Assembly: GCA_029856145.1 (NCBI GenBank)
Contig: JAHQWK010000001.1
Coordinates: 224,001-288,000, forward strand
Source: Promethearchaeia archaeon
Lineage (GTDB): Archaea > Asgardarchaeota > Lokiarchaeia > Sigyniarchaeales > SOKP01
DNA: 64,000 nucleotides
Direction of reading: 5' to 3'
Positions 1-64,000 of this stretch are shown piece by piece. Positions within the stretch are counted from its first letter, which is position 1; the number at the start of each line of letters is the position of its first letter. The notes beneath the pieces are model-generated. The model was given only the letters and a program-made list of their open reading frames with translations, did not search any database and had not been told where the DNA came from. Position numbers and translations under genes: made by a program.

Positions 1-922
1 CATTGGTTTTAGCCCTTCATGGGAATTTGTTCTTGGATTAAAAGCAACTGATCGATTTGGTAAAGGACTTAGAACATCTTCTCGAGATACACTTATATCT
101 TATTACGCTATTGAAAAAGGAAAAGCTTTTGGAATGCATCGCGCAATGGATACATTAGGTGCTGTTGTTGGTTCCCTTCTAGCATTTCTTTTGTTAATTA
201 TGACATGGAGTTTTTCTGAAATTATATTTTTCTCAATTTTTCCAGGTATATGTGCTATCGTATTAATTATATTTATCAAAGATGTAGATCCAACAAAATT
301 AGATGAATCAAAGCTAAAATATTATGGGGAATCTAGAGAGGATAAAATTGATAGAAAGTTTATTAGACTTATTATAATTCTTGGTGTGATTGAATTTGCT
401 AGCTTAGATATTGCATTTCTTCAAATAAGATCTGAAGCCTATATAACTCCTGGATTACTTTTTCTAATTCCTGTCTTTTACTTGTTAACAAATATCGTTT
501 ATATGATTTTTTCCCCTATTACTGGTTCCTTATCAGATAAGGTTGGGCGTAAACCGGTAATTTTAAGTGGTCTATCAATACTCTTGTTTTCTTGCATATT
601 TTTAGCAATACCAATAGAATCTTCAATTTTTTCCCTTATTATAATCATAATAATATATGCTCTATTTGGTTTCTACTTAGCGTCTGTTGATCCTATCTCA
701 AGAGCATATATTGCAGATTTAGCGGGTAAAAATAAGAGAGGTCGAGCATATGGTTATTATTACCTCTCTGTAGGGTTAATTTCATTAGGTGAATCATTAA
801 TTTTTGGCTTAATTTATGATCTATTCTCGTTTTTTTGGGCTTTTATCTATATTTCAGTTCTATTATTTATTTGCATAATCGTATTTTCTATTACTGATTT
901 TTCAAAGATTATGCGAAAATGA
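1..922 (+). CDS. MFS transporter (5' end outside window)
   Basis: Frame is open from position 2 (IGFSPSWEFVLGLKATDRFGKGLRTSSRD..GKAFGMHRAMD); MFS motif A GSLSDKVGRKP; many TM segments. Confidence 0.9.
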   Translation, partial: IGFSPSWEFVLGLKATDRFGKGLRTSSRDTLISYYAIEKGKAFGMHRAMDTLGAVVGSLLAFLLLIMTWSFSEIIFFSIFPGICAIVLIIFIKDVDPTKLDESKLKYYGESREDKIDRKFIRLIIILGVIEFASLDIAFLQIRSEAYITPGLLFLIPVFYLLTNIVYMIFSPITGSLSDKVGRKPVILSGLSILLFSCIFLAIPIESSIFSLIIIIIIYALFGFYLASVDPISRAYIADLAGKNKRGRAYGYYYLSVGLISLGESLIFGLIYDLFSFFWAFIYISVLLFICIIVFSITDFSKIMRK

Positions 923-1009
923 AATTCCTTTAGAAATTCCGAATAATTTCAATTAATAACTAAACAGTTAAATAAATTGAATTATTGGTTGTGTAGGGTG
1001 GTAAATAAT

Positions 1010-1795
1010 ATGGGAGAAAATTATTGTCTTACTTCTAAAGATTTAGTTGAGACTGCCATGAAAGTAGCTAATAAAAATATGGACGATTTTAAAGTTGATC
1101 CTTATGTTATGATTGTCTTTTCTGGAAGTTTACTAGAATATTTGAAAGAAAAAGCTAATTTAGTGCAGTCAGATTGGTTGGCACCATTTCATCCTTACGG
1201 TGGCACAAGAATACATCGAGGAAAATATGATAACCTCCCTATTACAGTTATGATGCCTCAGATGGGCGCATCACCCATGGCTTCAGTTGCTGAGGATTTA
1301 ATCTTTTGTGGGGCAAAAGTAATTCTTCTCGTTTGTGGTTCATGGGGAATAAGTGATAAAGTAAAGCTTTTAGATTTCATTATCCCTACACATGCTTTAG
1401 GACCAGACGGCACTTCTATACATTACGGAAGAAAATTTAATGAAGAAATTGAATTAAATAAAGAGATCCTAAATATATTTATCGAGGAAACAAAAAAAAG
1501 AACTACAAAATACCACATAGGGAAAAACTACTCTAAAGAAGCATTTTATCGAATCAATAAACAAGAGATCTTTGAGTTACAGAAAAAAGGTTGTATTTCA
1601 ATGGAAAACGGAGAAGTTAATGTTTTGTCAACAATATGTAAATTAAATAACATAAAATTTGGAGTTATTTTTTATAGTTATTATAATCCTCTAGAGGATT
1701 GGAATGTTTCTTGGTTGGAAGAAGATTATAAAGATTGTGTAAACCTAGAAGGAGAAATTGCCTTAGCTACGATGTTAAAATTAAATAAAAAGTAA
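1010..1795 (+). CDS. Nucleoside phosphorylase (PNP/UDP family)
   Basis: MGASPMASVAEDLIFCGAK, GSWG, DGTSIHY and SMENGE motifs; ATG 1010 preferred to TTG 977. Confidence 0.8.
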   Translation: MGENYCLTSKDLVETAMKVANKNMDDFKVDPYVMIVFSGSLLEYLKEKANLVQSDWLAPFHPYGGTRIHRGKYDNLPITVMMPQMGASPMASVAEDLIFCGAKVILLVCGSWGISDKVKLLDFIIPTHALGPDGTSIHYGRKFNEEIELNKEILNIFIEETKKRTTKYHIGKNYSKEAFYRINKQEIFELQKKGCISMENGEVNVLSTICKLNNIKFGVIFYSYYNPLEDWNVSWLEEDYKDCVNLEGEIALATMLKLNKK

Positions 1796-1811
1796 TTAAT
1801 TAATATTGTAA

Positions 1812-3071
1812 TTAATTTTGTGTCCATAAGTGAGCTAGATATATCAGAACTTCCGTTGATTTTTGTAAAGCTAAAGTTGGGATGTACTCTTTTCTAGAGT
1901 GAAATAATAAACCTCCAGCAAAAATATTTGGTGTTGGAATTCCTTTAGCACTTAAACGGGCTCCATCTGTACCTCCCCTTATAGGATTAATTTTAACTTC
2001 TAATCCTGCTTTTTCAATTGCTTGTTTAGCTAAGTCAACAACTTGCGGTTTTTTATCTATATATGTAAACATGTTTTGATATTGATGTTTAAAATCGATT
2101 TCAATCTTTAAGCCAGGATAACGAATCTCATATGCTTTCTTTAGGTTTTTTAAATAATCCATCCGCCTTTTGTTATTTTCTTCTATAAAATCTCTAATTA
2201 ACATTCTGGAAGTAGCTTCCTCTGCTTTACCTTGTAATTTAGTTAAATGAAAAAAACCTTCCCTTTCCTCCGTATGTTCAGGTGATTCAGATTCGGGAAG
2301 CTCACTAAAAAACCTATTGGCAATCTGTATTGCGTTGATCATTTTATTTTTTGCATTTCCAGGATGAACGTTTAAACCTATAAATTTAGTTTGAGCTAAC
2401 CATGCATCAAAACATTCAAATTCCAATTCACCCATTTCACCACCATCAACAGTATAACATATTTTTGGAAGCTTTTTCATATTAACCTTATCAATTCCTA
2501 AACCAGTTTCTTCATCTGTAGTAAAACAAATGACTATTGGACCATGTTTTAATTCATCAAATTTTTTCCAAGCTGCACATGCAGCCATAATTTCAGCAAC
2601 ACCAGCTTTATCGTCAGCTCCTAACAAGGTATCCCCTTCAGATGTGATTATATCAAGACCTATATATTCTTCTAAATTCGGAGAATCATCAAAGGTTAAA
2701 ACTAGGTCCTTATTTTGAGTGAATTTTATCTCTTTTCCATCATAGTTACTATAAATTACGGGCTTTACATCTTTTCCACTAACAGAAGGTGAAGTATCCA
2801 CGTGTGCTAAAAAACCAATAGGTTTTACCTTTTCAAAACCTTTACTTGGCGGTAGAAAAGCATAAACAAATCCATATTCATCATGAATAATATCTTCAAG
2901 GTTTAATTTTTTTAATTCCTCCACTAACAACTTTCCAAGATCTAATTGAATTTTTGTTGAGGGAACAGTCTCTATCATCTCATCTGAAGTAGTCCAAACC
3001 TTCACATATCTTAAAAACCGTTCTAACGCTTCATTTAGCAAAAATTCCTGTATCTCTTTTGTGAGTTCCAT
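1812..3071 (-). CDS. pepT: Peptidase T (M20B tripeptidase)
   Basis: AHVDTS, LLGADDKAGVAEI, FTTDEETG, HPGNAK, PIRGGTDGARLS, HSRKE. Confidence 0.95.
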   Translation of the reverse strand: MELTKEIQEFLLNEALERFLRYVKVWTTSDEMIETVPSTKIQLDLGKLLVEELKKLNLEDIIHDEYGFVYAFLPPSKGFEKVKPIGFLAHVDTSPSVSGKDVKPVIYSNYDGKEIKFTQNKDLVLTFDDSPNLEEYIGLDIITSEGDTLLGADDKAGVAEIMAACAAWKKFDELKHGPIVICFTTDEETGLGIDKVNMKKLPKICYTVDGGEMGELEFECFDAWLAQTKFIGLNVHPGNAKNKMINAIQIANRFFSELPESESPEHTEEREGFFHLTKLQGKAEEATSRMLIRDFIEENNKRRMDYLKNLKKAYEIRYPGLKIEIDFKHQYQNMFTYIDKKPQVVDLAKQAIEKAGLEVKINPIRGGTDGARLSAKGIPTPNIFAGGLLFHSRKEYIPTLALQKSTEVLIYLAHLWTQN

Positions 3072-3130
3072 ATCACTAAAAATTAATCTTAAATTTTAAA
3101 GTTGAATGATATTTCAAAAAATATGAAATT

Positions 3131-3928
3131 TCATCGCCCTTTGAATCTTGGTTCTCTTTTTTTCATAAAGGATTTCATTCCTTCACCAAAATCATAAGTT
3201 CTTATATTTTTACAATATAATTTAAATTCATTTTGTAATGATGGAAATAATTCATTAAATTGTGAAAAGTTCAACATAGCTTTATTATATCCAAGGCATT
3301 TTGTTGGTAGATTTACTATCTTTTTTATAAATTCTAATGATTTTTGTTTGAACACTTCATTGGGGTATACTTGATTAACTAATCCAATCTCTAAAGCTTC
3401 TTTTGCATCAAGATGCCGTCCAGTTAATATTATATCTGTTGCCCGTCCAAAGCCAACAATCCTAGGAAGAAACCAGGTTGCTCCACTTAATACACCATGA
3501 GCTCTTGTAGTACGATGATCTCCAATCTTTAAATTCTCTGCGGCTAATCTAAAATCACAAGCAAGAGCAATGTCAAATCCAGCTCCTAAGCAATAACCAT
3601 GTAATAACGCTATAACTGGTTTTTCTATTTCTCGAATTAAACAAACTACTTTATGATGGGGTATTCGTGAACCATCTTCTAAGGCTGAGAATTTAACACC
3701 TTCTGGGCCCATACTTTTCATATCATCACCAGAACAAAAACTTTTACCACTTCCTTCTATAACAATTACTCGAATTGATTTATCTTTCTTAACATATTCC
3801 AATACTTCCATAATTTCCAGTAATAAGGGATATTGTAAAGCATTCAATTTTTCTGGGCGATTAAGTGTGATGCTACAAATTCCATCTTCAATATTACATA
3901 AAATGAACTTATAATTCTTATCTAAAAT
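3131..3928 (-). CDS. Enoyl-CoA hydratase/isomerase (crotonase) family
   Basis: FCSGDD, KPVIALLHGYCLGAGFDIALACD; conserved N-terminus DGICSITLNRPEKLNA lies in frame upstream of the ORF-track start (3847); start codon uncertain (ATT 3928 or ATC 3931). Confidence 0.88.
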   Translation of the reverse strand: MLDKNYKFILCNIEDGICSITLNRPEKLNALQYPLLLEIMEVLEYVKKDKSIRVIVIEGSGKSFCSGDDMKSMGPEGVKFSALEDGSRIPHHKVVCLIREIEKPVIALLHGYCLGAGFDIALACDFRLAAENLKIGDHRTTRAHGVLSGATWFLPRIVGFGRATDIILTGRHLDAKEALEIGLVNQVYPNEVFKQKSLEFIKKIVNLPTKCLGYNKAMLNFSQFNELFPSLQNEFKLYCKNIRTYDFGEGMKSFMKKREPRFKGR

Positions 3929-4078
3929 GATACTTCTCTCCTTATTTTAATTATCTGAATAAGTAATGGATTGATTAATTTAATATTAACCTATGAAGTA
4001 TTAATTAAAAGTATATAAACAAGATTAGAAAAATAATTATCATCTCAGAATTAAAAGAAAGGAAAAAAATAAATTTTA

Positions 4079-4747
4079 TTACCAAATTTCGAATTTTTCA
4101 TCAATTTTGGCACCATAGACAATTAAATAAGGAATAACTAAATCAAATACACTTTGCCAGGCATTTATTAAAGGGAATCCAATCATTATTGCTGTGAGTC
4201 CTGTAATTTCGGGATGACCTAAAAATTCTAAGCTTACATAAGCAATAAATGGAGCATAAACGGTTAAAGCGAGAACTATATTTAAAAGTAAAGTAACTAA
4301 TACTCTAAGTCCAGTTCCTAATGTTCCATGTATTATGTATTTTTTTGGTACTTTAATCACTTGGCTTTTTCTTATTCCTTCCTCTTTCTTATATAATTTT
4401 AAAAATATTATTGGAACAATAATCAATGATATAGTTGCAGCAAACTTCATCAAGGGCCCCCAAGGTGCATTCGCAAGATCAGCGAACATTAGAGTAACTG
4501 TACCGATAATGGAACAAAGCAAACCAGACCTAACTCCAAATATTAAAAAACAAGTAATCCAAATAAATGAAACAGGATCTAAAATAGCAATTGGCATTCC
4601 TGGAACTCTTGGTAAATAAGGCGCAGTGAAAACACTTAATATTGTGGAAAGCGCCCCAAAAATAGCAGCTCCAGCAATTTCCAATGTATATAATGTTTTC
4701 CCTGATAATTTCGATTCTTTTTCTTTTACAACATCTGTTTCAGACAT
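4079..4747 (-). CDS. ECF transporter S component (substrate unknown)
   Basis: About 6 TM helices, IAGAAIFGALS (AxxxA) first helix, ILDPVSF motif. Confidence 0.7.
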   Translation of the reverse strand: MSETDVVKEKESKLSGKTLYTLEIAGAAIFGALSTILSVFTAPYLPRVPGMPIAILDPVSFIWITCFLIFGVRSGLLCSIIGTVTLMFADLANAPWGPLMKFAATISLIIVPIIFLKLYKKEEGIRKSQVIKVPKKYIIHGTLGTGLRVLVTLLLNIVLALTVYAPFIAYVSLEFLGHPEITGLTAIMIGFPLINAWQSVFDLVIPYLIVYGAKIDEKFEIW

Positions 4748-4785
4748 TTTTACATTTTAAGATTGTTATTTAATTACTATTCTTG

Positions 4786-4829
4786 AGGTAAAATGTGTTT
4801 AAGTATTTAAATTGTTTAAGGTAAAATGT
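4786..4829. promoter_or_regulatory. 11-bp direct repeat AGGTAAAATGT x2 flanking a TATA-like box of the ECF-S gene
   Basis: Exact copies at 4786-4796 and 4819-4829; TTTAAATA on the minus strand between them. Confidence 0.4.
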
Positions 4830-4998
4830 AATTTATAATTAAAACTTAAATAAGAGATTGTAAACAGAATTCTATAAGAGAAATTAAAAATTGATTTATG
4901 TCTTCGAACATCTAATTAATTAAAATATAATTTTTAAAGTATTTTAATTTATATCTTACTATCTTTAATTATTGATCTACTCATTTTTGGAGATTAAA

Positions 4999-6354
4999 TC
5001 ATTTTAATAATTTTTTTTCTTTTGCATCCAAATCTAGCCAATCAGTTACATTTTTGAGTTGTTTTCTTGAAGTACCACATAAAATCTTCAAAAACGGAAG
5101 AAAATCTTGAATGAAATCAATCTGAGAAATTTCATACCTTCTTTTGATTTTATCTACAAAATCTCTCTCTACACTCATCAAAGAAAAATAAGTTCCAGAC
5201 CTGTATCGCGGAAATACAACTCTTTGAAATCCCTTTGATATTGGGGTTTCTTTTCTAGAGAGAGCAACTCCTCCGGCAAAAAGGTCGAAAAAATAAGGCA
5301 GTAAACCCCAATATTGAGTAGTACGAATTCTACCGAAAATTTCATCTGCTAATGAAAGGTTCTCAAAAGCGTTGGTAAGTTCTCTATTAGATTTTATAAA
5401 CGTAAGGAGATTTTCATTTATCCATTTGTATAAGAAATTGTAATCAACATCTGACTTATTAGTCAGATTTCGAGCTTCTCTTAAAGAAGTTACTTTAAAT
5501 AAATCTCTAATTAATGTAAAAATTTCTTCTAAATTATCACGACGTAAACTCAGAATTAGTTCTTTAATATCCCCTTCTATCTTGCCTTGACCAATTCCTT
5601 GAATATCATTAATTACCCCTCTCAAATCACCATTGTTTTTATCTATTATTAATTCTAAATACTCATTTTTAAGAGTAGTAATATTTTCCTTCTTTAGAAT
5701 ATTTTTTGCAATCTTAATTACTTCTTTTTTTGGTAAAGCATGTACCTCATACCTTTTAATCTTATTATAGAGCGTTTGTAGATTCGTTTTATATTCATTA
5801 GAACACATTATAATGGGAAACTGTGTATTTTGGATTAAATCTATCACAGTAGGAATGGCGCCCCTATCTTGAACTCCATAAATCCCATCAATTTCATCAA
5901 TTAGTATTAATTTCTCTTTAGATTCGGTAATAAAATCCATAATCCCACGAGATTTAGTAGTTTCTTTCAATCGTCTTTCTAATGTACTCCTTGTTCGTGT
6001 ATCAGATGCGTTAGTTTCTATTACTTCCATATTAAAATCATTAGCAAGCGCATAGACTATAGAAGTTTTTCCAATTCCGGGTGGACCTTCTAATAAAACA
6101 GCAGCTTTTTCAGTAGCTATTCGTTTCTCTTCTTTTTGATCCTTTTCAATAGCGGTTCTATTAAATTCTCGAATCCGTTTATTCTCTTTATTAACTCTCT
6201 TCCTTTCTTCAAAGAATTGGTTTAAAAAATTCGTTAATTCTTCATCTAATTTGACTCGCTGTCTGCCAAGCCTAGCAGTGGGTAAAGCCATTTCTTTGAT
6301 GCTTTTTGGACGATATTTTTCAACCCATGGAATATCCGGATTTCTTTTTGACAT
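4999..6354 (-). CDS. rfcL: Replication factor C large subunit
   Basis: PWVEKYRP, GPPGIGKT, ETNASDTR, LILIDEIDG, GDLRGVIND, LSLADEIFGRI. Confidence 0.92.
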   Translation of the reverse strand: MSKRNPDIPWVEKYRPKSIKEMALPTARLGRQRVKLDEELTNFLNQFFEERKRVNKENKRIREFNRTAIEKDQKEEKRIATEKAAVLLEGPPGIGKTSIVYALANDFNMEVIETNASDTRTRSTLERRLKETTKSRGIMDFITESKEKLILIDEIDGIYGVQDRGAIPTVIDLIQNTQFPIIMCSNEYKTNLQTLYNKIKRYEVHALPKKEVIKIAKNILKKENITTLKNEYLELIIDKNNGDLRGVINDIQGIGQGKIEGDIKELILSLRRDNLEEIFTLIRDLFKVTSLREARNLTNKSDVDYNFLYKWINENLLTFIKSNRELTNAFENLSLADEIFGRIRTTQYWGLLPYFFDLFAGGVALSRKETPISKGFQRVVFPRYRSGTYFSLMSVERDFVDKIKRRYEISQIDFIQDFLPFLKILCGTSRKQLKNVTDWLDLDAKEKKLLK

Positions 6355-6367
6355 TTGCTTTACTTAC

Positions 6368-7414
6368 TCACATATATTCTGAAAATAGACAAATTTTTGA
6401 TAACAGAGCAGAAACTTGAATATCATTATCCCTACCATCAAGAGATCTGAAATCAGAGTCTGCAATTAAATTAATCAAATTAATACGGGTAAATTTACTT
6501 AGGGGTAATTTATTTATTTCAATAAGTAAGAGATTGTACAATTCATGAGCACTATATTTATAGTTAGAAAGAATATTTCGTGTTAGTTCTCGAGTTTTTG
6601 GAAAATCTCCTTTAAAAGCTACCATTAAAAGACTTCTTATTAGGTCATTATGAAATTTTTGAGAATTTTCATACAGACTTTCAGTGGTAATGGTATTACT
6701 AGAAATGCTACTCAATTGCAAAACATCTATGGCTCTCGAGATTTTACCATCCGAAATCCGATATAGAATTTCAATACAATCATCTGATATTTTTAAAGAT
6801 TCTTTTTTAGCGATATTAAGAATTAAATCTTTAAACTCATCTAACTTAACTCGAGAAATTAAAATAATTTGACATCTACTAATAATAGGATTAATTATAC
6901 TTGAAATTTTAGTGGTTATTAAAATCATCCTACAATTTGTACCGTAAATTTCCATCAATCTTCTAAAGCCTTGTTGATTTGAGCCTAAGACTTCAAAATT
7001 GTTTACTACAAGAATTTTAAATGGAGCATCTCCTAAGACTTTCAACTGAACAAATGGTTTTACTCTTACTTGAATAAAAGCAGGTGTAGTTATTCTTTTT
7101 CCAGCAATACTTCCTATTTTATTTGTAGATACATATGCATCTGCTCTTGCTTGTTTTCTTTCTTCGTCACTTAAAGGAACGTTAGCATAAACCAATTTAA
7201 AATTTGCATCATAATTTTTATCAAGAAATTCCTTTGAAAACAATTGGGTAATCATAGTTTTTCCGATCCCCCTTGAACCTACAAATAATAAATGTGGAAA
7301 ATTTTTTTGTTGAATTATATGTTTTAAGGTTTCTTTAACCTTTTTTCTTCCACAAACTTGGTCCAAATTCTTTGGATGATACTTAATTCGCCATATGGGA
7401 ATTTCATCACTCAA
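6368..7414 (-). CDS. rfcS: Divergent RFC small subunit with degenerate Walker B
   Basis: IWRIKYHP, PHLLFVGSRGIGKT, ILVVNNFE in place of ILDEAD, SRC motif kept; TTG start. Confidence 0.85.
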   Translation of the reverse strand: MSDEIPIWRIKYHPKNLDQVCGRKKVKETLKHIIQQKNFPHLLFVGSRGIGKTMITQLFSKEFLDKNYDANFKLVYANVPLSDEERKQARADAYVSTNKIGSIAGKRITTPAFIQVRVKPFVQLKVLGDAPFKILVVNNFEVLGSNQQGFRRLMEIYGTNCRMILITTKISSIINPIISRCQIILISRVKLDEFKDLILNIAKKESLKISDDCIEILYRISDGKISRAIDVLQLSSISSNTITTESLYENSQKFHNDLIRSLLMVAFKGDFPKTRELTRNILSNYKYSAHELYNLLLIEINKLPLSKFTRINLINLIADSDFRSLDGRDNDIQVSALLSKICLFSEYM

Positions 7415-7445
7415 ATCAAATACCTTATCTTTATTATATTTAAGA

Positions 7446-8411
7446 TTAAATATTCTCTATAATCATTGCTAATAATGCGGAAATCTGTATTTGTTCATCT
7501 GCTCCCTTGCTTATCCTATAATCTATTTCTCCAATAAAAGCTCTTAAATTAACAATATTTTCAGAGGTTAAATTTAATGATGGAAAAATTTCCGAAATTT
7601 GTCTAATGAAATTACGACTATCAAGAATTTCAATAGACTCTATTATCTCTCCCGATTTTATAATATCTTTGCTTTCTAGAGCCGTAATTAACTTTTCTAA
7701 AGTTTCCTCATCTAAAAATCCTGAAATTTTTAAAATTTCATTTATATCTAAATTCTCCAGGAGATCAAGAGCAACCGCCATCTGAAGAGTATTAATAGCT
7801 TTTCTTAAATCTCCTCCTGATATAAAAAATATTTGATTATAAAATTCCTCTGATCTATCAGAAGGTATTTTCAATTTCTCTTTATCAGCGATATACTTTA
7901 ATCTCTCGATTATCATTTCTTTTGGTAAACTTACAAACCTGAATACAGCACATCGAGATATTATTGGATCTATTATTCTATTTATGTAATTACACAAAAG
8001 TATGAATTTTATGTTATTTGATGTTTTTTCTATAATTCTTCTTAGAGCTTGCTGAACTTGCCCCGGAATATTGTCAGCCTCATCTAATATTACAAATTTT
8101 AAAGAGCCATCTTTTATTAAACTTTGATTAACAAAATTCTTAAGAACATTTCTTACAAAATCTATTCTTACTGTATCAGAGGCATTTAATTCTAAAAGGT
8201 TTGTGTCTAACTGTTCATCTTTAAGAAATTTCCTTGCTATAATTAATGCAGTACTGGTTTTTCCAGTTCCTGCAGGCCCAGTAAAGATTAAATGAGGAAT
8301 ATTAGTACTCTTTACGAATTTTTTAAGATTGTTAATAGCGATACTTTGACTTACAATATCAGAAAATGTCCTTGGGCGATACCTCTCGACCCACGGGATT
8401 TCTAAACTCAT
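7446..8411 (-). CDS. rfcS: Replication factor C small subunit
   Basis: PWVERYRP, GPAGTGKT, ELNASD, ILDEAD, QQALRR, SRC, GDLRKAIN. Confidence 0.95.
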   Translation of the reverse strand: MSLEIPWVERYRPRTFSDIVSQSIAINNLKKFVKSTNIPHLIFTGPAGTGKTSTALIIARKFLKDEQLDTNLLELNASDTVRIDFVRNVLKNFVNQSLIKDGSLKFVILDEADNIPGQVQQALRRIIEKTSNNIKFILLCNYINRIIDPIISRCAVFRFVSLPKEMIIERLKYIADKEKLKIPSDRSEEFYNQIFFISGGDLRKAINTLQMAVALDLLENLDINEILKISGFLDEETLEKLITALESKDIIKSGEIIESIEILDSRNFIRQISEIFPSLNLTSENIVNLRAFIGEIDYRISKGADEQIQISALLAMIIENI

Positions 8412-8420
8412 CTTCTCAAA

Positions 8421-8903
8421 TTATTCTTTATTTCCTTTACTTTCTTTCGTTAAGTCTAATTCTAAAACCTCATAAACCTTTTTGAAATTCATTTTTTCAT
8501 AGAGCTTAGAAGCTTCTACTGCTTTTTCCTTAATATTTACTCTAATTTTCTCAACTTTTATCTTTCTCAAATGCACTAAAGCTTTTTCTAATAAAAGACT
8601 CCCTGCTCCTTTCTTTCTATACTGTTCTTTCAGAAAAAATTGCTTGATATATCCCTCAGATGAGCCAAATGGGTCAATTCGCAGCTCTGCAATAATCATT
8701 CCTATAATTTCATCAGAATCTTCATCAATAGCTATTAATATTCCATGACGTTGAAGAGGATCATAAAGACGACGTCTAATTCCCCAATCAAATCGTTTTG
8801 GATCAAAATCTTGTCCCAAACTTTCAACTAATTGTTGTGTTAATTCTCTTAAATCATCAATGTTTTCGGGATTAGCAACTAGTACTTTAATATTTGAACT
8901 CAT
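8421..8903 (-). CDS. GNAT family acetyltransferase
   Basis: Motif A QYRKKGAGSLLL and motif B ASKLYEKMNF. Confidence 0.85.
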   Translation of the reverse strand: MSSNIKVLVANPENIDDLRELTQQLVESLGQDFDPKRFDWGIRRRLYDPLQRHGILIAIDEDSDEIIGMIIAELRIDPFGSSEGYIKQFFLKEQYRKKGAGSLLLEKALVHLRKIKVEKIRVNIKEKAVEASKLYEKMNFKKVYEVLELDLTKESKGNKE

Positions 8904-9085
8904 GTTAAACCATCGTAAATGTCATATACTTTTTTATTAAAATAATTATTGCTATTTTACCATTTAAATTTTCTTGACTTAAAATTGATAAAATAACAAA
9001 TGAGATGTTAATTAATACAGCCTTTAATTAAAACAATGGCTTTTTAAAAAAATTAAAATAAAATATTCTTTTACAAATAAAAATG

Positions 9086-9373
9086 TTAAAAATGGCGCGC
9101 AGATGTCCCATCCCAAACTCTAACACTTTCATTTATCCATTCACATTTTGGACATTTATCTGGAAGCTCCCAACTTTCGAGAGCTGGATGTATACGGCAG
9201 TATAAACCTCCACAATTCGCACAAACGAGATATTTTGCTCCACAACCCGCACACATCTTTAATTGGCCATCCTCAACAAATGGAAAGGCTCTTTTCATCC
9301 ATTCATCGGTGGCTAAAGAGAACTGACTCTTTCCACAAACTATACAATGTACCCCATCCTCTTCATGACTCAT
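9086..9373 (-). CDS. Cys-rich zinc-ribbon protein
   Basis: Four CxxC pairs (CIVC, CAGC, CANC, CPKC) plus CxxH in 95 aa. Confidence 0.75.
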   Translation of the reverse strand: MSHEEDGVHCIVCGKSQFSLATDEWMKRAFPFVEDGQLKMCAGCGAKYLVCANCGGLYCRIHPALESWELPDKCPKCEWINESVRVWDGTSARHF

Positions 9374-9555
9374 ATTATCTTCACACTAAACTTTTCATTT
9401 AATTTAACAAATGTATATTGTAATAGTATTTTATACTTTTTCTATGTAGTAATATTTATTTAATAATAAATCTACAAATTAAATATTTTCTTAAAAGTAA
9501 AGATTAATTAAAAAATAAATTACGATTGGTAAAATATGAAAAAGATTTTTCTTCA

Positions 9556-9879
9556 CTACATATCTAATTTCTTAGTAGTTCCAGCACCTTTTACTTCTGG
9601 ATTGACCGTTTCAATATTTTGAAGTATAGTAAATATTGTATCTTCTTCTAAAGCTTCTTTAAAAGCTAGATACATCTCTTTATTCCTTATAAATAATCCC
9701 TTTCTTTTCATGGGATTACCATCGCTTTTTAATGGATTTACCTCTATAAATAATAGTGCGGGTCTTGTTTTAGTCTCAGGAACTTTAACTATAAAAACAC
9801 CGGGAACAGGAGTCTCCATTTTTGACCAATCTTTTCCATTTTTTAAATGCTCTTTCAATTGTGCTTGAACATCTGCCAT
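9556..9879 (-). CDS. Small conserved protein, possible PC4-like nucleic-acid-binding fold
   Basis: IEVNPLKSDGNPMKRKGLFI resembles the PC4 DG..P.KKGI hairpin followed by a helix. Confidence 0.5.
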   Translation of the reverse strand: MADVQAQLKEHLKNGKDWSKMETPVPGVFIVKVPETKTRPALLFIEVNPLKSDGNPMKRKGLFIRNKEMYLAFKEALEEDTIFTILQNIETVNPEVKGAGTTKKLDM

Positions 9880-9900
9880 TTAAATTCACTTTTAATTTTA

Positions 9901-9928
9901 CATTATATGTTACATGTTACATATAATG
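9901..9928. promoter_or_regulatory. 28-bp near-perfect palindrome, operator candidate
   Basis: CATTATATGT-T-ACATGT-T-ACATATAATG between a minus-strand TTTTTATATA box (9931-9940) and the start at 9879. Confidence 0.55.
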
Positions 9929-10149
9929 CATATATAAAAATTTTTGGAAAAAAATAAAATCTCATAATAAACTAAATATTTTGAAATTATTGCCAAATAT
10001 TAAAAAGCTCGGATAAAATTATTTTAAACTAATACTAAAGGTATATTCGCGTTCTGTCGGATTTCTGGGGGTCAATTTCCACTGAATCTTTAAATATATC
10101 ACTCTCGTATATATTTTTATCAATTAAATAAAAATTTTAGATGTTTGTG

Positions 10150-10371
10150 ATGAAACTAATCTCAGTAAACTTACCCGAATCATATTTAAGAGTGTTAGAA
10201 ATGCTAGTACTGCAAGGAAATTTTCCTAACAGATCAGAAGCGATTCGCGTGGCAATTCGCGACTTAATTAAGACTGAATTTTTGATAGAAGAATCAGTAA
10301 ATAGAAATATTGCCCCGAGTTTGTTAGATTCTGAAGTAGAAAATGAAATTCAAGAAAATTTACTAATTTAA
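10150..10371 (+). CDS. Ribbon-helix-helix transcription regulator (CopG/CdrS-like)
   Basis: MKLISVNLP beta strand and GNFPNRSEAIRVAIRDLI. Confidence 0.85.
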   Translation: MKLISVNLPESYLRVLEMLVLQGNFPNRSEAIRVAIRDLIKTEFLIEESVNRNIAPSLLDSEVENEIQENLLI

Positions 10372-10423
10372 TCTAATTATTTTTATTTTTTTATAATAGG
10401 GCGATAAAGAAAATAATTATTCT

Positions 10424-13400
10424 CTAATCTTTTTTCAATAAGTCTAAAACTTTTTTCCTTCTTTCTTCTCTCCTGGCAGTAATTCTCGCTCTAAGCTTTT
10501 CTGCTTCATCTTCAGAGGAAACTTTAACTCTTTCTTTACTTGGTTTTACACCAAGCCTTTCTCTAAGTTCAGTAATTTTTTCATTTATTTCTTTAACAAA
10601 TTTCTTCCCTATTTTTAAGCTGCTAAGCTGAAAATTAGCTTCATTTAATTCTGAAATAGCTCTTTTAATTTGATTTTCAGCTATAGCACCTTGAGCTTTG
10701 TCCAGTGCTTTATATGCAGCTTTAACTTTTTTATTTTGCAACTCATCATCAGACGCTTCTAATATTATTATTGGAATTTCAGCTACACTTGTTACTTTTT
10801 CGACTTGTTCATTGATTTTTGAAATTTCTTCCTCTTGACCTAGTTTTGTTAATCTTTGAATCTCCTCTATCATCATTAGAATACCCTCGTTATATCTGAA
10901 ATTCTCGATTAATTTACTAGCTTTATCTAATTTAACAGATATTTTTCTAAGAATTTCTTCTTTAACAAATCTACGCTTCTCTTCTTTTTTTCTCTTCGCT
11001 TCCTCTTTTTGTTCTCTCTTTGCTTCTTCTTTCAATAGTACCATTTGTTTCTTTTCTTCAAATTTCTTTATTTTAATATCTTCTAGAATCTCATCTTGTT
11101 TCTGTTTCCTTTTAAGTTTAAATAAAAGTTCATTATTTATACGTGAAACTTCTCGTTGCCAAGATATTTGTTGGAATAATTCTCGAGCAGCGATATATTT
11201 CTCATAAGCCTCCACATATTTACCACGATCTGTTAATGTTGTGCCTTCTTCTAAAAGTTCATATGCTTCTTCTGATATTTGCCTCTCTTGCTCCTTTCCT
11301 CTCTGGATTTTTAGGAATTCTTTTCTTTTCTGTTCTTGTTGCCGTCTTTTTATTATTTGAGCCTCAGCTAATTTTTCTTCTAATTTTTCCTCAATCAGAA
11401 ATTTTTCAATTTTCCTTTTTTCAATTGTTTTTTGTTCTAGCTCAAATGCCTTTTTCTTACTAGTAATCATTGCAACTGAATCTCGAACCATATTAATTCC
11501 TTCTTGCCATTTGATATTTGCAAATATCTTCTCACTTTCATTATAAAATTCAATAGCTTTATTATAATGATTTAGTCTTAATTCACGTTTAGCTTGATCC
11601 ATTAAACGAAATGCTTTGTCTTTTTGAGTTTCAAACTGCGCTACACGCTCTCTTTTTAGATCTAGAGATTCTCTTCGTTGCTGGATCAATTTTTCTTGTT
11701 CTATTCTTGCCTGTTCTAAATAATTTTGTTGTAATAACAATTCTTCTTCTCTGTTTCTAACCTTCTCAGCTTCCAAAGCACGTATTTTCTTATCTTTAGC
11801 TAGTTTGTCTTTATAAAAGTTAATAGTGTTTTTTAATTTCTCTGATTCTTCCTTCCAATTAATTTTTTCAAATTTCTTGCGTGCCTCTCTATAGATTTCA
11901 ATAACTTTTTCATAAGGTGCCTCATAATCAAAAACACCACCTTTTATTTTTAGTTCATATTCTTGCGCCATTCTCTCAGCAGCTTGAATCATATTAAAAA
12001 TTCTAGCAGCAATTTCATCTCCATCTTTCTCTTTTTGCTCAATTTCTAATAATCTCTTTTGTCTTTCAAGGAAATCCTTACCAGGTTGAATATCGGCTGC
12101 TTTTAATTCAATTTCTGGTCTTTCTAATTTCTTTTGTTCAATCTTCCTTAATTTTTCATCTTTCTCTCTTTTATCCTTGTAAAATTTAATAGTATTTATT
12201 AAACGGCTAGCTTCTTCCATCCATCCAATTTTTTGCAATATTTCTCGAGCTTTTTCGTAATTAGATATCGCGTTGTAATAAGGACTTTTATATACTAAAA
12301 TATCTTTCCTAATGCTTAATTCATAGCTTTTAACTGCTTTTTCTGATTCATCAATGAGATACATAGCTTTATCTAATAAAATATTTTCTTCCTTTTTTCC
12401 AGCTTCAAGTTCCTTAATCTTTTCTGGTTTAGCAGATATGACTTCCTTTTTACCTATCTTATGCATTTCTTCAAGCGCTTTTTCTCTTTGAACTTTTTGA
12501 GCTTCTACCTCTAGAAGTTTTTCGTGTTTATCCAATTTTTCCTGATAAATTTTAATTTGATTTGCGAAAACTTCTGCTTGTTCTTTCCATCCCCGAGCAT
12601 AAACTTTCTCTCGTATTTGTTTATAAATCTCAATAACATCGGTATATGGAGTATTTTCTAATATTTCTCCTTCTCTGTAAGCTTTTCTCTTTTCTATTTC
12701 ATAGTCTCGTACCATTTTTTCAGCGCTATTTACATTATCAGAAATATATTTTTCAAAATCTTCTTCTTCTTTTTTTCTTTCTATAACTTTTAATCTTTTT
12801 TTGTCTACTCCTATTTCTTTACCTATTTTATGCATATCTTCAAGCGCTTTTTCTCTTTGAGCCTTTTTAGCTTCTACTTCTCGTAATTTATTATCTTGTT
12901 CTAACTTCTGAGTATAATAAGATATTTGACTACTATATGCTCCTGCTTCTACTTCTCTTCCTTTGTCAAGCAACATTCGCTTTACTCTTTCATAAATACC
13001 AATAATTTTCAAAAATGGTGGTTTTTCTGCCAGTTTTTTTTCTTTTATGGCCTTTTTCATGGCTGATTCATATTCTCTAGCCATAGATTCTGCTCGCTTT
13101 ATCATTACATCAATAATACTATCAAAATCTTCCTCCTCTTTTTCTAATCCTTTTTGTTCCTCCAAAGATTTTAATTTTTCAGCATCTAAACCAACAACTG
13201 GTCCCTCTTTAACTTTAAATATTTCTTCAATCTCTTCCTGTTTTCTTACCTTCTCTGCTTCAATTTGGCGTAGTCGATTATCCTTTTCCAACTTTTGTTT
13301 ATAAGTATGTATCTGACTTGAAAAAATTGTGACATCTGTTTCCCAACCTCTTTCTAATGCTATTTGTCTGGCTTTTTCAAAAATATCAATAATCTTCGGA

Positions 13401-15001
13401 TATGGACATTTTAATTCAAATTTCCCTTGTCGCAATGCTACTTCATACTCTCTTGCTAAACGCTCAGCTCTTTTTGTCCTCTCCTCAATTTGATTTCTAA
13501 TATTTTGGATCTCAAGTTGCTTTTGACGCTGCTCTTCCATTAGTACTTGTTGTTTTTCGTCAACACCTACTTCTACATCTTCTTTCTTAACTTTCAGCAT
13601 TTTTTCAGCTTCTTCATGTCTTTTTTTCTTGTTAGCTTCAATTTGTCTTATCTTTTGATCTTTCTCAAATTTTTGGATGTAGACATTTATTGTATCATCA
13701 TAGATCGTAGCTTCATTATTCCAGCCCTTATCAATAAACAATTCCTTTATTCTTTTATAAATATCAATTACTTTGGGATACATGCATTTTTCTACTAATT
13801 TTCCGTCTTTAATAGCTTTTTGCATTGCTAATTCATATTCTCGCGCCATTCTAGCAGCTTCTGTTGCCATATTGTCAATTTGTGCTTTAAAAAATTCCTG
13901 TTCCATTTTCTGAAGTTCTATTCCGCTTACCCTTTCCATTTGTGCTATTTTTTCCTGTTCACTTATTTCTTTAACATGCTGATCAATTAATTTTTCTTTA
14001 TATAATTCGGTTTCAGTTTTTTGTTCAATATCTACTCGTTCTTTCTCAAGTCCTTTAAAATGTCTAATTTTTTCCTTCTCTAATATTTCTATAGTATCTC
14101 GAATTCTTTTAGCTTCATATGTCCAGTTCAATTCTTCAAATAGACTTACCCCTTCTGTATATAATTTTATAGCTTGATCATATTCATGCATTTTGGCTAA
14201 TTCTACCGCTTGGTCTAATATCTCATATGCTTTAGATGATACCTCTTCCTCTCGCTGTTTAGCATCAAGAAATTGCTTTAGCTTTTTCTCTTTTTGTTGC
14301 TCCTTCCTTGGTGGTGCTTCTAATTCTACAACCTCCATTGGTTCTTCTTTTTTAATACTTCGTAAATATTCCGCTTTTTTATTATAACATTCTTCAATTA
14401 ATAAATAAAGTCTTTTTATTTCATCAGATTTGTCATGTTCCTCAAGAATTTTTTCAGCTTCGTCATATTTATTAAGTGCTTCCTCAAACTTATTGATATT
14501 AGATAATTCATGAGCCTTTACTATCAGTTGGTTCGCTTTACTGATCAAATCGGCGTCAATTTTAGTTTCTTCGATTATATCATCTTCTTTAATCACTTCA
14601 ACCTCTTCAATTGCATCAAATTCATCGATCGCTTCAACCACTTTTTCTGGTTTTGCCTCAATTTCTCTAAATGCTTCTTCTTTTAGTATATACACTTCTG
14701 AAATTTTTTCATTTATAGCTTTAATTTCCTCTGCTCTATTAATTTGAGTATACAATCCAATTGCTTGACGTAAAATTTCAACACTATCATCATAATATTG
14801 TGATTCTATCAGATGAATAGCATGCTCCACTAATTCGTAAGCTTCAGTGGCAATTTCTTCTTCCATATCCATTAAATCAGAAAAAAAAGCATCCTTAGTT
14901 AAATCTAACTCATCATCATCGAATTCCTGATCAAAATCTAACTCATCATCATCGAATTCCTGATCAAAGTCTTCCTCTCTTTTCTCTTCCATAAACTTCA
15001 T
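10424..15001 (-). CDS. 1525-aa helical-bundle (TPR/MIT-like) repeat and coiled-coil protein
   Basis: About 13 repeats such as AYEILDQAVELAKMHEYDQAIKLYTEG and AERMAREYE..PY..I.IY..GW..EA separated by E/K-rich coils. Confidence 0.8.
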   Translation of the reverse strand: MKFMEEKREEDFDQEFDDDELDFDQEFDDDELDLTKDAFFSDLMDMEEEIATEAYELVEHAIHLIESQYYDDSVEILRQAIGLYTQINRAEEIKAINEKISEVYILKEEAFREIEAKPEKVVEAIDEFDAIEEVEVIKEDDIIEETKIDADLISKANQLIVKAHELSNINKFEEALNKYDEAEKILEEHDKSDEIKRLYLLIEECYNKKAEYLRSIKKEEPMEVVELEAPPRKEQQKEKKLKQFLDAKQREEEVSSKAYEILDQAVELAKMHEYDQAIKLYTEGVSLFEELNWTYEAKRIRDTIEILEKEKIRHFKGLEKERVDIEQKTETELYKEKLIDQHVKEISEQEKIAQMERVSGIELQKMEQEFFKAQIDNMATEAARMAREYELAMQKAIKDGKLVEKCMYPKVIDIYKRIKELFIDKGWNNEATIYDDTINVYIQKFEKDQKIRQIEANKKKRHEEAEKMLKVKKEDVEVGVDEKQQVLMEEQRQKQLEIQNIRNQIEERTKRAERLAREYEVALRQGKFELKCPYPKIIDIFEKARQIALERGWETDVTIFSSQIHTYKQKLEKDNRLRQIEAEKVRKQEEIEEIFKVKEGPVVGLDAEKLKSLEEQKGLEKEEEDFDSIIDVMIKRAESMAREYESAMKKAIKEKKLAEKPPFLKIIGIYERVKRMLLDKGREVEAGAYSSQISYYTQKLEQDNKLREVEAKKAQREKALEDMHKIGKEIGVDKKRLKVIERKKEEEDFEKYISDNVNSAEKMVRDYEIEKRKAYREGEILENTPYTDVIEIYKQIREKVYARGWKEQAEVFANQIKIYQEKLDKHEKLLEVEAQKVQREKALEEMHKIGKKEVISAKPEKIKELEAGKKEENILLDKAMYLIDESEKAVKSYELSIRKDILVYKSPYYNAISNYEKAREILQKIGWMEEASRLINTIKFYKDKREKDEKLRKIEQKKLERPEIELKAADIQPGKDFLERQKRLLEIEQKEKDGDEIAARIFNMIQAAERMAQEYELKIKGGVFDYEAPYEKVIEIYREARKKFEKINWKEESEKLKNTINFYKDKLAKDKKIRALEAEKVRNREEELLLQQNYLEQARIEQEKLIQQRRESLDLKRERVAQFETQKDKAFRLMDQAKRELRLNHYNKAIEFYNESEKIFANIKWQEGINMVRDSVAMITSKKKAFELEQKTIEKRKIEKFLIEEKLEEKLAEAQIIKRRQQEQKRKEFLKIQRGKEQERQISEEAYELLEEGTTLTDRGKYVEAYEKYIAARELFQQISWQREVSRINNELLFKLKRKQKQDEILEDIKIKKFEEKKQMVLLKEEAKREQKEEAKRKKEEKRRFVKEEILRKISVKLDKASKLIENFRYNEGILMMIEEIQRLTKLGQEEEISKINEQVEKVTSVAEIPIIILEASDDELQNKKVKAAYKALDKAQGAIAENQIKRAISELNEANFQLSSLKIGKKFVKEINEKITELRERLGVKPSKERVKVSSEDEAEKLRARITARREERRKKVLDLLKKD
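14901..14966. repeat. Exact 33-bp tandem duplication in the acidic (DFDQEFDDDEL)x2 N-terminus
   Basis: AAATCTAACTCATCATCATCGAATTCCTGATCA at 14901-14933 and 14934-14966. Confidence 0.95.
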
Positions 15002-15116
15002 CTACCTTAAAGGAGAATTAAGAATGACCCTAATAATTAAAAATCCCTATACAAGTTTAAAATAATAATTTAGTTTTAATTAAAAAATCATTAAACGAAA
15101 ATAAATATTTAATCAA

Positions 15117-15512
15117 TTATATATCAAATTTTCCTAGATTTCTATTAAGATAATCGTCGCAAATTTTACCCCCTTCATTTGTCAAACTCCACCCATTAGT
15201 GTCTCTTTTTACAAGATTCAATTTTTCAACACTGGTTAAAATCGAATGTACTTCATCCTCAGTTTTACGAATATTAAAATCTACTCTCAAACTAAATACA
15301 ATTTCATCAATCGGTACAGATCCCCCAAGTTCATCTTCCATTACACCTAAAGCGGCAATAATGTGATTTTGTTCTGCCATCCCCGCGTCCAAAGAATGTG
15401 AAACTTCATCAAGTAGCCATGGATTCTTATCTAACATCTTTTTGATTGCCTTTTCATCGCCTTTCTGAAAAAGTATATCGAATTCTTCTCTGATCTTCTT
15501 CTTCTTAGCCAT
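15117..15512 (-). CDS. Winged-helix domain protein
   Basis: C-terminal helix-turn-helix plus wing: VPIDEIVFSL..EDEVHSILTSVEKLNLVKRDTNGWSLTNEG. Confidence 0.65.
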   Translation of the reverse strand: MAKKKKIREEFDILFQKGDEKAIKKMLDKNPWLLDEVSHSLDAGMAEQNHIIAALGVMEDELGGSVPIDEIVFSLRVDFNIRKTEDEVHSILTSVEKLNLVKRDTNGWSLTNEGGKICDDYLNRNLGKFDI

Positions 15513-15621
15513 AAAAATTGCCTATTTTTCAGTTTAATAAGAAAAATTCTAGATATTATATTAATATCTATAATATAAATTTAGAAAATAAAATCTTTTA
15601 TGATGATGTTAAAAATAAGAT

Positions 15622-16341
15622 TTATATTAATTTAGTTAAAAATTCTTCTACTTCTTGTTCATTACACATATGAAACTTTTTATCTTCGCCTTTAATATAA
15701 GCCATTCTAATATTGTCTTTTGTTGCTTCCTCATCAATTGATTCCTTTAATGTATTTAAAGTTAGATTAATCAATTCATCAAAAGTCATATTTTCTTTAT
15801 AATTATTAATAAGGTGTTCCCTAGCTGGTGCCTCTCCTGTCCCAATAGCATATGCTTTGAATGAACGATAAATTCCACTTGGAGATGTTGTGAAAATCTG
15901 TGTTCCGCTCGCATCGATTCCGATGAAAAAAAGCGCACATCCCCATGGACGTACCCCACCAAATTGACAATATTGTTGCTTTAAATCAGCAAGTGCTTTA
16001 GCTAACATATTTAGGCGAACAGGTTCATCATATGTTAATCTAAATGATTGAGCTTGAACTCTTGCATAATTTATAAGTGCTCGAGCATCTGCATGTAATC
16101 CTGAGATCGCCACACCAATATGTTCATCTACTTGAAATAGTTTATCTATTGAATTAGCATCCATCAAAACCGAAGCAATCTTGATCTGTGCTGCTAAACA
16201 TACATCTTCTTTTGTTTTAACAGCTACAGCGAGTGTGCCTCTTCTAACTGCTTCTAATGCATATTCTACCTGGAATAAGCGCCCCTCTGGGCTGAAGACA
16301 GTTAACGCACGATCGTAAGCCCTACCTCCTGCTCCAAACAT
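15622..16341 (-). CDS. psmA: Proteasome subunit alpha
   Basis: YDRALTVFSPEGRLFQVEYALEAVRRG signature; SGLHADAR; GGVRPWG. Confidence 0.96.
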   Translation of the reverse strand: MFGAGGRAYDRALTVFSPEGRLFQVEYALEAVRRGTLAVAVKTKEDVCLAAQIKIASVLMDANSIDKLFQVDEHIGVAISGLHADARALINYARVQAQSFRLTYDEPVRLNMLAKALADLKQQYCQFGGVRPWGCALFFIGIDASGTQIFTTSPSGIYRSFKAYAIGTGEAPAREHLINNYKENMTFDELINLTLNTLKESIDEEATKDNIRMAYIKGEDKKFHMCNEQEVEEFLTKLI

Positions 16342-16423
16342 TTAATTTACCTACTTATATTTGATTTTATACTTTTAAAATATACAACTAAATTTTAATT
16401 TATGGTTTATAACAAATAAAAAG

Positions 16424-16972
16424 CTATATCTTTTTAGTCTTCTCTAAAATAGCAAGGGTTAAATCTTTAAAGACAGGCTCGATTTCAATATTATTTTTAG
16501 CACTTGTTTCAATGTAGGTTATTGCATTTAGTTCTTCTTTTAGTGCTTCACCATCTCCCGTACCAACTTCCCTTTGTCCCTGTTCTGCTAAATCTATTTT
16601 ATTTCCTACTAAAATGGATGGCTTACTATCACCAATTACTTTTTCTACTTCACTTTTCCAATTTAAGATATTTTGAAACGAACTCCTTCGTGTAAGATCA
16701 AACGTGTATATGATCGCGCTGCTTCCCCTGTAAAAGGGTGGACGTACAAAGCTGAAATGTTTCTGTCCTGCAAGATCCCAGAGCTGGAGCTTAATAAGGT
16801 AGTTTGGATACTCATGTAGGTCCACCTGCTTAGTAGAAAAGTTAGATCCAATTGTCATGATATAATTTTCTTTAAACGAATTCTCACAATAGCGGAGGAC
16901 CATAGATGTTTTCCCTACACCGCCATCGCCTACAACACATATCTTATAAATGAAGCTTTTTGTTGCAGTCAT
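16424..16972 (-). CDS. Rab-like small GTPase (Ras superfamily)
   Basis: G1 GDGGVGKTS, G2 TIG, G3 WDLAGQ, G4 NKID, G5 ETSAK; no C-terminal prenylation cysteines. Confidence 0.93.
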   Translation of the reverse strand: MTATKSFIYKICVVGDGGVGKTSMVLRYCENSFKENYIMTIGSNFSTKQVDLHEYPNYLIKLQLWDLAGQKHFSFVRPPFYRGSSAIIYTFDLTRRSSFQNILNWKSEVEKVIGDSKPSILVGNKIDLAEQGQREVGTGDGEALKEELNAITYIETSAKNNIEIEPVFKDLTLAILEKTKKI

Positions 16973-17234
16973 TTGTTATAGCACCATATTATATAAAAAG
17001 AATTTCTGAATTAAATTTTACTTGACTTAAAACTTAATAACTTACGTGAAAATTGATCTTTCTTAATTTCTTATATTTTCTTTATAATTATTATATTATA
17101 TTCAATAAATAAAAATAATCGTTATTAATTTTTTTTTGTGATTTAGAATTTTAGGATAATACACTTATGATTGATTTAGATCAGAAGATAAAAAATCATT
17201 GTTGAATATTCTGATTTTTTTCAGAAATATGAAC

Positions 17235-18056
17235 TTACTTTCCTATAAAAGTTGGATCCCTTTTTTCCTTTAAAGCTTTTAAAGATTCTCCAAAATCTTT
17301 ACTTCGAATTGCCTTGGTCCACATTTTATTTTCTAAATCTAGTTGTTTTTCTATTATATCCCTAAAATATATATGCATGGTTTTCTTCATTAATTTAATT
17401 GAAAGTGATGGTCCCTTAGGCGGAATAAGTCTTAAGGCTTGTTTTCTCGCATATGGCATTAATTTTTCTTTAGGTAATACTCTATTAACGAGACCTAATC
17501 TTTCCGCGTCTTGTGCAGTCATCCGATCGCCAAGATAAAACAGTTCCTTGGCTTTATTAAAACCTATCATTAAAGGTAAAAGAACTGTAGTAGCAAAATC
17601 CGGTATAACTGCTCTTTTTATAAAAAATAATGCCCACCATGCGTCCTCAGCCATATAGACTAAATCTGAACAAATCACAGGAAGTGTAAATCCACCCCCC
17701 ACAGCAAAACCATTAATCACAGATATTACTGGTTTTGAAAAATCCCAAAACTTAAGGCATAACTTCTTTGATGCCATATCTCTTAAATTGACTTCTGTTC
17801 TATACTTTTCAGGTATATCTTTCAACATTTCATTTGAAAAATAACCTCCTGAAGAAAAAGCTCCTGCCTCCTCACACCCAGTCAATATCATAACTTTAAC
17901 TTGTTTATCCTTATCGGCATGCTCAACTGCATACCCGAGCTCTAAAAGACCTAATGGTGAAAGAGCATTTTTTTTTTCAGGCCAATTTAGGGTAACCGTT
18001 AAAATTCCGTTCTCTTCTTTTTCATACTTAATTTGTTTAAATTCTTCTACAAGCAT
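17235..18056 (-). CDS. Enoyl-CoA hydratase/isomerase family
   Basis: TLNWPEKKNALS, FSSGG, KPVISVINGFAVGGG, AERLGLVN, EKRDPTFIGK; ATG 18056 preferred. Confidence 0.9.
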   Translation of the reverse strand: MLVEEFKQIKYEKEENGILTVTLNWPEKKNALSPLGLLELGYAVEHADKDKQVKVMILTGCEEAGAFSSGGYFSNEMLKDIPEKYRTEVNLRDMASKKLCLKFWDFSKPVISVINGFAVGGGFTLPVICSDLVYMAEDAWWALFFIKRAVIPDFATTVLLPLMIGFNKAKELFYLGDRMTAQDAERLGLVNRVLPKEKLMPYARKQALRLIPPKGPSLSIKLMKKTMHIYFRDIIEKQLDLENKMWTKAIRSKDFGESLKALKEKRDPTFIGK

Positions 18057-18147
18057 TAATACAATAAAATCATAAGACAATAAAATATTTTATAAAGTAA
18101 TTTAATCATAATATTATTTTAACTTATAAAATCAGAAATTTTAATAA

Positions 18148-18449
18148 ATGAAGTCATTTGAAGAAAAAATCGAAAAATTAGCGGAATTAATAATCAATTC
18201 AAAAAACTTGAAGCCGCAGATGCTATGATTACTGAATGTAATTTGCTTTTAGTTCTTGGAAGTAGCTTGGTTGTATACCCCGTGGCATTTTATCCACAAA
18301 AAATCCTCTCGCTTGGAGCAAAATTAGCAATTATAAATATTCAAGAAACTGATATGGATTCAGTGGCTCAAGTCGTAATTCATGAAAAAATAGGTGATGT
18401 ACTTCCAAAGGTAGTCTCTATTATTAAAAACCTTTTGACTAAAAGCTAA
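18148..18449 (+). pseudogene. cobB: Sirtuin (Sir2/CobB) deacylase remnant with large internal deletion
   Basis: N-terminus MKSFEEKIEKLAELIINSKNL joined out of frame at about 18207-18210 to the C-terminus LEAADAMITECNLLLVLGSSLVVYPVA..IINIQETDMD; GAGIS, QNID and HG motifs absent. Confidence 0.85.
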
Positions 18450-18494
18450 AAAAATAAGAAAAAAATAATTTAGCAAAATAAAGAGTTAACTAGA

Positions 18495-20210
18495 TTAACC
18501 AGATCTTAAAACCTTTTTATCAACTTTTCCAACTGCGGTGAGCGGGAGCTCTTCTGAAAACTCTATCAATTTGGGAACTTCATATGGCGATAAATTCTCT
18601 TTTGAAAACTTTAATATATCTTTTTCAAGAACTTCCTTATTTCCATCAAATTCAAAATCGGGATTAATTTGTATAAATGCTTTGACGATTTCAGAACCAG
18701 GTCTATCTGGGTTTGGAATACCAATTAATGCAACTGACCCAATAGCAGGATGTTTAACTAGACTATCTTCAACCTTGGCAGAAAATACTTTAAATCCTCC
18801 AACGATAATCATGTCTTTGGTGCGGTCAACAATCTGAATATAACCATCCTCATCCATTATTCCGATGTCACCACTATGCATATAACCATCTTTATCTATA
18901 GCTTTAGCTGTTTCTTCTGGTTTATTATAATATCCTTGCATTACCAATACACCTTTTACACAAATCTCTCCAGGCTCTCCCAATGGAACCAGCTCATTAG
19001 TTTCAGGGTCAACGATCTTTAGATCGACATTTAAAATTGGTACTCCTACCTTACCTAATTTTTTCTTACCTATAGAGGGATTCATTGTTGCTACGGGTGA
19101 TAATTCTGTCATTCCATAAAGCTCTAATAATTTGCCTTCTCCTACTATACTTTCTAAAACTTCTTGAGATTCTTTTGGAAAGGGAGACGCTGCGGAAATG
19201 CATATTTTCAAATTTGTGTGATCTAATCTTTTAAATTTTCGAAAATTAATTAAAATTTGATACAAAGAAGGTACATTAACTAGGACTGTTGGTTTATATT
19301 TTTTCATTTCATTACAAATTTGTAATGAATCACGAGGATTAGCAATTAAAACTTGACTCCAACCCAAGGCAATAGCACCTTGACATACAGTTAAACCAGC
19401 AATATGAAACATAGGAAATCCTGATAATAAAACTCCTTTTCCCTCTTCCCATTGAAGCCATTTAATGATCCCTTTCATATTTGAAACATAATTTCTATGA
19501 CTCAACATTGCACCTTTGGGCGGGCCTGTGGTTCCACCAGTATATTGAATCCAGCCAATATCATCCGGAGTTATATCAACTTTTGGTAAATCAGTAGAAA
19601 ATTTTGTCAGTACATCGTCTTGAAAATTGTAAACAATCTTTCCTTCTAATGGAGTGACCTCCCCAGAGGGGATTTCTCTAACTGCTTTAATTTTTGCTTG
19701 ATCTTCTTTAGAAAATGAACCGATTACACTTGTAGCTACCACTACTTTTAGTTGTGGTAATTGGTCAGCGACATTTTTCAAACGATGTTCAAAAATTGCA
19801 TCAAGCGTTACTAAAGCAACATTTTTACCTCCTTTTCCAAGATCATCTAATTGATAATGCATTTGAACATCGGAGAGTAGAGGGCTAACACCTGAAACAA
19901 CACATCCGGCTTTAAGTGTACCTATAACTGAATATACATATTCTGGAATGTTTGCTAAATTAATTCCTACTACATCCCCCTTTTTGAACCCATTTTCAAT
20001 CAACATATTTGCAAATTGATTAGAATATCTATCTAACTCACCATAGCTGATTTCTAATCCCTGAAAAGCAAGTGCTAAATTATCGGGATACTTATCAAAC
20101 ATTTTTTGTACCAGTTCAGCAAATGTAGTCTCAAATTCTTTCGGGTCAAGATCTTCCAATCCAGGATCCCAGCTTTTTTTCCAAAATCTGCTTTCATACG
20201 GATTTGACAT
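18495..20210 (-). CDS. fadD: Long-chain acyl-CoA synthetase (AMP-binding enzyme)
   Basis: QYTGGTTGPPKG, YGMTE, SGDIG, DRTKDMI, LPLTAVGK; ATG 20210 preferred by comparison with the neighbouring paralog. Confidence 0.9.
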   Translation of the reverse strand: MSNPYESRFWKKSWDPGLEDLDPKEFETTFAELVQKMFDKYPDNLALAFQGLEISYGELDRYSNQFANMLIENGFKKGDVVGINLANIPEYVYSVIGTLKAGCVVSGVSPLLSDVQMHYQLDDLGKGGKNVALVTLDAIFEHRLKNVADQLPQLKVVVATSVIGSFSKEDQAKIKAVREIPSGEVTPLEGKIVYNFQDDVLTKFSTDLPKVDITPDDIGWIQYTGGTTGPPKGAMLSHRNYVSNMKGIIKWLQWEEGKGVLLSGFPMFHIAGLTVCQGAIALGWSQVLIANPRDSLQICNEMKKYKPTVLVNVPSLYQILINFRKFKRLDHTNLKICISAASPFPKESQEVLESIVGEGKLLELYGMTELSPVATMNPSIGKKKLGKVGVPILNVDLKIVDPETNELVPLGEPGEICVKGVLVMQGYYNKPEETAKAIDKDGYMHSGDIGIMDEDGYIQIVDRTKDMIIVGGFKVFSAKVEDSLVKHPAIGSVALIGIPNPDRPGSEIVKAFIQINPDFEFDGNKEVLEKDILKFSKENLSPYEVPKLIEFSEELPLTAVGKVDKKVLRSG

Positions 20211-20403
20211 GTTAAAATTACACATTTTTTATTTATTAAATCCAATTCAAATTCGAATTGTGATATTAAATAAGCTATATTTTATTAAAAAGGTTTATCA
20301 AAATTTTTTATTCTTTCAATCCCAATAAGAATTTTCTATAAAAATGTTTTATTTCTATAACTATTTGAATCTATTAAAAAGAATAATAATAAAAAAAAAG
20401 GGA

Positions 20404-22116
20404 TTAATTTTTTCGTAAAAGTTTTTTATCTACTTTTCCAACTACCGTAAGTGGCAATTCTTCTGTAAATTCAAACAATTTTGGAACTTCATATGGTGCG
20501 CATTCTTTCTTAGCAAATGCTAAAATCTCTTCTTTTAAAGTTTCTTCATTATCGTATTCATAATCTGGCGCAATTTGTATTACAGCTTTAACAATTTCAG
20601 ATCCAGGTCTATCAGGATTTGGAACGCCGATAGTGGCTATCATTTCAATAGCAGGATGCTTTGTTAAAGTATCTTCCAATTTTGCAGAGAAGACTTTAAA
20701 TCCACCAACAATAATCATATCTTTTGTTCGATCTGCAATTCTTACATACCCCTCTTCATCCATAATTCCAACATCACCAGTATGCATGAAGCCATCTGAA
20801 TCAATAGCATTCTTAGTTTCTTCTGGTTTGTTATGGTATCCATCCATAACCATCGGGCCTTTAATGCAAATCTCTCCGGCTTCGCCTAAAGGTACTTTTT
20901 CCCCTGTGTCAGGGTCTACAAGCTTAAAATCTACATTAGGGAAGGGTAGACCAATATGTCCCAGTTTTTTATTCCCTCTTGAAGGATTGCCAATTGTTAA
21001 TGGTGAAGTTTCAGTCATTCCATATAATTCTATGAGTTTTCCTTCACCAATTACACCTTCAAATATCTCCTGTGATTCCTTTGGAAAAGGCGCTGCTGCG
21101 GATATTGCATAATCAATCATATTTCTGCCGATTTTTTTGAATTTTGGATTCTTTATCAACATTTGATACAATGTAGGTACGTTTGCCAAGACGGTGGGCC
21201 TATATTTTAACATTTCTTTAATAATATGGTTAGTGTCTCTCGGATTTGGTATTAAAATCTGACTCCAACCTAACATTATTACATTCGAGCAAGTAAATAA
21301 TCCTGCTATATGGAAAAATGGGAACCCTGACAATCCAAAGCCTGTTCCAAATTCCCAGCTAAGCCAATGCTGAAATATTTTTATATCTGCAACGAAATTT
21401 CTATGACTTAACCTCGCTCCTTTTGGGGGTCCAGTAGTACCACCAGTATATTGAATGAATGCAATATCTTCTGGATTTATTTTTACATTTGGTAATTCAT
21501 CAGGATATTTGCCTTTGATTTGTTTATGATATTCAAGCACAATTATTCCTTCTAATGGAGTAACTTTCCCCTTAGGTATCTTCCCTACCATTTTTCCTAG
21601 CTTTGCTAACATTTTCGGCATGAATCCGCCAACTGAGGTTGTAATAACAAGCTTTAATGATGGAATTTTTGTATAAATCTTAGTAATATGACCTGCAAAA
21701 ATAGCATCCAAAGTAAGCAAAGCAACTTGTTTTCCTCCAGCTCCTAAATCGTTTAATTGATATTGTATCTGAACAGCCGAAAGAAGTGGAGAGACACCTG
21801 AAACGATAATTCCTGCTTTTAAACCTCCCAAAATTCCAATTATATATTCAGGAATATTGGCGGTATTTATTCCAAGAACATCCCCTTTTTTAAGTCCATT
21901 TTCAATTAACATATGAGCAAATTCGTTTGATAACTTATCTAATTCTCCATACGTAATTTCTGTTCCATAAAAAGCAAGCGCTAATTTTTCAGGGAGTTCT
22001 TCAAATGCTCTTCTAGCAATTTCAGTAAAAGAAGCTTCGAACTCTTTAGGATCCAGATCCTTAATATTTGAGTCCCATTTTGACTTCCAGAACCTATCTT
22101 TATATTGTTTTGACAT
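20404..22116 (-). CDS. fadD: Long-chain acyl-CoA synthetase, tandem paralog
   Basis: QYTGGTTGPPKG, YGMTETSP, TGDVG, LPLTVVGK; co-linear with 18495-20210. Confidence 0.9.
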   Translation of the reverse strand: MSKQYKDRFWKSKWDSNIKDLDPKEFEASFTEIARRAFEELPEKLALAFYGTEITYGELDKLSNEFAHMLIENGLKKGDVLGINTANIPEYIIGILGGLKAGIIVSGVSPLLSAVQIQYQLNDLGAGGKQVALLTLDAIFAGHITKIYTKIPSLKLVITTSVGGFMPKMLAKLGKMVGKIPKGKVTPLEGIIVLEYHKQIKGKYPDELPNVKINPEDIAFIQYTGGTTGPPKGARLSHRNFVADIKIFQHWLSWEFGTGFGLSGFPFFHIAGLFTCSNVIMLGWSQILIPNPRDTNHIIKEMLKYRPTVLANVPTLYQMLIKNPKFKKIGRNMIDYAISAAAPFPKESQEIFEGVIGEGKLIELYGMTETSPLTIGNPSRGNKKLGHIGLPFPNVDFKLVDPDTGEKVPLGEAGEICIKGPMVMDGYHNKPEETKNAIDSDGFMHTGDVGIMDEEGYVRIADRTKDMIIVGGFKVFSAKLEDTLTKHPAIEMIATIGVPNPDRPGSEIVKAVIQIAPDYEYDNEETLKEEILAFAKKECAPYEVPKLFEFTEELPLTVVGKVDKKLLRKN

Positions 22117-22450
22117 TTTAATTCATTGTTTTTTTTTTAATTTTAAAATTACAAGATTGATATTATACGTTACTTATTATAAAGTTTGATTTTACATTTC
22201 CTTCATATTACATAATTCTGAACTAAAACATAAAGACATTTTCGTCGGGAATAAAGTATGGTTATAACCTTATTCTTTTCATTTTTACTTTTAATCACCC
22301 CTCTCCGTCTTCATGAAACAATTTTACTTTTAAAAGAATGTTTCTTCTTGTAAAAAGAAATGATATTACTTACCTATGGAGAAATTACATATATTTCAGA
22401 AAATTGTCGGCGTATCTTCGTTTTATTTTGAAGAATCGTTACTTCATGTG

Positions 22451-23200
22451 ATGAATTTGAATCAAACAGGATTCACATTATATAAAAGGAACAATAATAC
22501 TTCCCTCATTTCAAGTGGGGATGGCACGTTAGATGAGTTACTTTCTGGGGGCTTTCATCAAGATTTAGTGTATTTGCTCTATGGAGATAAGAAGCTAACG
22601 ACCAATATTTTATTAACTACGGCTGTTATTGCCCAAAAAGCTTTTAACAATGGAGGGCTTGGAGAAGGTATTAGAGTTGCCTTTATCGATGGAAATAATC
22701 GGTTTAATCCTTATAATGTAAGTAAGTTTGCGGTTTCCCAGAATTTGTCCCCTCGGAAAGTGTTAGAAAACATCATGATCTCGAGAGCGTTTACATGGGA
22801 TCAAATGGTCGAGATTTTGGAGAATAGACTTTCCGCACTTGAAGATGTGAAAGTAGTGTTAATCTCTGGGATTACAACTCTGTTTGAAGGCTATGAGAAA
22901 CAGACTTTCGAAGATCTACTAAGAACTATAGACGGAATTAAACAAATACTCTGGAAAACAAATCCCCTCATTATTATAACGGCACCTTTACACGAACATT
23001 CTCTTTTTAGACCGAAGGGTGGAAAAATTCTTTCTCATTTTGGAAATGTGTTAGTGATGATAAATGATGATGATCGGTATGTAGAATATGTTCTCGTCCA
23101 ACACCCATATCTTCCAGAGAATCGGTTGTTAAAGTGGAAATCTCGTACACCCAAGAAAAAAGTTCCTTTAAAGAATACAACATTAGATTATTGGTTTTAA
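22451..23200 (+). CDS. RadA/Rad51-like protein with inactivated P-loop (PolB2-associated type)
   Basis: ISSGDGTLDELLSGGF, AFIDGNNRFNPY, VLENIMISRAFTWDQ; Walker A replaced by YGDKKLTT; C-terminal NTTLDYWF; start may be 22376-22451. Confidence 0.85.
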   Translation: MNLNQTGFTLYKRNNNTSLISSGDGTLDELLSGGFHQDLVYLLYGDKKLTTNILLTTAVIAQKAFNNGGLGEGIRVAFIDGNNRFNPYNVSKFAVSQNLSPRKVLENIMISRAFTWDQMVEILENRLSALEDVKVVLISGITTLFEGYEKQTFEDLLRTIDGIKQILWKTNPLIIITAPLHEHSLFRPKGGKILSHFGNVLVMINDDDRYVEYVLVQHPYLPENRLLKWKSRTPKKKVPLKNTTLDYWF

Positions 23201-23205
23201 ATATA

Positions 23206-23628
23206 TCACCAAAAGGCTTTTTCAAATTTATCGATAGTGTCCTGTAAACTATCTTTAATATGCTTTTCAAAATCAGTAAAAACACTTATATCATTATCCC
23301 AGTTATCAAGCATCTCTTTTGGATATAGATTAAAGAATTTATTTACAATACTCTTTATTTCTTCTTTAACTTTTTTCTCCTTAGTCTTTTTAGAGGAATT
23401 TACAATAAAAGATAATCCATGCTGTTTTGTGATAATATATTTTTTATCTTTTAGCTCAAAATTAGATAAACCTCCTCTTTCTAATTCTTCTGCTAATAGG
23501 TTTAAAGCGGACAGTAATGCACCAATTAACTGGTCATCAACGTTTCTATCAAAAACACGATGATATAAGACAGCGCCAGCATCATTTAATATCCAAATAT
23601 CTTGTATTACCTTTTCCACAGAAATCAC
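23206..23628 (-). CDS. Longin-like domain protein (Asgard eukaryotic-signature type)
   Basis: IWILNDAGAVLYHR (two strands), LIGALLSALNLLAEEL helix, three strands, IVNKFFNLY helix, FTDFEKHI. Confidence 0.7.
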   Translation of the reverse strand: MISVEKVIQDIWILNDAGAVLYHRVFDRNVDDQLIGALLSALNLLAEELERGGLSNFELKDKKYIITKQHGLSFIVNSSKKTKEKKVKEEIKSIVNKFFNLYPKEMLDNWDNDISVFTDFEKHIKDSLQDTIDKFEKAFW

Positions 23629-23718
23629 AGATTATTACATTCAAATTAACTATTAAGTTAATTAAAAAAAAATATATATAAAATATTTAATGTTTAGTTT
23701 TTAAAAAACTAGTATTTA

Positions 23719-24450
23719 TTATTCACTAGATCTCGGTCTAATATATCCATAATATGCTCCAAAAATTCCAGCAATGGCAGAAACCCACGCTAAGTAATAG
23801 AACACTGTAAATCCAGGGCCTCCTAAAAATACAAATACTCGATCTATTGCAAAATTGAGAAAGATCAACATAAAGCTAAATGACATAATTGCTAATGATA
23901 AAAATGCTTGTTTATATGCTTTCTCCTCTACAGCTCGATAAGATTCTATTGCTCTTCGTAGAAAAGGGGCATACACCATAACCATATAAATAAATACAAT
24001 CAAGAACGCAAAAACATCTAAAAAATCATTATTATTTTCATAGATTAATAAAACATAGACACAACTAAATAATCCATAAATTGATACGATAATTTTTTGA
24101 ACTGTGTTATATCCCTTTTCAAAAACATTCACCTTTAATATGTAAGATAAGAAAATAGCAATTGTTACAAGGAATTCGCTTAACCTAAAATCTTCTACTA
24201 TGTTATACAAATATGCATTTATAGAACCATCTTGTACCACACTTAGCTGTGTCACTACAAAAACTTTTGATAACCAAGAAAAAACAATTGCTAAAAAGTA
24301 GCCGAGAAAAATTAATAAAAGTAAACGAGTTAAGTTATGACGTTTAATGAAATATTTCTTTAATATCAGCACAAGCAAAACTGCAGCGAAGATTAATATA
24401 AAGGATTCAAAGATCATACCAATAAAATTTAAATATATATTTTCAACCAT
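23719..24450 (-). CDS. Membrane protein with about 7 TM helices, unknown function
   Basis: Seven hydrophobic segments in 243 aa with short basic loops. Confidence 0.75.
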   Translation of the reverse strand: MVENIYLNFIGMIFESFILIFAAVLLVLILKKYFIKRHNLTRLLLLIFLGYFLAIVFSWLSKVFVVTQLSVVQDGSINAYLYNIVEDFRLSEFLVTIAIFLSYILKVNVFEKGYNTVQKIIVSIYGLFSCVYVLLIYENNNDFLDVFAFLIVFIYMVMVYAPFLRRAIESYRAVEEKAYKQAFLSLAIMSFSFMLIFLNFAIDRVFVFLGGPGFTVFYYLAWVSAIAGIFGAYYGYIRPRSSE

Positions 24451-24522
24451 GATATATTATTATGAAAATCTGAACATTTAAAATTTTATTTTAAGAAATA
24501 AATATTAAATAACTGAAAAAAA

Positions 24523-24627
24523 GTCCAAGACTTATATCTTTCAGATAATAGGTTATAAAAGTGGAAACCTTGTATATCCAAGAAAAAAGCTCCTTTAAAA
24601 AATACGACATTAGATTATTGGGTTTAG
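24523..24627 (+). repeat. Degenerate direct copy of the last 105 bp of the radA-like gene (23096-23200)
   Basis: Ungapped alignment with 17 mismatches in 105 bp; reads VQDLYLSDNRL*KWKPCISKKKAPLKNTTLDYWV*. Confidence 0.93.
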
Positions 24628-24793
24628 TTTTCATTTCAACTGAATTTGTTTTCCGCGATTCATATAATTCAAGAAAACGTGAATTTATCTATATCATACT
24701 AAATAAATATATAAATGTGAATAGCTTTTAAATAATGTGAAATAATAGTCACTGTCATCTAATAAAAAAATAATTCGTATGATGTGAAGAATT

Positions 24794-25309
24794 TTGGACA
24801 TTAAAATTTTTAAAAAGACATTTAAATTTATCTGTGATGAATGTGGAGAATTTACACATACAAAATCGGAATATTGCGAAAATTGTGGGGCACAGGCTTT
24901 AAGGAATGCAACAAATGAGGATTATACGAGATATGAAAAGGAAAAAATAAGTGAAGTTAAAGAACTTCGGATAGAATCTGAGAAAGTTGAGGAAACTAGG
25001 CACGTTGCTGAGAGAGCTGAGAAGGTAGCTGAGAAAGCTAGGATGGTTGCTGAGAGAGCTGAGATAAAAGCTGAGAAGGTAGCTGAGAATGTAATTAAGA
25101 AAGCTAAGAATGCTGGGAAGGAAACTGAGAAAGCTGAAAAGATAGCTAAGAAGGTAACTGAGAAAGCTGAGAAGGCTGCTGAGAAAGCTGAGAAGGAAGT
25201 TAAGAAGGCTGTTGAGAAAGCTAAGGAGAAAGCAGAGAAAACTAAGAAGGCTGCTGAGAAAGCTAAGGAGAAAGCAGAAAAAACTAAGAAGGTGGCTGAG
25301 AAAACTTAG
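24794..25309 (+). CDS. Zn-ribbon protein with A/E/K low-complexity helical tail
   Basis: CDEC..CENC followed by about 100 aa of KAEK/AEKA repeats; TTG start. Confidence 0.75.
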   Translation: MDIKIFKKTFKFICDECGEFTHTKSEYCENCGAQALRNATNEDYTRYEKEKISEVKELRIESEKVEETRHVAERAEKVAEKARMVAERAEIKAEKVAENVIKKAKNAGKETEKAEKIAKKVTEKAEKAAEKAEKEVKKAVEKAKEKAEKTKKAAEKAKEKAEKTKKVAEKT

Positions 25310-25415
25310 CTTTTTTGATAGTATAATTTGATTTATTTCTTCGAGGATTAGTGATAGTCTAGGTATTTTAGGAGATTTGTAGCATATAACTAACCTAAAA
25401 TGAATTTAGTCTTCT

Positions 25416-25826
25416 TCAATCTTTTTTTTTATACATATGGGGGTCATTTTCTTCTAAAATTAATTTGTCGCCTCCATACTGAATCTTTTTAGCTTGATAA
25501 TTAAGTTTAGTTTTCTCATCACAGATTTTATTCCATTCTTCTAATCCTAACATTTGGGTCATAACAGAATTATACACTTTGGAATTATGAGGCTTGAAAA
25601 TTTCAAAATTTCCAATAGGTTATAACATTTCACAAGGAAAATCTTCACATTCATAACAAAGGTCATGTCCTTTATTTGTAACACATACGTAAATTTTGCA
25701 CATTGGGTACTTGAGGATTTGACCTTCTAATTCTCGACACCCTTTACATCCGAAAAAATTTACGCCAGGGCACCTTTTACAATAAATTCCACAGGGACCA
25801 TGCCATTTTTTTAAGTCTTCAGTCAT
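25416..25826 (-). pseudogene. DUF3795-like Cys-rich protein with one in-frame TAA
   Basis: PCGIYCKRC..CKGC..CKIYVC..CYECEDFPCEML*PIGNFEIFKPHNSKVYNS..GLEEWNKI continues in frame to TGA at 25416. Confidence 0.8.
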
Positions 25827-25917
25827 AAATTAGACATTAAGCATGGTTTTATTGTATTAAAATAATAAGTTTCAGTGTTATTTAATATTTTTTTTTTATT
25901 TTTAGGTAGTATTTAAA

Positions 25918-26058
25918 GTGAGTTATTTTGTATTTCCTAAGGGAGATGTAAAAAAATGTGAATTGTGTGAAGGTAATGGTATATTATATGTTTGGAGAAG
26001 TGATTAGGAAGATTTTGATTTGATAATATGTCCAGAATGTAATGAAAAAGAAGATTGA
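25918..26058 (+). pseudogene. Small CxxCxGxG zinc-finger remnant with in-frame TAG
   Basis: DVKKCELCEGNGILYVWRSD*EDFDLIICPECNEKED*; TAG at 26005-26007. Confidence 0.55.
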
Positions 26059-26072
26059 TCCATTAAATCTTA

Positions 26073-27041
26073 TCATTTTATGCCAAAGAGTTTAGCTGCA
26101 TTACTATAAAGCCATTTTTCTTTTACATCTTCTTTTAAAGGCAAATTTATAACTTCATCAGCCAGCTGTCTTATTGACATTCTCATAAAAAGCCAGGTGG
26201 AGCCAAATAGAATTTTATCTTGCAAGACTGAATTTCCATAATGGATGAGAGGTTCCCAACCTGTTCCTTTCATTCCAATGTATTTAGGTAGGTAGGAAGC
26301 GATATCAATATAAATATTAGGATTACGCCAAGCAACAGCAACCATTTCATTAACCCAAGGCCATCCTCCATGTCCCGCAATTATTTTTAATTCAGGAAAG
26401 TCTTGAGCAACAACATCAAGATAAATTGGTCGTTCTACTTCCATTGTATTAGTAGAATAATTTATAGATATATGAAACCATATAGGAATATCAAGTTCTA
26501 CACATGTAGAATAAATGGGATACATTTTTTTATTAGTTGGTGCCATTTGAAACATAAATGGTCTAATTGCAATCCCTCTGAGACCCAACTCATATGATCT
26601 TCTTATTTCTTGTATAGCTTTCTTTTTTTTTAATGGATCAATCCCAGCAAATCCAATAAATTTATCAGGAAAATGTCTCACTATTTGAGCATAATAATCA
26701 TTTGGAAGTCCAGCAATACCACTTGGTGTTTCTTCATCTAGATTGAAAATAACTGCCTTTTCTACACCCATTTTGTCAAGTTGAACAACAAACTTTTCAA
26801 TAGACATAGTTAACTTTCTTATTTTAGGTAAAAATGGTTTAATTGCTTCCTTAAGTTCGGAGGTACTTAGTGTTGATTTCATTTCATATAGCTCTTCTGG
26901 TGTAATACCTAAAAGAGGTGCTACTCTTGGACCAAAAACATCCTTAAGGTATCGTGCCATTTGAGGGGGTAATGAAACTAAAAGATCCACAAAGACTTCT
27001 TCAGTAGGCACATAGCAAAGAGAATCGATTATCTTATACAC
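26073..27041 (-). CDS. Amidohydrolase family 2 protein
   Basis: FIGFAGIDP, IPIWFH, FPELKIIAGHGGWPW, NIYIDIA, KILFGS, NAAKLFG. Confidence 0.88.
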   Translation of the reverse strand: MYKIIDSLCYVPTEEVFVDLLVSLPPQMARYLKDVFGPRVAPLLGITPEELYEMKSTLSTSELKEAIKPFLPKIRKLTMSIEKFVVQLDKMGVEKAVIFNLDEETPSGIAGLPNDYYAQIVRHFPDKFIGFAGIDPLKKKKAIQEIRRSYELGLRGIAIRPFMFQMAPTNKKMYPIYSTCVELDIPIWFHISINYSTNTMEVERPIYLDVVAQDFPELKIIAGHGGWPWVNEMVAVAWRNPNIYIDIASYLPKYIGMKGTGWEPLIHYGNSVLQDKILFGSTWLFMRMSIRQLADEVINLPLKEDVKEKWLYSNAAKLFGIK

Positions 27042-27196
27042 ATCTAATCATCTCATAAATCCTATATAGTAATATTTTCGGAACTATTATTATTTTCCTT
27101 ATTAAAAAAAATCAGAAAATTTGTATTGCATTTTTGTTTTAATTTGCCGAAAAACTTTCTTTCTTGGATTTTTAATTAATATCAAAAGTGTAAGAA

Positions 27197-27469
27197 ATGG
27201 GAAGAACTGTACCCTCTTTTAGACCTGCGCTTGAACATGAAATTGAAAGCTGGAAGGACTTCAAAAGAGCATTACGTCCTGACGAGCAGAAAATATTTGA
27301 CAAGTTGATGAATTTCGCTCGAATACACGCGGATGCGGGTAGCATGAGCGCACGTCCAATGTTGTCGGAAGTATTGTTTATTTCCTTTGCAGTTGAACAA
27401 GAAAAAAAAATCGAGATGCTAGAAGAGAAAGTAAAAGAATTAGAAGAAATGATAAAAGGAATAGATTAG
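27197..27469 (+). CDS. Small helical PolB2-associated protein (arCOG07300-like)
   Basis: MGRTVPSFR..W..FKRALR..Q..FD.L...AR.HA pattern; stop codon 3 bp before the polB2 start. Confidence 0.8.
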   Translation: MGRTVPSFRPALEHEIESWKDFKRALRPDEQKIFDKLMNFARIHADAGSMSARPMLSEVLFISFAVEQEKKIEMLEEKVKELEEMIKGID

Positions 27470-27472
27470 AAA

Positions 27473-29884
27473 TTGGACTTTCAAGAACAATTTGATGGTT
27501 GGCTTTTGGATGTCTCCACTTATAGCAATGGAGTCATTCTTTGGGTCAAAACAGTAAAAGAACAAAAAGTTGTAAAAGTTTTTCATGACTTCTGCCCCGA
27601 ATTTTTCGCTGTGCCTAAAAGACATGCTGGCAAAGACTTCAAAAGACTAAAACAGATTCTCAAATCACACCACAATATAGAGAATGTAAGAATCTGTGAA
27701 AAATATGTGAAGCTGGAGGATCATGAAAAAACAAAAATATTTGGAGTTTCTGTAGTAAAACCTTCAGTTTTTAAGAAGACAATTAAAGAAATCGATGAAA
27801 TTGCCCTTTTTACTTTGTATAACACCGATCTTCCAATCTCTCAGATGTATTTCTATGTGAATGACTTATTTCCAATGTCTCTTTGCAGTTTCAGGGTCAA
27901 ACTTGAAAATAAGAGAAGAGCTGGAGCACACGCAATGCGTTTGATCTCCTTAGAATTAAATGATGACAACGAAGAACTGTTTTACGATTTACCTCCTCTA
28001 AAAGCTGTGTGGTTGGATATTAAAGTACAGCAGCGTGGGGTGAGATCATATTACAATGATCCTCTGCTATATGCAGAAGTCAGTATTGTTGAAAAAGATG
28101 AGAGGGCCAACATTCCAAGGGCAGATGGACAGAGAAAAAGAAAGATCCTAATTGATAAAGCTGATGAAGCTGAAACTATCAAGACAATTAGTAAAGTGAT
28201 TGAGAGATTAGATCCTGACATTATATTAACACATGGAGGAGATGAATTTGTATTTCCTTACTTAGCGGCTCGAGCATCAGTGAATCGAGTATCAAAGGAT
28301 TTATATTTTTCTCGCACTAGAACACCACTTAGAAATTGCATCTTTAATCTATCAGGAAATTCAGATCATTACATGTCATACGGAATAATAATGCGACGTT
28401 CTAAAACACAAGTTTACTTCACAGGACGCTTTCATTTAGACACTACTACTTATGGGAGTTTGCACTTTAGTGAGGGAAATATACCAGGTGTCATTGAAGT
28501 TGCGAGAATCTCTCGAGTGCCTATGCAAAGATTATGTAGAGTAACTATAGGAGGTGCCCTTCAATCTATTCAATACTATAATGCATATAAACTAGATCAT
28601 CTTATCCCACCTTTCAAGAAGAGTCCAGAAGATTTTCGAAGTGGTATGGACTTAATCATAAATGATCGAGGAGGTCATATATTTGAACCACTAATCGGAG
28701 TCTTTGATCAAGTTATAGAGTTAGATTTCTCTTCAATGTATCCGTCTTTAATGGCTAATTTTAACATTTCTTCAGAAACAATTAATTGTAAATGTTGTAA
28801 AGATGATGGAACTGGAATTAGGGTACCAGGGGGTGGAGGTTTTCATATTTGCTCCAAAAGACAAGGAATAATTTCGAAATCGATAAGCTTACCGTTGGGA
28901 AAGCGTCTCCAGTATAAAGAATATAATAAGACTCATGATGATCTTAGGTATAAATTCACTGATATTGCTCTAAAATGGGTACTTGTGGTCAGCTTTGGCT
29001 ATCTAGGATTCAAAAATGCTCGTTTTGGTAAAATTGAGGCTCATCAAACAGTTTGTGCTTTTGCTCGTGAGTTTCTGTTGAGATCCGCTGAGATTGCTAA
29101 AAATCATGGCTGTAAAGTCGTTCATGGAATTGTTGATTCAATGTGGCTTCAAGATACAGAAGGAAGAACTTCTGAAGAATTTGAAAAAGTAACGAGAATA
29201 GTTGCTGAAAAAATAACTGAACATACAAAAATTCCAATGAACTGGGATGGAAGATTTAATATAATCGTTTTCTTACCTTCTCGAGCAGAACCAGATATTC
29301 CCGCTCTCAGTCACTATTGGGGGATTAAAAATAACGGTGAAGTTAAGGTGAGAGGCATTGAAGTAAGACGTAGAGATATACCCAAAATAGTAAAAAATGC
29401 TCAATATGCCTTTATAGATATATTTCAGGGTGCAAAAACCATTGAGGAGTTCATGGAAAGAATTCCCGAAGCAAAGAAAAAACTTTATGAATATGTTGAA
29501 AGAACATACTCCGGAAAGCTGTCAAGAGAAGAACTTACAATTCGTCAAAGAATATCTCGCAAACCTTCTCAATATAAGGTTAATTCATACCAAGCAGTTG
29601 CAGCTAGACAATTAGAACGGTCTGGAGTCATAGCCTCACCTGGCAAGAATGTAAGATATATTATCCTTAATGCTGATGCAGATCCGAATTATCCTGAAAA
29701 AAAGGTGATCCTTTCAGATTTATATGATGAAAAGAAACATGAGTATGATAGAAAAAAGTATGTTGAACTATTGAAAAGAGCCTTTGAGAACATATTTCCT
29801 TTTGAATTCCCGGAGCTTGAGGTACTGCTTACATCAGACTATAATAAAAAATCTCTTCAAAAAGATCTGTCATGCTTTATTTGA
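27473..29884 (+). CDS. polB2: Family B DNA polymerase, PolB2/Dpo2 group, proofreading-deficient
   Basis: Motif A ELDFSSMYPS, B ALKWVLVVSFGYLG, C HGIVDS, KVRGIEVRRRD; ExoII reads HGGDEFVFPYL; TTG start. Confidence 0.92.
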   Translation: MDFQEQFDGWLLDVSTYSNGVILWVKTVKEQKVVKVFHDFCPEFFAVPKRHAGKDFKRLKQILKSHHNIENVRICEKYVKLEDHEKTKIFGVSVVKPSVFKKTIKEIDEIALFTLYNTDLPISQMYFYVNDLFPMSLCSFRVKLENKRRAGAHAMRLISLELNDDNEELFYDLPPLKAVWLDIKVQQRGVRSYYNDPLLYAEVSIVEKDERANIPRADGQRKRKILIDKADEAETIKTISKVIERLDPDIILTHGGDEFVFPYLAARASVNRVSKDLYFSRTRTPLRNCIFNLSGNSDHYMSYGIIMRRSKTQVYFTGRFHLDTTTYGSLHFSEGNIPGVIEVARISRVPMQRLCRVTIGGALQSIQYYNAYKLDHLIPPFKKSPEDFRSGMDLIINDRGGHIFEPLIGVFDQVIELDFSSMYPSLMANFNISSETINCKCCKDDGTGIRVPGGGGFHICSKRQGIISKSISLPLGKRLQYKEYNKTHDDLRYKFTDIALKWVLVVSFGYLGFKNARFGKIEAHQTVCAFAREFLLRSAEIAKNHGCKVVHGIVDSMWLQDTEGRTSEEFEKVTRIVAEKITEHTKIPMNWDGRFNIIVFLPSRAEPDIPALSHYWGIKNNGEVKVRGIEVRRRDIPKIVKNAQYAFIDIFQGAKTIEEFMERIPEAKKKLYEYVERTYSGKLSREELTIRQRISRKPSQYKVNSYQAVAARQLERSGVIASPGKNVRYIILNADADPNYPEKKVILSDLYDEKKHEYDRKKYVELLKRAFENIFPFEFPELEVLLTSDYNKKSLQKDLSCFI

Positions 29885-29900
29885 TTTTAAAAAAAAAAGT

Positions 29901-30446
29901 TTATGGAATTGAAAGTATTCCAAAGAAATCAAATATTATTATTATTAAACAGACTAATTCTAATAAGATCCAGAGATTGCGTTTTAAACTTCTAATCGCT
30001 CCTAGTGGTTTACCTGAATAGTTGATTATGTTATATATCAAAATAATTACCCAGGTAGTTACTAAAAAAGTAATTGGGAGTATCAATGCGATTAATTCAT
30101 GACTAGTAAAGAATAATAAGTATCCATAGCCAAGAATTGTAAATCCAGTTATAACTAATGTAAAACCAAGTCCAAATGAATATTCCGCGAACATCACAAA
30201 TCGTTTAATACGTTCTTCAGAAACATTTCCTAGGTTGGCTTCAAATTGAGCTTTAGAATTAGCCGATACAGAATTAACGAAAAAAATGAATGAAATCATT
30301 AATAAAAAGGTGGTCGTAACTTTAGTAGTAGGAGGAGGTTCTTGCCAAATTAAAGCCAAAATCGTCAGAACTGCACCAATCATAACTGTGCTAAGCACAA
30401 TCCAATCTCTTACGTTTATTTTTTGTATACGTTCTTCATTACTCAT
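29901..30446 (-). CDS. Hypothetical membrane protein (about 5 TM)
   Basis: Hydrophobic segments; no family motif recognised. Confidence 0.7.
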   Translation of the reverse strand: MSNEERIQKINVRDWIVLSTVMIGAVLTILALIWQEPPPTTKVTTTFLLMISFIFFVNSVSANSKAQFEANLGNVSEERIKRFVMFAEYSFGLGFTLVITGFTILGYGYLLFFTSHELIALILPITFLVTTWVIILIYNIINYSGKPLGAIRSLKRNLWILLELVCLIIIIFDFFGILSIP

Positions 30447-30550
30447 TTTCTTAATCTTAAAATTTTTAGTTAATTAAAATTACTTGAGACTTAAAATTTA
30501 AAGATTATGATGTAGTCTGTTAAAAAAAATTAATAAAATGAAGAAAAAGA

Positions 30551-31174
30551 TTATTTAAAAGGTTGTCTTATTACAGTTTTCATATTTTCCGGCTTTGCTT
30601 TCCGTGGATCACTAAGATAGATTTCATGATGTTTTTTATCATGCCCATCAAACGCTCCACCGTGGGATTCAATAAATTTGTGTACTTTTTCAACAGTAGG
30701 ACCTTCTTCAGAATATGGGCCTATGTGCATAATTTGTGCTACTTTTCCTTCTTTATATTCTTCAAGACGAAGTTTTGAAATTATATTTGATAGCTCTGGT
30801 TTTTTTTCTAAGGTGCTTTCAATTACTTCATTAATTATTTCTTGAGTTATCCAATCAGGTTGCATGATCATCATAGTCCATTTCCACTTATCCCGGTTTC
30901 CCTCAGTAAAATCTTCCATGTTATCAGCCCACCAGAGGCCTTCCAAGGGAGGAACAACATAATCTTTACCTTTTGCTTTGCTCAAGAACTTTGTCTTAAA
31001 AGCCACTGGATATAAAGCGGCAAGGGCGTCTAAATATTCTTGAGAATCTCCAGGTGATCCCATTCCATCAATCATTAAGAATTGCATTTCAGGTACTTCA
31101 ACCAATACTACTTCTTTTGCACTTGGTAAATAAAAATTTTTCATTGATTTTTTAAAATCTACTTTCGTCGGCAC
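30551..31174 (-). CDS. GyrI-like small-molecule-binding domain protein
   Basis: FLMIDGMGSP, DYVVPPLEGLWW, WKWTMMIMQPD, QIMHIGPYSEE, HHEIYLSDPR, KTVIRQP. Confidence 0.88.
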   Translation of the reverse strand: MPTKVDFKKSMKNFYLPSAKEVVLVEVPEMQFLMIDGMGSPGDSQEYLDALAALYPVAFKTKFLSKAKGKDYVVPPLEGLWWADNMEDFTEGNRDKWKWTMMIMQPDWITQEIINEVIESTLEKKPELSNIISKLRLEEYKEGKVAQIMHIGPYSEEGPTVEKVHKFIESHGGAFDGHDKKHHEIYLSDPRKAKPENMKTVIRQPFK

Positions 31175-31400
31175 TTATTTCACCTATATATAGAGTGTAT
31201 TCCATTATAAGCAAATAAAAAACCCTTTAAAAATCGAAAATTCGAATATTTTTGTCGGACACTTCCCATCTAAACAATTCATGAAAGTAATCTTTTAAAT
31301 ATCTTTGCTAAACTAATTTTTTTGTTCTTTTGGCACGAATTATAGAATATAATGTTTAAATCTAAATAGACAAATTTGTATTATTTTTTTGGCTATTAGA

Positions 31401-31423
31401 AAACTAATACAGTGTATTAGTTT
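31401..31423. promoter_or_regulatory. Perfect 11-1-11 inverted repeat, operator candidate
   Basis: AAACTAATACA-G-TGTATTAGTTT, 27 bp upstream of the small ORF at 31451. Confidence 0.6.
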
Positions 31424-31450
31424 ATTTTTAAAAAATATGAGTATAAAATT

Positions 31451-31609
31451 ATGTCAAAAGCAGTTTCGTATTATGATTGGGAATTATCATTCAAGAATAA
31501 AAATGAGTCAATTAAGGATATAAAAAACGATAATTTCAATGCAATTGGAATGTCTGATAATAATTTTAAAGATTATATTAAAAAGTGGAAAGAAAAAAAT
31601 CTTTCTTAA
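31451..31609 (+). CDS. Small hypothetical protein (52 aa)
   Basis: MSKAVSYYDWELSFKNKNESIKDIKNDNFNAIGMSDNNFKDYIKKWKEKNLS; fills the intergenic gap, preceded by the palindrome. Confidence 0.5.
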   Translation: MSKAVSYYDWELSFKNKNESIKDIKNDNFNAIGMSDNNFKDYIKKWKEKNLS

Positions 31610-31629
31610 TGAAAGTTAAAAAAAAATAT

Positions 31630-33321
31630 TTATACTTCTTCTCCTCGTCTTTTAGCCTCGATATCTTTTAAGTCCTTTCTTAAAACTTTACCCACAAGCG
31701 ATTCAGGAAGTTCTTTCCGATATTCAATGAATTTTGGGATTTTATAGGGCGCAACATTTTGTCTTAGAAACTCCTTTATTTCCATCTTCATTTCATCTGT
31801 CTCATGAAATCCATCTTTTAATATTATATATGCCTTAACTTTTTCACTACCAGGAAGATCTGGATCTGGGATACCTATAATAGCAGCATTTTCAACAGCT
31901 TCATGTTCAAACAAAACATCTTCAAGTTCTCTAGGATATACTTTAAAACCACTGACGTTTATCATATCTTTCTTCCTATCAACAATATACATATACCCAT
32001 CTTCATCAAGTTTTCCAATATCACCTGTTAAAACCCATTCTCCTTTCAATTGACCTGCAGTTTCTTCTGGTTTGTTCCAATACCCTTTAAAAACTTGAGG
32101 CCCTTTAATCATTATTTCTCCTGCCTCACCCATAGGAACGATCTTAGTATAATCATCAATATCTACAATCTTTACTTCCGTATCTGGAAATGCTAATCCA
32201 ACGGAACCAACTTTTCTGAGGCCATTTACAGGATTACTATGGGTTACTGGTGATGTTTCAGTCATACCAAAACCTTCAATAATTTTGCCTCCAGTTCTTT
32301 CTTCGAATTCTTTAAGAACTTCAGGTGGCATTGGTGCTGCACCTGTATTACATACTCGTATTGATTTTAGGTATTTAGCATAATCTTCAATATCATCTCT
32401 TTCTAAGAGACGCATATACATGGTTGGTACACCAGGAAAATACGAAGGGTTTGTTGCTTTAATAATTTCAAAAAGAGATTTTTGATCTCTTGCGTCAGGA
32501 TTCAATGCTAATGTAGATCCGGAATATATTTGAGTATTCATACATACTGTCATACCATATATATGAAATAAAGGCAAATTAGTAAGCATCGTTTCTTTGC
32601 CTCTCTTTATGTCAGGTCCTACCCAAGTAGCAGTTGCAATACTATTTGAAACGATATTATAATGAGTCAACATAGCTCCTTTAGGTAAGCCAGTTGTTCC
32701 TCCGGTGTATTGCAATATTGCGATATCCTCTTTTGCATTAATTTCAAAATCTTGAATATTTGGTTTAGTTTTCTCAATTATATTTAGGAATTGTATTGTT
32801 CCAACGATTTCCGGTGGATTTTTTGAACCCATTGGAGCATAATCAAAGACATTAGTAATAATAATATGTCTTAATTTCGTTCGGTCTTTGATCTTATTAA
32901 TTTTATCAAGTTGAGAATCCCATGCTATTATTATTTCTACACCAGAATCATTAAGTTGATAAGCTAATTCGTGTTCTGTATGTAGCACACTACAAGCTGT
33001 GACAATTCCACCTGCTTTCAGAATACCATAAAAACTGAATAGAAATTGTGGAAAATTTGGGATCATTATAGCTACAACATCTCCTCTCTTTACTCCTAGG
33101 TCCACTAAAGCTGTTGCTAATCTATCTGCAATATCCTTGAATTTTTTATAGGAAATCTTATTCTTCATGAACCAAATTGCTGTTTTACTACTAAATTCTT
33201 CAACGGTATTGTCTAATAATTTATATACATTCATTTCAGGATATTCAATATGCTCTGGAACACCCTTATCATAATGTTTTACCCAAGGTTTTGCTGCATA
33301 TGGATTTTCAGTTTCATTCAT
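31630..33321 (-). CDS. fadD: Long-chain fatty acid-CoA ligase
   Basis: LQYTGGTTGLPKGAMLTH, EGFGMTETSP, TGDIG, DRKKDMI, LPESLVGK. Confidence 0.92.
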   Translation of the reverse strand: MNETENPYAAKPWVKHYDKGVPEHIEYPEMNVYKLLDNTVEEFSSKTAIWFMKNKISYKKFKDIADRLATALVDLGVKRGDVVAIMIPNFPQFLFSFYGILKAGGIVTACSVLHTEHELAYQLNDSGVEIIIAWDSQLDKINKIKDRTKLRHIIITNVFDYAPMGSKNPPEIVGTIQFLNIIEKTKPNIQDFEINAKEDIAILQYTGGTTGLPKGAMLTHYNIVSNSIATATWVGPDIKRGKETMLTNLPLFHIYGMTVCMNTQIYSGSTLALNPDARDQKSLFEIIKATNPSYFPGVPTMYMRLLERDDIEDYAKYLKSIRVCNTGAAPMPPEVLKEFEERTGGKIIEGFGMTETSPVTHSNPVNGLRKVGSVGLAFPDTEVKIVDIDDYTKIVPMGEAGEIMIKGPQVFKGYWNKPEETAGQLKGEWVLTGDIGKLDEDGYMYIVDRKKDMINVSGFKVYPRELEDVLFEHEAVENAAIIGIPDPDLPGSEKVKAYIILKDGFHETDEMKMEIKEFLRQNVAPYKIPKFIEYRKELPESLVGKVLRKDLKDIEAKRRGEEV

Positions 33322-33524
33322 TTTTACTATTAACTCAAACTTATATTTCTCATTATATAATTAATATATATTATCTTTATATGCTAATAAATGTTTAATT
33401 GTTGTAATATAACTATTTTTTGTACATAAAATTAAAGAAATCAAAAATTCTAAGTTTTATCATAATTAAATTCTTCAAATTTAAAATTGAAGTCTATTCT
33501 GGAAAAAATTTGAAGTGAATTGAT

Positions 33525-34868
33525 TTAACTCACTCCTAATCTCTCTAATGAATCAAGAGCAATTGTAACTACAAGATCAGATTTATCTTCTAATAATTTC
33601 TTTAAAGAGGGAATAACATTTGGATCATCTGGTTTAATTTTAGCTAACGCCTCAGCAGCTCGCCATCTAATTTCTGCCCTCTTATCATTTAGAGCATTAA
33701 CCAATTCAGTACTAACTTTTGAAGCTGAAATTCCAATTTTTCCTAATGCAATAGCCGCTTCACTGCGAACTCTTAATTTTTGGTCGTTCAAAGCTTCTGC
33801 TAATGCAAAAACGGAATCACTAGCTACTGATCCAAGATTTCCTAGGGCTCTTGCAGTTTCAACACGTACAATAGTCTTAGGATACTTTAACATTTTAATA
33901 ATTTCTGGAATAGCTTCTAATGCATCATCTCCCATTTTTCCCATAGCCCAAACTACCAAACTGACTACATTTTTATTAGGATGGTTTAAAGCTTCGATTA
34001 ACGTTTTTATTGCTGGTTTTCCAATACTTCTTATGGCATCAGCAGCTCTACCTCTTATTCCTTTTTTCCTATCGTCAAGAGCTAAGGTTAATTTTTCTAA
34101 TATTTCAGAATCTGCAAGTTTCATCTCTCCAAATGCTTCTATGATGCTTTTTCTTACAATAGGGGAATAATGCTCAATATAAATCAAAAGGGTAGGAACT
34201 GCATTTGATCCCATTTCACTTAGGGTATATATTACAGCTTTTCTTACTCTCCAATCTTTATCTTCTAATGCTTTTAGTAGAACAGGTAAAGCATTTAATG
34301 CATCCTTACCTACTTGTGCTAAAGTATTAACTGCAGCTGTTCTGACTGCCCAACTATAATCTTTAATTGCATTTATCAATGCTGGAATTGCTATATATGC
34401 TTCAGATTTAAAATAACCCAAGGAATTAGCTGCCTCTGTTCTAACTTCTTCATTTTTGTCTTTTAAGGCAGTAATTAAAGCTGAAATTGCTTCATCGCTA
34501 ATAAATCCGATTTTTCCTAGAGAAATTACAACTTCTATACGAATCGAAACTTCATCATCTTTAACTAGCTTTGATAATTCCGAAATTGCATTTTCCGCGA
34601 CATTTCCCATTTTTCCTAAAGTCCTTACTGTTTCTCGACATATACTCCAATCATTATCTGCTAAGCATTCAATTAATTCTGAAAGAGCAGATTCAGATTT
34701 TTTCCCTAATTCACCTAAGACTAAAATAGCATTGAATTTAATTGATCTAATATCGCTATTTAATTGTTCTATTATATCATTAATTACATTTGGATCTTTC
34801 TCAACTCTAGCTAAAACCAAATCAATTCTTGCATCCCTTAATAATTTTTCTAACGACGCTGAAATCAT
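33525..34868 (-). CDS. HEAT-repeat (PBS lyase-like) protein
   Basis: About 13 repeats of L..AL.D....VR..AA.ALG.IG; GGTGA RBS just after the livF stop. Confidence 0.9.
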   Translation of the reverse strand: MISASLEKLLRDARIDLVLARVEKDPNVINDIIEQLNSDIRSIKFNAILVLGELGKKSESALSELIECLADNDWSICRETVRTLGKMGNVAENAISELSKLVKDDEVSIRIEVVISLGKIGFISDEAISALITALKDKNEEVRTEAANSLGYFKSEAYIAIPALINAIKDYSWAVRTAAVNTLAQVGKDALNALPVLLKALEDKDWRVRKAVIYTLSEMGSNAVPTLLIYIEHYSPIVRKSIIEAFGEMKLADSEILEKLTLALDDRKKGIRGRAADAIRSIGKPAIKTLIEALNHPNKNVVSLVVWAMGKMGDDALEAIPEIIKMLKYPKTIVRVETARALGNLGSVASDSVFALAEALNDQKLRVRSEAAIALGKIGISASKVSTELVNALNDKRAEIRWRAAEALAKIKPDDPNVIPSLKKLLEDKSDLVVTIALDSLERLGVS

Positions 34869-34876
34869 AAATCACC

Positions 34877-35617
34877 CTATATACCTAAATAGATTTTTCT
34901 AATTCTCGGTTCTTTTTCGAGTTCTTCTTTTGTTCCTCTCATCTCAATTTTTCCTTCTTCTAACACATGAAGATATTGAGCAATATCAAAAGCAAGCACT
35001 GCATCTTGTTCAACTAAAAGTGTAGTGGTTCCTTTATTTTTAATATGATTAATTGCTTCGAATATTTTCTTTTTGAATAATGGAGCAAGACCTAATGAAG
35101 GTTCATCAAGTAAAAGAACCGAAGGATCTGATACAATTGATCGAGCTAGAGCTAACATTTGTTGTTCACCTCCACTGAGTGTTCCTGCCCTCTGCTTTTT
35201 TCTTTCTTTAAGCCGTGGAAAGAGTTCAAAAATATAGTCTAAAAGTTCTTTATATTTTTTTCTATCTTTTAGTGAATAAGCACCCATTTCAATATTTTCC
35301 ATTACAGTCATATCATAGAAAAGTCTACGACGTTCAGGACAATGCGCAATTCCCATTCTAGCTATCTTATATGCATCAAGTTCATCTATTCGCTCACCTC
35401 TGAATAAGATTTTACCTCTATCTATTTCCTCCAAACCTGAAATCACTCGAAGGAGTGTAGTTTTTCCTGCTCCATTTGGTCCGATAACGGCTTCAAGGCT
35501 TTGCTTTTCAAGCTTTAGATTGAGTTCTTCAAGAGCTTTAGCTTTACCATAATAATGGTATACTTTCTTAAGTTCAATAGAATCTTCTGATTCTTCATTA
35601 ATCTCATTATTTTTCAT
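34877..35617 (-). CDS. livF: Liv-type ABC transporter ATPase
   Basis: GPNGAGKTT, AGTLSGGEQQMLA, LLLDEPSLGLAP, LLVEQ. Confidence 0.92.
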   Translation of the reverse strand: MKNNEINEESEDSIELKKVYHYYGKAKALEELNLKLEKQSLEAVIGPNGAGKTTLLRVISGLEEIDRGKILFRGERIDELDAYKIARMGIAHCPERRRLFYDMTVMENIEMGAYSLKDRKKYKELLDYIFELFPRLKERKKQRAGTLSGGEQQMLALARSIVSDPSVLLLDEPSLGLAPLFKKKIFEAINHIKNKGTTTLLVEQDAVLAFDIAQYLHVLEEGKIEMRGTKEELEKEPRIRKIYLGI

Positions 35618-36350
35618 TATTTTGACCTCTTCCTAAATATGCTTCATGTACAATTTTTTCTTCAACTACTTCTTGAGGAGGACCATCAGCAATTAATTTC
35701 CCTTGATGCATTACAAGTACTCTCGGTACTAGTGCCATTAATTCCCTTAATACATGACCAGCAATAATAATTGTATAACCTTCATTATGTAATTTTTGAA
35801 TTAAATCGACAATCACCATTTGTTCTTCATAAGACAATCCACTAAACGGCTCATCAAGAAGCAATAATTCTGGATTTGAAGCAATTGCCCTAGCAATCTC
35901 AAGTTTTTTCAGATCACCAAAAGGTAGAATTATAGGGGGAATTCGAGCTCTATCTATCAAACCAACAGAAGTAAGTATAGTACTAGCCATTTGATTAACC
36001 CCGAAATCCTCACTTATTGCTTTTCCTCTTGGAGACATACATCCTACAATGACATTATCTAAACAAGTTAAAAATTTTAGTGGTCTTACTATTTGAAAAG
36101 TCCTTGTAATACCATATTTGACTCGTTTGTATATACTAAATCTTGTAATGTTCACACCATCAAACCAAATAGTACCTCGATTCAAATTTTCAAATCCAGA
36201 TATTAAATTAAATAGAGTTGTTTTACCAGCTCCATTTGGGCCAATTAAACCAACAAGAGACCCACGTTCAATATCAAAACTCACATCATTTACAGCAGTT
36301 AATCCACCAAACCTTTTGGTTATATTTTTTACTTGTAAAATAACACCCAT
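35607..36350 (-). CDS. livG: Liv-type ABC transporter ATPase
   Basis: FGGLTAV, GPNGAGKTTLFN, RTFQIVR, LLLLDEP, EAYLG. Confidence 0.92.
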   Translation of the reverse strand: MGVILQVKNITKRFGGLTAVNDVSFDIERGSLVGLIGPNGAGKTTLFNLISGFENLNRGTIWFDGVNITRFSIYKRVKYGITRTFQIVRPLKFLTCLDNVIVGCMSPRGKAISEDFGVNQMASTILTSVGLIDRARIPPIILPFGDLKKLEIARAIASNPELLLLDEPFSGLSYEEQMVIVDLIQKLHNEGYTIIIAGHVLRELMALVPRVLVMHQGKLIADGPPQEVVEEKIVHEAYLGRGQNNEK

Positions 36351-36384
36351 AGTTTATCTACCTCTAAATTAATTGAAATTTTAT

Positions 36385-37542
36385 TTATTTGCCTAGTAAT
36401 AAATCCCATAAATTTTTTGATTGCTCTATAGCTGGAGTCATTAACCCACGTTCAGTAAATCTCACTACCAATAATAATATTATAGCGAATATAAATACAG
36501 AAATATTAGTAAACAAATCGCTGAAAGCTGGTAAGAAAGTTGATATTACTTCTTCTAGAATTTGAATTAAAACAATAAAGAAATAAGCCCCAAAAACAGC
36601 ACCAGAAATCAGTGCTATACCTCCTATACATGCCATAATAACGGGATAAAATGAGTAATTGAGCGAATAAATTTCTGGGGCTACTTTTGTTTGATCAAGG
36701 ATATATATACTACCTGCTATTCCTGCAAAAAAAGCACTAATCATAAACGCATATATCTTGTACTTAGTAACATTAATTCCAGATGCTTCTGTTGATTTCT
36801 CATCATCACGTATAGCTTGGAATATAGTGCCCAGCCTTGAATTATATACCGCAAGCATTATGGCTATTGAGACAATCATAATTAATAATACAAATATAAA
36901 TCGCAATCTAATATCTATAAACAAAAAATCCAGAATCGGTGGAATTCCTTCCCCTCCGTAGAATATAAATCTTAAAGAACTCATACTAAATAGTAGACTC
37001 AATAATAAACTAAATGTCAATGTGCCAAGTGCGAAATAGGGGCCTCTAAATCTAAGACATGGAATTGCTATTAATAATCCAAACACAACCGCATAAACTC
37101 CTCCCAACATTACTGCCCAGAACCAATTTAAATTATTAAAATAAACCCATGCACCACATGCATAAGCTCCAATCCCCCAAAACGCAGCATGCCCGAAACT
37201 CACTTGTCCGGTGACTCCAGATAGTAAATCCCAACTAGCAGCATAGATTGCATAGATCATAGCAAGCATGAACATTCGAAAATATAAAGCTTCATTTAAA
37301 ATAAGGGGGATAAAAGAAACTAGAATTAAACACATTAGAATTATTACTCCCCTGAATGATGTTACCCAAGATTTGAAATTACTCTGAGAAGCTGGAATTT
37401 GATATTTTACAAATAATTTAAATTTTTTAGCGATTCTATGAGTAAAGTTCTTAATTGGCGCCCCAATGGGTCTTTTAGTCTTAACAGATTCGATTTCATT
37501 ATCTAAAGCTTGTTCTACTAATTTTTCTTCTTTTTCAATCAT
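36385..37542 (-). CDS. livM: Liv-type ABC transporter permease
   Basis: GQVSFGHAAFWGIGAY, LRFRGPYFALGTL, AIRDDE..ASGINV..YK. Confidence 0.9.
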   Translation of the reverse strand: MIEKEEKLVEQALDNEIESVKTKRPIGAPIKNFTHRIAKKFKLFVKYQIPASQSNFKSWVTSFRGVIILMCLILVSFIPLILNEALYFRMFMLAMIYAIYAASWDLLSGVTGQVSFGHAAFWGIGAYACGAWVYFNNLNWFWAVMLGGVYAVVFGLLIAIPCLRFRGPYFALGTLTFSLLLSLLFSMSSLRFIFYGGEGIPPILDFLFIDIRLRFIFVLLIMIVSIAIMLAVYNSRLGTIFQAIRDDEKSTEASGINVTKYKIYAFMISAFFAGIAGSIYILDQTKVAPEIYSLNYSFYPVIMACIGGIALISGAVFGAYFFIVLIQILEEVISTFLPAFSDLFTNISVFIFAIILLLVVRFTERGLMTPAIEQSKNLWDLLLGK

Positions 37543-37582
37543 TTATAAATCACAAATTGAATTTTTATTATTCTTTAATATA

Positions 37583-38473
37583 TTACACTCTTTCTTTCTT
37601 TCCTAGAAGACCTCTAGGTCTAATTATCAATACTAAAAGGATTATCCCTAGATGGATTATACCAGTAAACTGAAATCCGAATTGGAGATCAATATATATA
37701 AATGTAAAACTTCGTGCATAAGAAATTATAAAGGCGCCTATAACACTTCCTGGAAGACTTCCCATACCGCCTAGAATCACAACAGACATAGATAATAATA
37801 GATATTCCCAACCAGAATATGGAACTACAACTGTTTGGGGAACATATAACATAGCTGCACATCCTGCTAATAAAGCAGAAAAAGCTACAGTTACCATTAG
37901 AATTCTATTAACATTTATTCCCATTAATTGAGCAGCATCTTTATCTTGAGATACTGCTCTAATTGATTTACCCAATTTTGATTTTTTAATAAAAAGGATT
38001 AAAAGCGTTAAAATACATATCGCCGTAATTATAATAAGCAAATCTTGATAAAATACATTTACTCCAAAAACTTCAAAACTACCAGAAATAAATGGTTCAA
38101 TTGTTATCGCTTGTAGTTCACCAACTTTTGCACTTTCATAAAGCAATATTCCTTGTTCTATGAAAAATGCTAAAGCAAACGTAACAATCATAACGGCAAT
38201 TTCACTATGCTCGTGAGTCGGCTTTATTAAAGCATAATATGTTACGGCCCCCACGATTGTAATTAGGATTAATCCAACTACAATTGCTAATGGATATACT
38301 AAAATTCCGCCTTCAATAAACCAAAATATCATATATGCTGTTAAAAGATAAAAAGCACCATGTGCTAAATTAATAACTCCACCAACACCATAGACTAATG
38401 AATATCCACTTGAAAGTAAAGCTAACATTGAGCCAAAAACAGCACCACTTATTAAAAATTGGATAAATGACAT
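37583..38473 (-). CDS. livH: Liv-type ABC transporter permease
   Basis: INLAHGAF, GKSIRAVSQD..AQLMGIN, VILGGMGS, RPRGLLG. Confidence 0.9.
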   Translation of the reverse strand: MSFIQFLISGAVFGSMLALLSSGYSLVYGVGGVINLAHGAFYLLTAYMIFWFIEGGILVYPLAIVVGLILITIVGAVTYYALIKPTHEHSEIAVMIVTFALAFFIEQGILLYESAKVGELQAITIEPFISGSFEVFGVNVFYQDLLIIITAICILTLLILFIKKSKLGKSIRAVSQDKDAAQLMGINVNRILMVTVAFSALLAGCAAMLYVPQTVVVPYSGWEYLLLSMSVVILGGMGSLPGSVIGAFIISYARSFTFIYIDLQFGFQFTGIIHLGIILLVLIIRPRGLLGKKERV

Positions 38474-38584
38474 ATTTAATTAGTCTCCATTTATTTTTTT
38501 ATGATATGATTTTGAAAATTATAGAATAAAAAAAAATATTTAATTTAAAATTATTGTTTTTGATTATGCTTTTTCTTGAGGTAC

Positions 38585-40009
38585 TTACCACCACGGAGGA
38601 AATATCAAATGTGATTTCGAAGCTAAAGGGACATAGTTTGCCCAAGGATATAACCCTCCTGAGGGAATAAGCGGTAGCGATCCATCCGGATGATATTGTC
38701 TGAAAGGAGCAGAGAAGAAACCATCACGTATTCCAGGTATAGTTTGAAGTACATCATGATTTGCATCAAAACCAATTAAAGCTCCAATTCCAGGGTATGG
38801 ATTTGCTTCATCAAATGCTTCTAGACCTGCCACAATATCTGTATTTATTAAGGATTGTTCATTGGTTATTGCTGTAACTAAAAGATTTACGGCATCGCTT
38901 CCTCCAAGACCAGTATAAATTGGTTCAAATCCCCATGTACCGGTAAAATTATCATACCACTCTAATGTTCTTACTGTCATGTTAACCTTCGCAATACCAT
39001 GGATGGTGACTTCATAAACACTTTGTCCTGATGTACTTGGCCAATAATAACTCGTCTGAGCGGCTACATTTATTCCTGCGACAAGGGCATTTGGTTGAGT
39101 AATGTTATAGAAACTACCGAAATAAAATCCATAGTAAATATCAGAAATTATTGGGATAATCAATTGAGTTCCATCTGCAGCCATAGTACCCCATAATCCT
39201 GCAAATTCTGCAGGTGTCCAAGCAGTAAGGCCTGTTCTTTTTGGGATTTTTTGAGTAGTTATATTTGCTGCCCCTAAATAGTTTGGAAATGACGCATTAA
39301 GGGTATCCAATAATGCTTCTTTTATATCTTCTGTCCAAATAAGGTCTTCGTAAACGATCCACGCATTGTCTACATTAAACCCTTGGTGGTCTGTAATATT
39401 TGGAATAATATAATTACTTAATATATAACCTAGATGTTCTCCTAAATGATCAGAATTGATTGGCATACACCTAAATAACCACTGATAAAAGGCTCTTGTA
39501 TAGGGATCTCCAAGCCATTCTTGACAGAATTTTGGAGAGGCCGTCCCAGTTATCATAAATGGGATATCAGCTTCCATAATTCTTGATATATAAATTTCAA
39601 ATGTTTCAGAACGAAAACCTCCTAAACAAGCGTCAGGGTCATAACTGACCATTTTTATTGCAGCAGCAAGAGCAGCTTCATTATCATATGAAGCCTCTTT
39701 AGTATCTTCTTTCACAAGACCGACATAATACATCGTTCCATTAATATCTACTCCTCCTGCTAGATTAATATCTCTAGCAGCCATCCAAGCTCCACGCCAA
39801 CTATAAACACCTGTTTGAGCCATATCATCAAGAACTCCAATCTTAATCGTTTGAGCAAGAGGCATTTTTTCATCACCTAATCCGGGATATTCATAGGGAT
39901 TAACTGTAGCTTCTGGAGCAGCAAGAAAGAACCACGCTCCAACCCCGATGCCCGTTCCTATGACAGCAATAAGTACAATCGCTAAAATTCTTTTTGTCAT
40001 TTGTTCCAT
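38585..40009 (-). CDS. livK: ABC substrate-binding protein (LivK/Peripla_BP_6-like) with N-terminal membrane anchor
   Basis: IKIGVL, DINLAGGV, GGFRSE, LFRCMP; first gene of the liv cluster. Confidence 0.8.
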   Translation of the reverse strand: MEQMTKRILAIVLIAVIGTGIGVGAWFFLAAPEATVNPYEYPGLGDEKMPLAQTIKIGVLDDMAQTGVYSWRGAWMAARDINLAGGVDINGTMYYVGLVKEDTKEASYDNEAALAAAIKMVSYDPDACLGGFRSETFEIYISRIMEADIPFMITGTASPKFCQEWLGDPYTRAFYQWLFRCMPINSDHLGEHLGYILSNYIIPNITDHQGFNVDNAWIVYEDLIWTEDIKEALLDTLNASFPNYLGAANITTQKIPKRTGLTAWTPAEFAGLWGTMAADGTQLIIPIISDIYYGFYFGSFYNITQPNALVAGINVAAQTSYYWPSTSGQSVYEVTIHGIAKVNMTVRTLEWYDNFTGTWGFEPIYTGLGGSDAVNLLVTAITNEQSLINTDIVAGLEAFDEANPYPGIGALIGFDANHDVLQTIPGIRDGFFSAPFRQYHPDGSLPLIPSGGLYPWANYVPLASKSHLIFPPWW

Positions 40010-40207
40010 TTATTAGATCACTTCTTTTTTAATTTTTTTTAATTTAATATGTATGTTTATTTTTAAATTTACAATAATTAGTTCATTTTAACATATATTT
40101 AAACTTTTCAACTTTTCATATTCGAAATCAGCTGATGATAACAAAAATGTGTTAAAATTAGTAACAAAAAGTAGTTATATAATAATCTAGTTAAGATCTC
40201 TAGTTTT

Positions 40208-43200
40208 TTATAAGACGAAATTAATAATTATCTGAATAGCTACTATTATTCCTAAAACTATAAGAACAATAATCAAGATAATAAGTGTATAAAATCTCCA
40301 CTTAATTGAAATATTTTCACTTCTTTCTTTAAATCTTATATAGGGTAATAATATTACTCCAATAATCCAAATTGATATCCAAATGGTGAAAACATACCAA
40401 ACTGGTGTTATAACAGTAAATAAAAGCGTAATAATACTACCCCAACTGATAATTAGTCGATACATTCGACGTCTAAACATTACATTGACATCATCAGATT
40501 TTTTGGAGGGGATAAGAGAGTATAGTATTCCAAAAATAGGAAATATTAGAAGGATTGAATAGGTCCAATCTAAATAATTAAACATAGCCGGTGATAAGGA
40601 GATACCAATTAAAGCAGCTATGAAAATGCTAAATACTATCCAGAGCGATTTATAATATATCTTTATAAAGTGGTAGATTTTAATGAACATATTCTTAATT
40701 GCTAATTTAAGAGATCTAAAGAATTTTGAAAGAAAATCAATAAAATTATTGATAAATCGTTTTAATTCTTCTAAAAGAAAGATAAATGGATAAAGTAAAA
40801 TTCCAAAGCTAAGAACTGTAATACCTAAACCTACGAAAGAAACGCGATAGACTATTAAAAATAATAAAATAAATATCACTAACCAAAACAGAAACGCGAT
40901 AGATGCGAAAGATGAATGTTTTTTGAATGGTTTTAAATGAATTGCTAAAAATATTACAAAAATTAACGAACTACTACTTAAATTTAAAATTAAATCAAAG
41001 TTTGGAATTCCTCCTAATATTAAAAATGAATCAATAGATAATAAGGCGCCAATTATTAGAAATGAGGAAGATCTCAAGGATTTTCGTAATTTTTCATTGA
41101 GCATTTTATCCAATAGAGTTATTAAAAACATGATGATAAAAGAAGCTAACACTAAATTAAGATTGGCAAATTGATCCAAACTAGAGAAATATAAAGGCCA
41201 TGTTATGAAATTGAGATATGAAATTATTATCAAACCAGACTTGATTTTCTTTTTATAGGTATCAACAATTTTCCAAAAAGCTAATAATTTAAAAAGGTAA
41301 GCAAACTCAAGAATCAGTATAATAATGATAAAAGGAATTACTGTAAAAAAGAAAGCTATAAAATAAGTACTGTAAATCCATATTAAGTAAGTTGATGTAA
41401 ATATCATAATCAAAATCCAAGAAATTGATTTGATATAATCAGTAATTTTTCCTAAGAATTTGAATAGAAAGCTATCTATAATCATTAATACATGGATTAC
41501 AAGGCTTAAAATCAATAAAATCAATTGGACATTAAACCCTTGCAATGTTAATGGTTGTATTATAGAAAAACATAATGTAGCATAAAAACCCATACCTAAA
41601 AGTCGGTGAATATATGTTTGAGCCTTATTATAAACATCTTTTTTATCAGGGAAAAATAATTTTAATGCTTTAAAGAAAGAATAATTTGTATAAAATTGCA
41701 TTAGTAGAAAAATGAAAATTTCTAAACTAAATAAGAAGGGATATTGAAATACAAGATTGTGTAAAAATAGAAATAAATTTAACGACAATATAAAATAACT
41801 AATAGTATGAACTAAACTTGCATAACTTTTCTTTACTTTTTTTATAGAATAAATATCTAATAATGTCAAAACAAATAATATTGACAGAGCTACCATGATA
41901 CTTTCAAAAATTCCTATAAATGTATTCACTAAACCATAGATCAAGATACTTATTTCAAAATATAGTATCAATACCATTAATGAATGCATTTTTAGCAGAA
42001 AGTTTGGATATTTTTGCTGTGCTATAATTGTATTAAAATATTTTATAGATACGAATGAAAGGCATATTTCTATAAAAATCATTGAATTAATTGAAATGAA
42101 ATTTAAAAAGCCAAACAATATGAAGATGTAAATCAAGTTAATGGCCAATAATCCTTGAAATACGATGAAAAGAATAAATTCGATCCTATTTTTTATATTT
42201 TTTTCAATTTTAACGAAAATAAGACTTAAAACATACAATAAGAGTGATGAATTTTGGAATAACAATAAAAAGTATCCAAATCCTCTTAATTGGTCAAAAA
42301 TAAGTATCAATCCATCAGAAATTAAAGATGCTAGAAAAAAAGAACTCCAAATAAATGAATTATAAATAAGTAATAACCGAAGCTTTGAAATAGTTTCTTT
42401 TGAAATATCCATATGAGATAAGAAATGTAGAGAAATAAGATTTAAAACTGAAAACATCAATACTAAGAGGAAAATGTTTAAATGAAACAAAAATATAAAT
42501 AAAGACAATGTATTACAGAAAATAAACCAAGACCATAGTATAAATTTGTTTCGGGTTGAAGTAATTAAAAAATTAAATATATTCTGATCAATAAATGCAA
42601 CTTCAATAAAAACTACAGCACTTATGGCTAATAGAACCAAATAAGTTGAAATTACTAAATTGGCATTAATAAAAACAAAATATAGAAAAATATTGATACC
42701 CAAAGCTATAGGAATAAAAAGATATAAAATACAACTTAAGATGTTGAAATAACGTAATAGATCCTTTATCTTTAAGTCTAACTCCGATTTTTTTACATAT
42801 TTCATACAAATTAAGAATAAAAATGGCCAGATTATTAGAAAATCACAAATCTGATAAATTAATAAAATATCAGTGAATAATATCTGCATAAATAAATTTG
42901 GTAAAATAATTGCAAGAAATAGAGATATACAAACTGAATTTATTAGAAAACATGCAAAATTGAGCCATTTCAATTGATTTTTATCCTGATAAAGTTTAAA
43001 CATACTATTTTTAATTTCAGCTGTGTCATCTTTTACAGAACTCTTGAATATATTAATTAGAATTTGAAAAGTAATAAGATAAAGCATTGGCCAGGTTAAA
43101 AAGGCAAAAATCCAATTAGGGTAAATTATGTCAAGTGTTAATAACCATTCTAAAATAGGAGAAATTATAGGGATTGGAATAGCAAACCAAAGGATATATC

Positions 43201-46200
43201 GATATTCGGTGAATATAAAATATAAGAATATAATAAAAACTGTAGAAAATGTAGAAATTAAAACACCTGTTGGTGCTTGAAATAGAATGGAGGTTAGAGA
43301 AGTAATTGATAAGGATGCTCCAACTGCCACTGTTAAATATGGAATTATTTTATTAATGGATATTCTCATTTTATAACGATTAAATATGAAAAAAGAGCAT
43401 CCAAAAACAGTTAGAGCTAATGAAAAAGCAAAAATTATAAAACCCGGAAATAAATTGAATGTATTGAAGGTCAACCATGAAAAATTGATGATTAAAATCC
43501 AAGAAAGGCATAAATCGATTACTCTTTTAGGTAATTTTAAGTATTTTGAGGAAAAGAGAGTGAATCCAAATACGAGTAGACTAATATTTAATGAAAATAT
43601 TGGGTGTTGTATTATCGAATAAAGAATAAAATAGAGAGTTAAGAAAATACCTAATAAAGTTATGATATATGCGCTTATTAAAACAATACCTATAGATCTA
43701 ATATTCGGGAAAAACGAGTACACAATTAAAAATAATCCAATAACTAAGATATCAATGGAAATCGTAATTTCTAATGAGAGACCAATTGAAATCAAATAAA
43801 ACAACAAAAATGATGCATTAATAATTGTTAAAGGAAATACCCAAAAAATCGAAATAACTTTCCAGAATTTAAATATTGCTAACAATGGCATCACTAAAGT
43901 CACTGAAAACATAATAAAAAATAAATTTCTCAAAAGAAAATCCGTTACAAATAAATTCTGACTAAACCAATAAAGTAAAAATAGACTTTCCCCCCATACA
44001 ATAAATATAATTAGAGAAAAATATTTCTTGATTTTACTATACACCACTGGTAGGAAAAATAAAGAGCAAATTATTATAGATAAAATAAATGAACCACTAG
44101 CATCAAATATTCCAAAACTCAATGAACTTGTAAAAACATCAATCCCAGTTAGACTTTGATAGATTATAAACCAATTTGCAATGGGTAAAATGTTCCAAAT
44201 ATACCATCCTGATTTCCAAATCGCCCATGATATTCTCCATTGATAAATTCCAATAGATAAATAAAATAGAAAGACTCCAAAGTTAATTGCAACTATTAAA
44301 GGGACTAAAGACCATAAAGGCATAGACAACGCAGCAATTATAAGAAAATATAAAAAGGTTGGAAAAGAAAAAACTATTGATATCAATACTACATAGAACG
44401 ATTTCTTCCTAAATCTTGCTGGCGCATCATTATACAAAAGAACAAATGCAAAACCTGTCATACTCAAAGTTAATGTGAAAGTCAAAATAGGATTGTATTC
44501 TCTAAAAATTGGGTGAGAAAAGAGCCAAGAATATGATAAAAAGCTTATGAAATCAAAAACAAATAGAATTACGCAAGGATTTATAAACCATTTATATCTC
44601 TCATCTTTTTTACGATAAAAAGAGATTCCCAAAAATAATAGAAGTATGAAAAGAGAAATTGTTATGTTATAAATAAGTAAAATTTTCGTAAATAGGCTGA
44701 GAAAGAAAAAAGACAAGATAGAAATGAGAGAATATAATGTAAATTTTTCTAAGGTGTTATTTTTTTTAATATTTAGCAAAATCGAGAAAAATAAAACACC
44801 ACCCATAGATAAGAGGTAAATTATAGTAAAAATACCTATTAAAGCTATATCAAATCCAGTTATAATTCCATAAAAATTTAAAATAACTAGGATTTCGACG
44901 AAGGTAACATAGCTCAATAAGAAATAGGATAAAAATCGAAAAAGGGGAAATATACTCCTTTGAGAAAGAATAAGTGACCATATTATTATAATAAGAAACA
45001 GTGATAAAATAGAGCTGAAATAAAGAAGACTTATAGATAATATGAAAGATAAACAGTAAAATCCAAATAATTTCAAAACAGCATCTTTTTCAACTATTTT
45101 ATTAAACCTTATAGAATAATAGAAGAAAATTAAAATTAGGTTAATTATTAGAGTTCCTACATGAAACGAAGGATTCTGATAGAATATAGGGATTTGAGTT
45201 GTCAAACTTAAAAGAATTTCAAGATATAAACTTGATAATGATGTTGTAAATACTATTACAGTGATTCTTTTTATTATAAATTGATTTTTAGAGGATATAT
45301 ATTTCAAATTCTTTAAAATATATAGACTTAGAGGAGTTAAAAAGGCAAACGTTAAAGAAAATAAAGTAATTTTGTTTAAAATAAAGAATTGATACACAAA
45401 ATAATCAATTAGAGAAAATAACAAAATACAAATTATGATCTTAATGACTATCCATGCTGTTAACTCAATAATAGTCTTTACTTGAGTTAATTTCATTTCA
45501 TTTAAATTGTTACAGACAATAAGAAACACAAGAAAAATTATAAAAAAGAACCCTACTATTATTGAAATTTTAAATAATATCGGTAGTGTGTTAAGAAATG
45601 CAAAAAGATTAGTTGAGAGGCTTAAAAAAGTAAATATCGATGATATTGAGATAATTATTCCATAGATAAGTATATCCTGAAAATTGCTTAAATTTGGCAG
45701 TCTTGTAAAAATATTAGATGCTAGGCTTAGGGTGTATAAACTTAAGATAAAAAATACAAAAAAACAACAGCTTAATATTAAAAATGTAATGGGGGTCATC
45801 TCTATTGTAATGATAAAGATAGACGCAATGTAATATGATAATAGCAATGTAAAAGAAAACCAAGCGACTAATCCGGATGATTTGAAACTTTTGATGTAAT
45901 TATCTTTTAATTTAATTTTTATACTAATAATTTCAGAAATCTTCAAAAAACAAAATAATATAAATACGGTTATCGTAATTATAAGAATTAAATTTGGTAC
46001 TAATCCAATTCTTGCTAATTCTAAACCAATTACTGTCGGTATCGAAACAATTAAACAAGATAATGCAATAAAATTATATATTGTTAATTTTTTAATCCAT
46101 TCTAAGTTGAAATACTCTCTTTTATAAGAATAATAAAACAAGAAAAACCATGAAAAGAGTAATGCGATTAAAGGTAAGATTATCCCATAAAAAGTCCCAA

Positions 46201-49168
46201 ATAGCAATAAAAGTGGATAAAAGAAGACTGTTGTGACAGAAATACTAAATAAAGTAATTATCTGAAGCTGTTTCAAAAATAAGACAAAATTCTCTTTTAC
46301 TTTAAATTTGTTTGATACTCTTATGAGAATTGAAATAAATAGATAGAAAATATACACAGAAGAATTTAATATATTCAGTATAAAAAGATTTAAATCAAAG
46401 ATTAAACCTAAAGTGAGTAAATTTATACCATCTATTATTGGAATTGAAGTAAACAAACTTGTTAGAATCAAAATATTTGAAATTATAACTCTTTTTGTTG
46501 ATTCTAAATTGAAAATCTCTTTCTTGTAAGAATAAAAGAAAGGGATAAAGAGGAAGCTGGAAGTAAGAATTAATGGTAAAATTATGCAATATAAAGTATC
46601 AATTAATAAGAAAAGGAGATAATAGAAGACTGTTGTAAGGCTTATACAAATTGCTATTATTACTTGTGATTTCAATAAGAATTTAACTCGTTTTTCACCA
46701 CTATTGAATTTCATTGATGCGTAGTAATAAATAGCAAAAATTGTGAACATAATATACAAGGTAAAATTAATTACTGTCATTAATAAGAAAATTAAATCGA
46801 AATAAATGCCTAAATAGAATAATTCTAATCCTATAGTAGTTGGGATTAGTGATATTGTCACTGAAAATAATATACTATTTATTTTTATTGATTTAGATAT
46901 TAAAGTTGGGTATATCCTTTTCAATCTTAAATATAAAAGCGGAAAGAATAGAATTATACTTGAAACCATAAGAGGAATTATAAAAACATATAGGGTATCA
47001 AATGTAAGCATTAAAAAATAGTAAAACGCTATTAATACGCTATATAGTAAAACAAAAACGTTTATTTTGATAAAGAGGTCTTCAGAAAAGATCCCCTTTT
47101 TCGAAAATAGGTTAATTATCGCACAAACTACTGCTAATGATAAAAATATTGAATAGATTATGTTATCAAACAGTGAAAGAGCTTGAAAGACTGAATAAAA
47201 TAATGTAAAAAACAAATATAAAAGCTCAACTGTTATCAGGTAAGAATTGACTTTAATATATTTTTTAAACTTAAGTTCATTCACGCGTCCTAATTGTAGT
47301 CCAAATTTTAAGAGAAAATAATAAAAAACAGAAGCAATAAGGAAATCAAACGCTAAAATAAGAAAGTAAGTAGTAAGTAAAGAGATAATCAGTAGAGATA
47401 TAAATAAATCACTTAATAATATCCAGAGAGAAAAATAACTATGCTTTAATAAATATTCCTTCGGAAACACATGAAGACCATAATTTAAATAAAGAAAAAC
47501 TAGGAAAATAATAGGGAAGCAGATCAATGAGATACATATTACTTGTAAAAATGGAATAAGTTCGATTAAAAAATAAACTCGAAAAATAATGAAAGCAAAA
47601 ATTAATAGTTCGATTAAAAAGCTATTTACTAATACAACCCTTCTAAATAATCTGGGGCTCTTAGCATGAAAATATCTAATGCTTAATACATAATGTGAAA
47701 TTAACAATGTTACTAGAATAAATACTGAGTGTAATAGAATATTTGAAACTAAAATTACTATAGGGTCCGAGGTAAAAGTTGTGTATTCAAAAATAATTGC
47801 TGGAAAGAATGTATATAGAACTAAGGAAAAACTTGCCACAGCAAGTAAATTTTGGTATACGATAATATCTTCTTTAATAAAATATTTTAATTTAACAAAT
47901 ATTTGTAGAACAAAATACAGAGAAAGACAAAACACTAAGAAATTTAATAATATGGTCTCTATTAACAGGGGAATTATACAAAAAGAGATATAGATCAAAA
48001 TCGCAATTGAGTTTAACAGAACCACAAATTTATTATATATCTTAGAACATAGACCTGCCTTCTGTTCATAATGAAGAAGGATATAGATAAATGGAAGAAT
48101 AATTAAGATTAATAGAGGAATTCCAGTTAAAAAGGAATATAAAGATATTAATAAAATTAAAATACCAGATAAAAACGAATTGTATTTTTGGTACTTGATA
48201 TTTTCCAGGGAAGTATTTTCATTAGAATTTTCTATTTTTTCAGACTCATCATACAACTTAAGCTTTGAAGTATAATGAAAACTGACATAAAACATAGACT
48301 TAAAATAAAATAAGATAAAGATTAGGACTAAGAAAAGGTTGTTTAGTACTTCTAAGCTCAAAAAAGAAACACCCGAAAGAATGCGTGTAGCAATCACAAT
48401 AAAAGGCATTTGGATTAAGAGAATAAAAATTAAGCCTATTTGAGAAGCCACAAATCGCCGTTTAAATCTTGTTAAATCTTTTAGAATGGGTTTTTTCTCA
48501 TTAATAGAATCTCGAATATTATTAACCTGACTCTTTGTACTTGTTAAGGTGATAATATAAATAATTAGGTTTGTTATAAGAGCATAAAGCCAAGCAAAGT
48601 TAGTAGGTGCAGTAACGGTTAAGAAAATAATGTGAATAAAGTAATTAGAAACTATCAAGAAATTGTAAGGTTGTTTAATCATCAATTCCAAACTTTTTGC
48701 ATGTTTGAATTCTTCTTCTTTTAAGTTAAAAAAGTCAATCGGTTGGAAATAATAATAATAATAAATAACATTGTAGAGAATCGCATAACTAATCAGTGGA
48801 AGTAGAATAAATGAGTCGAATGGTGAAATAAATATAAAAATAGGAGTTGTAACAAAGGATACGATAGAAATCAGAAAAAGCACATGAATTCTAGCGGTAA
48901 GATTATTCTTTTTATTAAGAAAAAAGGGATTATCTCTGTATTTATCAAAAGCTTTATAAAAAAAAAGTAAAGCAAACATAAAGCCTACAACTGAGAAAGA
49001 TAATATAATGAATAATCCAATTCCAGCAAAATTAAAAATTGAAAAAATAGCAATCGCTACTATTAAAGGAGCAATAATTAAAAAAAATGAAAACCACCAA
49101 AATTTATGAAGTAATTCTGTGGCTTTCTTAATTCTCTCTTGTGAGTTATCACTATTTTTTGATTTCAT
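40208..49168 (-). CDS. Giant polytopic membrane protein (about 2990 aa), unknown function
   Basis: 9-kb uninterrupted ORF that is almost entirely TM helices with short loops; internal 133-134 aa repeats; ATG 49168 preferred to TTG 49180. Confidence 0.85.
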   Translation of the reverse strand: MKSKNSDNSQERIKKATELLHKFWWFSFFLIIAPLIVAIAIFSIFNFAGIGLFIILSFSVVGFMFALLFFYKAFDKYRDNPFFLNKKNNLTARIHVLFLISIVSFVTTPIFIFISPFDSFILLPLISYAILYNVIYYYYYFQPIDFFNLKEEEFKHAKSLELMIKQPYNFLIVSNYFIHIIFLTVTAPTNFAWLYALITNLIIYIITLTSTKSQVNNIRDSINEKKPILKDLTRFKRRFVASQIGLIFILLIQMPFIVIATRILSGVSFLSLEVLNNLFLVLIFILFYFKSMFYVSFHYTSKLKLYDESEKIENSNENTSLENIKYQKYNSFLSGILILLISLYSFLTGIPLLILIILPFIYILLHYEQKAGLCSKIYNKFVVLLNSIAILIYISFCIIPLLIETILLNFLVFCLSLYFVLQIFVKLKYFIKEDIIVYQNLLAVASFSLVLYTFFPAIIFEYTTFTSDPIVILVSNILLHSVFILVTLLISHYVLSIRYFHAKSPRLFRRVVLVNSFLIELLIFAFIIFRVYFLIELIPFLQVICISLICFPIIFLVFLYLNYGLHVFPKEYLLKHSYFSLWILLSDLFISLLIISLLTTYFLILAFDFLIASVFYYFLLKFGLQLGRVNELKFKKYIKVNSYLITVELLYLFFTLFYSVFQALSLFDNIIYSIFLSLAVVCAIINLFSKKGIFSEDLFIKINVFVLLYSVLIAFYYFLMLTFDTLYVFIIPLMVSSIILFFPLLYLRLKRIYPTLISKSIKINSILFSVTISLIPTTIGLELFYLGIYFDLIFLLMTVINFTLYIMFTIFAIYYYASMKFNSGEKRVKFLLKSQVIIAICISLTTVFYYLLFLLIDTLYCIILPLILTSSFLFIPFFYSYKKEIFNLESTKRVIISNILILTSLFTSIPIIDGINLLTLGLIFDLNLFILNILNSSVYIFYLFISILIRVSNKFKVKENFVLFLKQLQIITLFSISVTTVFFYPLLLLFGTFYGIILPLIALLFSWFFLFYYSYKREYFNLEWIKKLTIYNFIALSCLIVSIPTVIGLELARIGLVPNLILIITITVFILFCFLKISEIISIKIKLKDNYIKSFKSSGLVAWFSFTLLLSYYIASIFIITIEMTPITFLILSCCFFVFFILSLYTLSLASNIFTRLPNLSNFQDILIYGIIISISSIFTFLSLSTNLFAFLNTLPILFKISIIVGFFFIIFLVFLIVCNNLNEMKLTQVKTIIELTAWIVIKIIICILLFSLIDYFVYQFFILNKITLFSLTFAFLTPLSLYILKNLKYISSKNQFIIKRITVIVFTTSLSSLYLEILLSLTTQIPIFYQNPSFHVGTLIINLILIFFYYSIRFNKIVEKDAVLKLFGFYCLSFILSISLLYFSSILSLFLIIIIWSLILSQRSIFPLFRFLSYFLLSYVTFVEILVILNFYGIITGFDIALIGIFTIIYLLSMGGVLFFSILLNIKKNNTLEKFTLYSLISILSFFFLSLFTKILLIYNITISLFILLLFLGISFYRKKDERYKWFINPCVILFVFDFISFLSYSWLFSHPIFREYNPILTFTLTLSMTGFAFVLLYNDAPARFRKKSFYVVLISIVFSFPTFLYFLIIAALSMPLWSLVPLIVAINFGVFLFYLSIGIYQWRISWAIWKSGWYIWNILPIANWFIIYQSLTGIDVFTSSLSFGIFDASGSFILSIIICSLFFLPVVYSKIKKYFSLIIFIVWGESLFLLYWFSQNLFVTDFLLRNLFFIMFSVTLVMPLLAIFKFWKVISIFWVFPLTIINASFLLFYLISIGLSLEITISIDILVIGLFLIVYSFFPNIRSIGIVLISAYIITLLGIFLTLYFILYSIIQHPIFSLNISLLVFGFTLFSSKYLKLPKRVIDLCLSWILIINFSWLTFNTFNLFPGFIIFAFSLALTVFGCSFFIFNRYKMRISINKIIPYLTVAVGASLSITSLTSILFQAPTGVLISTFSTVFIIFLYFIFTEYRYILWFAIPIPIISPILEWLLTLDIIYPNWIFAFLTWPMLYLITFQILINIFKSSVKDDTAEIKNSMFKLYQDKNQLKWLNFACFLINSVCISLFLAIILPNLFMQILFTDILLIYQICDFLIIWPFLFLICMKYVKKSELDLKIKDLLRYFNILSCILYLFIPIALGINIFLYFVFINANLVISTYLVLLAISAVVFIEVAFIDQNIFNFLITSTRNKFILWSWFIFCNTLSLFIFLFHLNIFLLVLMFSVLNLISLHFLSHMDISKETISKLRLLLIYNSFIWSSFFLASLISDGLILIFDQLRGFGYFLLLFQNSSLLLYVLSLIFVKIEKNIKNRIEFILFIVFQGLLAINLIYIFILFGFLNFISINSMIFIEICLSFVSIKYFNTIIAQQKYPNFLLKMHSLMVLILYFEISILIYGLVNTFIGIFESIMVALSILFVLTLLDIYSIKKVKKSYASLVHTISYFILSLNLFLFLHNLVFQYPFLFSLEIFIFLLMQFYTNYSFFKALKLFFPDKKDVYNKAQTYIHRLLGMGFYATLCFSIIQPLTLQGFNVQLILLILSLVIHVLMIIDSFLFKFLGKITDYIKSISWILIMIFTSTYLIWIYSTYFIAFFFTVIPFIIIILILEFAYLFKLLAFWKIVDTYKKKIKSGLIIISYLNFITWPLYFSSLDQFANLNLVLASFIIMFLITLLDKMLNEKLRKSLRSSSFLIIGALLSIDSFLILGGIPNFDLILNLSSSSLIFVIFLAIHLKPFKKHSSFASIAFLFWLVIFILLFLIVYRVSFVGLGITVLSFGILLYPFIFLLEELKRFINNFIDFLSKFFRSLKLAIKNMFIKIYHFIKIYYKSLWIVFSIFIAALIGISLSPAMFNYLDWTYSILLIFPIFGILYSLIPSKKSDDVNVMFRRRMYRLIISWGSIITLLFTVITPVWYVFTIWISIWIIGVILLPYIRFKERSENISIKWRFYTLIILIIVLIVLGIIVAIQIIINFVL

Positions 49169-49392
49169 CGCCCAACACAATTTTAATTGTATCTTGAGAT
49201 TAATGAAAATGTTAGTTTATAAATGTATCAGAATTATATTTACTAGTTTGTTAAGAATACTTAAAAGCTTTTATCAAATTTGAACATTTTCTTCAAAAAA
49301 ATTTCGGAAAAGAGCAAAACTAAGACGTTTTTTGACAATTTTGATAATCCTATAAAACTTTTAAATTGGCTAAATCGGTGAAAATCCATTGA

Positions 49393-50715
49393 TTATTTGA
49401 AGTTCGGTAAAAAGCTTTTTTGAGCTTCAATCATGTCGTTAAATATGTTTTCTGCCATTTCAAAATTTCCCACATTCGGATCGATTGCTAAACTTGCAAT
49501 TGCAATTTCTTTTGATTCTTTTAGAACTGCCTCAACACACAAATCTTGTACTGACGCTTCAATACGGAGTAATGCGGCAATATTCCTGGGTAAAGCTCCT
49601 ACTTTTACACCTTGAACCCCATTTCTATTAACCGTTGCGGAGCATTCTAAAACTAAATCTTGTGGTAAATTATCAACTATATTATCATTAGGAATATTCA
49701 CTGCTGTCTCATATGAGTTCTTATCATTAATTATCGCTTCGATTATTGGAACTCCCCTTTCTCCTGAGGGTACATTATATAAAATTCCTTTTTTAGGAAA
49801 TTTTCCTCTCTTAAGCCTTTTGTGATAATTCAGATACCTCTTATAATAAAATTCACCTTCCTTTTCAATAAAGTCTAACCAATCTAACATATCTTGAGTT
49901 TCGGTGAATTCTTCTCCAAATTGGAGATATTCTCCTAGGTGATTATCACCTACGTATGGAAAATGCCCAAATCTTTTATATAATTCAAAGGTAAGCTTTG
50001 AAAATTCGAATCTATCCACATGTTCTTTAAAATAATTCATTGATTTTTTGTTAAACTCAGGCATCATGTCTGTACCTGATTTTAAATTTTCAAGACCAAT
50101 CAAGAATGCAAAGTGATTTAGACCTTGTACCTGTATTTTTATTTCATTTCTAGGTTTATTGAATAATTTAGGTAAATGCCTTACCATAAATCTTATTTGA
50201 TGGCATAAACCAACAAATTTTAATCTTTTTACGCTTCTTTTAATTGCTAGGCATACCCGCGACATTGGATTAGAGAAGTTAATGAAAAACGCATTAGGAC
50301 AAATTTTTTCGGCATCTTTAACAATCTCAACAATTGGAGGAATTATTCTCCAAGCATGAAATGTGCCACCTGGCCCTCCACACTCACCTAAGATTTGTGT
50401 AGAACCATGTCTTCTTGGTATTTCATAATCTTGACGCCATAGTTCCATACGATCTCCAACTTCGATTGAATTAACTATGAAATCAGCATCTTTAAGTGCT
50501 TTAATTCTGTCAATTGTCCGTTCAAGAACGAACTTGTTATTGTGTATTTCATTTTCAATCATTAAAAGTTCGTAAATCATCTCTAACTTATCTTTATCAA
50601 TATCATGAAGTGCTATTGTTGAACCTTCCAATACATCACTTAAATAAATATCATTAAACATAGGAGGCCCAAATGATGTTGAACCTGCTCCAATCAACAC
50701 TATCTTTTTATTCAT
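49393..50715 (-). CDS. Glycoside hydrolase family 4 (NAD-dependent alpha-glucosidase/alpha-galactosidase)
   Basis: KIVLIGAGS, ALKDADF, GECGGPGG, INFSNP, VGLCH, GLNHF. Confidence 0.92.
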   Translation of the reverse strand: MNKKIVLIGAGSTSFGPPMFNDIYLSDVLEGSTIALHDIDKDKLEMIYELLMIENEIHNNKFVLERTIDRIKALKDADFIVNSIEVGDRMELWRQDYEIPRRHGSTQILGECGGPGGTFHAWRIIPPIVEIVKDAEKICPNAFFINFSNPMSRVCLAIKRSVKRLKFVGLCHQIRFMVRHLPKLFNKPRNEIKIQVQGLNHFAFLIGLENLKSGTDMMPEFNKKSMNYFKEHVDRFEFSKLTFELYKRFGHFPYVGDNHLGEYLQFGEEFTETQDMLDWLDFIEKEGEFYYKRYLNYHKRLKRGKFPKKGILYNVPSGERGVPIIEAIINDKNSYETAVNIPNDNIVDNLPQDLVLECSATVNRNGVQGVKVGALPRNIAALLRIEASVQDLCVEAVLKESKEIAIASLAIDPNVGNFEMAENIFNDMIEAQKSFLPNFK

Positions 50716-51142
50716 ATAGATCAAGCCTAGTTATTAGCAAATTATCTAATATTATGCTAAAAGTATAATCGGCTTAATAGGTTTTTATAGATTTCATCCA
50801 AGTTTTCAATATACTTACTTGTCAAATTACACGTCTTAATAATCTGACAAATGGGAAAGGAATGGGAAAATTTATAAGGTGATTCTATCTTATTTTATAT
50901 AATGAGTTTTTCACAGTATAATACTACAGATTATTGGTGTGGCTTACATTTCTATGTAAAGCCAGTATTTATCAGTAGTATTATTAAGAGAGAATAGATC
51001 AAACCTCTTAACCTTTTTCCTATAATATTTACTGATTTGTTCTCTTTTATCATTACATCTCAATGAAAATTATTCGAAATAGGTTAATATTAGATTTATT
51101 TCCCCCAATGAAGGACTCAATTAAAATTAGAGGTGAAAAAAA

Positions 51143-51328
51143 CTGAAAGAAGAATCAGATAAAATAGATCTGATATTAGATTATTATCAAGATTGGGACT
51201 CTTATAAAAGTCCAGTTATGATGTCATTAAATGCCCCAAATGAATTTTCTGAAAGTCTTGAGGCTGAGGATGATAAAAGGCTGAAAGCTTTGAGACAGAA
51301 GATGAGAAAAAGACTGGGATTAAAGTAA
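51143..51328 (+). CDS. Small hypothetical protein (61 aa), CTG start
   Basis: GAGGTGA RBS 6 nt before CTG; reads KEESDKIDLILDYYQDWDSY..DKRLKALRQKMRKRLGLK. Confidence 0.55.
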   Translation: MKEESDKIDLILDYYQDWDSYKSPVMMSLNAPNEFSESLEAEDDKRLKALRQKMRKRLGLK

Positions 51329-51370
51329 TAAAAAGGTTGAATAATGTCTAAACTTTTTTTTTAATTTATT

Positions 51371-51460
51371 TTAATTTAATAATGGTTTTATTCTTTTTAT
51401 TGCTTCAGTTAACCTTTCTTCTGGTTGTGTTAAAGCAAATCTTACAAAACCTTCTCCTAT
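51371..51460 (-). pseudogene. C-terminal remnant of a class I/II PLP aminotransferase
   Basis: IGEGFVRFALTQPEERLTEAIKRIKPLLN* matches the GEG(Y/F)VR C-terminal motif; no upstream gene body. Confidence 0.75.
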
Positions 51461-51561
51461 GTGAAATTAATCATTATAAAATGATAAAAATTTTTCGAAA
51501 AGAGGGATTAAAATAATTAAAAAAGTAAAATTAATTAAAAAAAGAATTAATTAAGAGTCTC

Positions 51562-52875
51562 TTATGCACTTCTTTCGATGTTTATCTCATAATCTTTAGG
51601 ATCCAATGTAAAAAAGGGAATTAAACCAATATTCATGACAATAGCCATAAACAAGAAAATAATAGCATAGATCCAAAATGCTTGTAGTCCTGCTAAAACT
51701 CCAATTAATATACTTGTTAGTTGTAATCCGATAGTTGATCCTAAATTTGAGAAAGAATTACATGTTGCATAATAAGTACTATCCATCTCAGGATATTGTT
51801 GTGATTCTTGGCCTATAACAGCAGAAAACGCAGAATTTCTCCAACCAGCAGAAGATCCTAATAGTAAGGAGAATATCATTAATACAGGCCAACTTATTGG
51901 TATTATGAATAACAAGAAAGAAATTGTTGTTAAAATGAATGATATATAAACACTTCGTTTTCTAGATTGCAAATCTGCTATTCTCCCTCCAATAATAGCA
52001 CCAATAATTACCCCTAAACCAATGATAAAAGCAACTAAAGCTTGTGGAGCGTATAAATCTGGTCGCGTTGGATCTCCGATAAGATCCATTGTTGCTCCAG
52101 TAGCAACGACTAAACCCCATTGAATAAGTATAAAAAGAGGTACAAGAACGAAAACTATTCCATCACAGAACGCATTAAATAAAGAGAACGCATATACTTT
52201 CCAATTCTTTCTTTTTCCAAAAATTACCTTTAGATTCTCTACTGCATTTATTTCTATGTTTTTTACAGTTTCTTTAACCATTAATGTAGTAAATGAAAAA
52301 ATCATCATTGCAATACCTAATCCTATAAAAATTAATTGTACAAATCCTCCTAGTAATAATATCAGCACAATTAACAATGGTCCACCAGCTATTATACCTA
52401 CAGATCTAAACCCCCAACATATTCCTTGCACACGTCCAAGTCTTTCCTTAGGATATAGGTCTAAGATTAATCCATCAATGGCAGTATCACCCATTGCGAC
52501 TCCTATTACAATTAAAACACCTAGAAATGTTACTAAACTCATTGCATTACTTGCGGTTAATATAAATGGAAATAATATCCAAATTAAACCTGAAACTATA
52601 GAAGGGCCGATTATCCAAGGTTTTCTCCTACCTAACTTTTTAAAGCCAAATTTATCTGAAAGGATTCCATAAATAAATTTCACCCCAAAGGGAAGAAGGA
52701 CAATTGACATCATAGAGGCAATTTGAGCCGCATCCACGGGTGCAGGAGATAATAAATAAAATAAAAATATAGGTATAATAGTTGTAAACATCGATTGATT
52801 GATTCCTTGAACAAAATAATTAAGTGAAAAAATTCCAATATACGATTTCTTTAATTCTACCACACTTTCTCCCAT
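51562..52875 (-). CDS. MFS transporter (AmpG/BT1-like)
   Basis: LPFGVKFIYGILSDK..GRRKPW, DTAIDG, GGRIADLQSRK; about 12 TM. Confidence 0.88.
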   Translation of the reverse strand: MGESVVELKKSYIGIFSLNYFVQGINQSMFTTIIPIFLFYLLSPAPVDAAQIASMMSIVLLPFGVKFIYGILSDKFGFKKLGRRKPWIIGPSIVSGLIWILFPFILTASNAMSLVTFLGVLIVIGVAMGDTAIDGLILDLYPKERLGRVQGICWGFRSVGIIAGGPLLIVLILLLGGFVQLIFIGLGIAMMIFSFTTLMVKETVKNIEINAVENLKVIFGKRKNWKVYAFSLFNAFCDGIVFVLVPLFILIQWGLVVATGATMDLIGDPTRPDLYAPQALVAFIIGLGVIIGAIIGGRIADLQSRKRSVYISFILTTISFLLFIIPISWPVLMIFSLLLGSSAGWRNSAFSAVIGQESQQYPEMDSTYYATCNSFSNLGSTIGLQLTSILIGVLAGLQAFWIYAIIFLFMAIVMNIGLIPFFTLDPKDYEINIERSA

Positions 52876-53064
52876 AATAATAACCCAAATTTTTTTAATA
52901 TTTTATTAAAATATGTAATTTAAAAAGTAATATTGTTTTTATTTTTATAAATGTTTACGTGAAATTCAAAGTGTGATTAAATGATATTAGATAAAAATGA
53001 CACTTTGAGCTACTTTTTTTGAATAAAAAGCATGAAAAACAAAAAAAAACAGTTTTTAGAGTTT

Positions 53065-53238
53065 TTATATGGGATAATCTCTCCGTATTTGGAGTTCATG
53101 TTTATAATAATTAATTTGACTTTTTATAAACCTAAGTGGTCGTGGTTGTATGAGGTGTTCGTATTTCTGTAGATGATCTTCTAAAAGTTTGATCGTAAGT
53201 TCCAGTTTATTTATTCTCTCTTGAGTTTGTCTCATCAT
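53065..53238 (-). CDS. Small helical-hairpin protein (57 aa)
   Basis: MMRQTQERINKLELTIKLLEDHLQKYEHLIQPRPLRFIKSQINYYKHELQIRRDYPI; upstream GAGGT. Confidence 0.6.
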   Translation of the reverse strand: MMRQTQERINKLELTIKLLEDHLQKYEHLIQPRPLRFIKSQINYYKHELQIRRDYPI

Positions 53239-53446
53239 AACTTTCTCTTACCTCAAACCCTTAAATTCATGTTAATAAAAGTTTAAGAACAATAAATTAA
53301 AAAAACGTCAGAGGCCTTAGATTTTATGGATTTTTACTATGATTTTAGACTGTTATTATTAAATAATCTCATAATATAATTAAATCATGAATTTTTTTAT
53401 CAATTAAAAACCGTTTAAGGAATTTCCAAATTAGGGAACAAATAAA

Positions 53447-54550
53447 ATGAATGATAAATTTTGGTATAAACTTTCACGTGTAATTGTAAAAGCAGGAAAT
53501 ATGCCATTTCCAATAACTGGTACTTTAATCGAATTATTACAGAGTATTATTTCCGAAGAACAGGCCGAATTTATAATTAAAGTCTATAATAGAAAGCCTA
53601 ACATGAATTTTGATGAAATTAGAAATAAATCCGGTTTAGATGACGATTCTTTGATGAAATTGTTGGATGATCTACAATTTAATGGAGTAATAGTAGGTAC
53701 AGAAAGCAAGACAACCGGAATTACTGTTTACCGGTTGCAACCTCCATTTCCTGGATTGTTTGAGTTTCAGCTAATGCGTCCTAAGGAGGGAGAACGTGAA
53801 AAAAGGCTTGCTCGATTATTTGATACGCTATTCGGAGAATGGGGGCAACTAACATCTAAAAACTATGACTCTTTAATTTCTCAGTATAAGAACTTTCCTC
53901 CAATAGATCATGTAGTACCAGTAGAGAAAGAAGTGGATTCTGGGGCAGATATTATTTTATCAAGAGAAGATGTAAAAAAGATCATTGATAAATATGATAA
54001 TATTGCTGTGGCTCTTTGCTATTGTCGTCATGAAAAAGATTTAATTGATGAACCTTGTAAGATAGATGCTCCAAGAGAAAATTGCTTTCTTTTTGGAAAG
54101 ACTGCTAAATTTTGTATTGAAAAGGATTTTGCTAAACCAATAACAAAGGATGAGGCTATAAAGGTTTTACGAGAAGCAGAAGATGCTGGTTTAATACATA
54201 AAGCATTTCATATACACCAAGACCCAGAAAGAGGTTTAGAGGCGATCTGCAATTGTTGTAATTGTTGTTGTGGTATATTTCAATTATTTGACAGAGGAGT
54301 AATGCCATTTTATACAATATCTAATTATCTGGCTGAAGTGAATGAAGATGCCTGTATTGGGTGTGGTACTTGTGAGGAAAAATGTCCAATGCATACCATT
54401 GATATAGAAGATGCTATAGCAGTTGTAAAAGAAGAAAAATGTATTGGGTGTGGTGTGTGTGCTCATCATTGTCCTGAAGAAGCTATACATCTGAAAAGAC
54501 TTGGTTCTAGACACGTTTTTATCCCACCAAAAAAAATTGAAGTAGAATAA
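53447..54550 (+). CDS. 4Fe-4S dicluster ferredoxin-domain protein
   Basis: CYCR, ICNCCNCCC, CIGCGTCEEKCP and CIGCGVCAHHCP. Confidence 0.9.
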   Translation: MNDKFWYKLSRVIVKAGNMPFPITGTLIELLQSIISEEQAEFIIKVYNRKPNMNFDEIRNKSGLDDDSLMKLLDDLQFNGVIVGTESKTTGITVYRLQPPFPGLFEFQLMRPKEGEREKRLARLFDTLFGEWGQLTSKNYDSLISQYKNFPPIDHVVPVEKEVDSGADIILSREDVKKIIDKYDNIAVALCYCRHEKDLIDEPCKIDAPRENCFLFGKTAKFCIEKDFAKPITKDEAIKVLREAEDAGLIHKAFHIHQDPERGLEAICNCCNCCCGIFQLFDRGVMPFYTISNYLAEVNEDACIGCGTCEEKCPMHTIDIEDAIAVVKEEKCIGCGVCAHHCPEEAIHLKRLGSRHVFIPPKKIEVE

Positions 54551-54585
54551 TTAAAAATAAATTTTTTAAAATCTCATTTTAATAA

Positions 54586-55389
54586 TTGAAGATCCCAAAA
54601 TTGGTTGTACGGATAACGTATCATTGTAATAATGAAGTTCTGGAATGGATGTGGAGTTCAGATAACCCTCTGATGCCTTATCCCTACTGGACATCATGTT
54701 ATCTAGTTGACGGCCTTCTCATTGATTCTGGTGCTCCTGGGGGAGAAAATGATCTTAGAGAATTTGTAAAATCACTCAATCATACTCAATTGATTGAAAA
54801 ATGTTTTATTACACATACACATGAAGATCATGCGGGTGGAGCTCATATATTAGACAATGAATTCGGAATACCGATATACACAAGTAAAAAAGCAATAGTT
54901 CTTTTAAAAAAGGGTAATACATATCCTGAATATCGTCAAATGGCTTGGGGACCAAAATTATTACCTGTTCATGCTAAAATTATTGATGAACCAATTATAA
55001 CAAAATCAAAAAAGTATAAATTTGAATTACTCTCTATGGAAGGACATGCTCCAGAATTAGTTGCTTTAATCGAAAAAAATCAGCAATGGGCTTTTGTAGC
55101 TGATGCTGTAGAGCCAAAATACAAAATGATTTTTGGTAGGAACAGCGATATCCAAGAGGATATCTCACTAATATATCAATCTCTCTCTAAACTATATGAG
55201 TTTCCAGATGGCATGGATAATTTATTAATTTTTTCTGCTGGGAATGGAGTACTACAGGGGAGAGAAATTATAACAAAAAAAATGGAAGAGATTGAAAATT
55301 TACATGTAAAGGTTCATGAATCTCATAAAAAGCTTCAGAAAGAGGGATATTCTGGAAAAAAATTAATAAGAATAATAATAAAAAAATGA
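54586..55389 (+). CDS. Metallo-beta-lactamase fold hydrolase
   Basis: LLIDSG, THTHEDHAGG, GHAP, FVADA. Confidence 0.85.
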   Translation: MKIPKLVVRITYHCNNEVLEWMWSSDNPLMPYPYWTSCYLVDGLLIDSGAPGGENDLREFVKSLNHTQLIEKCFITHTHEDHAGGAHILDNEFGIPIYTSKKAIVLLKKGNTYPEYRQMAWGPKLLPVHAKIIDEPIITKSKKYKFELLSMEGHAPELVALIEKNQQWAFVADAVEPKYKMIFGRNSDIQEDISLIYQSLSKLYEFPDGMDNLLIFSAGNGVLQGREIITKKMEEIENLHVKVHESHKKLQKEGYSGKKLIRIIIKK

Positions 55390-55472
55390 TTAGTAGAAAA
55401 ACAAATCAAGGTTTTTTTAATTAGCTGATCTTTATATTTTGGTCTCATAGATCATCCAGTTGATTTGTTGGG

Positions 55473-56477
55473 CTAAACTAGATTATTTATTATACTTTCA
55501 GAGATGTCTCCGGCATATTCTCCTGTTCTTCTAATACTCTCAATAATATAACCTATTGCAATTGATAATTCTGCACTATTTGTTGTATCAAGGGAAATTT
55601 TTTCTGTAGTTAAAATTAATTCCTTTATTCCTTCTATATTTTCATTTGCTAGTAAAATACTTTTTTGAAGCCATGCATCAAGGCTTTTATCTAACAAATC
55701 TAATGATATCTTGCTAGCATTTAAAAGGTTCTTAATCAATTCTTTGTCAATCTTCTTGTAATCTATTAATAACACATTCTTAGCTATTCTTACAGCATGA
55801 TCTCCTATACGCTCCAAGAATTTACTCATTGAATGATAATGGCTAGCCTGTTCTAAGGTTATCCCCATTTTCTGGCATAATATGATATCTCTCAGCACAA
55901 TATGAGATTGACGACCAATTAACCAAAGTAATCTATCAACATCATTATCTCTCTTTATAACTTCTTTAGCTAAGTCTGTATCACCAGTTTCAAAGGATCT
56001 AATGGCATCAAAATGCATATCATGTGCAAGAATATACATTCTTTTTATGGTTTTCTCAAAAGGCATTTCTGTTGGATTAAGCAAATCTTTAACTACTATG
56101 AAATTATTGGATTCTTCCACAACCTCAGGGCCTATAGCAATTTGAGTAAAATTTATAATGCAGTCTCTTATGAAAGGCTCAAATTTTTTGCTGGATTTAA
56201 TAACGATTTTAGAAAAACCCATAATATACGCTCCAATTAAAATGCGGAATAAATAGTTATCATCCTTGAAATCATCTACAATTATCTCCTTTATTTTGAT
56301 CATTTTTTCAGTATCTATCTGAGGAGTTATAAGTAAATTTCCATCAGGTTGACTAAGGATACCTAATGTATCGTGATTTTTAACACCATGTTTGTCTATC
56401 CATACTTTAGGCAATGAAATTATATAACTTGAACCACCCGTCTTTTGAACTTTTCTTGTTTCTATATGAAATGACAT
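55473..56477 (-). CDS. phoU: Archaeal phosphate uptake regulator (AbrB-like N-terminus plus two PhoU domains)
   Basis: ETRKVQKTGGSSYIISLPKVW, RDNDVDRL, LERIGDHA, IRRTGEYAGDI. Confidence 0.92.
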   Translation of the reverse strand: MSFHIETRKVQKTGGSSYIISLPKVWIDKHGVKNHDTLGILSQPDGNLLITPQIDTEKMIKIKEIIVDDFKDDNYLFRILIGAYIMGFSKIVIKSSKKFEPFIRDCIINFTQIAIGPEVVEESNNFIVVKDLLNPTEMPFEKTIKRMYILAHDMHFDAIRSFETGDTDLAKEVIKRDNDVDRLLWLIGRQSHIVLRDIILCQKMGITLEQASHYHSMSKFLERIGDHAVRIAKNVLLIDYKKIDKELIKNLLNASKISLDLLDKSLDAWLQKSILLANENIEGIKELILTTEKISLDTTNSAELSIAIGYIIESIRRTGEYAGDISESIINNLV

Positions 56478-56698
56478 AATCTAATCCTAATTTTTTTCTA
56501 ATTATATAAAACAAATAAACAATATATTTAAATTCTAATCTATATATTCTATATATTTTCTTCTTCTTTTGCTTATTTTTACTCTATTTTTCTAAAGAAA
56601 TACCGATATTAAATATATAGATCAGATTTTAATGAATCAGGATAAAGGAATTTCTAGTTAAATCTTATCGATAAATTTGGTTCAAAATTTAAAGTTCT

Positions 56699-57391
56699 TT
56701 AAATTCCTTTTTCACTGGTTAATAAAACCAGTATATAATCTGCGACACCTTCAATTGAATCGGAAATTGCTTCAAGAATATCGAAAATATTACCTGCAGT
56801 AAAGATCGTGAAAAAATTGACATCAAAATGAGTTTCTTGGAGACTTTTTCTGAGTTGTATGTTCAGAAGATCAACTTTATGCTCATATTGATTTATTTGC
56901 TTGGCAATATCTTTCACATTTTTTCTATCTTCTACTAAATCCATGACAATTTTATCCAGGAACTCACCACACTCAACAGTAGTTGTCATAATTTGACTGA
57001 CCAAACTTATAGTTTCCTCACTACATTGTTCCCAAAATTTAATTGGTATTGTAGCAATCCTGCGAGCAACACCAGTACAGCAGTTTGCAACATCATCCAT
57101 CCTCTTAACTAAATGAGATAAATTTTGTCTTATACTGGGATCCAATTCTCCTCTGGAAATATCTTGTTGTATTTTTCTTCTTAGTTTATCTGCTTCCCTT
57201 TCTAGGACATCAACGTTATGAAAAATATCATATGATTTTTCAAGACTTTTTTCTTTAAGAAGCATTTGCAATCCAGTATCTAACTCTCTTACACACTCTT
57301 GTACTTTTTGGGCGTGCTTTATAGTTTTTTCTAATGCATTTAAAGCAGTTTCCCGTTTCAAATATTCAATTAAAGACCCCATTTTTACCAA
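56699..57391 (-). CDS. DUF47 / PhoU-like phosphate transport regulator
   Basis: LEREADKLRR, MDDVAN, YEHKVD, ISDSIEGVAD; next to pit. Confidence 0.88.
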   Translation of the reverse strand: MVKMGSLIEYLKRETALNALEKTIKHAQKVQECVRELDTGLQMLLKEKSLEKSYDIFHNVDVLEREADKLRRKIQQDISRGELDPSIRQNLSHLVKRMDDVANCCTGVARRIATIPIKFWEQCSEETISLVSQIMTTTVECGEFLDKIVMDLVEDRKNVKDIAKQINQYEHKVDLLNIQLRKSLQETHFDVNFFTIFTAGNIFDILEAISDSIEGVADYILVLLTSEKGI

Positions 57392-57465
57392 TTTTTTTTT
57401 ATTCTACCATTTAATGTCTATTTAGAATATATAGAAATAAATATCTTTTTATTATTAATAATTTA

Positions 57466-58497
57466 TCAAGAAAATCCAAACATACTTAATCCAAAATAGA
57501 TAAAACCGGCTAATACCGCAGCTATTGGAAATGTTAATACCCAATAGATTCCCATCTTTCCTAAGGATTTTTTATCTACTTCTTTTTTCTGCGCTATACT
57601 TAATCCTATTATGCAAAAAACTATAACATGACTATGAGAAATTGGTAAACCGAATAAAGTTGCTATCATCAATATTATCGCTGAACTCGATTGAATAATA
57701 AACCCTTCACTTGGTCGTGAATCAACCATTTGAGACGCTAAATTTCGGATAACATATCTAGCTGCAAAATATATTCCAAGACATGCAAAAATTCCACAAA
57801 TCAAAGTAAAAGTAAAATATTGTGCCAAGTTCAAGAAACCACTATCTAAAAGGCCAAAAAGAATTCCTAAAGCCTCACCGGAATTAGCACCTACCCAAAT
57901 TTCAGCAAATATAACAGAAACAAGCAATAACCATTTAAAATTCTTTTCTGATTTTTCAATTTGATTTAAACCTTTTAATCGAGATAGAAATAATTTTGCC
58001 ATAATCCTAAATAATATAAACGTAATTAATAATCCAAATATCGGTGATAAAAACCAGCTAAGGACCACATTACCTAATTTACCCCAATTTAAAGCAGTTT
58101 CAGGATTAACAGTTCCTTGAAAAAGAGCATAAACAATTAAAACACCAAAAACGCTACCTATTAAAGAATGTGTACTGCTTAATGGGATACCCGCAAAACT
58201 CCCTGCCACCAACCAAATGATACTACTAATTAAAACTGCTAATAACATATACTCAGTATATTGAACACCTTCACCGAGTATATCTGCTCCAACAGTTTTA
58301 GCTACAAATCCCCCACTAAAGAAAATCATCCCACTCCCTAGTGCTATTCCCCCTAACAATAAAGCTATTTTAAATTTCAGAACTCCTGCTCCAACCAATG
58401 CTGACAATGTCTCATCGTTAGCACCAATAGAAAAAGCAAGAGCAATTGCCAATATTATTAAAATTATAACTAAAATAGAGCTTAAGCCATCAGCCAT
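57466..58497 (-). CDS. pit: PiT-family (PHO4) inorganic phosphate/anion transporter
   Basis: IGAND, GIPLSSTHSLIGS, GLPISHSH, WVLTFP. Confidence 0.85.
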   Translation of the reverse strand: MADGLSSILVIILIILAIALAFSIGANDETLSALVGAGVLKFKIALLLGGIALGSGMIFFSGGFVAKTVGADILGEGVQYTEYMLLAVLISSIIWLVAGSFAGIPLSSTHSLIGSVFGVLIVYALFQGTVNPETALNWGKLGNVVLSWFLSPIFGLLITFILFRIMAKLFLSRLKGLNQIEKSEKNFKWLLLVSVIFAEIWVGANSGEALGILFGLLDSGFLNLAQYFTFTLICGIFACLGIYFAARYVIRNLASQMVDSRPSEGFIIQSSSAIILMIATLFGLPISHSHVIVFCIIGLSIAQKKEVDKKSLGKMGIYWVLTFPIAAVLAGFIYFGLSMFGFS

Positions 58498-58514
58498 ATT
58501 AAATCATGATTTTT

Positions 58515-59177
58515 TTAATCAAAAATCAAATATTTTGTTGCTAAAAATTGAATATACTCTGAGAAGTTTTTAATATGATCAGCCAACATCATAATATCTT
58601 CAAGCAAATCTTTCAAATATATAAATGTCCTAGATAGATAATCCATATCATAATTATAAAGACGATTTAATAGTTGCCATTCTTCACTTCTCATTTTTCT
58701 TCTTTCATCCTTAATTTCTTCACATTTATCATGGGCTTTACTAAGATCAGAACCAATTAATTTAACAGCACTTGCTAATTTGTTAGAGATCATTTTCAAA
58801 GATTTGAGGATGCTTAAAATATGAGATTTAAATATATCATCAGGGAACACAGCCTTATAAAGGAGCATTTTATTTGCTAAAAATTCTCCGATATTTTTAA
58901 TGTCGTTTATTTTCGTAAATAGCTTTAATCGATCAGCTTTAGAGAACATTAATTTTGATTTGAATATTTTAGATTCAAATTTTTTTTTAATTTGAACCTC
59001 AGTATGCGTTTCTATAACGTAATTCATATTATTACGAAATTTATCAAAATCTTCTTTAACAAGAAATTCAATCCCTTCTATAAGTTTTAAATTTTGTTCA
59101 TTTATGTTATCCATGAATAAATGTGTTAATTCATCAATCCCCAGTTTTTTTAGTTCCTTATCCTCAATCTCTCTCAT
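58515..59177 (-). CDS. Divergent DUF47/PhoU-like protein
   Basis: All-helical, same length and layout as DUF47 (SKADRLKL..IND, LADHIKNFSE); 17 bp from pit. Confidence 0.65.
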   Translation of the reverse strand: MREIEDKELKKLGIDELTHLFMDNINEQNLKLIEGIEFLVKEDFDKFRNNMNYVIETHTEVQIKKKFESKIFKSKLMFSKADRLKLFTKINDIKNIGEFLANKMLLYKAVFPDDIFKSHILSILKSLKMISNKLASAVKLIGSDLSKAHDKCEEIKDERRKMRSEEWQLLNRLYNYDMDYLSRTFIYLKDLLEDIMMLADHIKNFSEYIQFLATKYLIFD

Positions 59178-59355
59178 TTTCTTAAAAATTCCATTCTATA
59201 TTGTACAATATATTTCTATTAAGTCTCAATAATTAATTTAATTTTTAGGAATAAATTATTAACTTTAAAATATTTCTTTTTAAGGATAAAAAATTTAATC
59301 CTTGAATAACTTTACTATATACCCTATATAGAGATATATAGCTTAAAATCATTAA

Positions 59356-60930
59356 TTATAATAAACTTTCGCCCATGACACTTTCATGTGGTCTTTTTCC
59401 TAAAAGTTTTAATAATGTTGGAACTATATCAGTGATTTTACAATAGGGAATTTCTTTTTTAGGAATTTCCAGAGACCCCCCTATAATTAGAGGAACTGCC
59501 ATGCATTTCCGTAAACCTATATCATGATCATATAGATTATTACTTTTTTGCTTTCCATGGTGAATTCCAAATTTTATTGTCTCATCATTACATAGGATTA
59601 TATCCGCGCTTCTGGGGTTCTTTAAATGGCGAGGTATTAAATCTGGATGCATAGTATAATCCAAGTGGTATGTAGCTTCTAACCATTCTTGAGTTGAGTG
59701 GAATTTATTATCCAATAATCGACTTGCCATGGTATCATTTGTAAAATTAAAAATATCTGTATTATTATCTTCTGAGATATAACGCGTTTTGTATTCTTTA
59801 CCAATACCTTCATATTCAATCTTTCCTGTTATTATTTTACCTGTGTCTTTAATTTTTCTTTTAAGATGAATTGTACCTTTATTGTATATATTCGTTTCAT
59901 CTCTATAATACATTAAATGGCTTCCATTAATTTTAAATAATTTTTCCAAGATGTTTATTCTTTTTGAACCATAATTCTCAAGTTCTTTAAGAGTAGGGCG
60001 AGTCCAACTATTTTTAATATTTGAATTATTAATACCTTTAAAATAAAAAAATCCTACACTCGCATAATAAGCAAGATCCATATTTCCTCTTAGGTTTTTA
60101 AGAGGATGATAATTGGTTAAACTATTTTTCTTAAAAAAGTTGTTTAAATTTCCAATCTTATTAGCTTTATAATTTCCATGATCTGACGTAATTGCAATAG
60201 CTGTTTCATTTAAATAACCCAATCTCTCTAAATTTTCAATTAATACTCCGATAACTTTATCAATGTGAAGTAAATTCAATTTATAAAGATATGAGTCATA
60301 ACCATACTTATGCATTAATAGATCTGATGACATAAACCATATTGAAGAAGCGATTGGTGCCTCTGAGTTATCAAAAAATTTCTTTGGTTTTTCAAAAACC
60401 TCTATTAATTTTTGTGCAATAACGGAATTGGATCTAATCATCCTCCTTTTTACGCTAGGAAAGTATTTTAAAAAAAGATAAAACATAGTAAGTTTTGTTT
60501 TTCTCTCTGGAAAAATATAATCTGAGCCTCTGTTAATAAATTGAGCTATACTCGCTTTATTACCATCGCCCACCATTTCAAGAATGGTTCTACAATTATT
60601 TCCCATCTCCTCATTTATCTTATAAATTTGTAAGTTTTTAGAAGCGTACTCTCTTAATATGGGTGGAGCCACATCGCGATCCATCCAATTTAAGAGAGGA
60701 ATCCCATGAGACGGTTCTTTCCTAAAATCTCCTGTATAGGTTCCTGTGATTAAAGATACTTGGGTAGGGTATGTAATAGGAGGAAAATCAGTTATACAAT
60801 TTTCGCTATAAACTCCATTCTCCATTAATTTCTTTAGATTAGGAAGTAATCCCTTGTTTATGTAATCAAAGAAGTGTTCCGCTCTAACGTCATCAATGAT
60901 ACAAAGAATTATCCTATTAATCTTGTTTAT
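59356..60930 (-). CDS. Alkaline phosphatase superfamily / type I phosphodiesterase
   Basis: In-frame N-terminal IILCIIDDVRAEHF..LPNLKKLMENG upstream of the ORF-track start; FPPITYPT, SDLLMHKYG, ITSDHG, DIVPTLL; inferred ATA start. Confidence 0.85.
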   Translation of the reverse strand: MNKINRIILCIIDDVRAEHFFDYINKGLLPNLKKLMENGVYSENCITDFPPITYPTQVSLITGTYTGDFRKEPSHGIPLLNWMDRDVAPPILREYASKNLQIYKINEEMGNNCRTILEMVGDGNKASIAQFINRGSDYIFPERKTKLTMFYLFLKYFPSVKRRMIRSNSVIAQKLIEVFEKPKKFFDNSEAPIASSIWFMSSDLLMHKYGYDSYLYKLNLLHIDKVIGVLIENLERLGYLNETAIAITSDHGNYKANKIGNLNNFFKKNSLTNYHPLKNLRGNMDLAYYASVGFFYFKGINNSNIKNSWTRPTLKELENYGSKRINILEKLFKINGSHLMYYRDETNIYNKGTIHLKRKIKDTGKIITGKIEYEGIGKEYKTRYISEDNNTDIFNFTNDTMASRLLDNKFHSTQEWLEATYHLDYTMHPDLIPRHLKNPRSADIILCNDETIKFGIHHGKQKSNNLYDHDIGLRKCMAVPLIIGGSLEIPKKEIPYCKITDIVPTLLKLLGKRPHESVMGESLL

Positions 60931-61128
60931 TAAACTTCACCACGTACTATTCAGTTATATATTTACAAATTCTTTGAACCTAATAAATAATATTGAAAAT
61001 GCTAACTTGAATGACACGTAAATTTTTAGAAAATCTGAGAATCTTAAACTTGAATATTCAGCAAGATTCAAATATTTAATGAAGTTTGTAATATTAATGA
61101 AGTTATAAGGTATTTAAAGTGAATAATA

Positions 61129-62232
61129 TTGAATAGAAAAGAGATTTTTGAGATAATTAAAACGTTTTCATCAGCCAGAGCTCCTTCTGGATTAGAAAAA
61201 GCTCGTGGTGAATTATTTAAGACGGAAATAGAGAAAATTCTTGCTAATAAAGATATCAAAATAAATACTGATTCATTAAGTAACTATTTTGTTAAATTTA
61301 ATGGAAAATCGAGTAAGAAAAATATTGCTATACTAGCTCACTTGGATGAAATTGGAGGAACCATTAGAAAAATAAAAAAGAATGGCACTTTAGAGTTTTC
61401 TAAAAGGGGGGGATATGAAGGTAGATGGCTTGTTTCAAGAAAGGTATCAATTCTAAATAAAGAAGGAAAATGGATTAGTGGAGTCATAGGAGGAAGATCC
61501 CCTCATGCTACCCCTCAGAAATTAAGAGGTGAAGAAAAAGTTGAACCACATGAAATGGAAATATTTATTGGAGCAATAGATAAAGAAGAAGTAATTAATA
61601 CATTTAAAATTCATATCGGTGCGCCATTTGTATTTTCTGGAGAATTTGAACTGTTAAATGAGGTATTTAATGACAATATTATTTCTGGGTATTCAATGGA
61701 TAACTTAGTTGCATTAACAGGACTAATTCTATTAGTAAAAAAAATTGTTAATAATCTTTTAGATGAGTCAGGAAACTTAAAAAAACCATTTGATTTATAC
61801 ATTGTTGCAACCACAAGAGAGGAAATTGGCACTGAAGGCTCTTTATTCTTTGCCAGAAATAATCCTATAGATGAGATTATTGCGTTAGATATAGGACTGG
61901 TTGAAGATTTTCCAGGAACTGTAAGTTCAGATATTAAATTAAATGCTGGACCTGTAATCGTATGGCAAGAAGCGAGTGGTACGGGTGTTTTCGATTATCA
62001 ATTATGTAGAACCTTAGTAAAAGTAGCAGAACAAAACAATATAAAATACCAAGATGGAGTGTTGGAATTTTATGGCTCGGATGCTGGTAAAGTGCAAAAA
62101 TGGTTAGGTATCCCATCAGCTTTAGTTGGAATTCCCACCATGTTTGCTCATAATGTTCCTGAAATTAGTACTTTAAATGGTATTGAAGAAGCAGCGGAAT
62201 TAATTTATCAGTATCTAAAAAATCAAAATTAA
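61129..62232 (+). CDS. M42 family aminopeptidase (TET/FrvX-like)
   Basis: APSGLE, AHLDEIG, MDN, TREEIG, ALDIG, GSDAG, AHNVPE. Confidence 0.9.
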   Translation: MNRKEIFEIIKTFSSARAPSGLEKARGELFKTEIEKILANKDIKINTDSLSNYFVKFNGKSSKKNIAILAHLDEIGGTIRKIKKNGTLEFSKRGGYEGRWLVSRKVSILNKEGKWISGVIGGRSPHATPQKLRGEEKVEPHEMEIFIGAIDKEEVINTFKIHIGAPFVFSGEFELLNEVFNDNIISGYSMDNLVALTGLILLVKKIVNNLLDESGNLKKPFDLYIVATTREEIGTEGSLFFARNNPIDEIIALDIGLVEDFPGTVSSDIKLNAGPVIVWQEASGTGVFDYQLCRTLVKVAEQNNIKYQDGVLEFYGSDAGKVQKWLGIPSALVGIPTMFAHNVPEISTLNGIEEAAELIYQYLKNQN

Positions 62233-62258
62233 GAAAAAAAATCTAATATTAATAATAA

Positions 62259-62363
62259 TGGAGCCCCCGGTGGGACTTGAACCCACGACCTGCAGATTAC
62301 AAGTCTGCTGCTATACCGCTTTGCCAAATAAAGCGCTTATCATTATTTTTAAGCCACGGAGGC
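62259..62363 (-). tRNA. tRNA-Thr(UGU) with encoded CCA and a 30-nt insertion in the D loop
   Basis: Acceptor GCCTCCG/CGGGGGC, anticodon arm GCAGA-CTTGTAA-TCTGC, T arm GTGGG-TTCAAGT-CCCAC, 3' TCCA; 105 nt in total. Confidence 0.92.
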
Positions 62364-62613
62364 AAATATAGATTGAAAATCCCAATATCTATAATTATAT
62401 GAAACTATTATAAATTTTTAATTTTGTGGTTTTAGAACTAATTAAAACATTAAATTGTATCAACACAAATAGTTAAAAGGCTATTTTTCTTTTTGTTAAT
62501 CAATTACCTTATTATTGATTTTATAGTTAATTGGATAAATAAAATAACCTCTGAAATCGCGGAGGTTAGCTAAAATAAAATACTCGGAAAATTAACACCA
62601 CGAGGAAGAAAAA

Positions 62614-62955
62614 ATGACCATTAATAAAGAAGAAATTACAAAATTGGCATTCAAGATATATAAAGAAAATCAGCCTCTTGAGAAGTCTATTTGGAGACTT
62701 GCCGAATTATGCGTCACGATAAATAGAAACGTTAAAAATGGATTTGATATTAAACCGTTGGAAACAGATAATCTAATTCTTTTAATACGAGAGGACGTTG
62801 ATGGTGTATTAATTTCACCTTCTGAAATTGAAATTAGAGAAGTCGCAGAAATTATATTTAATGAAGGTCCGTCAAAAAGCGAGCTGGATTGGTATATAGC
62901 TGAAAAACAACTTCTTTTAGAAGAATTAAAGAAAATTATTGATAATAACAGGTAG
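62614..62955 (+). CDS. Hypothetical protein with two DUF2934-like helical units
   Basis: EEITKLAFKIYKE..SIWRLAE and EIREVAEIIFNE..LDWYIAE. Confidence 0.6.
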   Translation: MTINKEEITKLAFKIYKENQPLEKSIWRLAELCVTINRNVKNGFDIKPLETDNLILLIREDVDGVLISPSEIEIREVAEIIFNEGPSKSELDWYIAEKQLLLEELKKIIDNNR

Positions 62956-63119
62956 TAGCTGAGTTTCATATATATTAATCGGTTTGTTCTCTTTTCTTTG
63001 TAAAATCATTTTATATTAATTAGTAAATTAAATATTAAAGAAGGACTAGTCGGTATTAAAATAAATATTATACTAATTATTTATAATAGACATTAAGATA
63101 TTATTTTTTATTGGTATTT

Positions 63120-64000
63120 ATGCCGCCTCCAAAAAAGAAAAAGCTTGACGATAAGGAACAAACTTCGCTTTTCTCCTTTGTTGATAAGAAAGAAGAGAAA
63201 AAAGAAAAATCTCCAGAAACAACTAAAGAACCTAAAATTGAAAAGTCTAAAGAAGAAAAAGTAATAAAAGTAGCACCCCCTAAAGTAGAGGAAATCACAA
63301 AAGATTTACCTTCAAAATTGTATTTCAAGGGAAATGATGAACCCTTTGGTTTAAAAGCAGGAAATATCAAATTACCTAAAGTTTTACGAGAAAGTGTGTC
63401 TTCAACATACCTTCGATACTTGATTGAAAAAGGAGAAATAGTAGAAGATATGGAACGAGGATTGTTACTTGATGTTGATTATGATGGTGGACAAAACAAA
63501 GCATATTGTAAATTTTACGATTTAGAAACTGATGATATAAAGATTTGGATTGACACTACTGATCATGAGCCTTATTGTTTAAGCAAAGAATCGATAAATG
63601 AATTAGAAAACATTATTGAATTAAAAGATTATGAAGGATTCACTAGATTTGAAGAAATCGAGAAATTAGATTTGTTAAAAGACAAAAAAATACCAATGAC
63701 AAAAATTTATGGTAAAACACCTTCGGATATTGGAGGTTCTGGTACAAATATCAGAAATATTTTAAGCAAAAACAATAAAAAAGCTTGGGAAGCAGATATT
63801 AGATATCATTTAAACTATATTTTTGATAGACAACTAATTCCTGGATTAATTTATAGTATTCAGGGTGGTCAAATCAAAAAGTTAAGTTTTGAAAAGGATT
63901 CAGAAGAATCAAAGAGAATGGCAAAAGAATTACGTGATCAATTTAAAGATGAATCTCCAGAAATCCAAGAATTCTCGGAAAAGTTTTTGGATATATTGCT
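63120..64000 (+). CDS. polB1: Family B DNA polymerase PolB1 (DNA polymerase I type), N-terminal part; missing from the ORF track
   Basis: Open frame from ATG 63120 to the window end: LLLDVDYDGGQNKAYCKFYD, WIDTTDHEPYC, WEADIRYHLNYIFDRQLIPG; N-terminal QTSLFSF PIP-like box. Confidence 0.85.
   Translation, partial: MPPPKKKKLDDKEQTSLFSFVDKKEEKKEKSPETTKEPKIEKSKEEKVIKVAPPKVEEITKDLPSKLYFKGNDEPFGLKAGNIKLPKVLRESVSSTYLRYLIEKGEIVEDMERGLLLDVDYDGGQNKAYCKFYDLETDDIKIWIDTTDHEPYCLSKESINELENIIELKDYEGFTRFEEIEKLDLLKDKKIPMTKIYGKTPSDIGGSGTNIRNILSKNNKKAWEADIRYHLNYIFDRQLIPGLIYSIQGGQIKKLSFEKDSEESKRMAKELRDQFKDESPEIQEFSEKFLDIL

Follow-up and report, generated by a model that had tools for sequence, protein, structure and literature searches.

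The 105-bp repeat that brackets a longin gene and a seven-helix membrane (7TM) gene in the window, the 64,000-nucleotide stretch of Lokiarchaeia DNA analysed here, is probably the scar of two alleles of one chromosomal slot that were joined by homology-facilitated illegitimate recombination (HFIR) without an integrase. The scar is ordinary and its cargo is the more notable of the two. Gene linkage and a structural model indicate that the cargo is most likely a family-wide functional pair made up of a membrane sensor and a soluble longin partner.

The repeat and its surroundings

The two copies of the repeat align without gaps and are identical at 88 of 105 positions, with C-to-T changes forming six of the 17 differences. 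This match has a BLASTN E-value of 2e-27 against the whole 3.55-Mb genome, where the next best match elsewhere reaches only 0.006. The upstream copy ends with TAA at 23200 and the downstream copy with TAG at 24627, and codon 12 of the downstream copy is an in-frame TAA. Only the longin gene (23206-23619/23628) and the 7TM gene are found between the copies, both on the minus strand (Table 1). An assembly artefact was rejected because eleven contigs of other assemblies span positions 22300-24900 with the same arrangement and 0-2 mismatches each.

An earlier note on this DNA had described the gapless repeat, its internal TAA and C-to-T changes, the two opposite-strand genes between the copies and the lack of an integrase, and all of these were confirmed. 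No tyrosine or serine recombinase (PF00589, PF07508, PF00239) was found in the 97%-complete genome. The note also had both copies ending exactly at the stop codon; they do end in TAA and TAG, but downstream the homology to cassette-free relatives continues through a 166-bp spacer into the next gene. The search that it proposed for the same repeat or cassette elsewhere revealed no other copy of either in the 3.55-Mb genome.

Table 1. Features of the iRadA-PolB2 region of the window (positions are those of the window).
Feature	Position	Strand	Remarks
iRadA, RadA homolog without catalytic activity, in the PolB2 mutasome operon	22376..23200	+	Pfam Rad51 E 1e-15
Live repeat copy	23096..23200	+	final 34 codons of iRadA plus its stop
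Stand-alone longin, 137 aa (140 from GTG 23628)	23206..23619	-	Pfam Fuz_longin_1 E 2.6e-5, just under cut-off
Longin C-terminal helix, residues 124-137, ending KFEKAFW	23209..23250	-	sole longin segment in the predicted interface
Seven-helix membrane protein (7TM), 243 aa, GPCR/rhodopsin-like bundle	23719..24450	-	neither a retinal lysine nor an output domain
7TM upstream region and eroded junction to dead copy	24451..24522	.	matches sister species G006, G058, L181
Dead repeat copy: iRadA 3' end with internal TAA, no start	24523..24627	+	ancestry in common with G041 dead copy
Spacer, located behind the working iRadA in congeners without the cassette	24628..24793	+	G014 E 4e-11, G009 E 5e-10, G011 E 7e-9, G001 E 4e-8
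Zinc-ribbon and Lys/Glu/Ala coiled-coil gene	24794..25309	+	genus-specific slot occupant
Split DUF3795 gene and amidohydrolase	25416..27041	-	older slot occupants, also in sister genus
PPB2 (MGRT start, DUF8156) and PolB2	27197..29884	+	right-hand conserved flank

A variable slot in the PolB2 mutasome operon

Homologs carry the label Promethearchaeota/Lokiarchaeia. The radA-like gene corresponds to iRadA, a member of the PolB2 mutasome operon, which has been described as iRadA-PPB2-PolB2 with a dead ATPase and an MGRT start of PPB2 (PMC11791011, PMC4104785). All three genes are found co-oriented and in the usual order in one neighbourhood of the window. The window iRadA lacks the ATPase active site, with no Walker A in its sequence, and PPB2 begins with MGRT. 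The C-terminus of iRadA forms a PCNA-binding-like motif (NTTLDYWF), and the duplicated 34 codons include this clamp-binding-like tail. The true start of iRadA is probably the ATG at 22451, giving a protein of 249 aa, and positions 22376-22450 are probably an upstream regulatory stretch, because these first 25 codons are conserved as DNA among orthologs yet often contain stops. A segment of this stretch with AGAAAATT was observed to recur upstream of PPB2 at 27112-27151 (repeat D20) and is a candidate damage-response box common to both upstream regions.

In other families of the order iRadA is contiguous with PPB2 (a 90-aa MGRT protein) and PolB2, and splitting of the operon has been called rare (PMC11791011, PMC4104785). 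In contrast, the host genus has 0.1-8 kb of variable genes between iRadA and PPB2, and the slot behind iRadA is hypervariable. The sister genus has the order iRadA-DUF3795-(amidohydrolase)-PPB2. The zinc-ribbon gene of the window is closest to those of the congeners G014, G041 and G011 and not to those of the sister species. We found no description of the slot or of the longin and 7TM pair in the part of the literature that was covered.

Several further features of the slot and its flanks were noticed. The coiled coil of the zinc-ribbon protein varies from 98 to 177 aa in congeners and the gene is duplicated in several genomes. The DUF3795 gene (25416-25826) is split into parts of 68 aa and about 50 aa in the window and in all conspecific contigs and measures 137-139 aa in congeners; it is a fixed pseudogene. 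In L232 a tiny Lys/Ala/Pro-rich basic gene with histone H1-like repeats occupies the slot about 170-270 bp past the iRadA stop, and behind it come a DUF3795 tail and a further remnant of an iRadA tail. Within PolB2, the tract 28500-29300 is 93-96% identical to G050 and G051 compared with about 85% elsewhere, which marks it as a recent recombined tract. At 15622-16972, 6-7 kb upstream, there is a proteasome alpha-like gene together with a Rab-like GTPase. A scan for sigma-70 promoters, with a model unsuited to archaea, gave chance levels only.

Origin of the downstream copy

The dead copy, the 166-bp spacer and the zinc-ribbon gene together are what follows the working iRadA in three cassette-free congeners (G014, G011 and G001). 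The earlier note had suggested looking for empty sites in relatives, and these three alleles have exactly the junction that is seen downstream of the cassette. At four sites the dead copy has the allele of the working genes of the sister species and the live gene is the divergent one, whereas most of the other differences are decay of the dead copy, five of them in common with the dead copy of G041.

A counterpart of the window's dead copy is found in G041. The two are sisters in the best tree, and the G041 junction between cassette and dead copy retains about six more bases of iRadA than the window's. The G041 dead copy is identical to the window dead copy at 92/105 positions compared with 73/105 for G041's own iRadA, and a tree with the G041 dead copy and its own gene as sisters was rejected (AU p = 0.001), so that a duplication from its own iRadA is impossible in G041. 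In the best tree the dead copies nest inside one iRadA subclade, where identity is 84-89/105 compared with 65-78 for most others. For the window's dead copy, with 105 bp and little power, a sister position to the live gene (AU p = 0.16) and a position basal to the genus (p = 0.18) were both retained. G016, which belongs to the clade of the window genome, retains a shorter iRadA remnant of about 45 bp, and the event is therefore older than the species.

As judged from these trees, duplication within a chromosome is a possible source of the window's dead copy, which nests in the iRadA 3'-end clade of the live gene. A tandem duplication of iRadA and its downstream genes could have been followed by deletions that left iRadA and the cassette in the first unit and the iRadA tail and zinc-ribbon gene in the second; deletions are very frequent in the slot and two zinc-ribbon genes occur in several genomes. 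We nevertheless regard this history as unlikely. It needs the same deletion junction as in G014, G011 and G001, it is rejected for G041, and it is contradicted by 14 common alleles in a further congener, G004. In addition, no congener examined has a second full-length iRadA at the site, the paralog that the earlier note had named as pointing to tandem duplication and decay.

Proposed joining of two alleles in tandem

Tree tests in G041 (AU p = 0.001) and common alleles in G004 show, from sequence comparison, that two different alleles were joined in tandem in these congeners. G004 has an independent 305-bp dead copy which has 14 alleles and a cassette-deletion junction in common with G045. The sequence on its left is 98-99% like that of G066, and the sequence on its right is 97-98% like that of G045. 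We tried to polarise this event by genome-wide identity; the outcome was a mosaic (90-97% to G045 and G066) which gave no direction, and the sequences provide only a leaning. Other tandem chimeras with different break points were observed in G009 (33 bp), G016 (about 45 bp), L232 (about 60 bp), G012 and G001. The left ends of the cases are located at about -305, -111, -60, -45 and -33, where erosion accounts for part of the variation. The window junction is eroded beyond any reading of microhomology, and none is evident in G041 or G004, for which the donor is absent. Most of the genomes compared are MAGs with 5-9% contamination, but every junction is internal to a contig. Separate contigs of G006, G041 and G042 contain orphan iRadA fragments, which show greater divergence, have unrelated surroundings and resemble decayed paralogs.

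The gene trees of the slot are discordant with the rpoB tree, in agreement with the earlier suggestion that such cargo moves by recombination. As an example, the window longin cannot be grouped with those of the sister species G006 and G058 (AU p = 2e-35).

We propose that recombination in the conserved flanks exchanges the contents of the slot between congeners, as the patchy content and discordant gene trees show. Most exchanges would be clean replacements or microhomology deletions. In an occasional event one end would be homologous and the other illegitimate, which would place two alleles in tandem, and a junction inside the iRadA of the second allele would leave an orphan 3' end, as shown for G004 and G041 and inferred for the window. 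Here the cassette allele (iRadA-longin-7TM) would have been joined to a cassette-free allele (iRadA tail-spacer-zinc-ribbon) in an ancestor common with G016, after which the orphan tail would have decayed and lost part of its left end by erosion. Such a joining would not require an integrase.

A precedent is found in the T6SS effector-immunity arrays of V. cholerae, for which HFIR with sequential displacement was proposed (PMC5361080), and in Rhs orphan 3' ends; the paper also cites HFIR in Acinetobacter, Streptococcus and Pseudomonas. HFIR fits the present case because of the two-allele joins, the varied break points and the lack of an integrase, as in the Vibrio arrays (PMC5361080). In both systems a conserved upstream gene acts as the anchor, new and old alleles stand in tandem with the orphan 3' end moved downstream, and clean homologous replacement is commoner than additive events. 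The present system differs in being archaeal, in having a gene of a DNA-repair operon as anchor and a signalling-type pair rather than toxin and immunity genes as cargo, and in that retention of the orphan brings no evident benefit. The scar records a known kind of event. It also serves as a worked example of turnover in patchy Asgard signature genes, by allele swapping and deletion among congeners in a slot flanked by core genes and with no mobile element.

As to which side came in, the chance that the cassette was re-acquired from a congener is, overall, slightly below even. That the downstream block arrived beside a resident cassette has a smaller but appreciable probability. The cassette-free alleles may also be pop-outs through the repeat instead of parents.

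Elements that integrate into gene ends, such as prophages, ICEs and SSV-type archaeal elements, restore the gene and displace its 3' end. The window has the same architecture, with a live gene upstream and a displaced 3' end past the cargo, as would be expected if a site-specific element had inserted with the iRadA 3' end serving as attB and had later lost its integrase. This origin is scarcely credible given that no integrase was found in the 97%-complete genome, that the break points vary (305, about 111, 60, 45 and 33 bp) with no fixed att core, and that repeat and cassette are both single in the genome. Moreover, the cargo is chromosomal in relatives, contains no mobility gene and is host-like in GC content, which does not mark it as foreign; the two repeat copies are different alleles; and no excised or empty allele was found among the conspecific assemblies, which had been gathered via cassette or iRadA proteins.

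Distribution and age of the longin and 7TM pair

The pair is present in the slot in 26 of the 49 congeners with a readable site and absent in the other 23. Carriers were observed in every major clade of the rpoB-region tree, on which a single gain requires 17 losses and unweighted parsimony requires 15 changes. Cassette remnants were found in eight of the 23 non-carriers (six by profile search and two by eye), including the two closest iRadA relatives, and many empty sites are deletions. The closest relative, G010, was considered as a pre-insertion site and rejected, as its iRadA end is fused to the 7TM upstream region via a short ATTAT match, which is a deletion.

Outside the slot, six other genera have the two genes side by side, in 30 or more genomes; several of these loci also have DinB and a gene of the inositol monophosphatase family nearby. 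The presence of carriers in all major clades together with these occurrences elsewhere indicates a pair native to the family that moved into the slot early in the host genus. Linkage is not strict, as there are 7TM genes and also tail-bearing longins that occur without a partner. The scar marks at most a re-acquisition from congener to congener.

The sister genus has neither gene at this site in 27 of 30 loci, a 7TM gene alone in a few genomes and a longin in none; one arrival must therefore have occurred. The repeat could in principle be its attL/attR-like scar, dating to the base of the genus and since lost in most lineages, and both the retained basal position of the dead copies (AU p = 0.18) and the erosion of remnants seen in G016 would agree with this. 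However, we consider it very improbable. In the best tree the dead copies nest inside one subclade rather than at the base, and the gene that follows the dead copy is the genus-specific zinc-ribbon gene rather than DUF3795, the neighbour in the outgroup. Furthermore, the downstream iRadA tail is found in only three of the 26 carriers, and the 23 without any trace of it include all of the early-branching ones. The claim of the earlier note that the scar records delivery of a foreign cassette is therefore not supported, given also that empty sites are often deletions and that the pair is old in the slot and native to the family. What survives of that reading is a scar of integrase-free recombination that matches the cassette-free junctions of G014, G011 and G001, and not a first delivery.

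In another genus (L149, L150 and L151, from G108, G110 and G123) the same slot contains a g1-type 7TM gene without a longin. These 7TM copies nest beside that of G041 (AU p = 0.02), and on this phylogenetic ground they are regarded as a cross-genus transfer at the slot. The same three genomes have tail-bearing longins elsewhere, beside a second 7TM subfamily. Both this subfamily and the pair in other genera often adjoin a DinB (Y-family) polymerase (L157, L158, L159, L160, L297, L298). The link of the pair to error-prone polymerases, DinB there and the PolB2 operon here, may be due to chance.

The 7TM protein

The 7TM protein was modelled with a pLDDT of 91 as seven long helices. Its structural matches include the GPCR fold at Z 13-16, with rhodopsins and AdipoR tied. 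For instance, TRHR was matched at Z 13.7 (rmsd 4.3, 223 aligned), although the arrangement of the helices can by itself bring a helical bundle to Z 13, and structural identity to GPCRs is 5-16%. Foldseek gave no match for the model at E <= 0.001, and Pfam and NCBIfam gave none for the protein. Among the Atlas families HisKA_7TM comes nearest, at 0.84, and provides a weak lead. The modelled protein therefore has a seven-helix bundle of GPCR topology but no sequence homology to any GPCR class. It also differs from microbial rhodopsins in missing the retinal-binding lysine of helix 7, since no lysine was found in helix 216-237 in an alignment of 30 homologs. Loops 1, 3 and 5 and the C terminus are rich in Lys and Arg and, by the positive-inside rule, are located inside, with the N terminus out.

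A second 7TM subfamily, with 20% identity to the window 7TM (hhalign 96.6%), was examined at its 30 best loci, and in 12 of them it is arranged head to head with a tail-bearing longin of the same type. This, together with the adjacency of the pair in the six other genera, supports a functional pair.

The longin and its C-terminal tail

The model of the small protein has a beta-beta-alpha-beta-beta-beta-alpha-alpha topology, and longin structures top its match list at Z 12.4-10 (AP2 mu: Z 12.4, rmsd 3.4, 120 aligned). On the basis of this model it is a true longin. Longins serve as platforms in eukaryotic AP mu/sigma, SRX, Mon1-Ccz1 and TRAPP. Asgard 7TM proteins and longins have each been listed as a signature family (10.64898/2026.10.28.762692).

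The KFEKAFW tail is nearly invariant in the homologs, and no tail of this type was found in any other longin-like protein of the window genome, including 7TM-longin fusions. A restriction of the tail to longins beside a 7TM gene was rejected because tail-bearing longins also stand alone at a glycerol-phosphate dehydrogenase locus; tail and 7TM adjacency are thus linked but not one to one.

Predicted complex of the 7TM protein and the longin

The complex of the 7TM protein and the longin was modelled with a score of 0.69, compared with 0.00 for the best control. Among 80 solved complexes 58 attain this mark, whereas two of 110 mismatched pairs do so; these counts apply approximately, since own-built alignments were used. 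At least 95% of the contacts are common to the runs, and the pLDDT of the partner is at least 66. On the longin side the predicted interface involves residues 124-137 only, which face residues 32-44, 108-112, 166-182 and 235-241 of the 7TM protein. These belong to ICL1, the end of TM3, TM5/TM6 and the end of TM7 and form the cytoplasmic face. Interface columns are more conserved than average (0.79 against 0.69 and 0.88 against 0.75). The longin is therefore predicted to bind the cytoplasmic face of the 7TM protein via its C-terminal helix.

The alpha5 helix of Galpha docks onto the cytoplasmic face of GPCRs. In the model the arrangement is similar, with a C-terminal amphipathic helix of the partner on the cytoplasmic face of a seven-helix protein, and the high complex score may reflect likeness to solved GPCR-Galpha structures. 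Unlike in the GPCR-Galpha complex, the partner is a longin with a true longin fold and not a GTPase, and the link to a GTPase is only proposed. We tentatively suggest that the two proteins could be an Asgard receptor-transducer pair, in which a GPCR-fold protein would bind a longin helix in the pocket used by Galpha alpha5 and would couple an outside signal to small-GTPase control, and which would be a dispensable module gained and lost by integrase-free recombination in the PolB2 operon. If true, the modelled contact would identify the membrane protein with which an Asgard longin works and would provide a testable two-protein parallel or precursor to GPCR-Galpha coupling. In the literature covered we found no paper on the pair or on docking of the tail.

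Longin paralogs and fusions show further variation. Close paralogs in the host genus (G000 contig C3:206264-206650; L300, L301, L033) have partly or wholly lost the tail, several of them at the glycerol-phosphate dehydrogenase locus, and the same locus keeps the tail in other genera. The longin of 7TM-longin fusions (G000 contig C9:309815-310945; L152:3099-5381) has no AFW tail, and the 7TM parts of such fusions have no detectable homology to the window 7TM family. In G150, two 7TM-longin fusions adjoin a Rab-like GTPase and a homolog of the window 7TM protein.

Follow-up and report, generated by a model that had tools for sequence, protein, structure and literature searches.

What is a protein of nearly 3,000 residues that appears to lie almost entirely within the lipid bilayer, and what could it do there? 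The question is raised by a locus in a 64,000-nucleotide stretch of a Lokiarchaeial genome (the window), where an open frame of 8.96 kb, or 2,990 codons, runs through DNA with a G+C content of 24%. The ORF (40208..49180, minus strand, 2990 aa) begins with a TTG; the orthologues start at the methionine that corresponds to an ATG at 49168, which gives a product of 2,986 aa. The gene has its own 5' spacer (212 nt) and 3' spacer (198 nt), and T-runs can be read from the sequence downstream of its stop codon.

40208..49168, minus strand: giant-protein gene, with its ATG at 49168 and its stop codon at 40208-40210; 2,986 aa
49169..49392, minus strand: upstream intergenic region, in which a TATA-like element (TTTATAAA) can be read from the sequence at 49216-49223, 48-55 nt before the ATG, as a candidate only

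Leu, Ile and Phe make up 46% of the protein. This extreme composition, and the fact that a hydropathy counter also scores shuffled copies as all-helix, would fit a non-functional gene, whether an open frame that arose by chance or a hydrophobic relic in decay. Against this stand a frame of 2,990 codons in AT-rich DNA, its conservation with length kept in 117 genomes of a single order, an ordered alternation of Lys and Arg that shuffled copies lack, and the transcription of a homologue in the cultured archaeon MK-D1. Moreover, nucleotide identity to the orthologues is highest at codon position 2, followed by position 1 and then position 3, which in these alignments is the pattern typical of purifying selection. 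The conservation data refute a relic or chance frame for practical purposes, and we give it next to no probability; the gene is real, and purifying selection acts on it.

The number of helices was estimated by dynamic-programming segmentation of hydropathy averaged across orthologues, which returned 89-96 helices depending on the setting and 94 at the chosen one. One of these segments (residues 2812-2835, with five charges) is an amphipathic helix, leaving about 93 transmembrane helices that form 46 consecutive hairpins and a final helix, at a hairpin spacing of 63 ± 8 aa. The raw count is little proof in itself, because shuffled copies of the sequence yield as many 'helices' (100 ± 2.4) by the same segmentation; we rejected it as evidence and used measures of charge and alternation instead. 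By these, the real sequence differs from its shuffles in segmentation score (4051 versus 3285 ± 62), in the number of charged residues within helices (41 versus 120 ± 8), and in the autocorrelation of loop Lys/Arg content, which is -0.64 at lag 1 and +0.68 at lag 2 (shuffles 0 ± 0.1). Loops on one side hold 190 Lys/Arg residues versus 9 on the opposite side, so that the positive-inside rule predicts an N-terminus inside and a C-terminus outside. The outer loops measure 5 aa in the median and 17 aa at most, and the inner loops are short and rich in Lys/Arg (median 15 aa), the longest loop anywhere measuring 42 aa. With such short outer turns and inner loops, roughly two thirds of the chain would be inside the bilayer, at a density of one membrane helix per ~32 aa. 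The sequence-only reading had estimated by eye 80 or more helices and almost no soluble domain. The loop lengths bear out the latter and the segmentation the former, as do the AlphaFold models of two pieces of ~725 aa each, which contain 22 long helices where the segmentation has 22, and 22-24 where it has 24. A conservation periodicity that would mark a lipid-facing side was weak, appearing in 16 of 94 helices versus 6.9 ± 2.1 in permutations. Two segments outside the bilayer are distinctive:

49094..49168, minus strand: N-terminal cytoplasmic segment (residues 1-25), with the motif K-A-T-E-L-L-x-K-x-W-W-F running into helix 1
40649..40771, minus strand: Lys/Arg-rich long amphipathic helix (residues 2800-2840), predicted to be cytoplasmic and not membrane-spanning

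The N-terminal motif opens the orthologues, and distant members carry a diverged form of it. Residues 2800-2840 hold the sole predicted 'helix' with at least three charges, and dropping it restores the Lys/Arg alternation through to the C-terminus.

Along the chain, conservation is concentrated in a central hub, on either side of which helix blocks are gained and lost. Indels of up to 635 aa are restricted to these two arms, and residues 1500-2000 are nearly free of them.

43049..44671, minus strand: conserved hub (residues 1500-2040, helices about 46-64), the most conserved part and essentially indel-free
44192..44245, minus strand: amphipathic segment with a Trp stripe, YQWRISWAIWKSGWYIWN (residues 1642-1659), within a hub loop on the cytoplasmic side

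Invariant Trp, Pro, Gly and Asn abound in the hub. Within the Trp-striped segment, which has a hydrophobic moment of 1.17, W1644, W1648, W1651, G1654 and W1658 are kept in at least 85% of members, and W1651 and G1654, together with P1662, are invariant in the alignment (A2). After the segment come short broken helices and a small beta hairpin, which AlphaFold models with low confidence (pLDDT 54-64). Trp is enriched 5.3-fold at conserved positions, Pro 3.1-fold, and Gly and Tyr 2-fold; Asp, Glu, Lys, Arg and His account for 7 of the 134 conserved in-membrane positions and are scattered. No conserved charged residue was found in the hub helices, and conserved acidic, basic or His residues form no cluster in the loops. 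We put the probability at about 0.9 that the protein consists of ~93 helices, arranged as 46 hairpins and a last helix, with an indel-free hub between two variable arms.

Is this array, then, made of repeats? The sequence-only reading had described tandem four-helix repeats and placed three unit starts at 47023, 46624 and 46222, which are exact and correspond to residues 716, 849 and 983.

46625..47023, minus strand: four-helix unit 1 (residues 716-848)
46223..46624, minus strand: four-helix unit 2 (residues 849-982)
45821..46222, minus strand: four-helix unit 3 (residues 983-1116)
42401..42772, minus strand: hairpins 34-35 (residues 2133-2256), paired with hairpins 38-39 by a faint older duplication
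41654..42013, minus strand: hairpins 38-39 (residues 2386-2505), the counterpart of hairpins 34-35

Units 1-3 share 37-40% identity in pairwise BLASTP (E 2e-20, 2e-19 and 5e-8), with profile-profile scores of 52-100 and reversed controls of at most 23.9. When each of the 47 hairpin profiles was run against the complete family alignment, next to a reversed control, only four faint reciprocal hairpin pairs emerged besides the three units: hairpins 34/35 versus 38/39, scoring 29-37 against a control maximum of 23.9, and hairpins 4 versus 5 and 23 versus 43, just over the control. The expectation that more diverged copies were likely thus finds slight backing in pairs that barely exceed the control. 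Since only the three units are clearly homologous, the description as 'built of 4-TM repeats' stands for them and fails, at the sequence level, for the whole chain, which we rejected as a detectable array of homologous repeats on the basis of the hairpin-profile search. The 133-aa unit itself occurs in 0-5 copies depending on the family member, and because each copy adds four helices, the topology is preserved. It is plausible that the architecture is modular and open, with unit copy number ranging from 0 to 5 and blocks coming and going around the hub; the copy numbers, the confinement of indels to the arms and the spread of predicted helix numbers between members, from about 84 to about 142, speak for it.

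As judged by profile searches, these giant hairpin arrays form a closed family found in a single Lokiarchaeial order. A search with the hub profile (A2) detected the family in 117 of the 400 genomes of the phylum and in none outside this order, with E 1.8e-302 in the source genome (G000) and a weakest E of 1e-18 among the 116 further genomes of the order. An exhaustive profile search of 1.84 billion proteins gave 55 matches, all of them family giants or their fragments, and no small stand-alone relatives. Full-length orthologues with 45-79% identity are present in 23 of the 24 genomes of the genus. Family members span 2,500-4,900 aa, with 71-106 predicted helices in the orthologue set (the 71 belonging to a 2,300-aa frame); distant members have 96-142. 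Among the latter are DSAG12_00898 of Promethearchaeum syntrophicum MK-D1 (QEE15075.1, UniProt A0A5B9D7T7; 3,940 aa, annotated 'hypothetical protein') and MCF2139232.1 of Ca. Harpocratesius repetitus (4,296 aa), which the hub profile matches at E 3e-66 and 2e-53, respectively, their identities being confirmed by exact look-up. Both are true homologues and, like the window protein, all-helix (~119 and ~129 predicted helices); unlike it, they are much longer, lack a recognisable 133-aa unit and have a few loops of 60-85 aa. As neither is characterised, they give the family a name but not a function, and a literature search found no paper on the family or on DSAG12_00898. Evidence of transcription comes from this distant homologue: in cultured MK-D1, DSAG12_00898 has an RPKM of 152 (neighbours 203-317).

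When the whole protein was scanned at E up to 1, no Pfam or NCBIfam model matched, and the hub family profile matched no PDB sequence. By ESM Atlas features, residues 700-1250 scored 0.78 at best; for the hub, the best matches were unnamed bacterial clusters (0.90) with few shared features, and a cluster with 13% DUF2339 members at rank 17 (0.85) is a faint lead. The two AlphaFold pieces combine high local confidence (pLDDT 84-88) with low pTM (0.50-0.54). Foldseek against the PDB returned nothing at E <= 1e-3 for either piece, and the best matches listed were TPR/HEAT solenoids and designed toroids, all non-significant (E 1.3e-3 to 0.1, TM 0.1-0.2), with no membrane bundles among them. The pairing of high pLDDT with low pTM and the non-significant solenoid and toroid matches speak for an open shape; any helix-hairpin array would attract solenoid-like Foldseek matches. 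VIA-align against 48,161 chains reached best Z scores of 8.5 and 9.6, which are under the level expected for helical models and came mostly from single hairpins or generic bundles, and in an Atlas shape search TM by query did not exceed 0.26. From these sequence and model searches, the giant protein appears to lie outside every described family or fold, and to resolve neither into known transporter domains nor into a widespread characterised family.

Three groups of proteins nevertheless invite comparison. Piezo1 and Piezo2 are mechanosensitive channels with 38 helices per chain, usually quoted as the helix record, and have blades of nine four-helix units. The giant protein resembles them in its very large helix count, its serial four-helix units and its combination of a conserved core with extended arms. 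It differs in that the conserved part is central, not C-terminal, and in having about 2.4 times more helices; with no outer loop longer than 17 aa, there is no Piezo-type cap domain. The Pfam Piezo models did not match the whole protein at E up to 1, and no Piezo chain was among the Foldseek or VIA-align matches listed, so that the sequence searches agree with the earlier disclaimer of Piezo homology. The second comparison is with Arc3A (DUF2339, PF10101), which in Pseudomonas aeruginosa (PA5114) has 35 predicted membrane helices, a number that varies between species, and no catalytic residues, and which confers protection from a phospholipase toxin and keeps lysophospholipids from accumulating (PMC8926400). 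The giant protein shares the dense helices, the few soluble parts, the lack of catalytic residues and the variable helix number, an analogy and not membership, and Arc3A is a precedent for function residing in the helix field itself. Arc3A, however, is bacterial and has 35 helices versus ~93 in the archaeal protein. PF10101 does not match the giant protein; a six-frame search of the whole genome gave only a 16-bit sub-threshold match on another contig, and no Arc3B-type partner (PF13163) or lipid-enzyme neighbour was found at the window locus and five related loci. Finally, the giants of Omnitrophota can have more helices, for example 147 in a protein of 147,155 aa (bioRxiv 10.64898/2026.06.07.730766). 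These are mostly extramembrane, with about one helix per 1,000 aa versus one per ~32 aa and no extramembrane domain here, so the record set by the giant protein is one of helix density, not necessarily of helix number.

The surroundings of the gene change between lineages. GH4, which lies upstream, and a Liv-type ABC transporter adjoin it only within the genus; in the P0045 lineage, UxaC and UxaE lie upstream of the homologue, and in others the neighbours are PhoU-like and amylase genes, His-biosynthesis and GNAT genes, or SPFH and amidohydrolase genes. No conserved neighbour was found across the window locus and five related loci, and an operon partner was rejected because neighbours are not kept beyond the genus.

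What, then, could such a protein do? We tentatively favour a structural or membrane-organising function, at short of even odds. The hairpins would stack serially into an open ribbon, an alpha-solenoid in the plane of the membrane and not a compact transporter-like bundle, and a giant protein of this kind inside the bilayer may stiffen, order or shape a membrane patch. The hub would provide a specific point of contact or assembly, and the size would be determined by the arms. With translocated loops this short, an Oxa1/YidC-type insertase may insert the chain one hairpin at a time. The missing family or fold match, the few conserved charged residues and the lack of a conserved neighbour speak for a protein that is neither enzyme nor transporter. 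The hub itself, with its broken helices, Trp stripe and invariant Pro, Asn and Gly, resembles a specific functional site, which argues against a structural role; these features would equally suit a pore or a binding site. A bolder form of the structural reading, which we regard as improbable, is a new class of membrane protein: an in-bilayer alpha-solenoid, a ribbon of about 46 or more hairpins and tens of nanometres, that would form an in-plane skeleton setting or sensing curvature or stiffness. Its length would be tuned by adding four-helix units, the hub would join ribbons or dock a partner, and the membrane concerned could be, for instance, that of the long cell protrusions of Lokiarchaeia.

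The same hub is the starting point of a different view, in which residues ~1500-2040, alone or as an oligomer, form the pore or gate of a channel, transporter or mechanosensor and the arms collect tension or curvature like Piezo blades. A fixed hub with two extendable arms, four-helix units in these arms, and the short broken helices, small beta hairpin and invariant Pro, Asn, Gly and Trp of the hub are all consistent with this, but the lack of a sequence match to Piezo or another channel family, outer loops too short for a cap-like domain and hub helices devoid of a conserved charged residue make it doubtful. An Arc3A-like helix array that binds or sequesters particular lipids (lysolipids or damaged ones, for example), or protects the bilayer from lipases and other membrane-active agents, seems to us unlikely. 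The precedent of protection against a phospholipase toxin, the design in common (dense helices, no soluble domain, variable number) and the DUF2339-containing cluster at rank 17 for the hub point that way; PF10101, however, matches neither the protein nor the locus, no Arc3B-like or lipid-enzyme neighbour is conserved, and the mechanism of Arc3A is itself not established. Archaeal ether lipids are not known to serve as substrates for ordinary phospholipases A, which also counts against a lipid-handling role. Very unlikely, in our view, is a chain of many fused transporter or permease domains of an ordinary kind, or a membrane enzyme (a glycan polymerase or ligase, for instance), that has diverged past recognition. 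Some polytopic enzymes and permeases do have many helices and few soluble parts, and sugar-metabolism genes lie upstream in two lineages (GH4 here, UxaC and UxaE in P0045); yet no Pfam, NCBIfam or PDB sequence was hit, 1.84 billion proteins yielded only the giants and their fragments, structure searches gave only generic helical matches with Z at most 9.6, the loops lack a conserved acidic, basic or His cluster, and the neighbours are not conserved beyond the genus.

No characterised protein is known to approach a density of one membrane helix per 32 residues over a length of 3,000 residues. As the chain is nearly pure bilayer interior and is retained in nearly every genome of the order, its work must occur within the membrane. 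No group is known to be more closely related to eukaryotes than the Asgard archaea, whose membrane architecture and protrusions figure centrally in models of the origin of the eukaryotic cell. The order with the giant family includes the cultured Asgard archaeon MK-D1, which carries and transcribes a homologue, making the question open to experiment. The ordered insertion and packing of 93 helices is a puzzle of biogenesis in its own right, and for the design of transmembrane repeat proteins the giant protein is a natural template.

The giant gene encodes a real, conserved protein that is specific to one order and present as one copy in its source genome. It forms a single open frame (40208..49180, minus strand; 2,990 codons counted from TTG), and the ATG at 49168 lies four codons inside this TTG-started frame. 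Because orthologues begin with the same M-K-S... at that ATG, the protein is 2,986 aa long, which bears out the start coordinate of the sequence-only reading. The orthologue at locus L003 (G007:C12) reads W-A-I where other orthologues have W-A-M and so lacks an ATG at the usual place; its start codon may be unusual, or its start may lie upstream. Among same-genus genomes, 23/24 hold the giant protein at 45-79% identity, with orthologue frames that are full length (2,745-3,335 aa) where contigs permit. Nucleotide identity to close orthologues (78% amino-acid identity) falls from 0.92 at codon position 2 to 0.82 at position 1 and 0.65 at position 3, a pattern that indicates purifying selection. 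The low G+C content of the gene (24% vs ~30% in the surrounding region) follows from the composition of the protein (Leu 17%, Ile 16.5%, Phe 12.7%). Spacers of 212 and 198 nt separate the gene from its neighbours, T-runs are read downstream of its stop, and a candidate promoter element precedes it:

48-55 nt ahead of the giant gene's ATG: putative TATA-like element TTTATAAA, from sequence reading

Dynamic-programming segmentation of hydropathy averaged across eleven orthologues predicted 89-96 helices according to settings, and 94 at the setting retained, but shuffled copies of the protein gave 100 ± 2.4 'helices' by the same counter. For a chain so composed the raw count is no proof at all, and we dropped it as evidence. 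What separates the protein from its shuffles is the segmentation score (4051 vs 3285 ± 62), the number of charged residues within helices (41 vs 120 ± 8), the helices passing a strict rule of 19 uncharged residues with mean hydropathy ≥ 1.6 (70 vs 31) and, most clearly, loop order, in which high and low Lys/Arg counts alternate (lag-1 autocorrelation -0.64, lag-2 +0.68; shuffles 0 ± 0.1). The alternation reaches the C-terminus once residues 2812-2835, a predicted helix with five charges and a high hydrophobic moment, are counted as a cytoplasmic amphipathic helix, leaving 93. AlphaFold secondary structure, which is independent of the segmentation rule, gives 22 long helices in residues 570-1292 (22 by segmentation) and 22-24 in residues 1404-2132 (24 by segmentation). 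From this agreement we predict about 93 helices (range 89-96), with the N-terminus inside and the C-terminus outside. Inner loops (47, together 789 aa) carry 190 Lys/Arg, and outer turns or tails (also 47, together 285 aa) carry 9; the median outer turn is 5 aa long and none exceeds 17, and the longest loop overall is 42 aa. The chain is thus a series of ~46 hairpins with a period of 63 ± 7.6 aa, almost wholly within the bilayer.

Three consecutive four-helix units start exactly where the sequence-only reading had placed them:

47023 (minus strand): four-helix unit 1, from residue 716
46624 (minus strand): four-helix unit 2, from residue 849
46222 (minus strand): four-helix unit 3, from residue 983

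They share 37-40% pairwise identity (composition-adjusted BLASTP E 2e-20, 2e-19 and 5e-8), and single-hairpin profiles match the equivalent hairpins of other units at scores of 52-100, against a best score of 23.9 for any hairpin with the reversed alignment. The further, more diverged copies that had been thought likely are another matter: reciprocal pairs exist (hairpins 34/35 with 38/39 at 29-37, 4 with 5 at ~32, 23 with 43 at ~28), but they are faint, and no clear further copies emerged. The design is therefore uniform, hairpin upon hairpin, yet homologous repeats cannot be demonstrated by sequence throughout the chain. Among 101 long family members, 0/1/2/3/4/5 copies of the unit occur in 6/25/41/17/11/1 proteins, which identifies it, on sequence comparison, as an evolving module.

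The best-conserved stretch is residues 1500-2040 (the commonest residue has a mean share of 0.53-0.67, vs 0.35-0.5 elsewhere), and it is nearly free of indels across 91 members. Since indels gather in four places outside this region, the protein has a fixed hub with two arms of variable length:

Residues 1-300: indel region, absent from ~37% of members
Residues 600-1000: indel region, site of the change in unit copy number
Residues 2040-2200: indel region
Residues 2400-2700: indel region, insertions up to 635 aa
Hub: Trp-striped amphipathic segment YQWRISWAIWKSGWYIWN

Downstream of the Trp-striped segment, short broken helices and a small beta hairpin are modelled at pLDDT 54-64 by AlphaFold. 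The 202 positions kept in ≥85% of members are enriched in Trp (5.3-fold), Pro (3.1-fold), and Gly and Tyr (2-fold). Conserved in-helix positions are Asp, Glu, Lys, Arg or His in 7/134 cases, scattered as E520, E648, K1243, R1411, E2405, H2559 and D2565; at the same threshold, the hub helices contain none.

The family is confined to a small part of the Archaea. Across 5.8 billion proteins, a word-indexed search returned 102 clusters (1.7-3.75 thousand aa); every one is 'hypothetical' and without a Pfam domain, and carries a Lokiarchaeia/Promethearchaeota label or that of a bin with a neighbouring Asgard name. When 1.84 billion representatives were searched exhaustively with the hub profile as HMM, 55 proteins matched, each a giant or a piece of one, and no small relatives turned up. 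In a set of 185,579 species genomes we found 75 loci, all in Promethearchaeota MAGs save for one on a contig that bears the label of a Nanopelagicaceae bacterium MAG (DATKTW010000160.1); its member is 43% identical over the hub, and the contig is probably a mis-binned Lokiarchaeial one. The hub profile matches 117/400 genomes of the phylum, which all belong to four families of a single order (101/134, 12/14, 1/1 and 2/4), and none in some thirty other families. Distant members are bigger (3,151-4,920 aa, 96-142 predicted helices); exact look-up retrieved MCF2139232.1 of Ca. Harpocratesius repetitus and DSAG12_00898 (QEE15075.1, 3,940 aa) of the cultured Promethearchaeum syntrophicum MK-D1. The family is transcribed in culture, since DSAG12_00898 has an RPKM of 152 (neighbours 203-317; Supplementary Table 3, Imachi et al. 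2020, PMC7015854). One closed 6.04-Mb genome carries two members, a 4,908-aa ORF and a ~3,150-aa frame; other genomes inspected closely have one each. Our literature search found no paper describing the family.

For structure, two pieces were modelled with AlphaFold from 90-sequence alignments: the hub piece (1404-2132; pLDDT 83.8, pTM 0.50) and the unit-bearing arm (570-1292; pLDDT 87.6, pTM 0.54). Elongated repeat proteins usually combine high local with low global model confidence. The piecewise Foldseek comparison suggested earlier gave no PDB match at E ≤ 1e-3 for either piece; its top rows (TM 0.1-0.2) are TPR/HEAT solenoids (SKI3, Ctr9, TTC7B, nucleoporins) and designed toroids. VIA-align against 48,161 chains scored no higher than Z 8.5 and 9.6 for the two pieces, with most matches to single hairpins, and an Atlas shape search gave equally weak matches. 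A conservation-periodicity test for lipid-facing helix sides gave a weak signal (16/94 helices periodic; permutations 6.9 ± 2.1). Four-helix blocks can be gained or lost mid-chain with the protein left intact, and nowhere does the chain resemble a compact transporter; the hairpins therefore probably make contact mainly with near neighbours, giving an open ribbon that lies in the plane of the membrane.

What might such a ribbon do? It shows no catalytic signature and has nothing outside the membrane, so that it probably works within the bilayer; our tentative reading, to which we give a probability of about 0.35, is that it orders, stiffens or shapes the membrane, with the hub as the specific contact. 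The conserved residues would fit this, as their pattern is typical of constraint by packing and interfaces and not of a site for catalysis or ion coupling. A pore lined by backbone or small polar residues would still be compatible with the pattern. A channel or mechanosensor centred on the hub is less likely. Slightly less probable still is a lipid-handling or protective array like bacterial Arc3A (PMC8926400), which is, by analogy, the best precedent in function for a protein that seems to be made for its helix density; membership of DUF2339/Arc3A itself was rejected, as PF10101 fails on both protein and locus. An unrecognised enzyme or permease fusion is improbable.

Piezo membership was likewise rejected: the giant protein has no family match and no cap, and its core is central rather than C-terminal. 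Omnitrophota giants (for one, 147 predicted helices in 147,155 aa; bioRxiv 10.64898/2026.06.07.730766) may hold more helices in total, so the distinction lies not in absolute number but in helix density together with the lack of any domain outside the membrane.

Within the genus, the giant gene is flanked by a GH4 glycosidase and a Liv-type ABC transporter; in other lineages its neighbours are unrelated, and no partner gene is conserved across the loci compared. SPFH proteins organise membrane microdomains, and one (SPFH/Band 7, flotillin-type) is encoded directly upstream of DSAG12_00898, a pairing absent from the other loci read. Further genes at this locus and in the window are:

L104 (MK-D1 locus), 2207-3442 (plus strand): DSAG12_00897, the SPFH/Band 7 gene, RPKM 284
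10424-15001 (minus strand): 1,525-aa ORF in a very strongly strand-skewed stretch (AT skew down to -0.35, GC skew -0.36); sole Pfam match an MIT domain just under cut-off (29.1 vs 30 bits)
18495-20225, 20404-22116 and 31630-33321 (minus strand): three paralogous AMP-binding (acyl-CoA synthetase-type) genes within 15 kb
33525-34868 (minus strand): 447-aa protein with at least 9 HEAT repeats (HEAT_2, E 1.6e-92), directly following the Liv-type ABC transporter genes next to the giant gene
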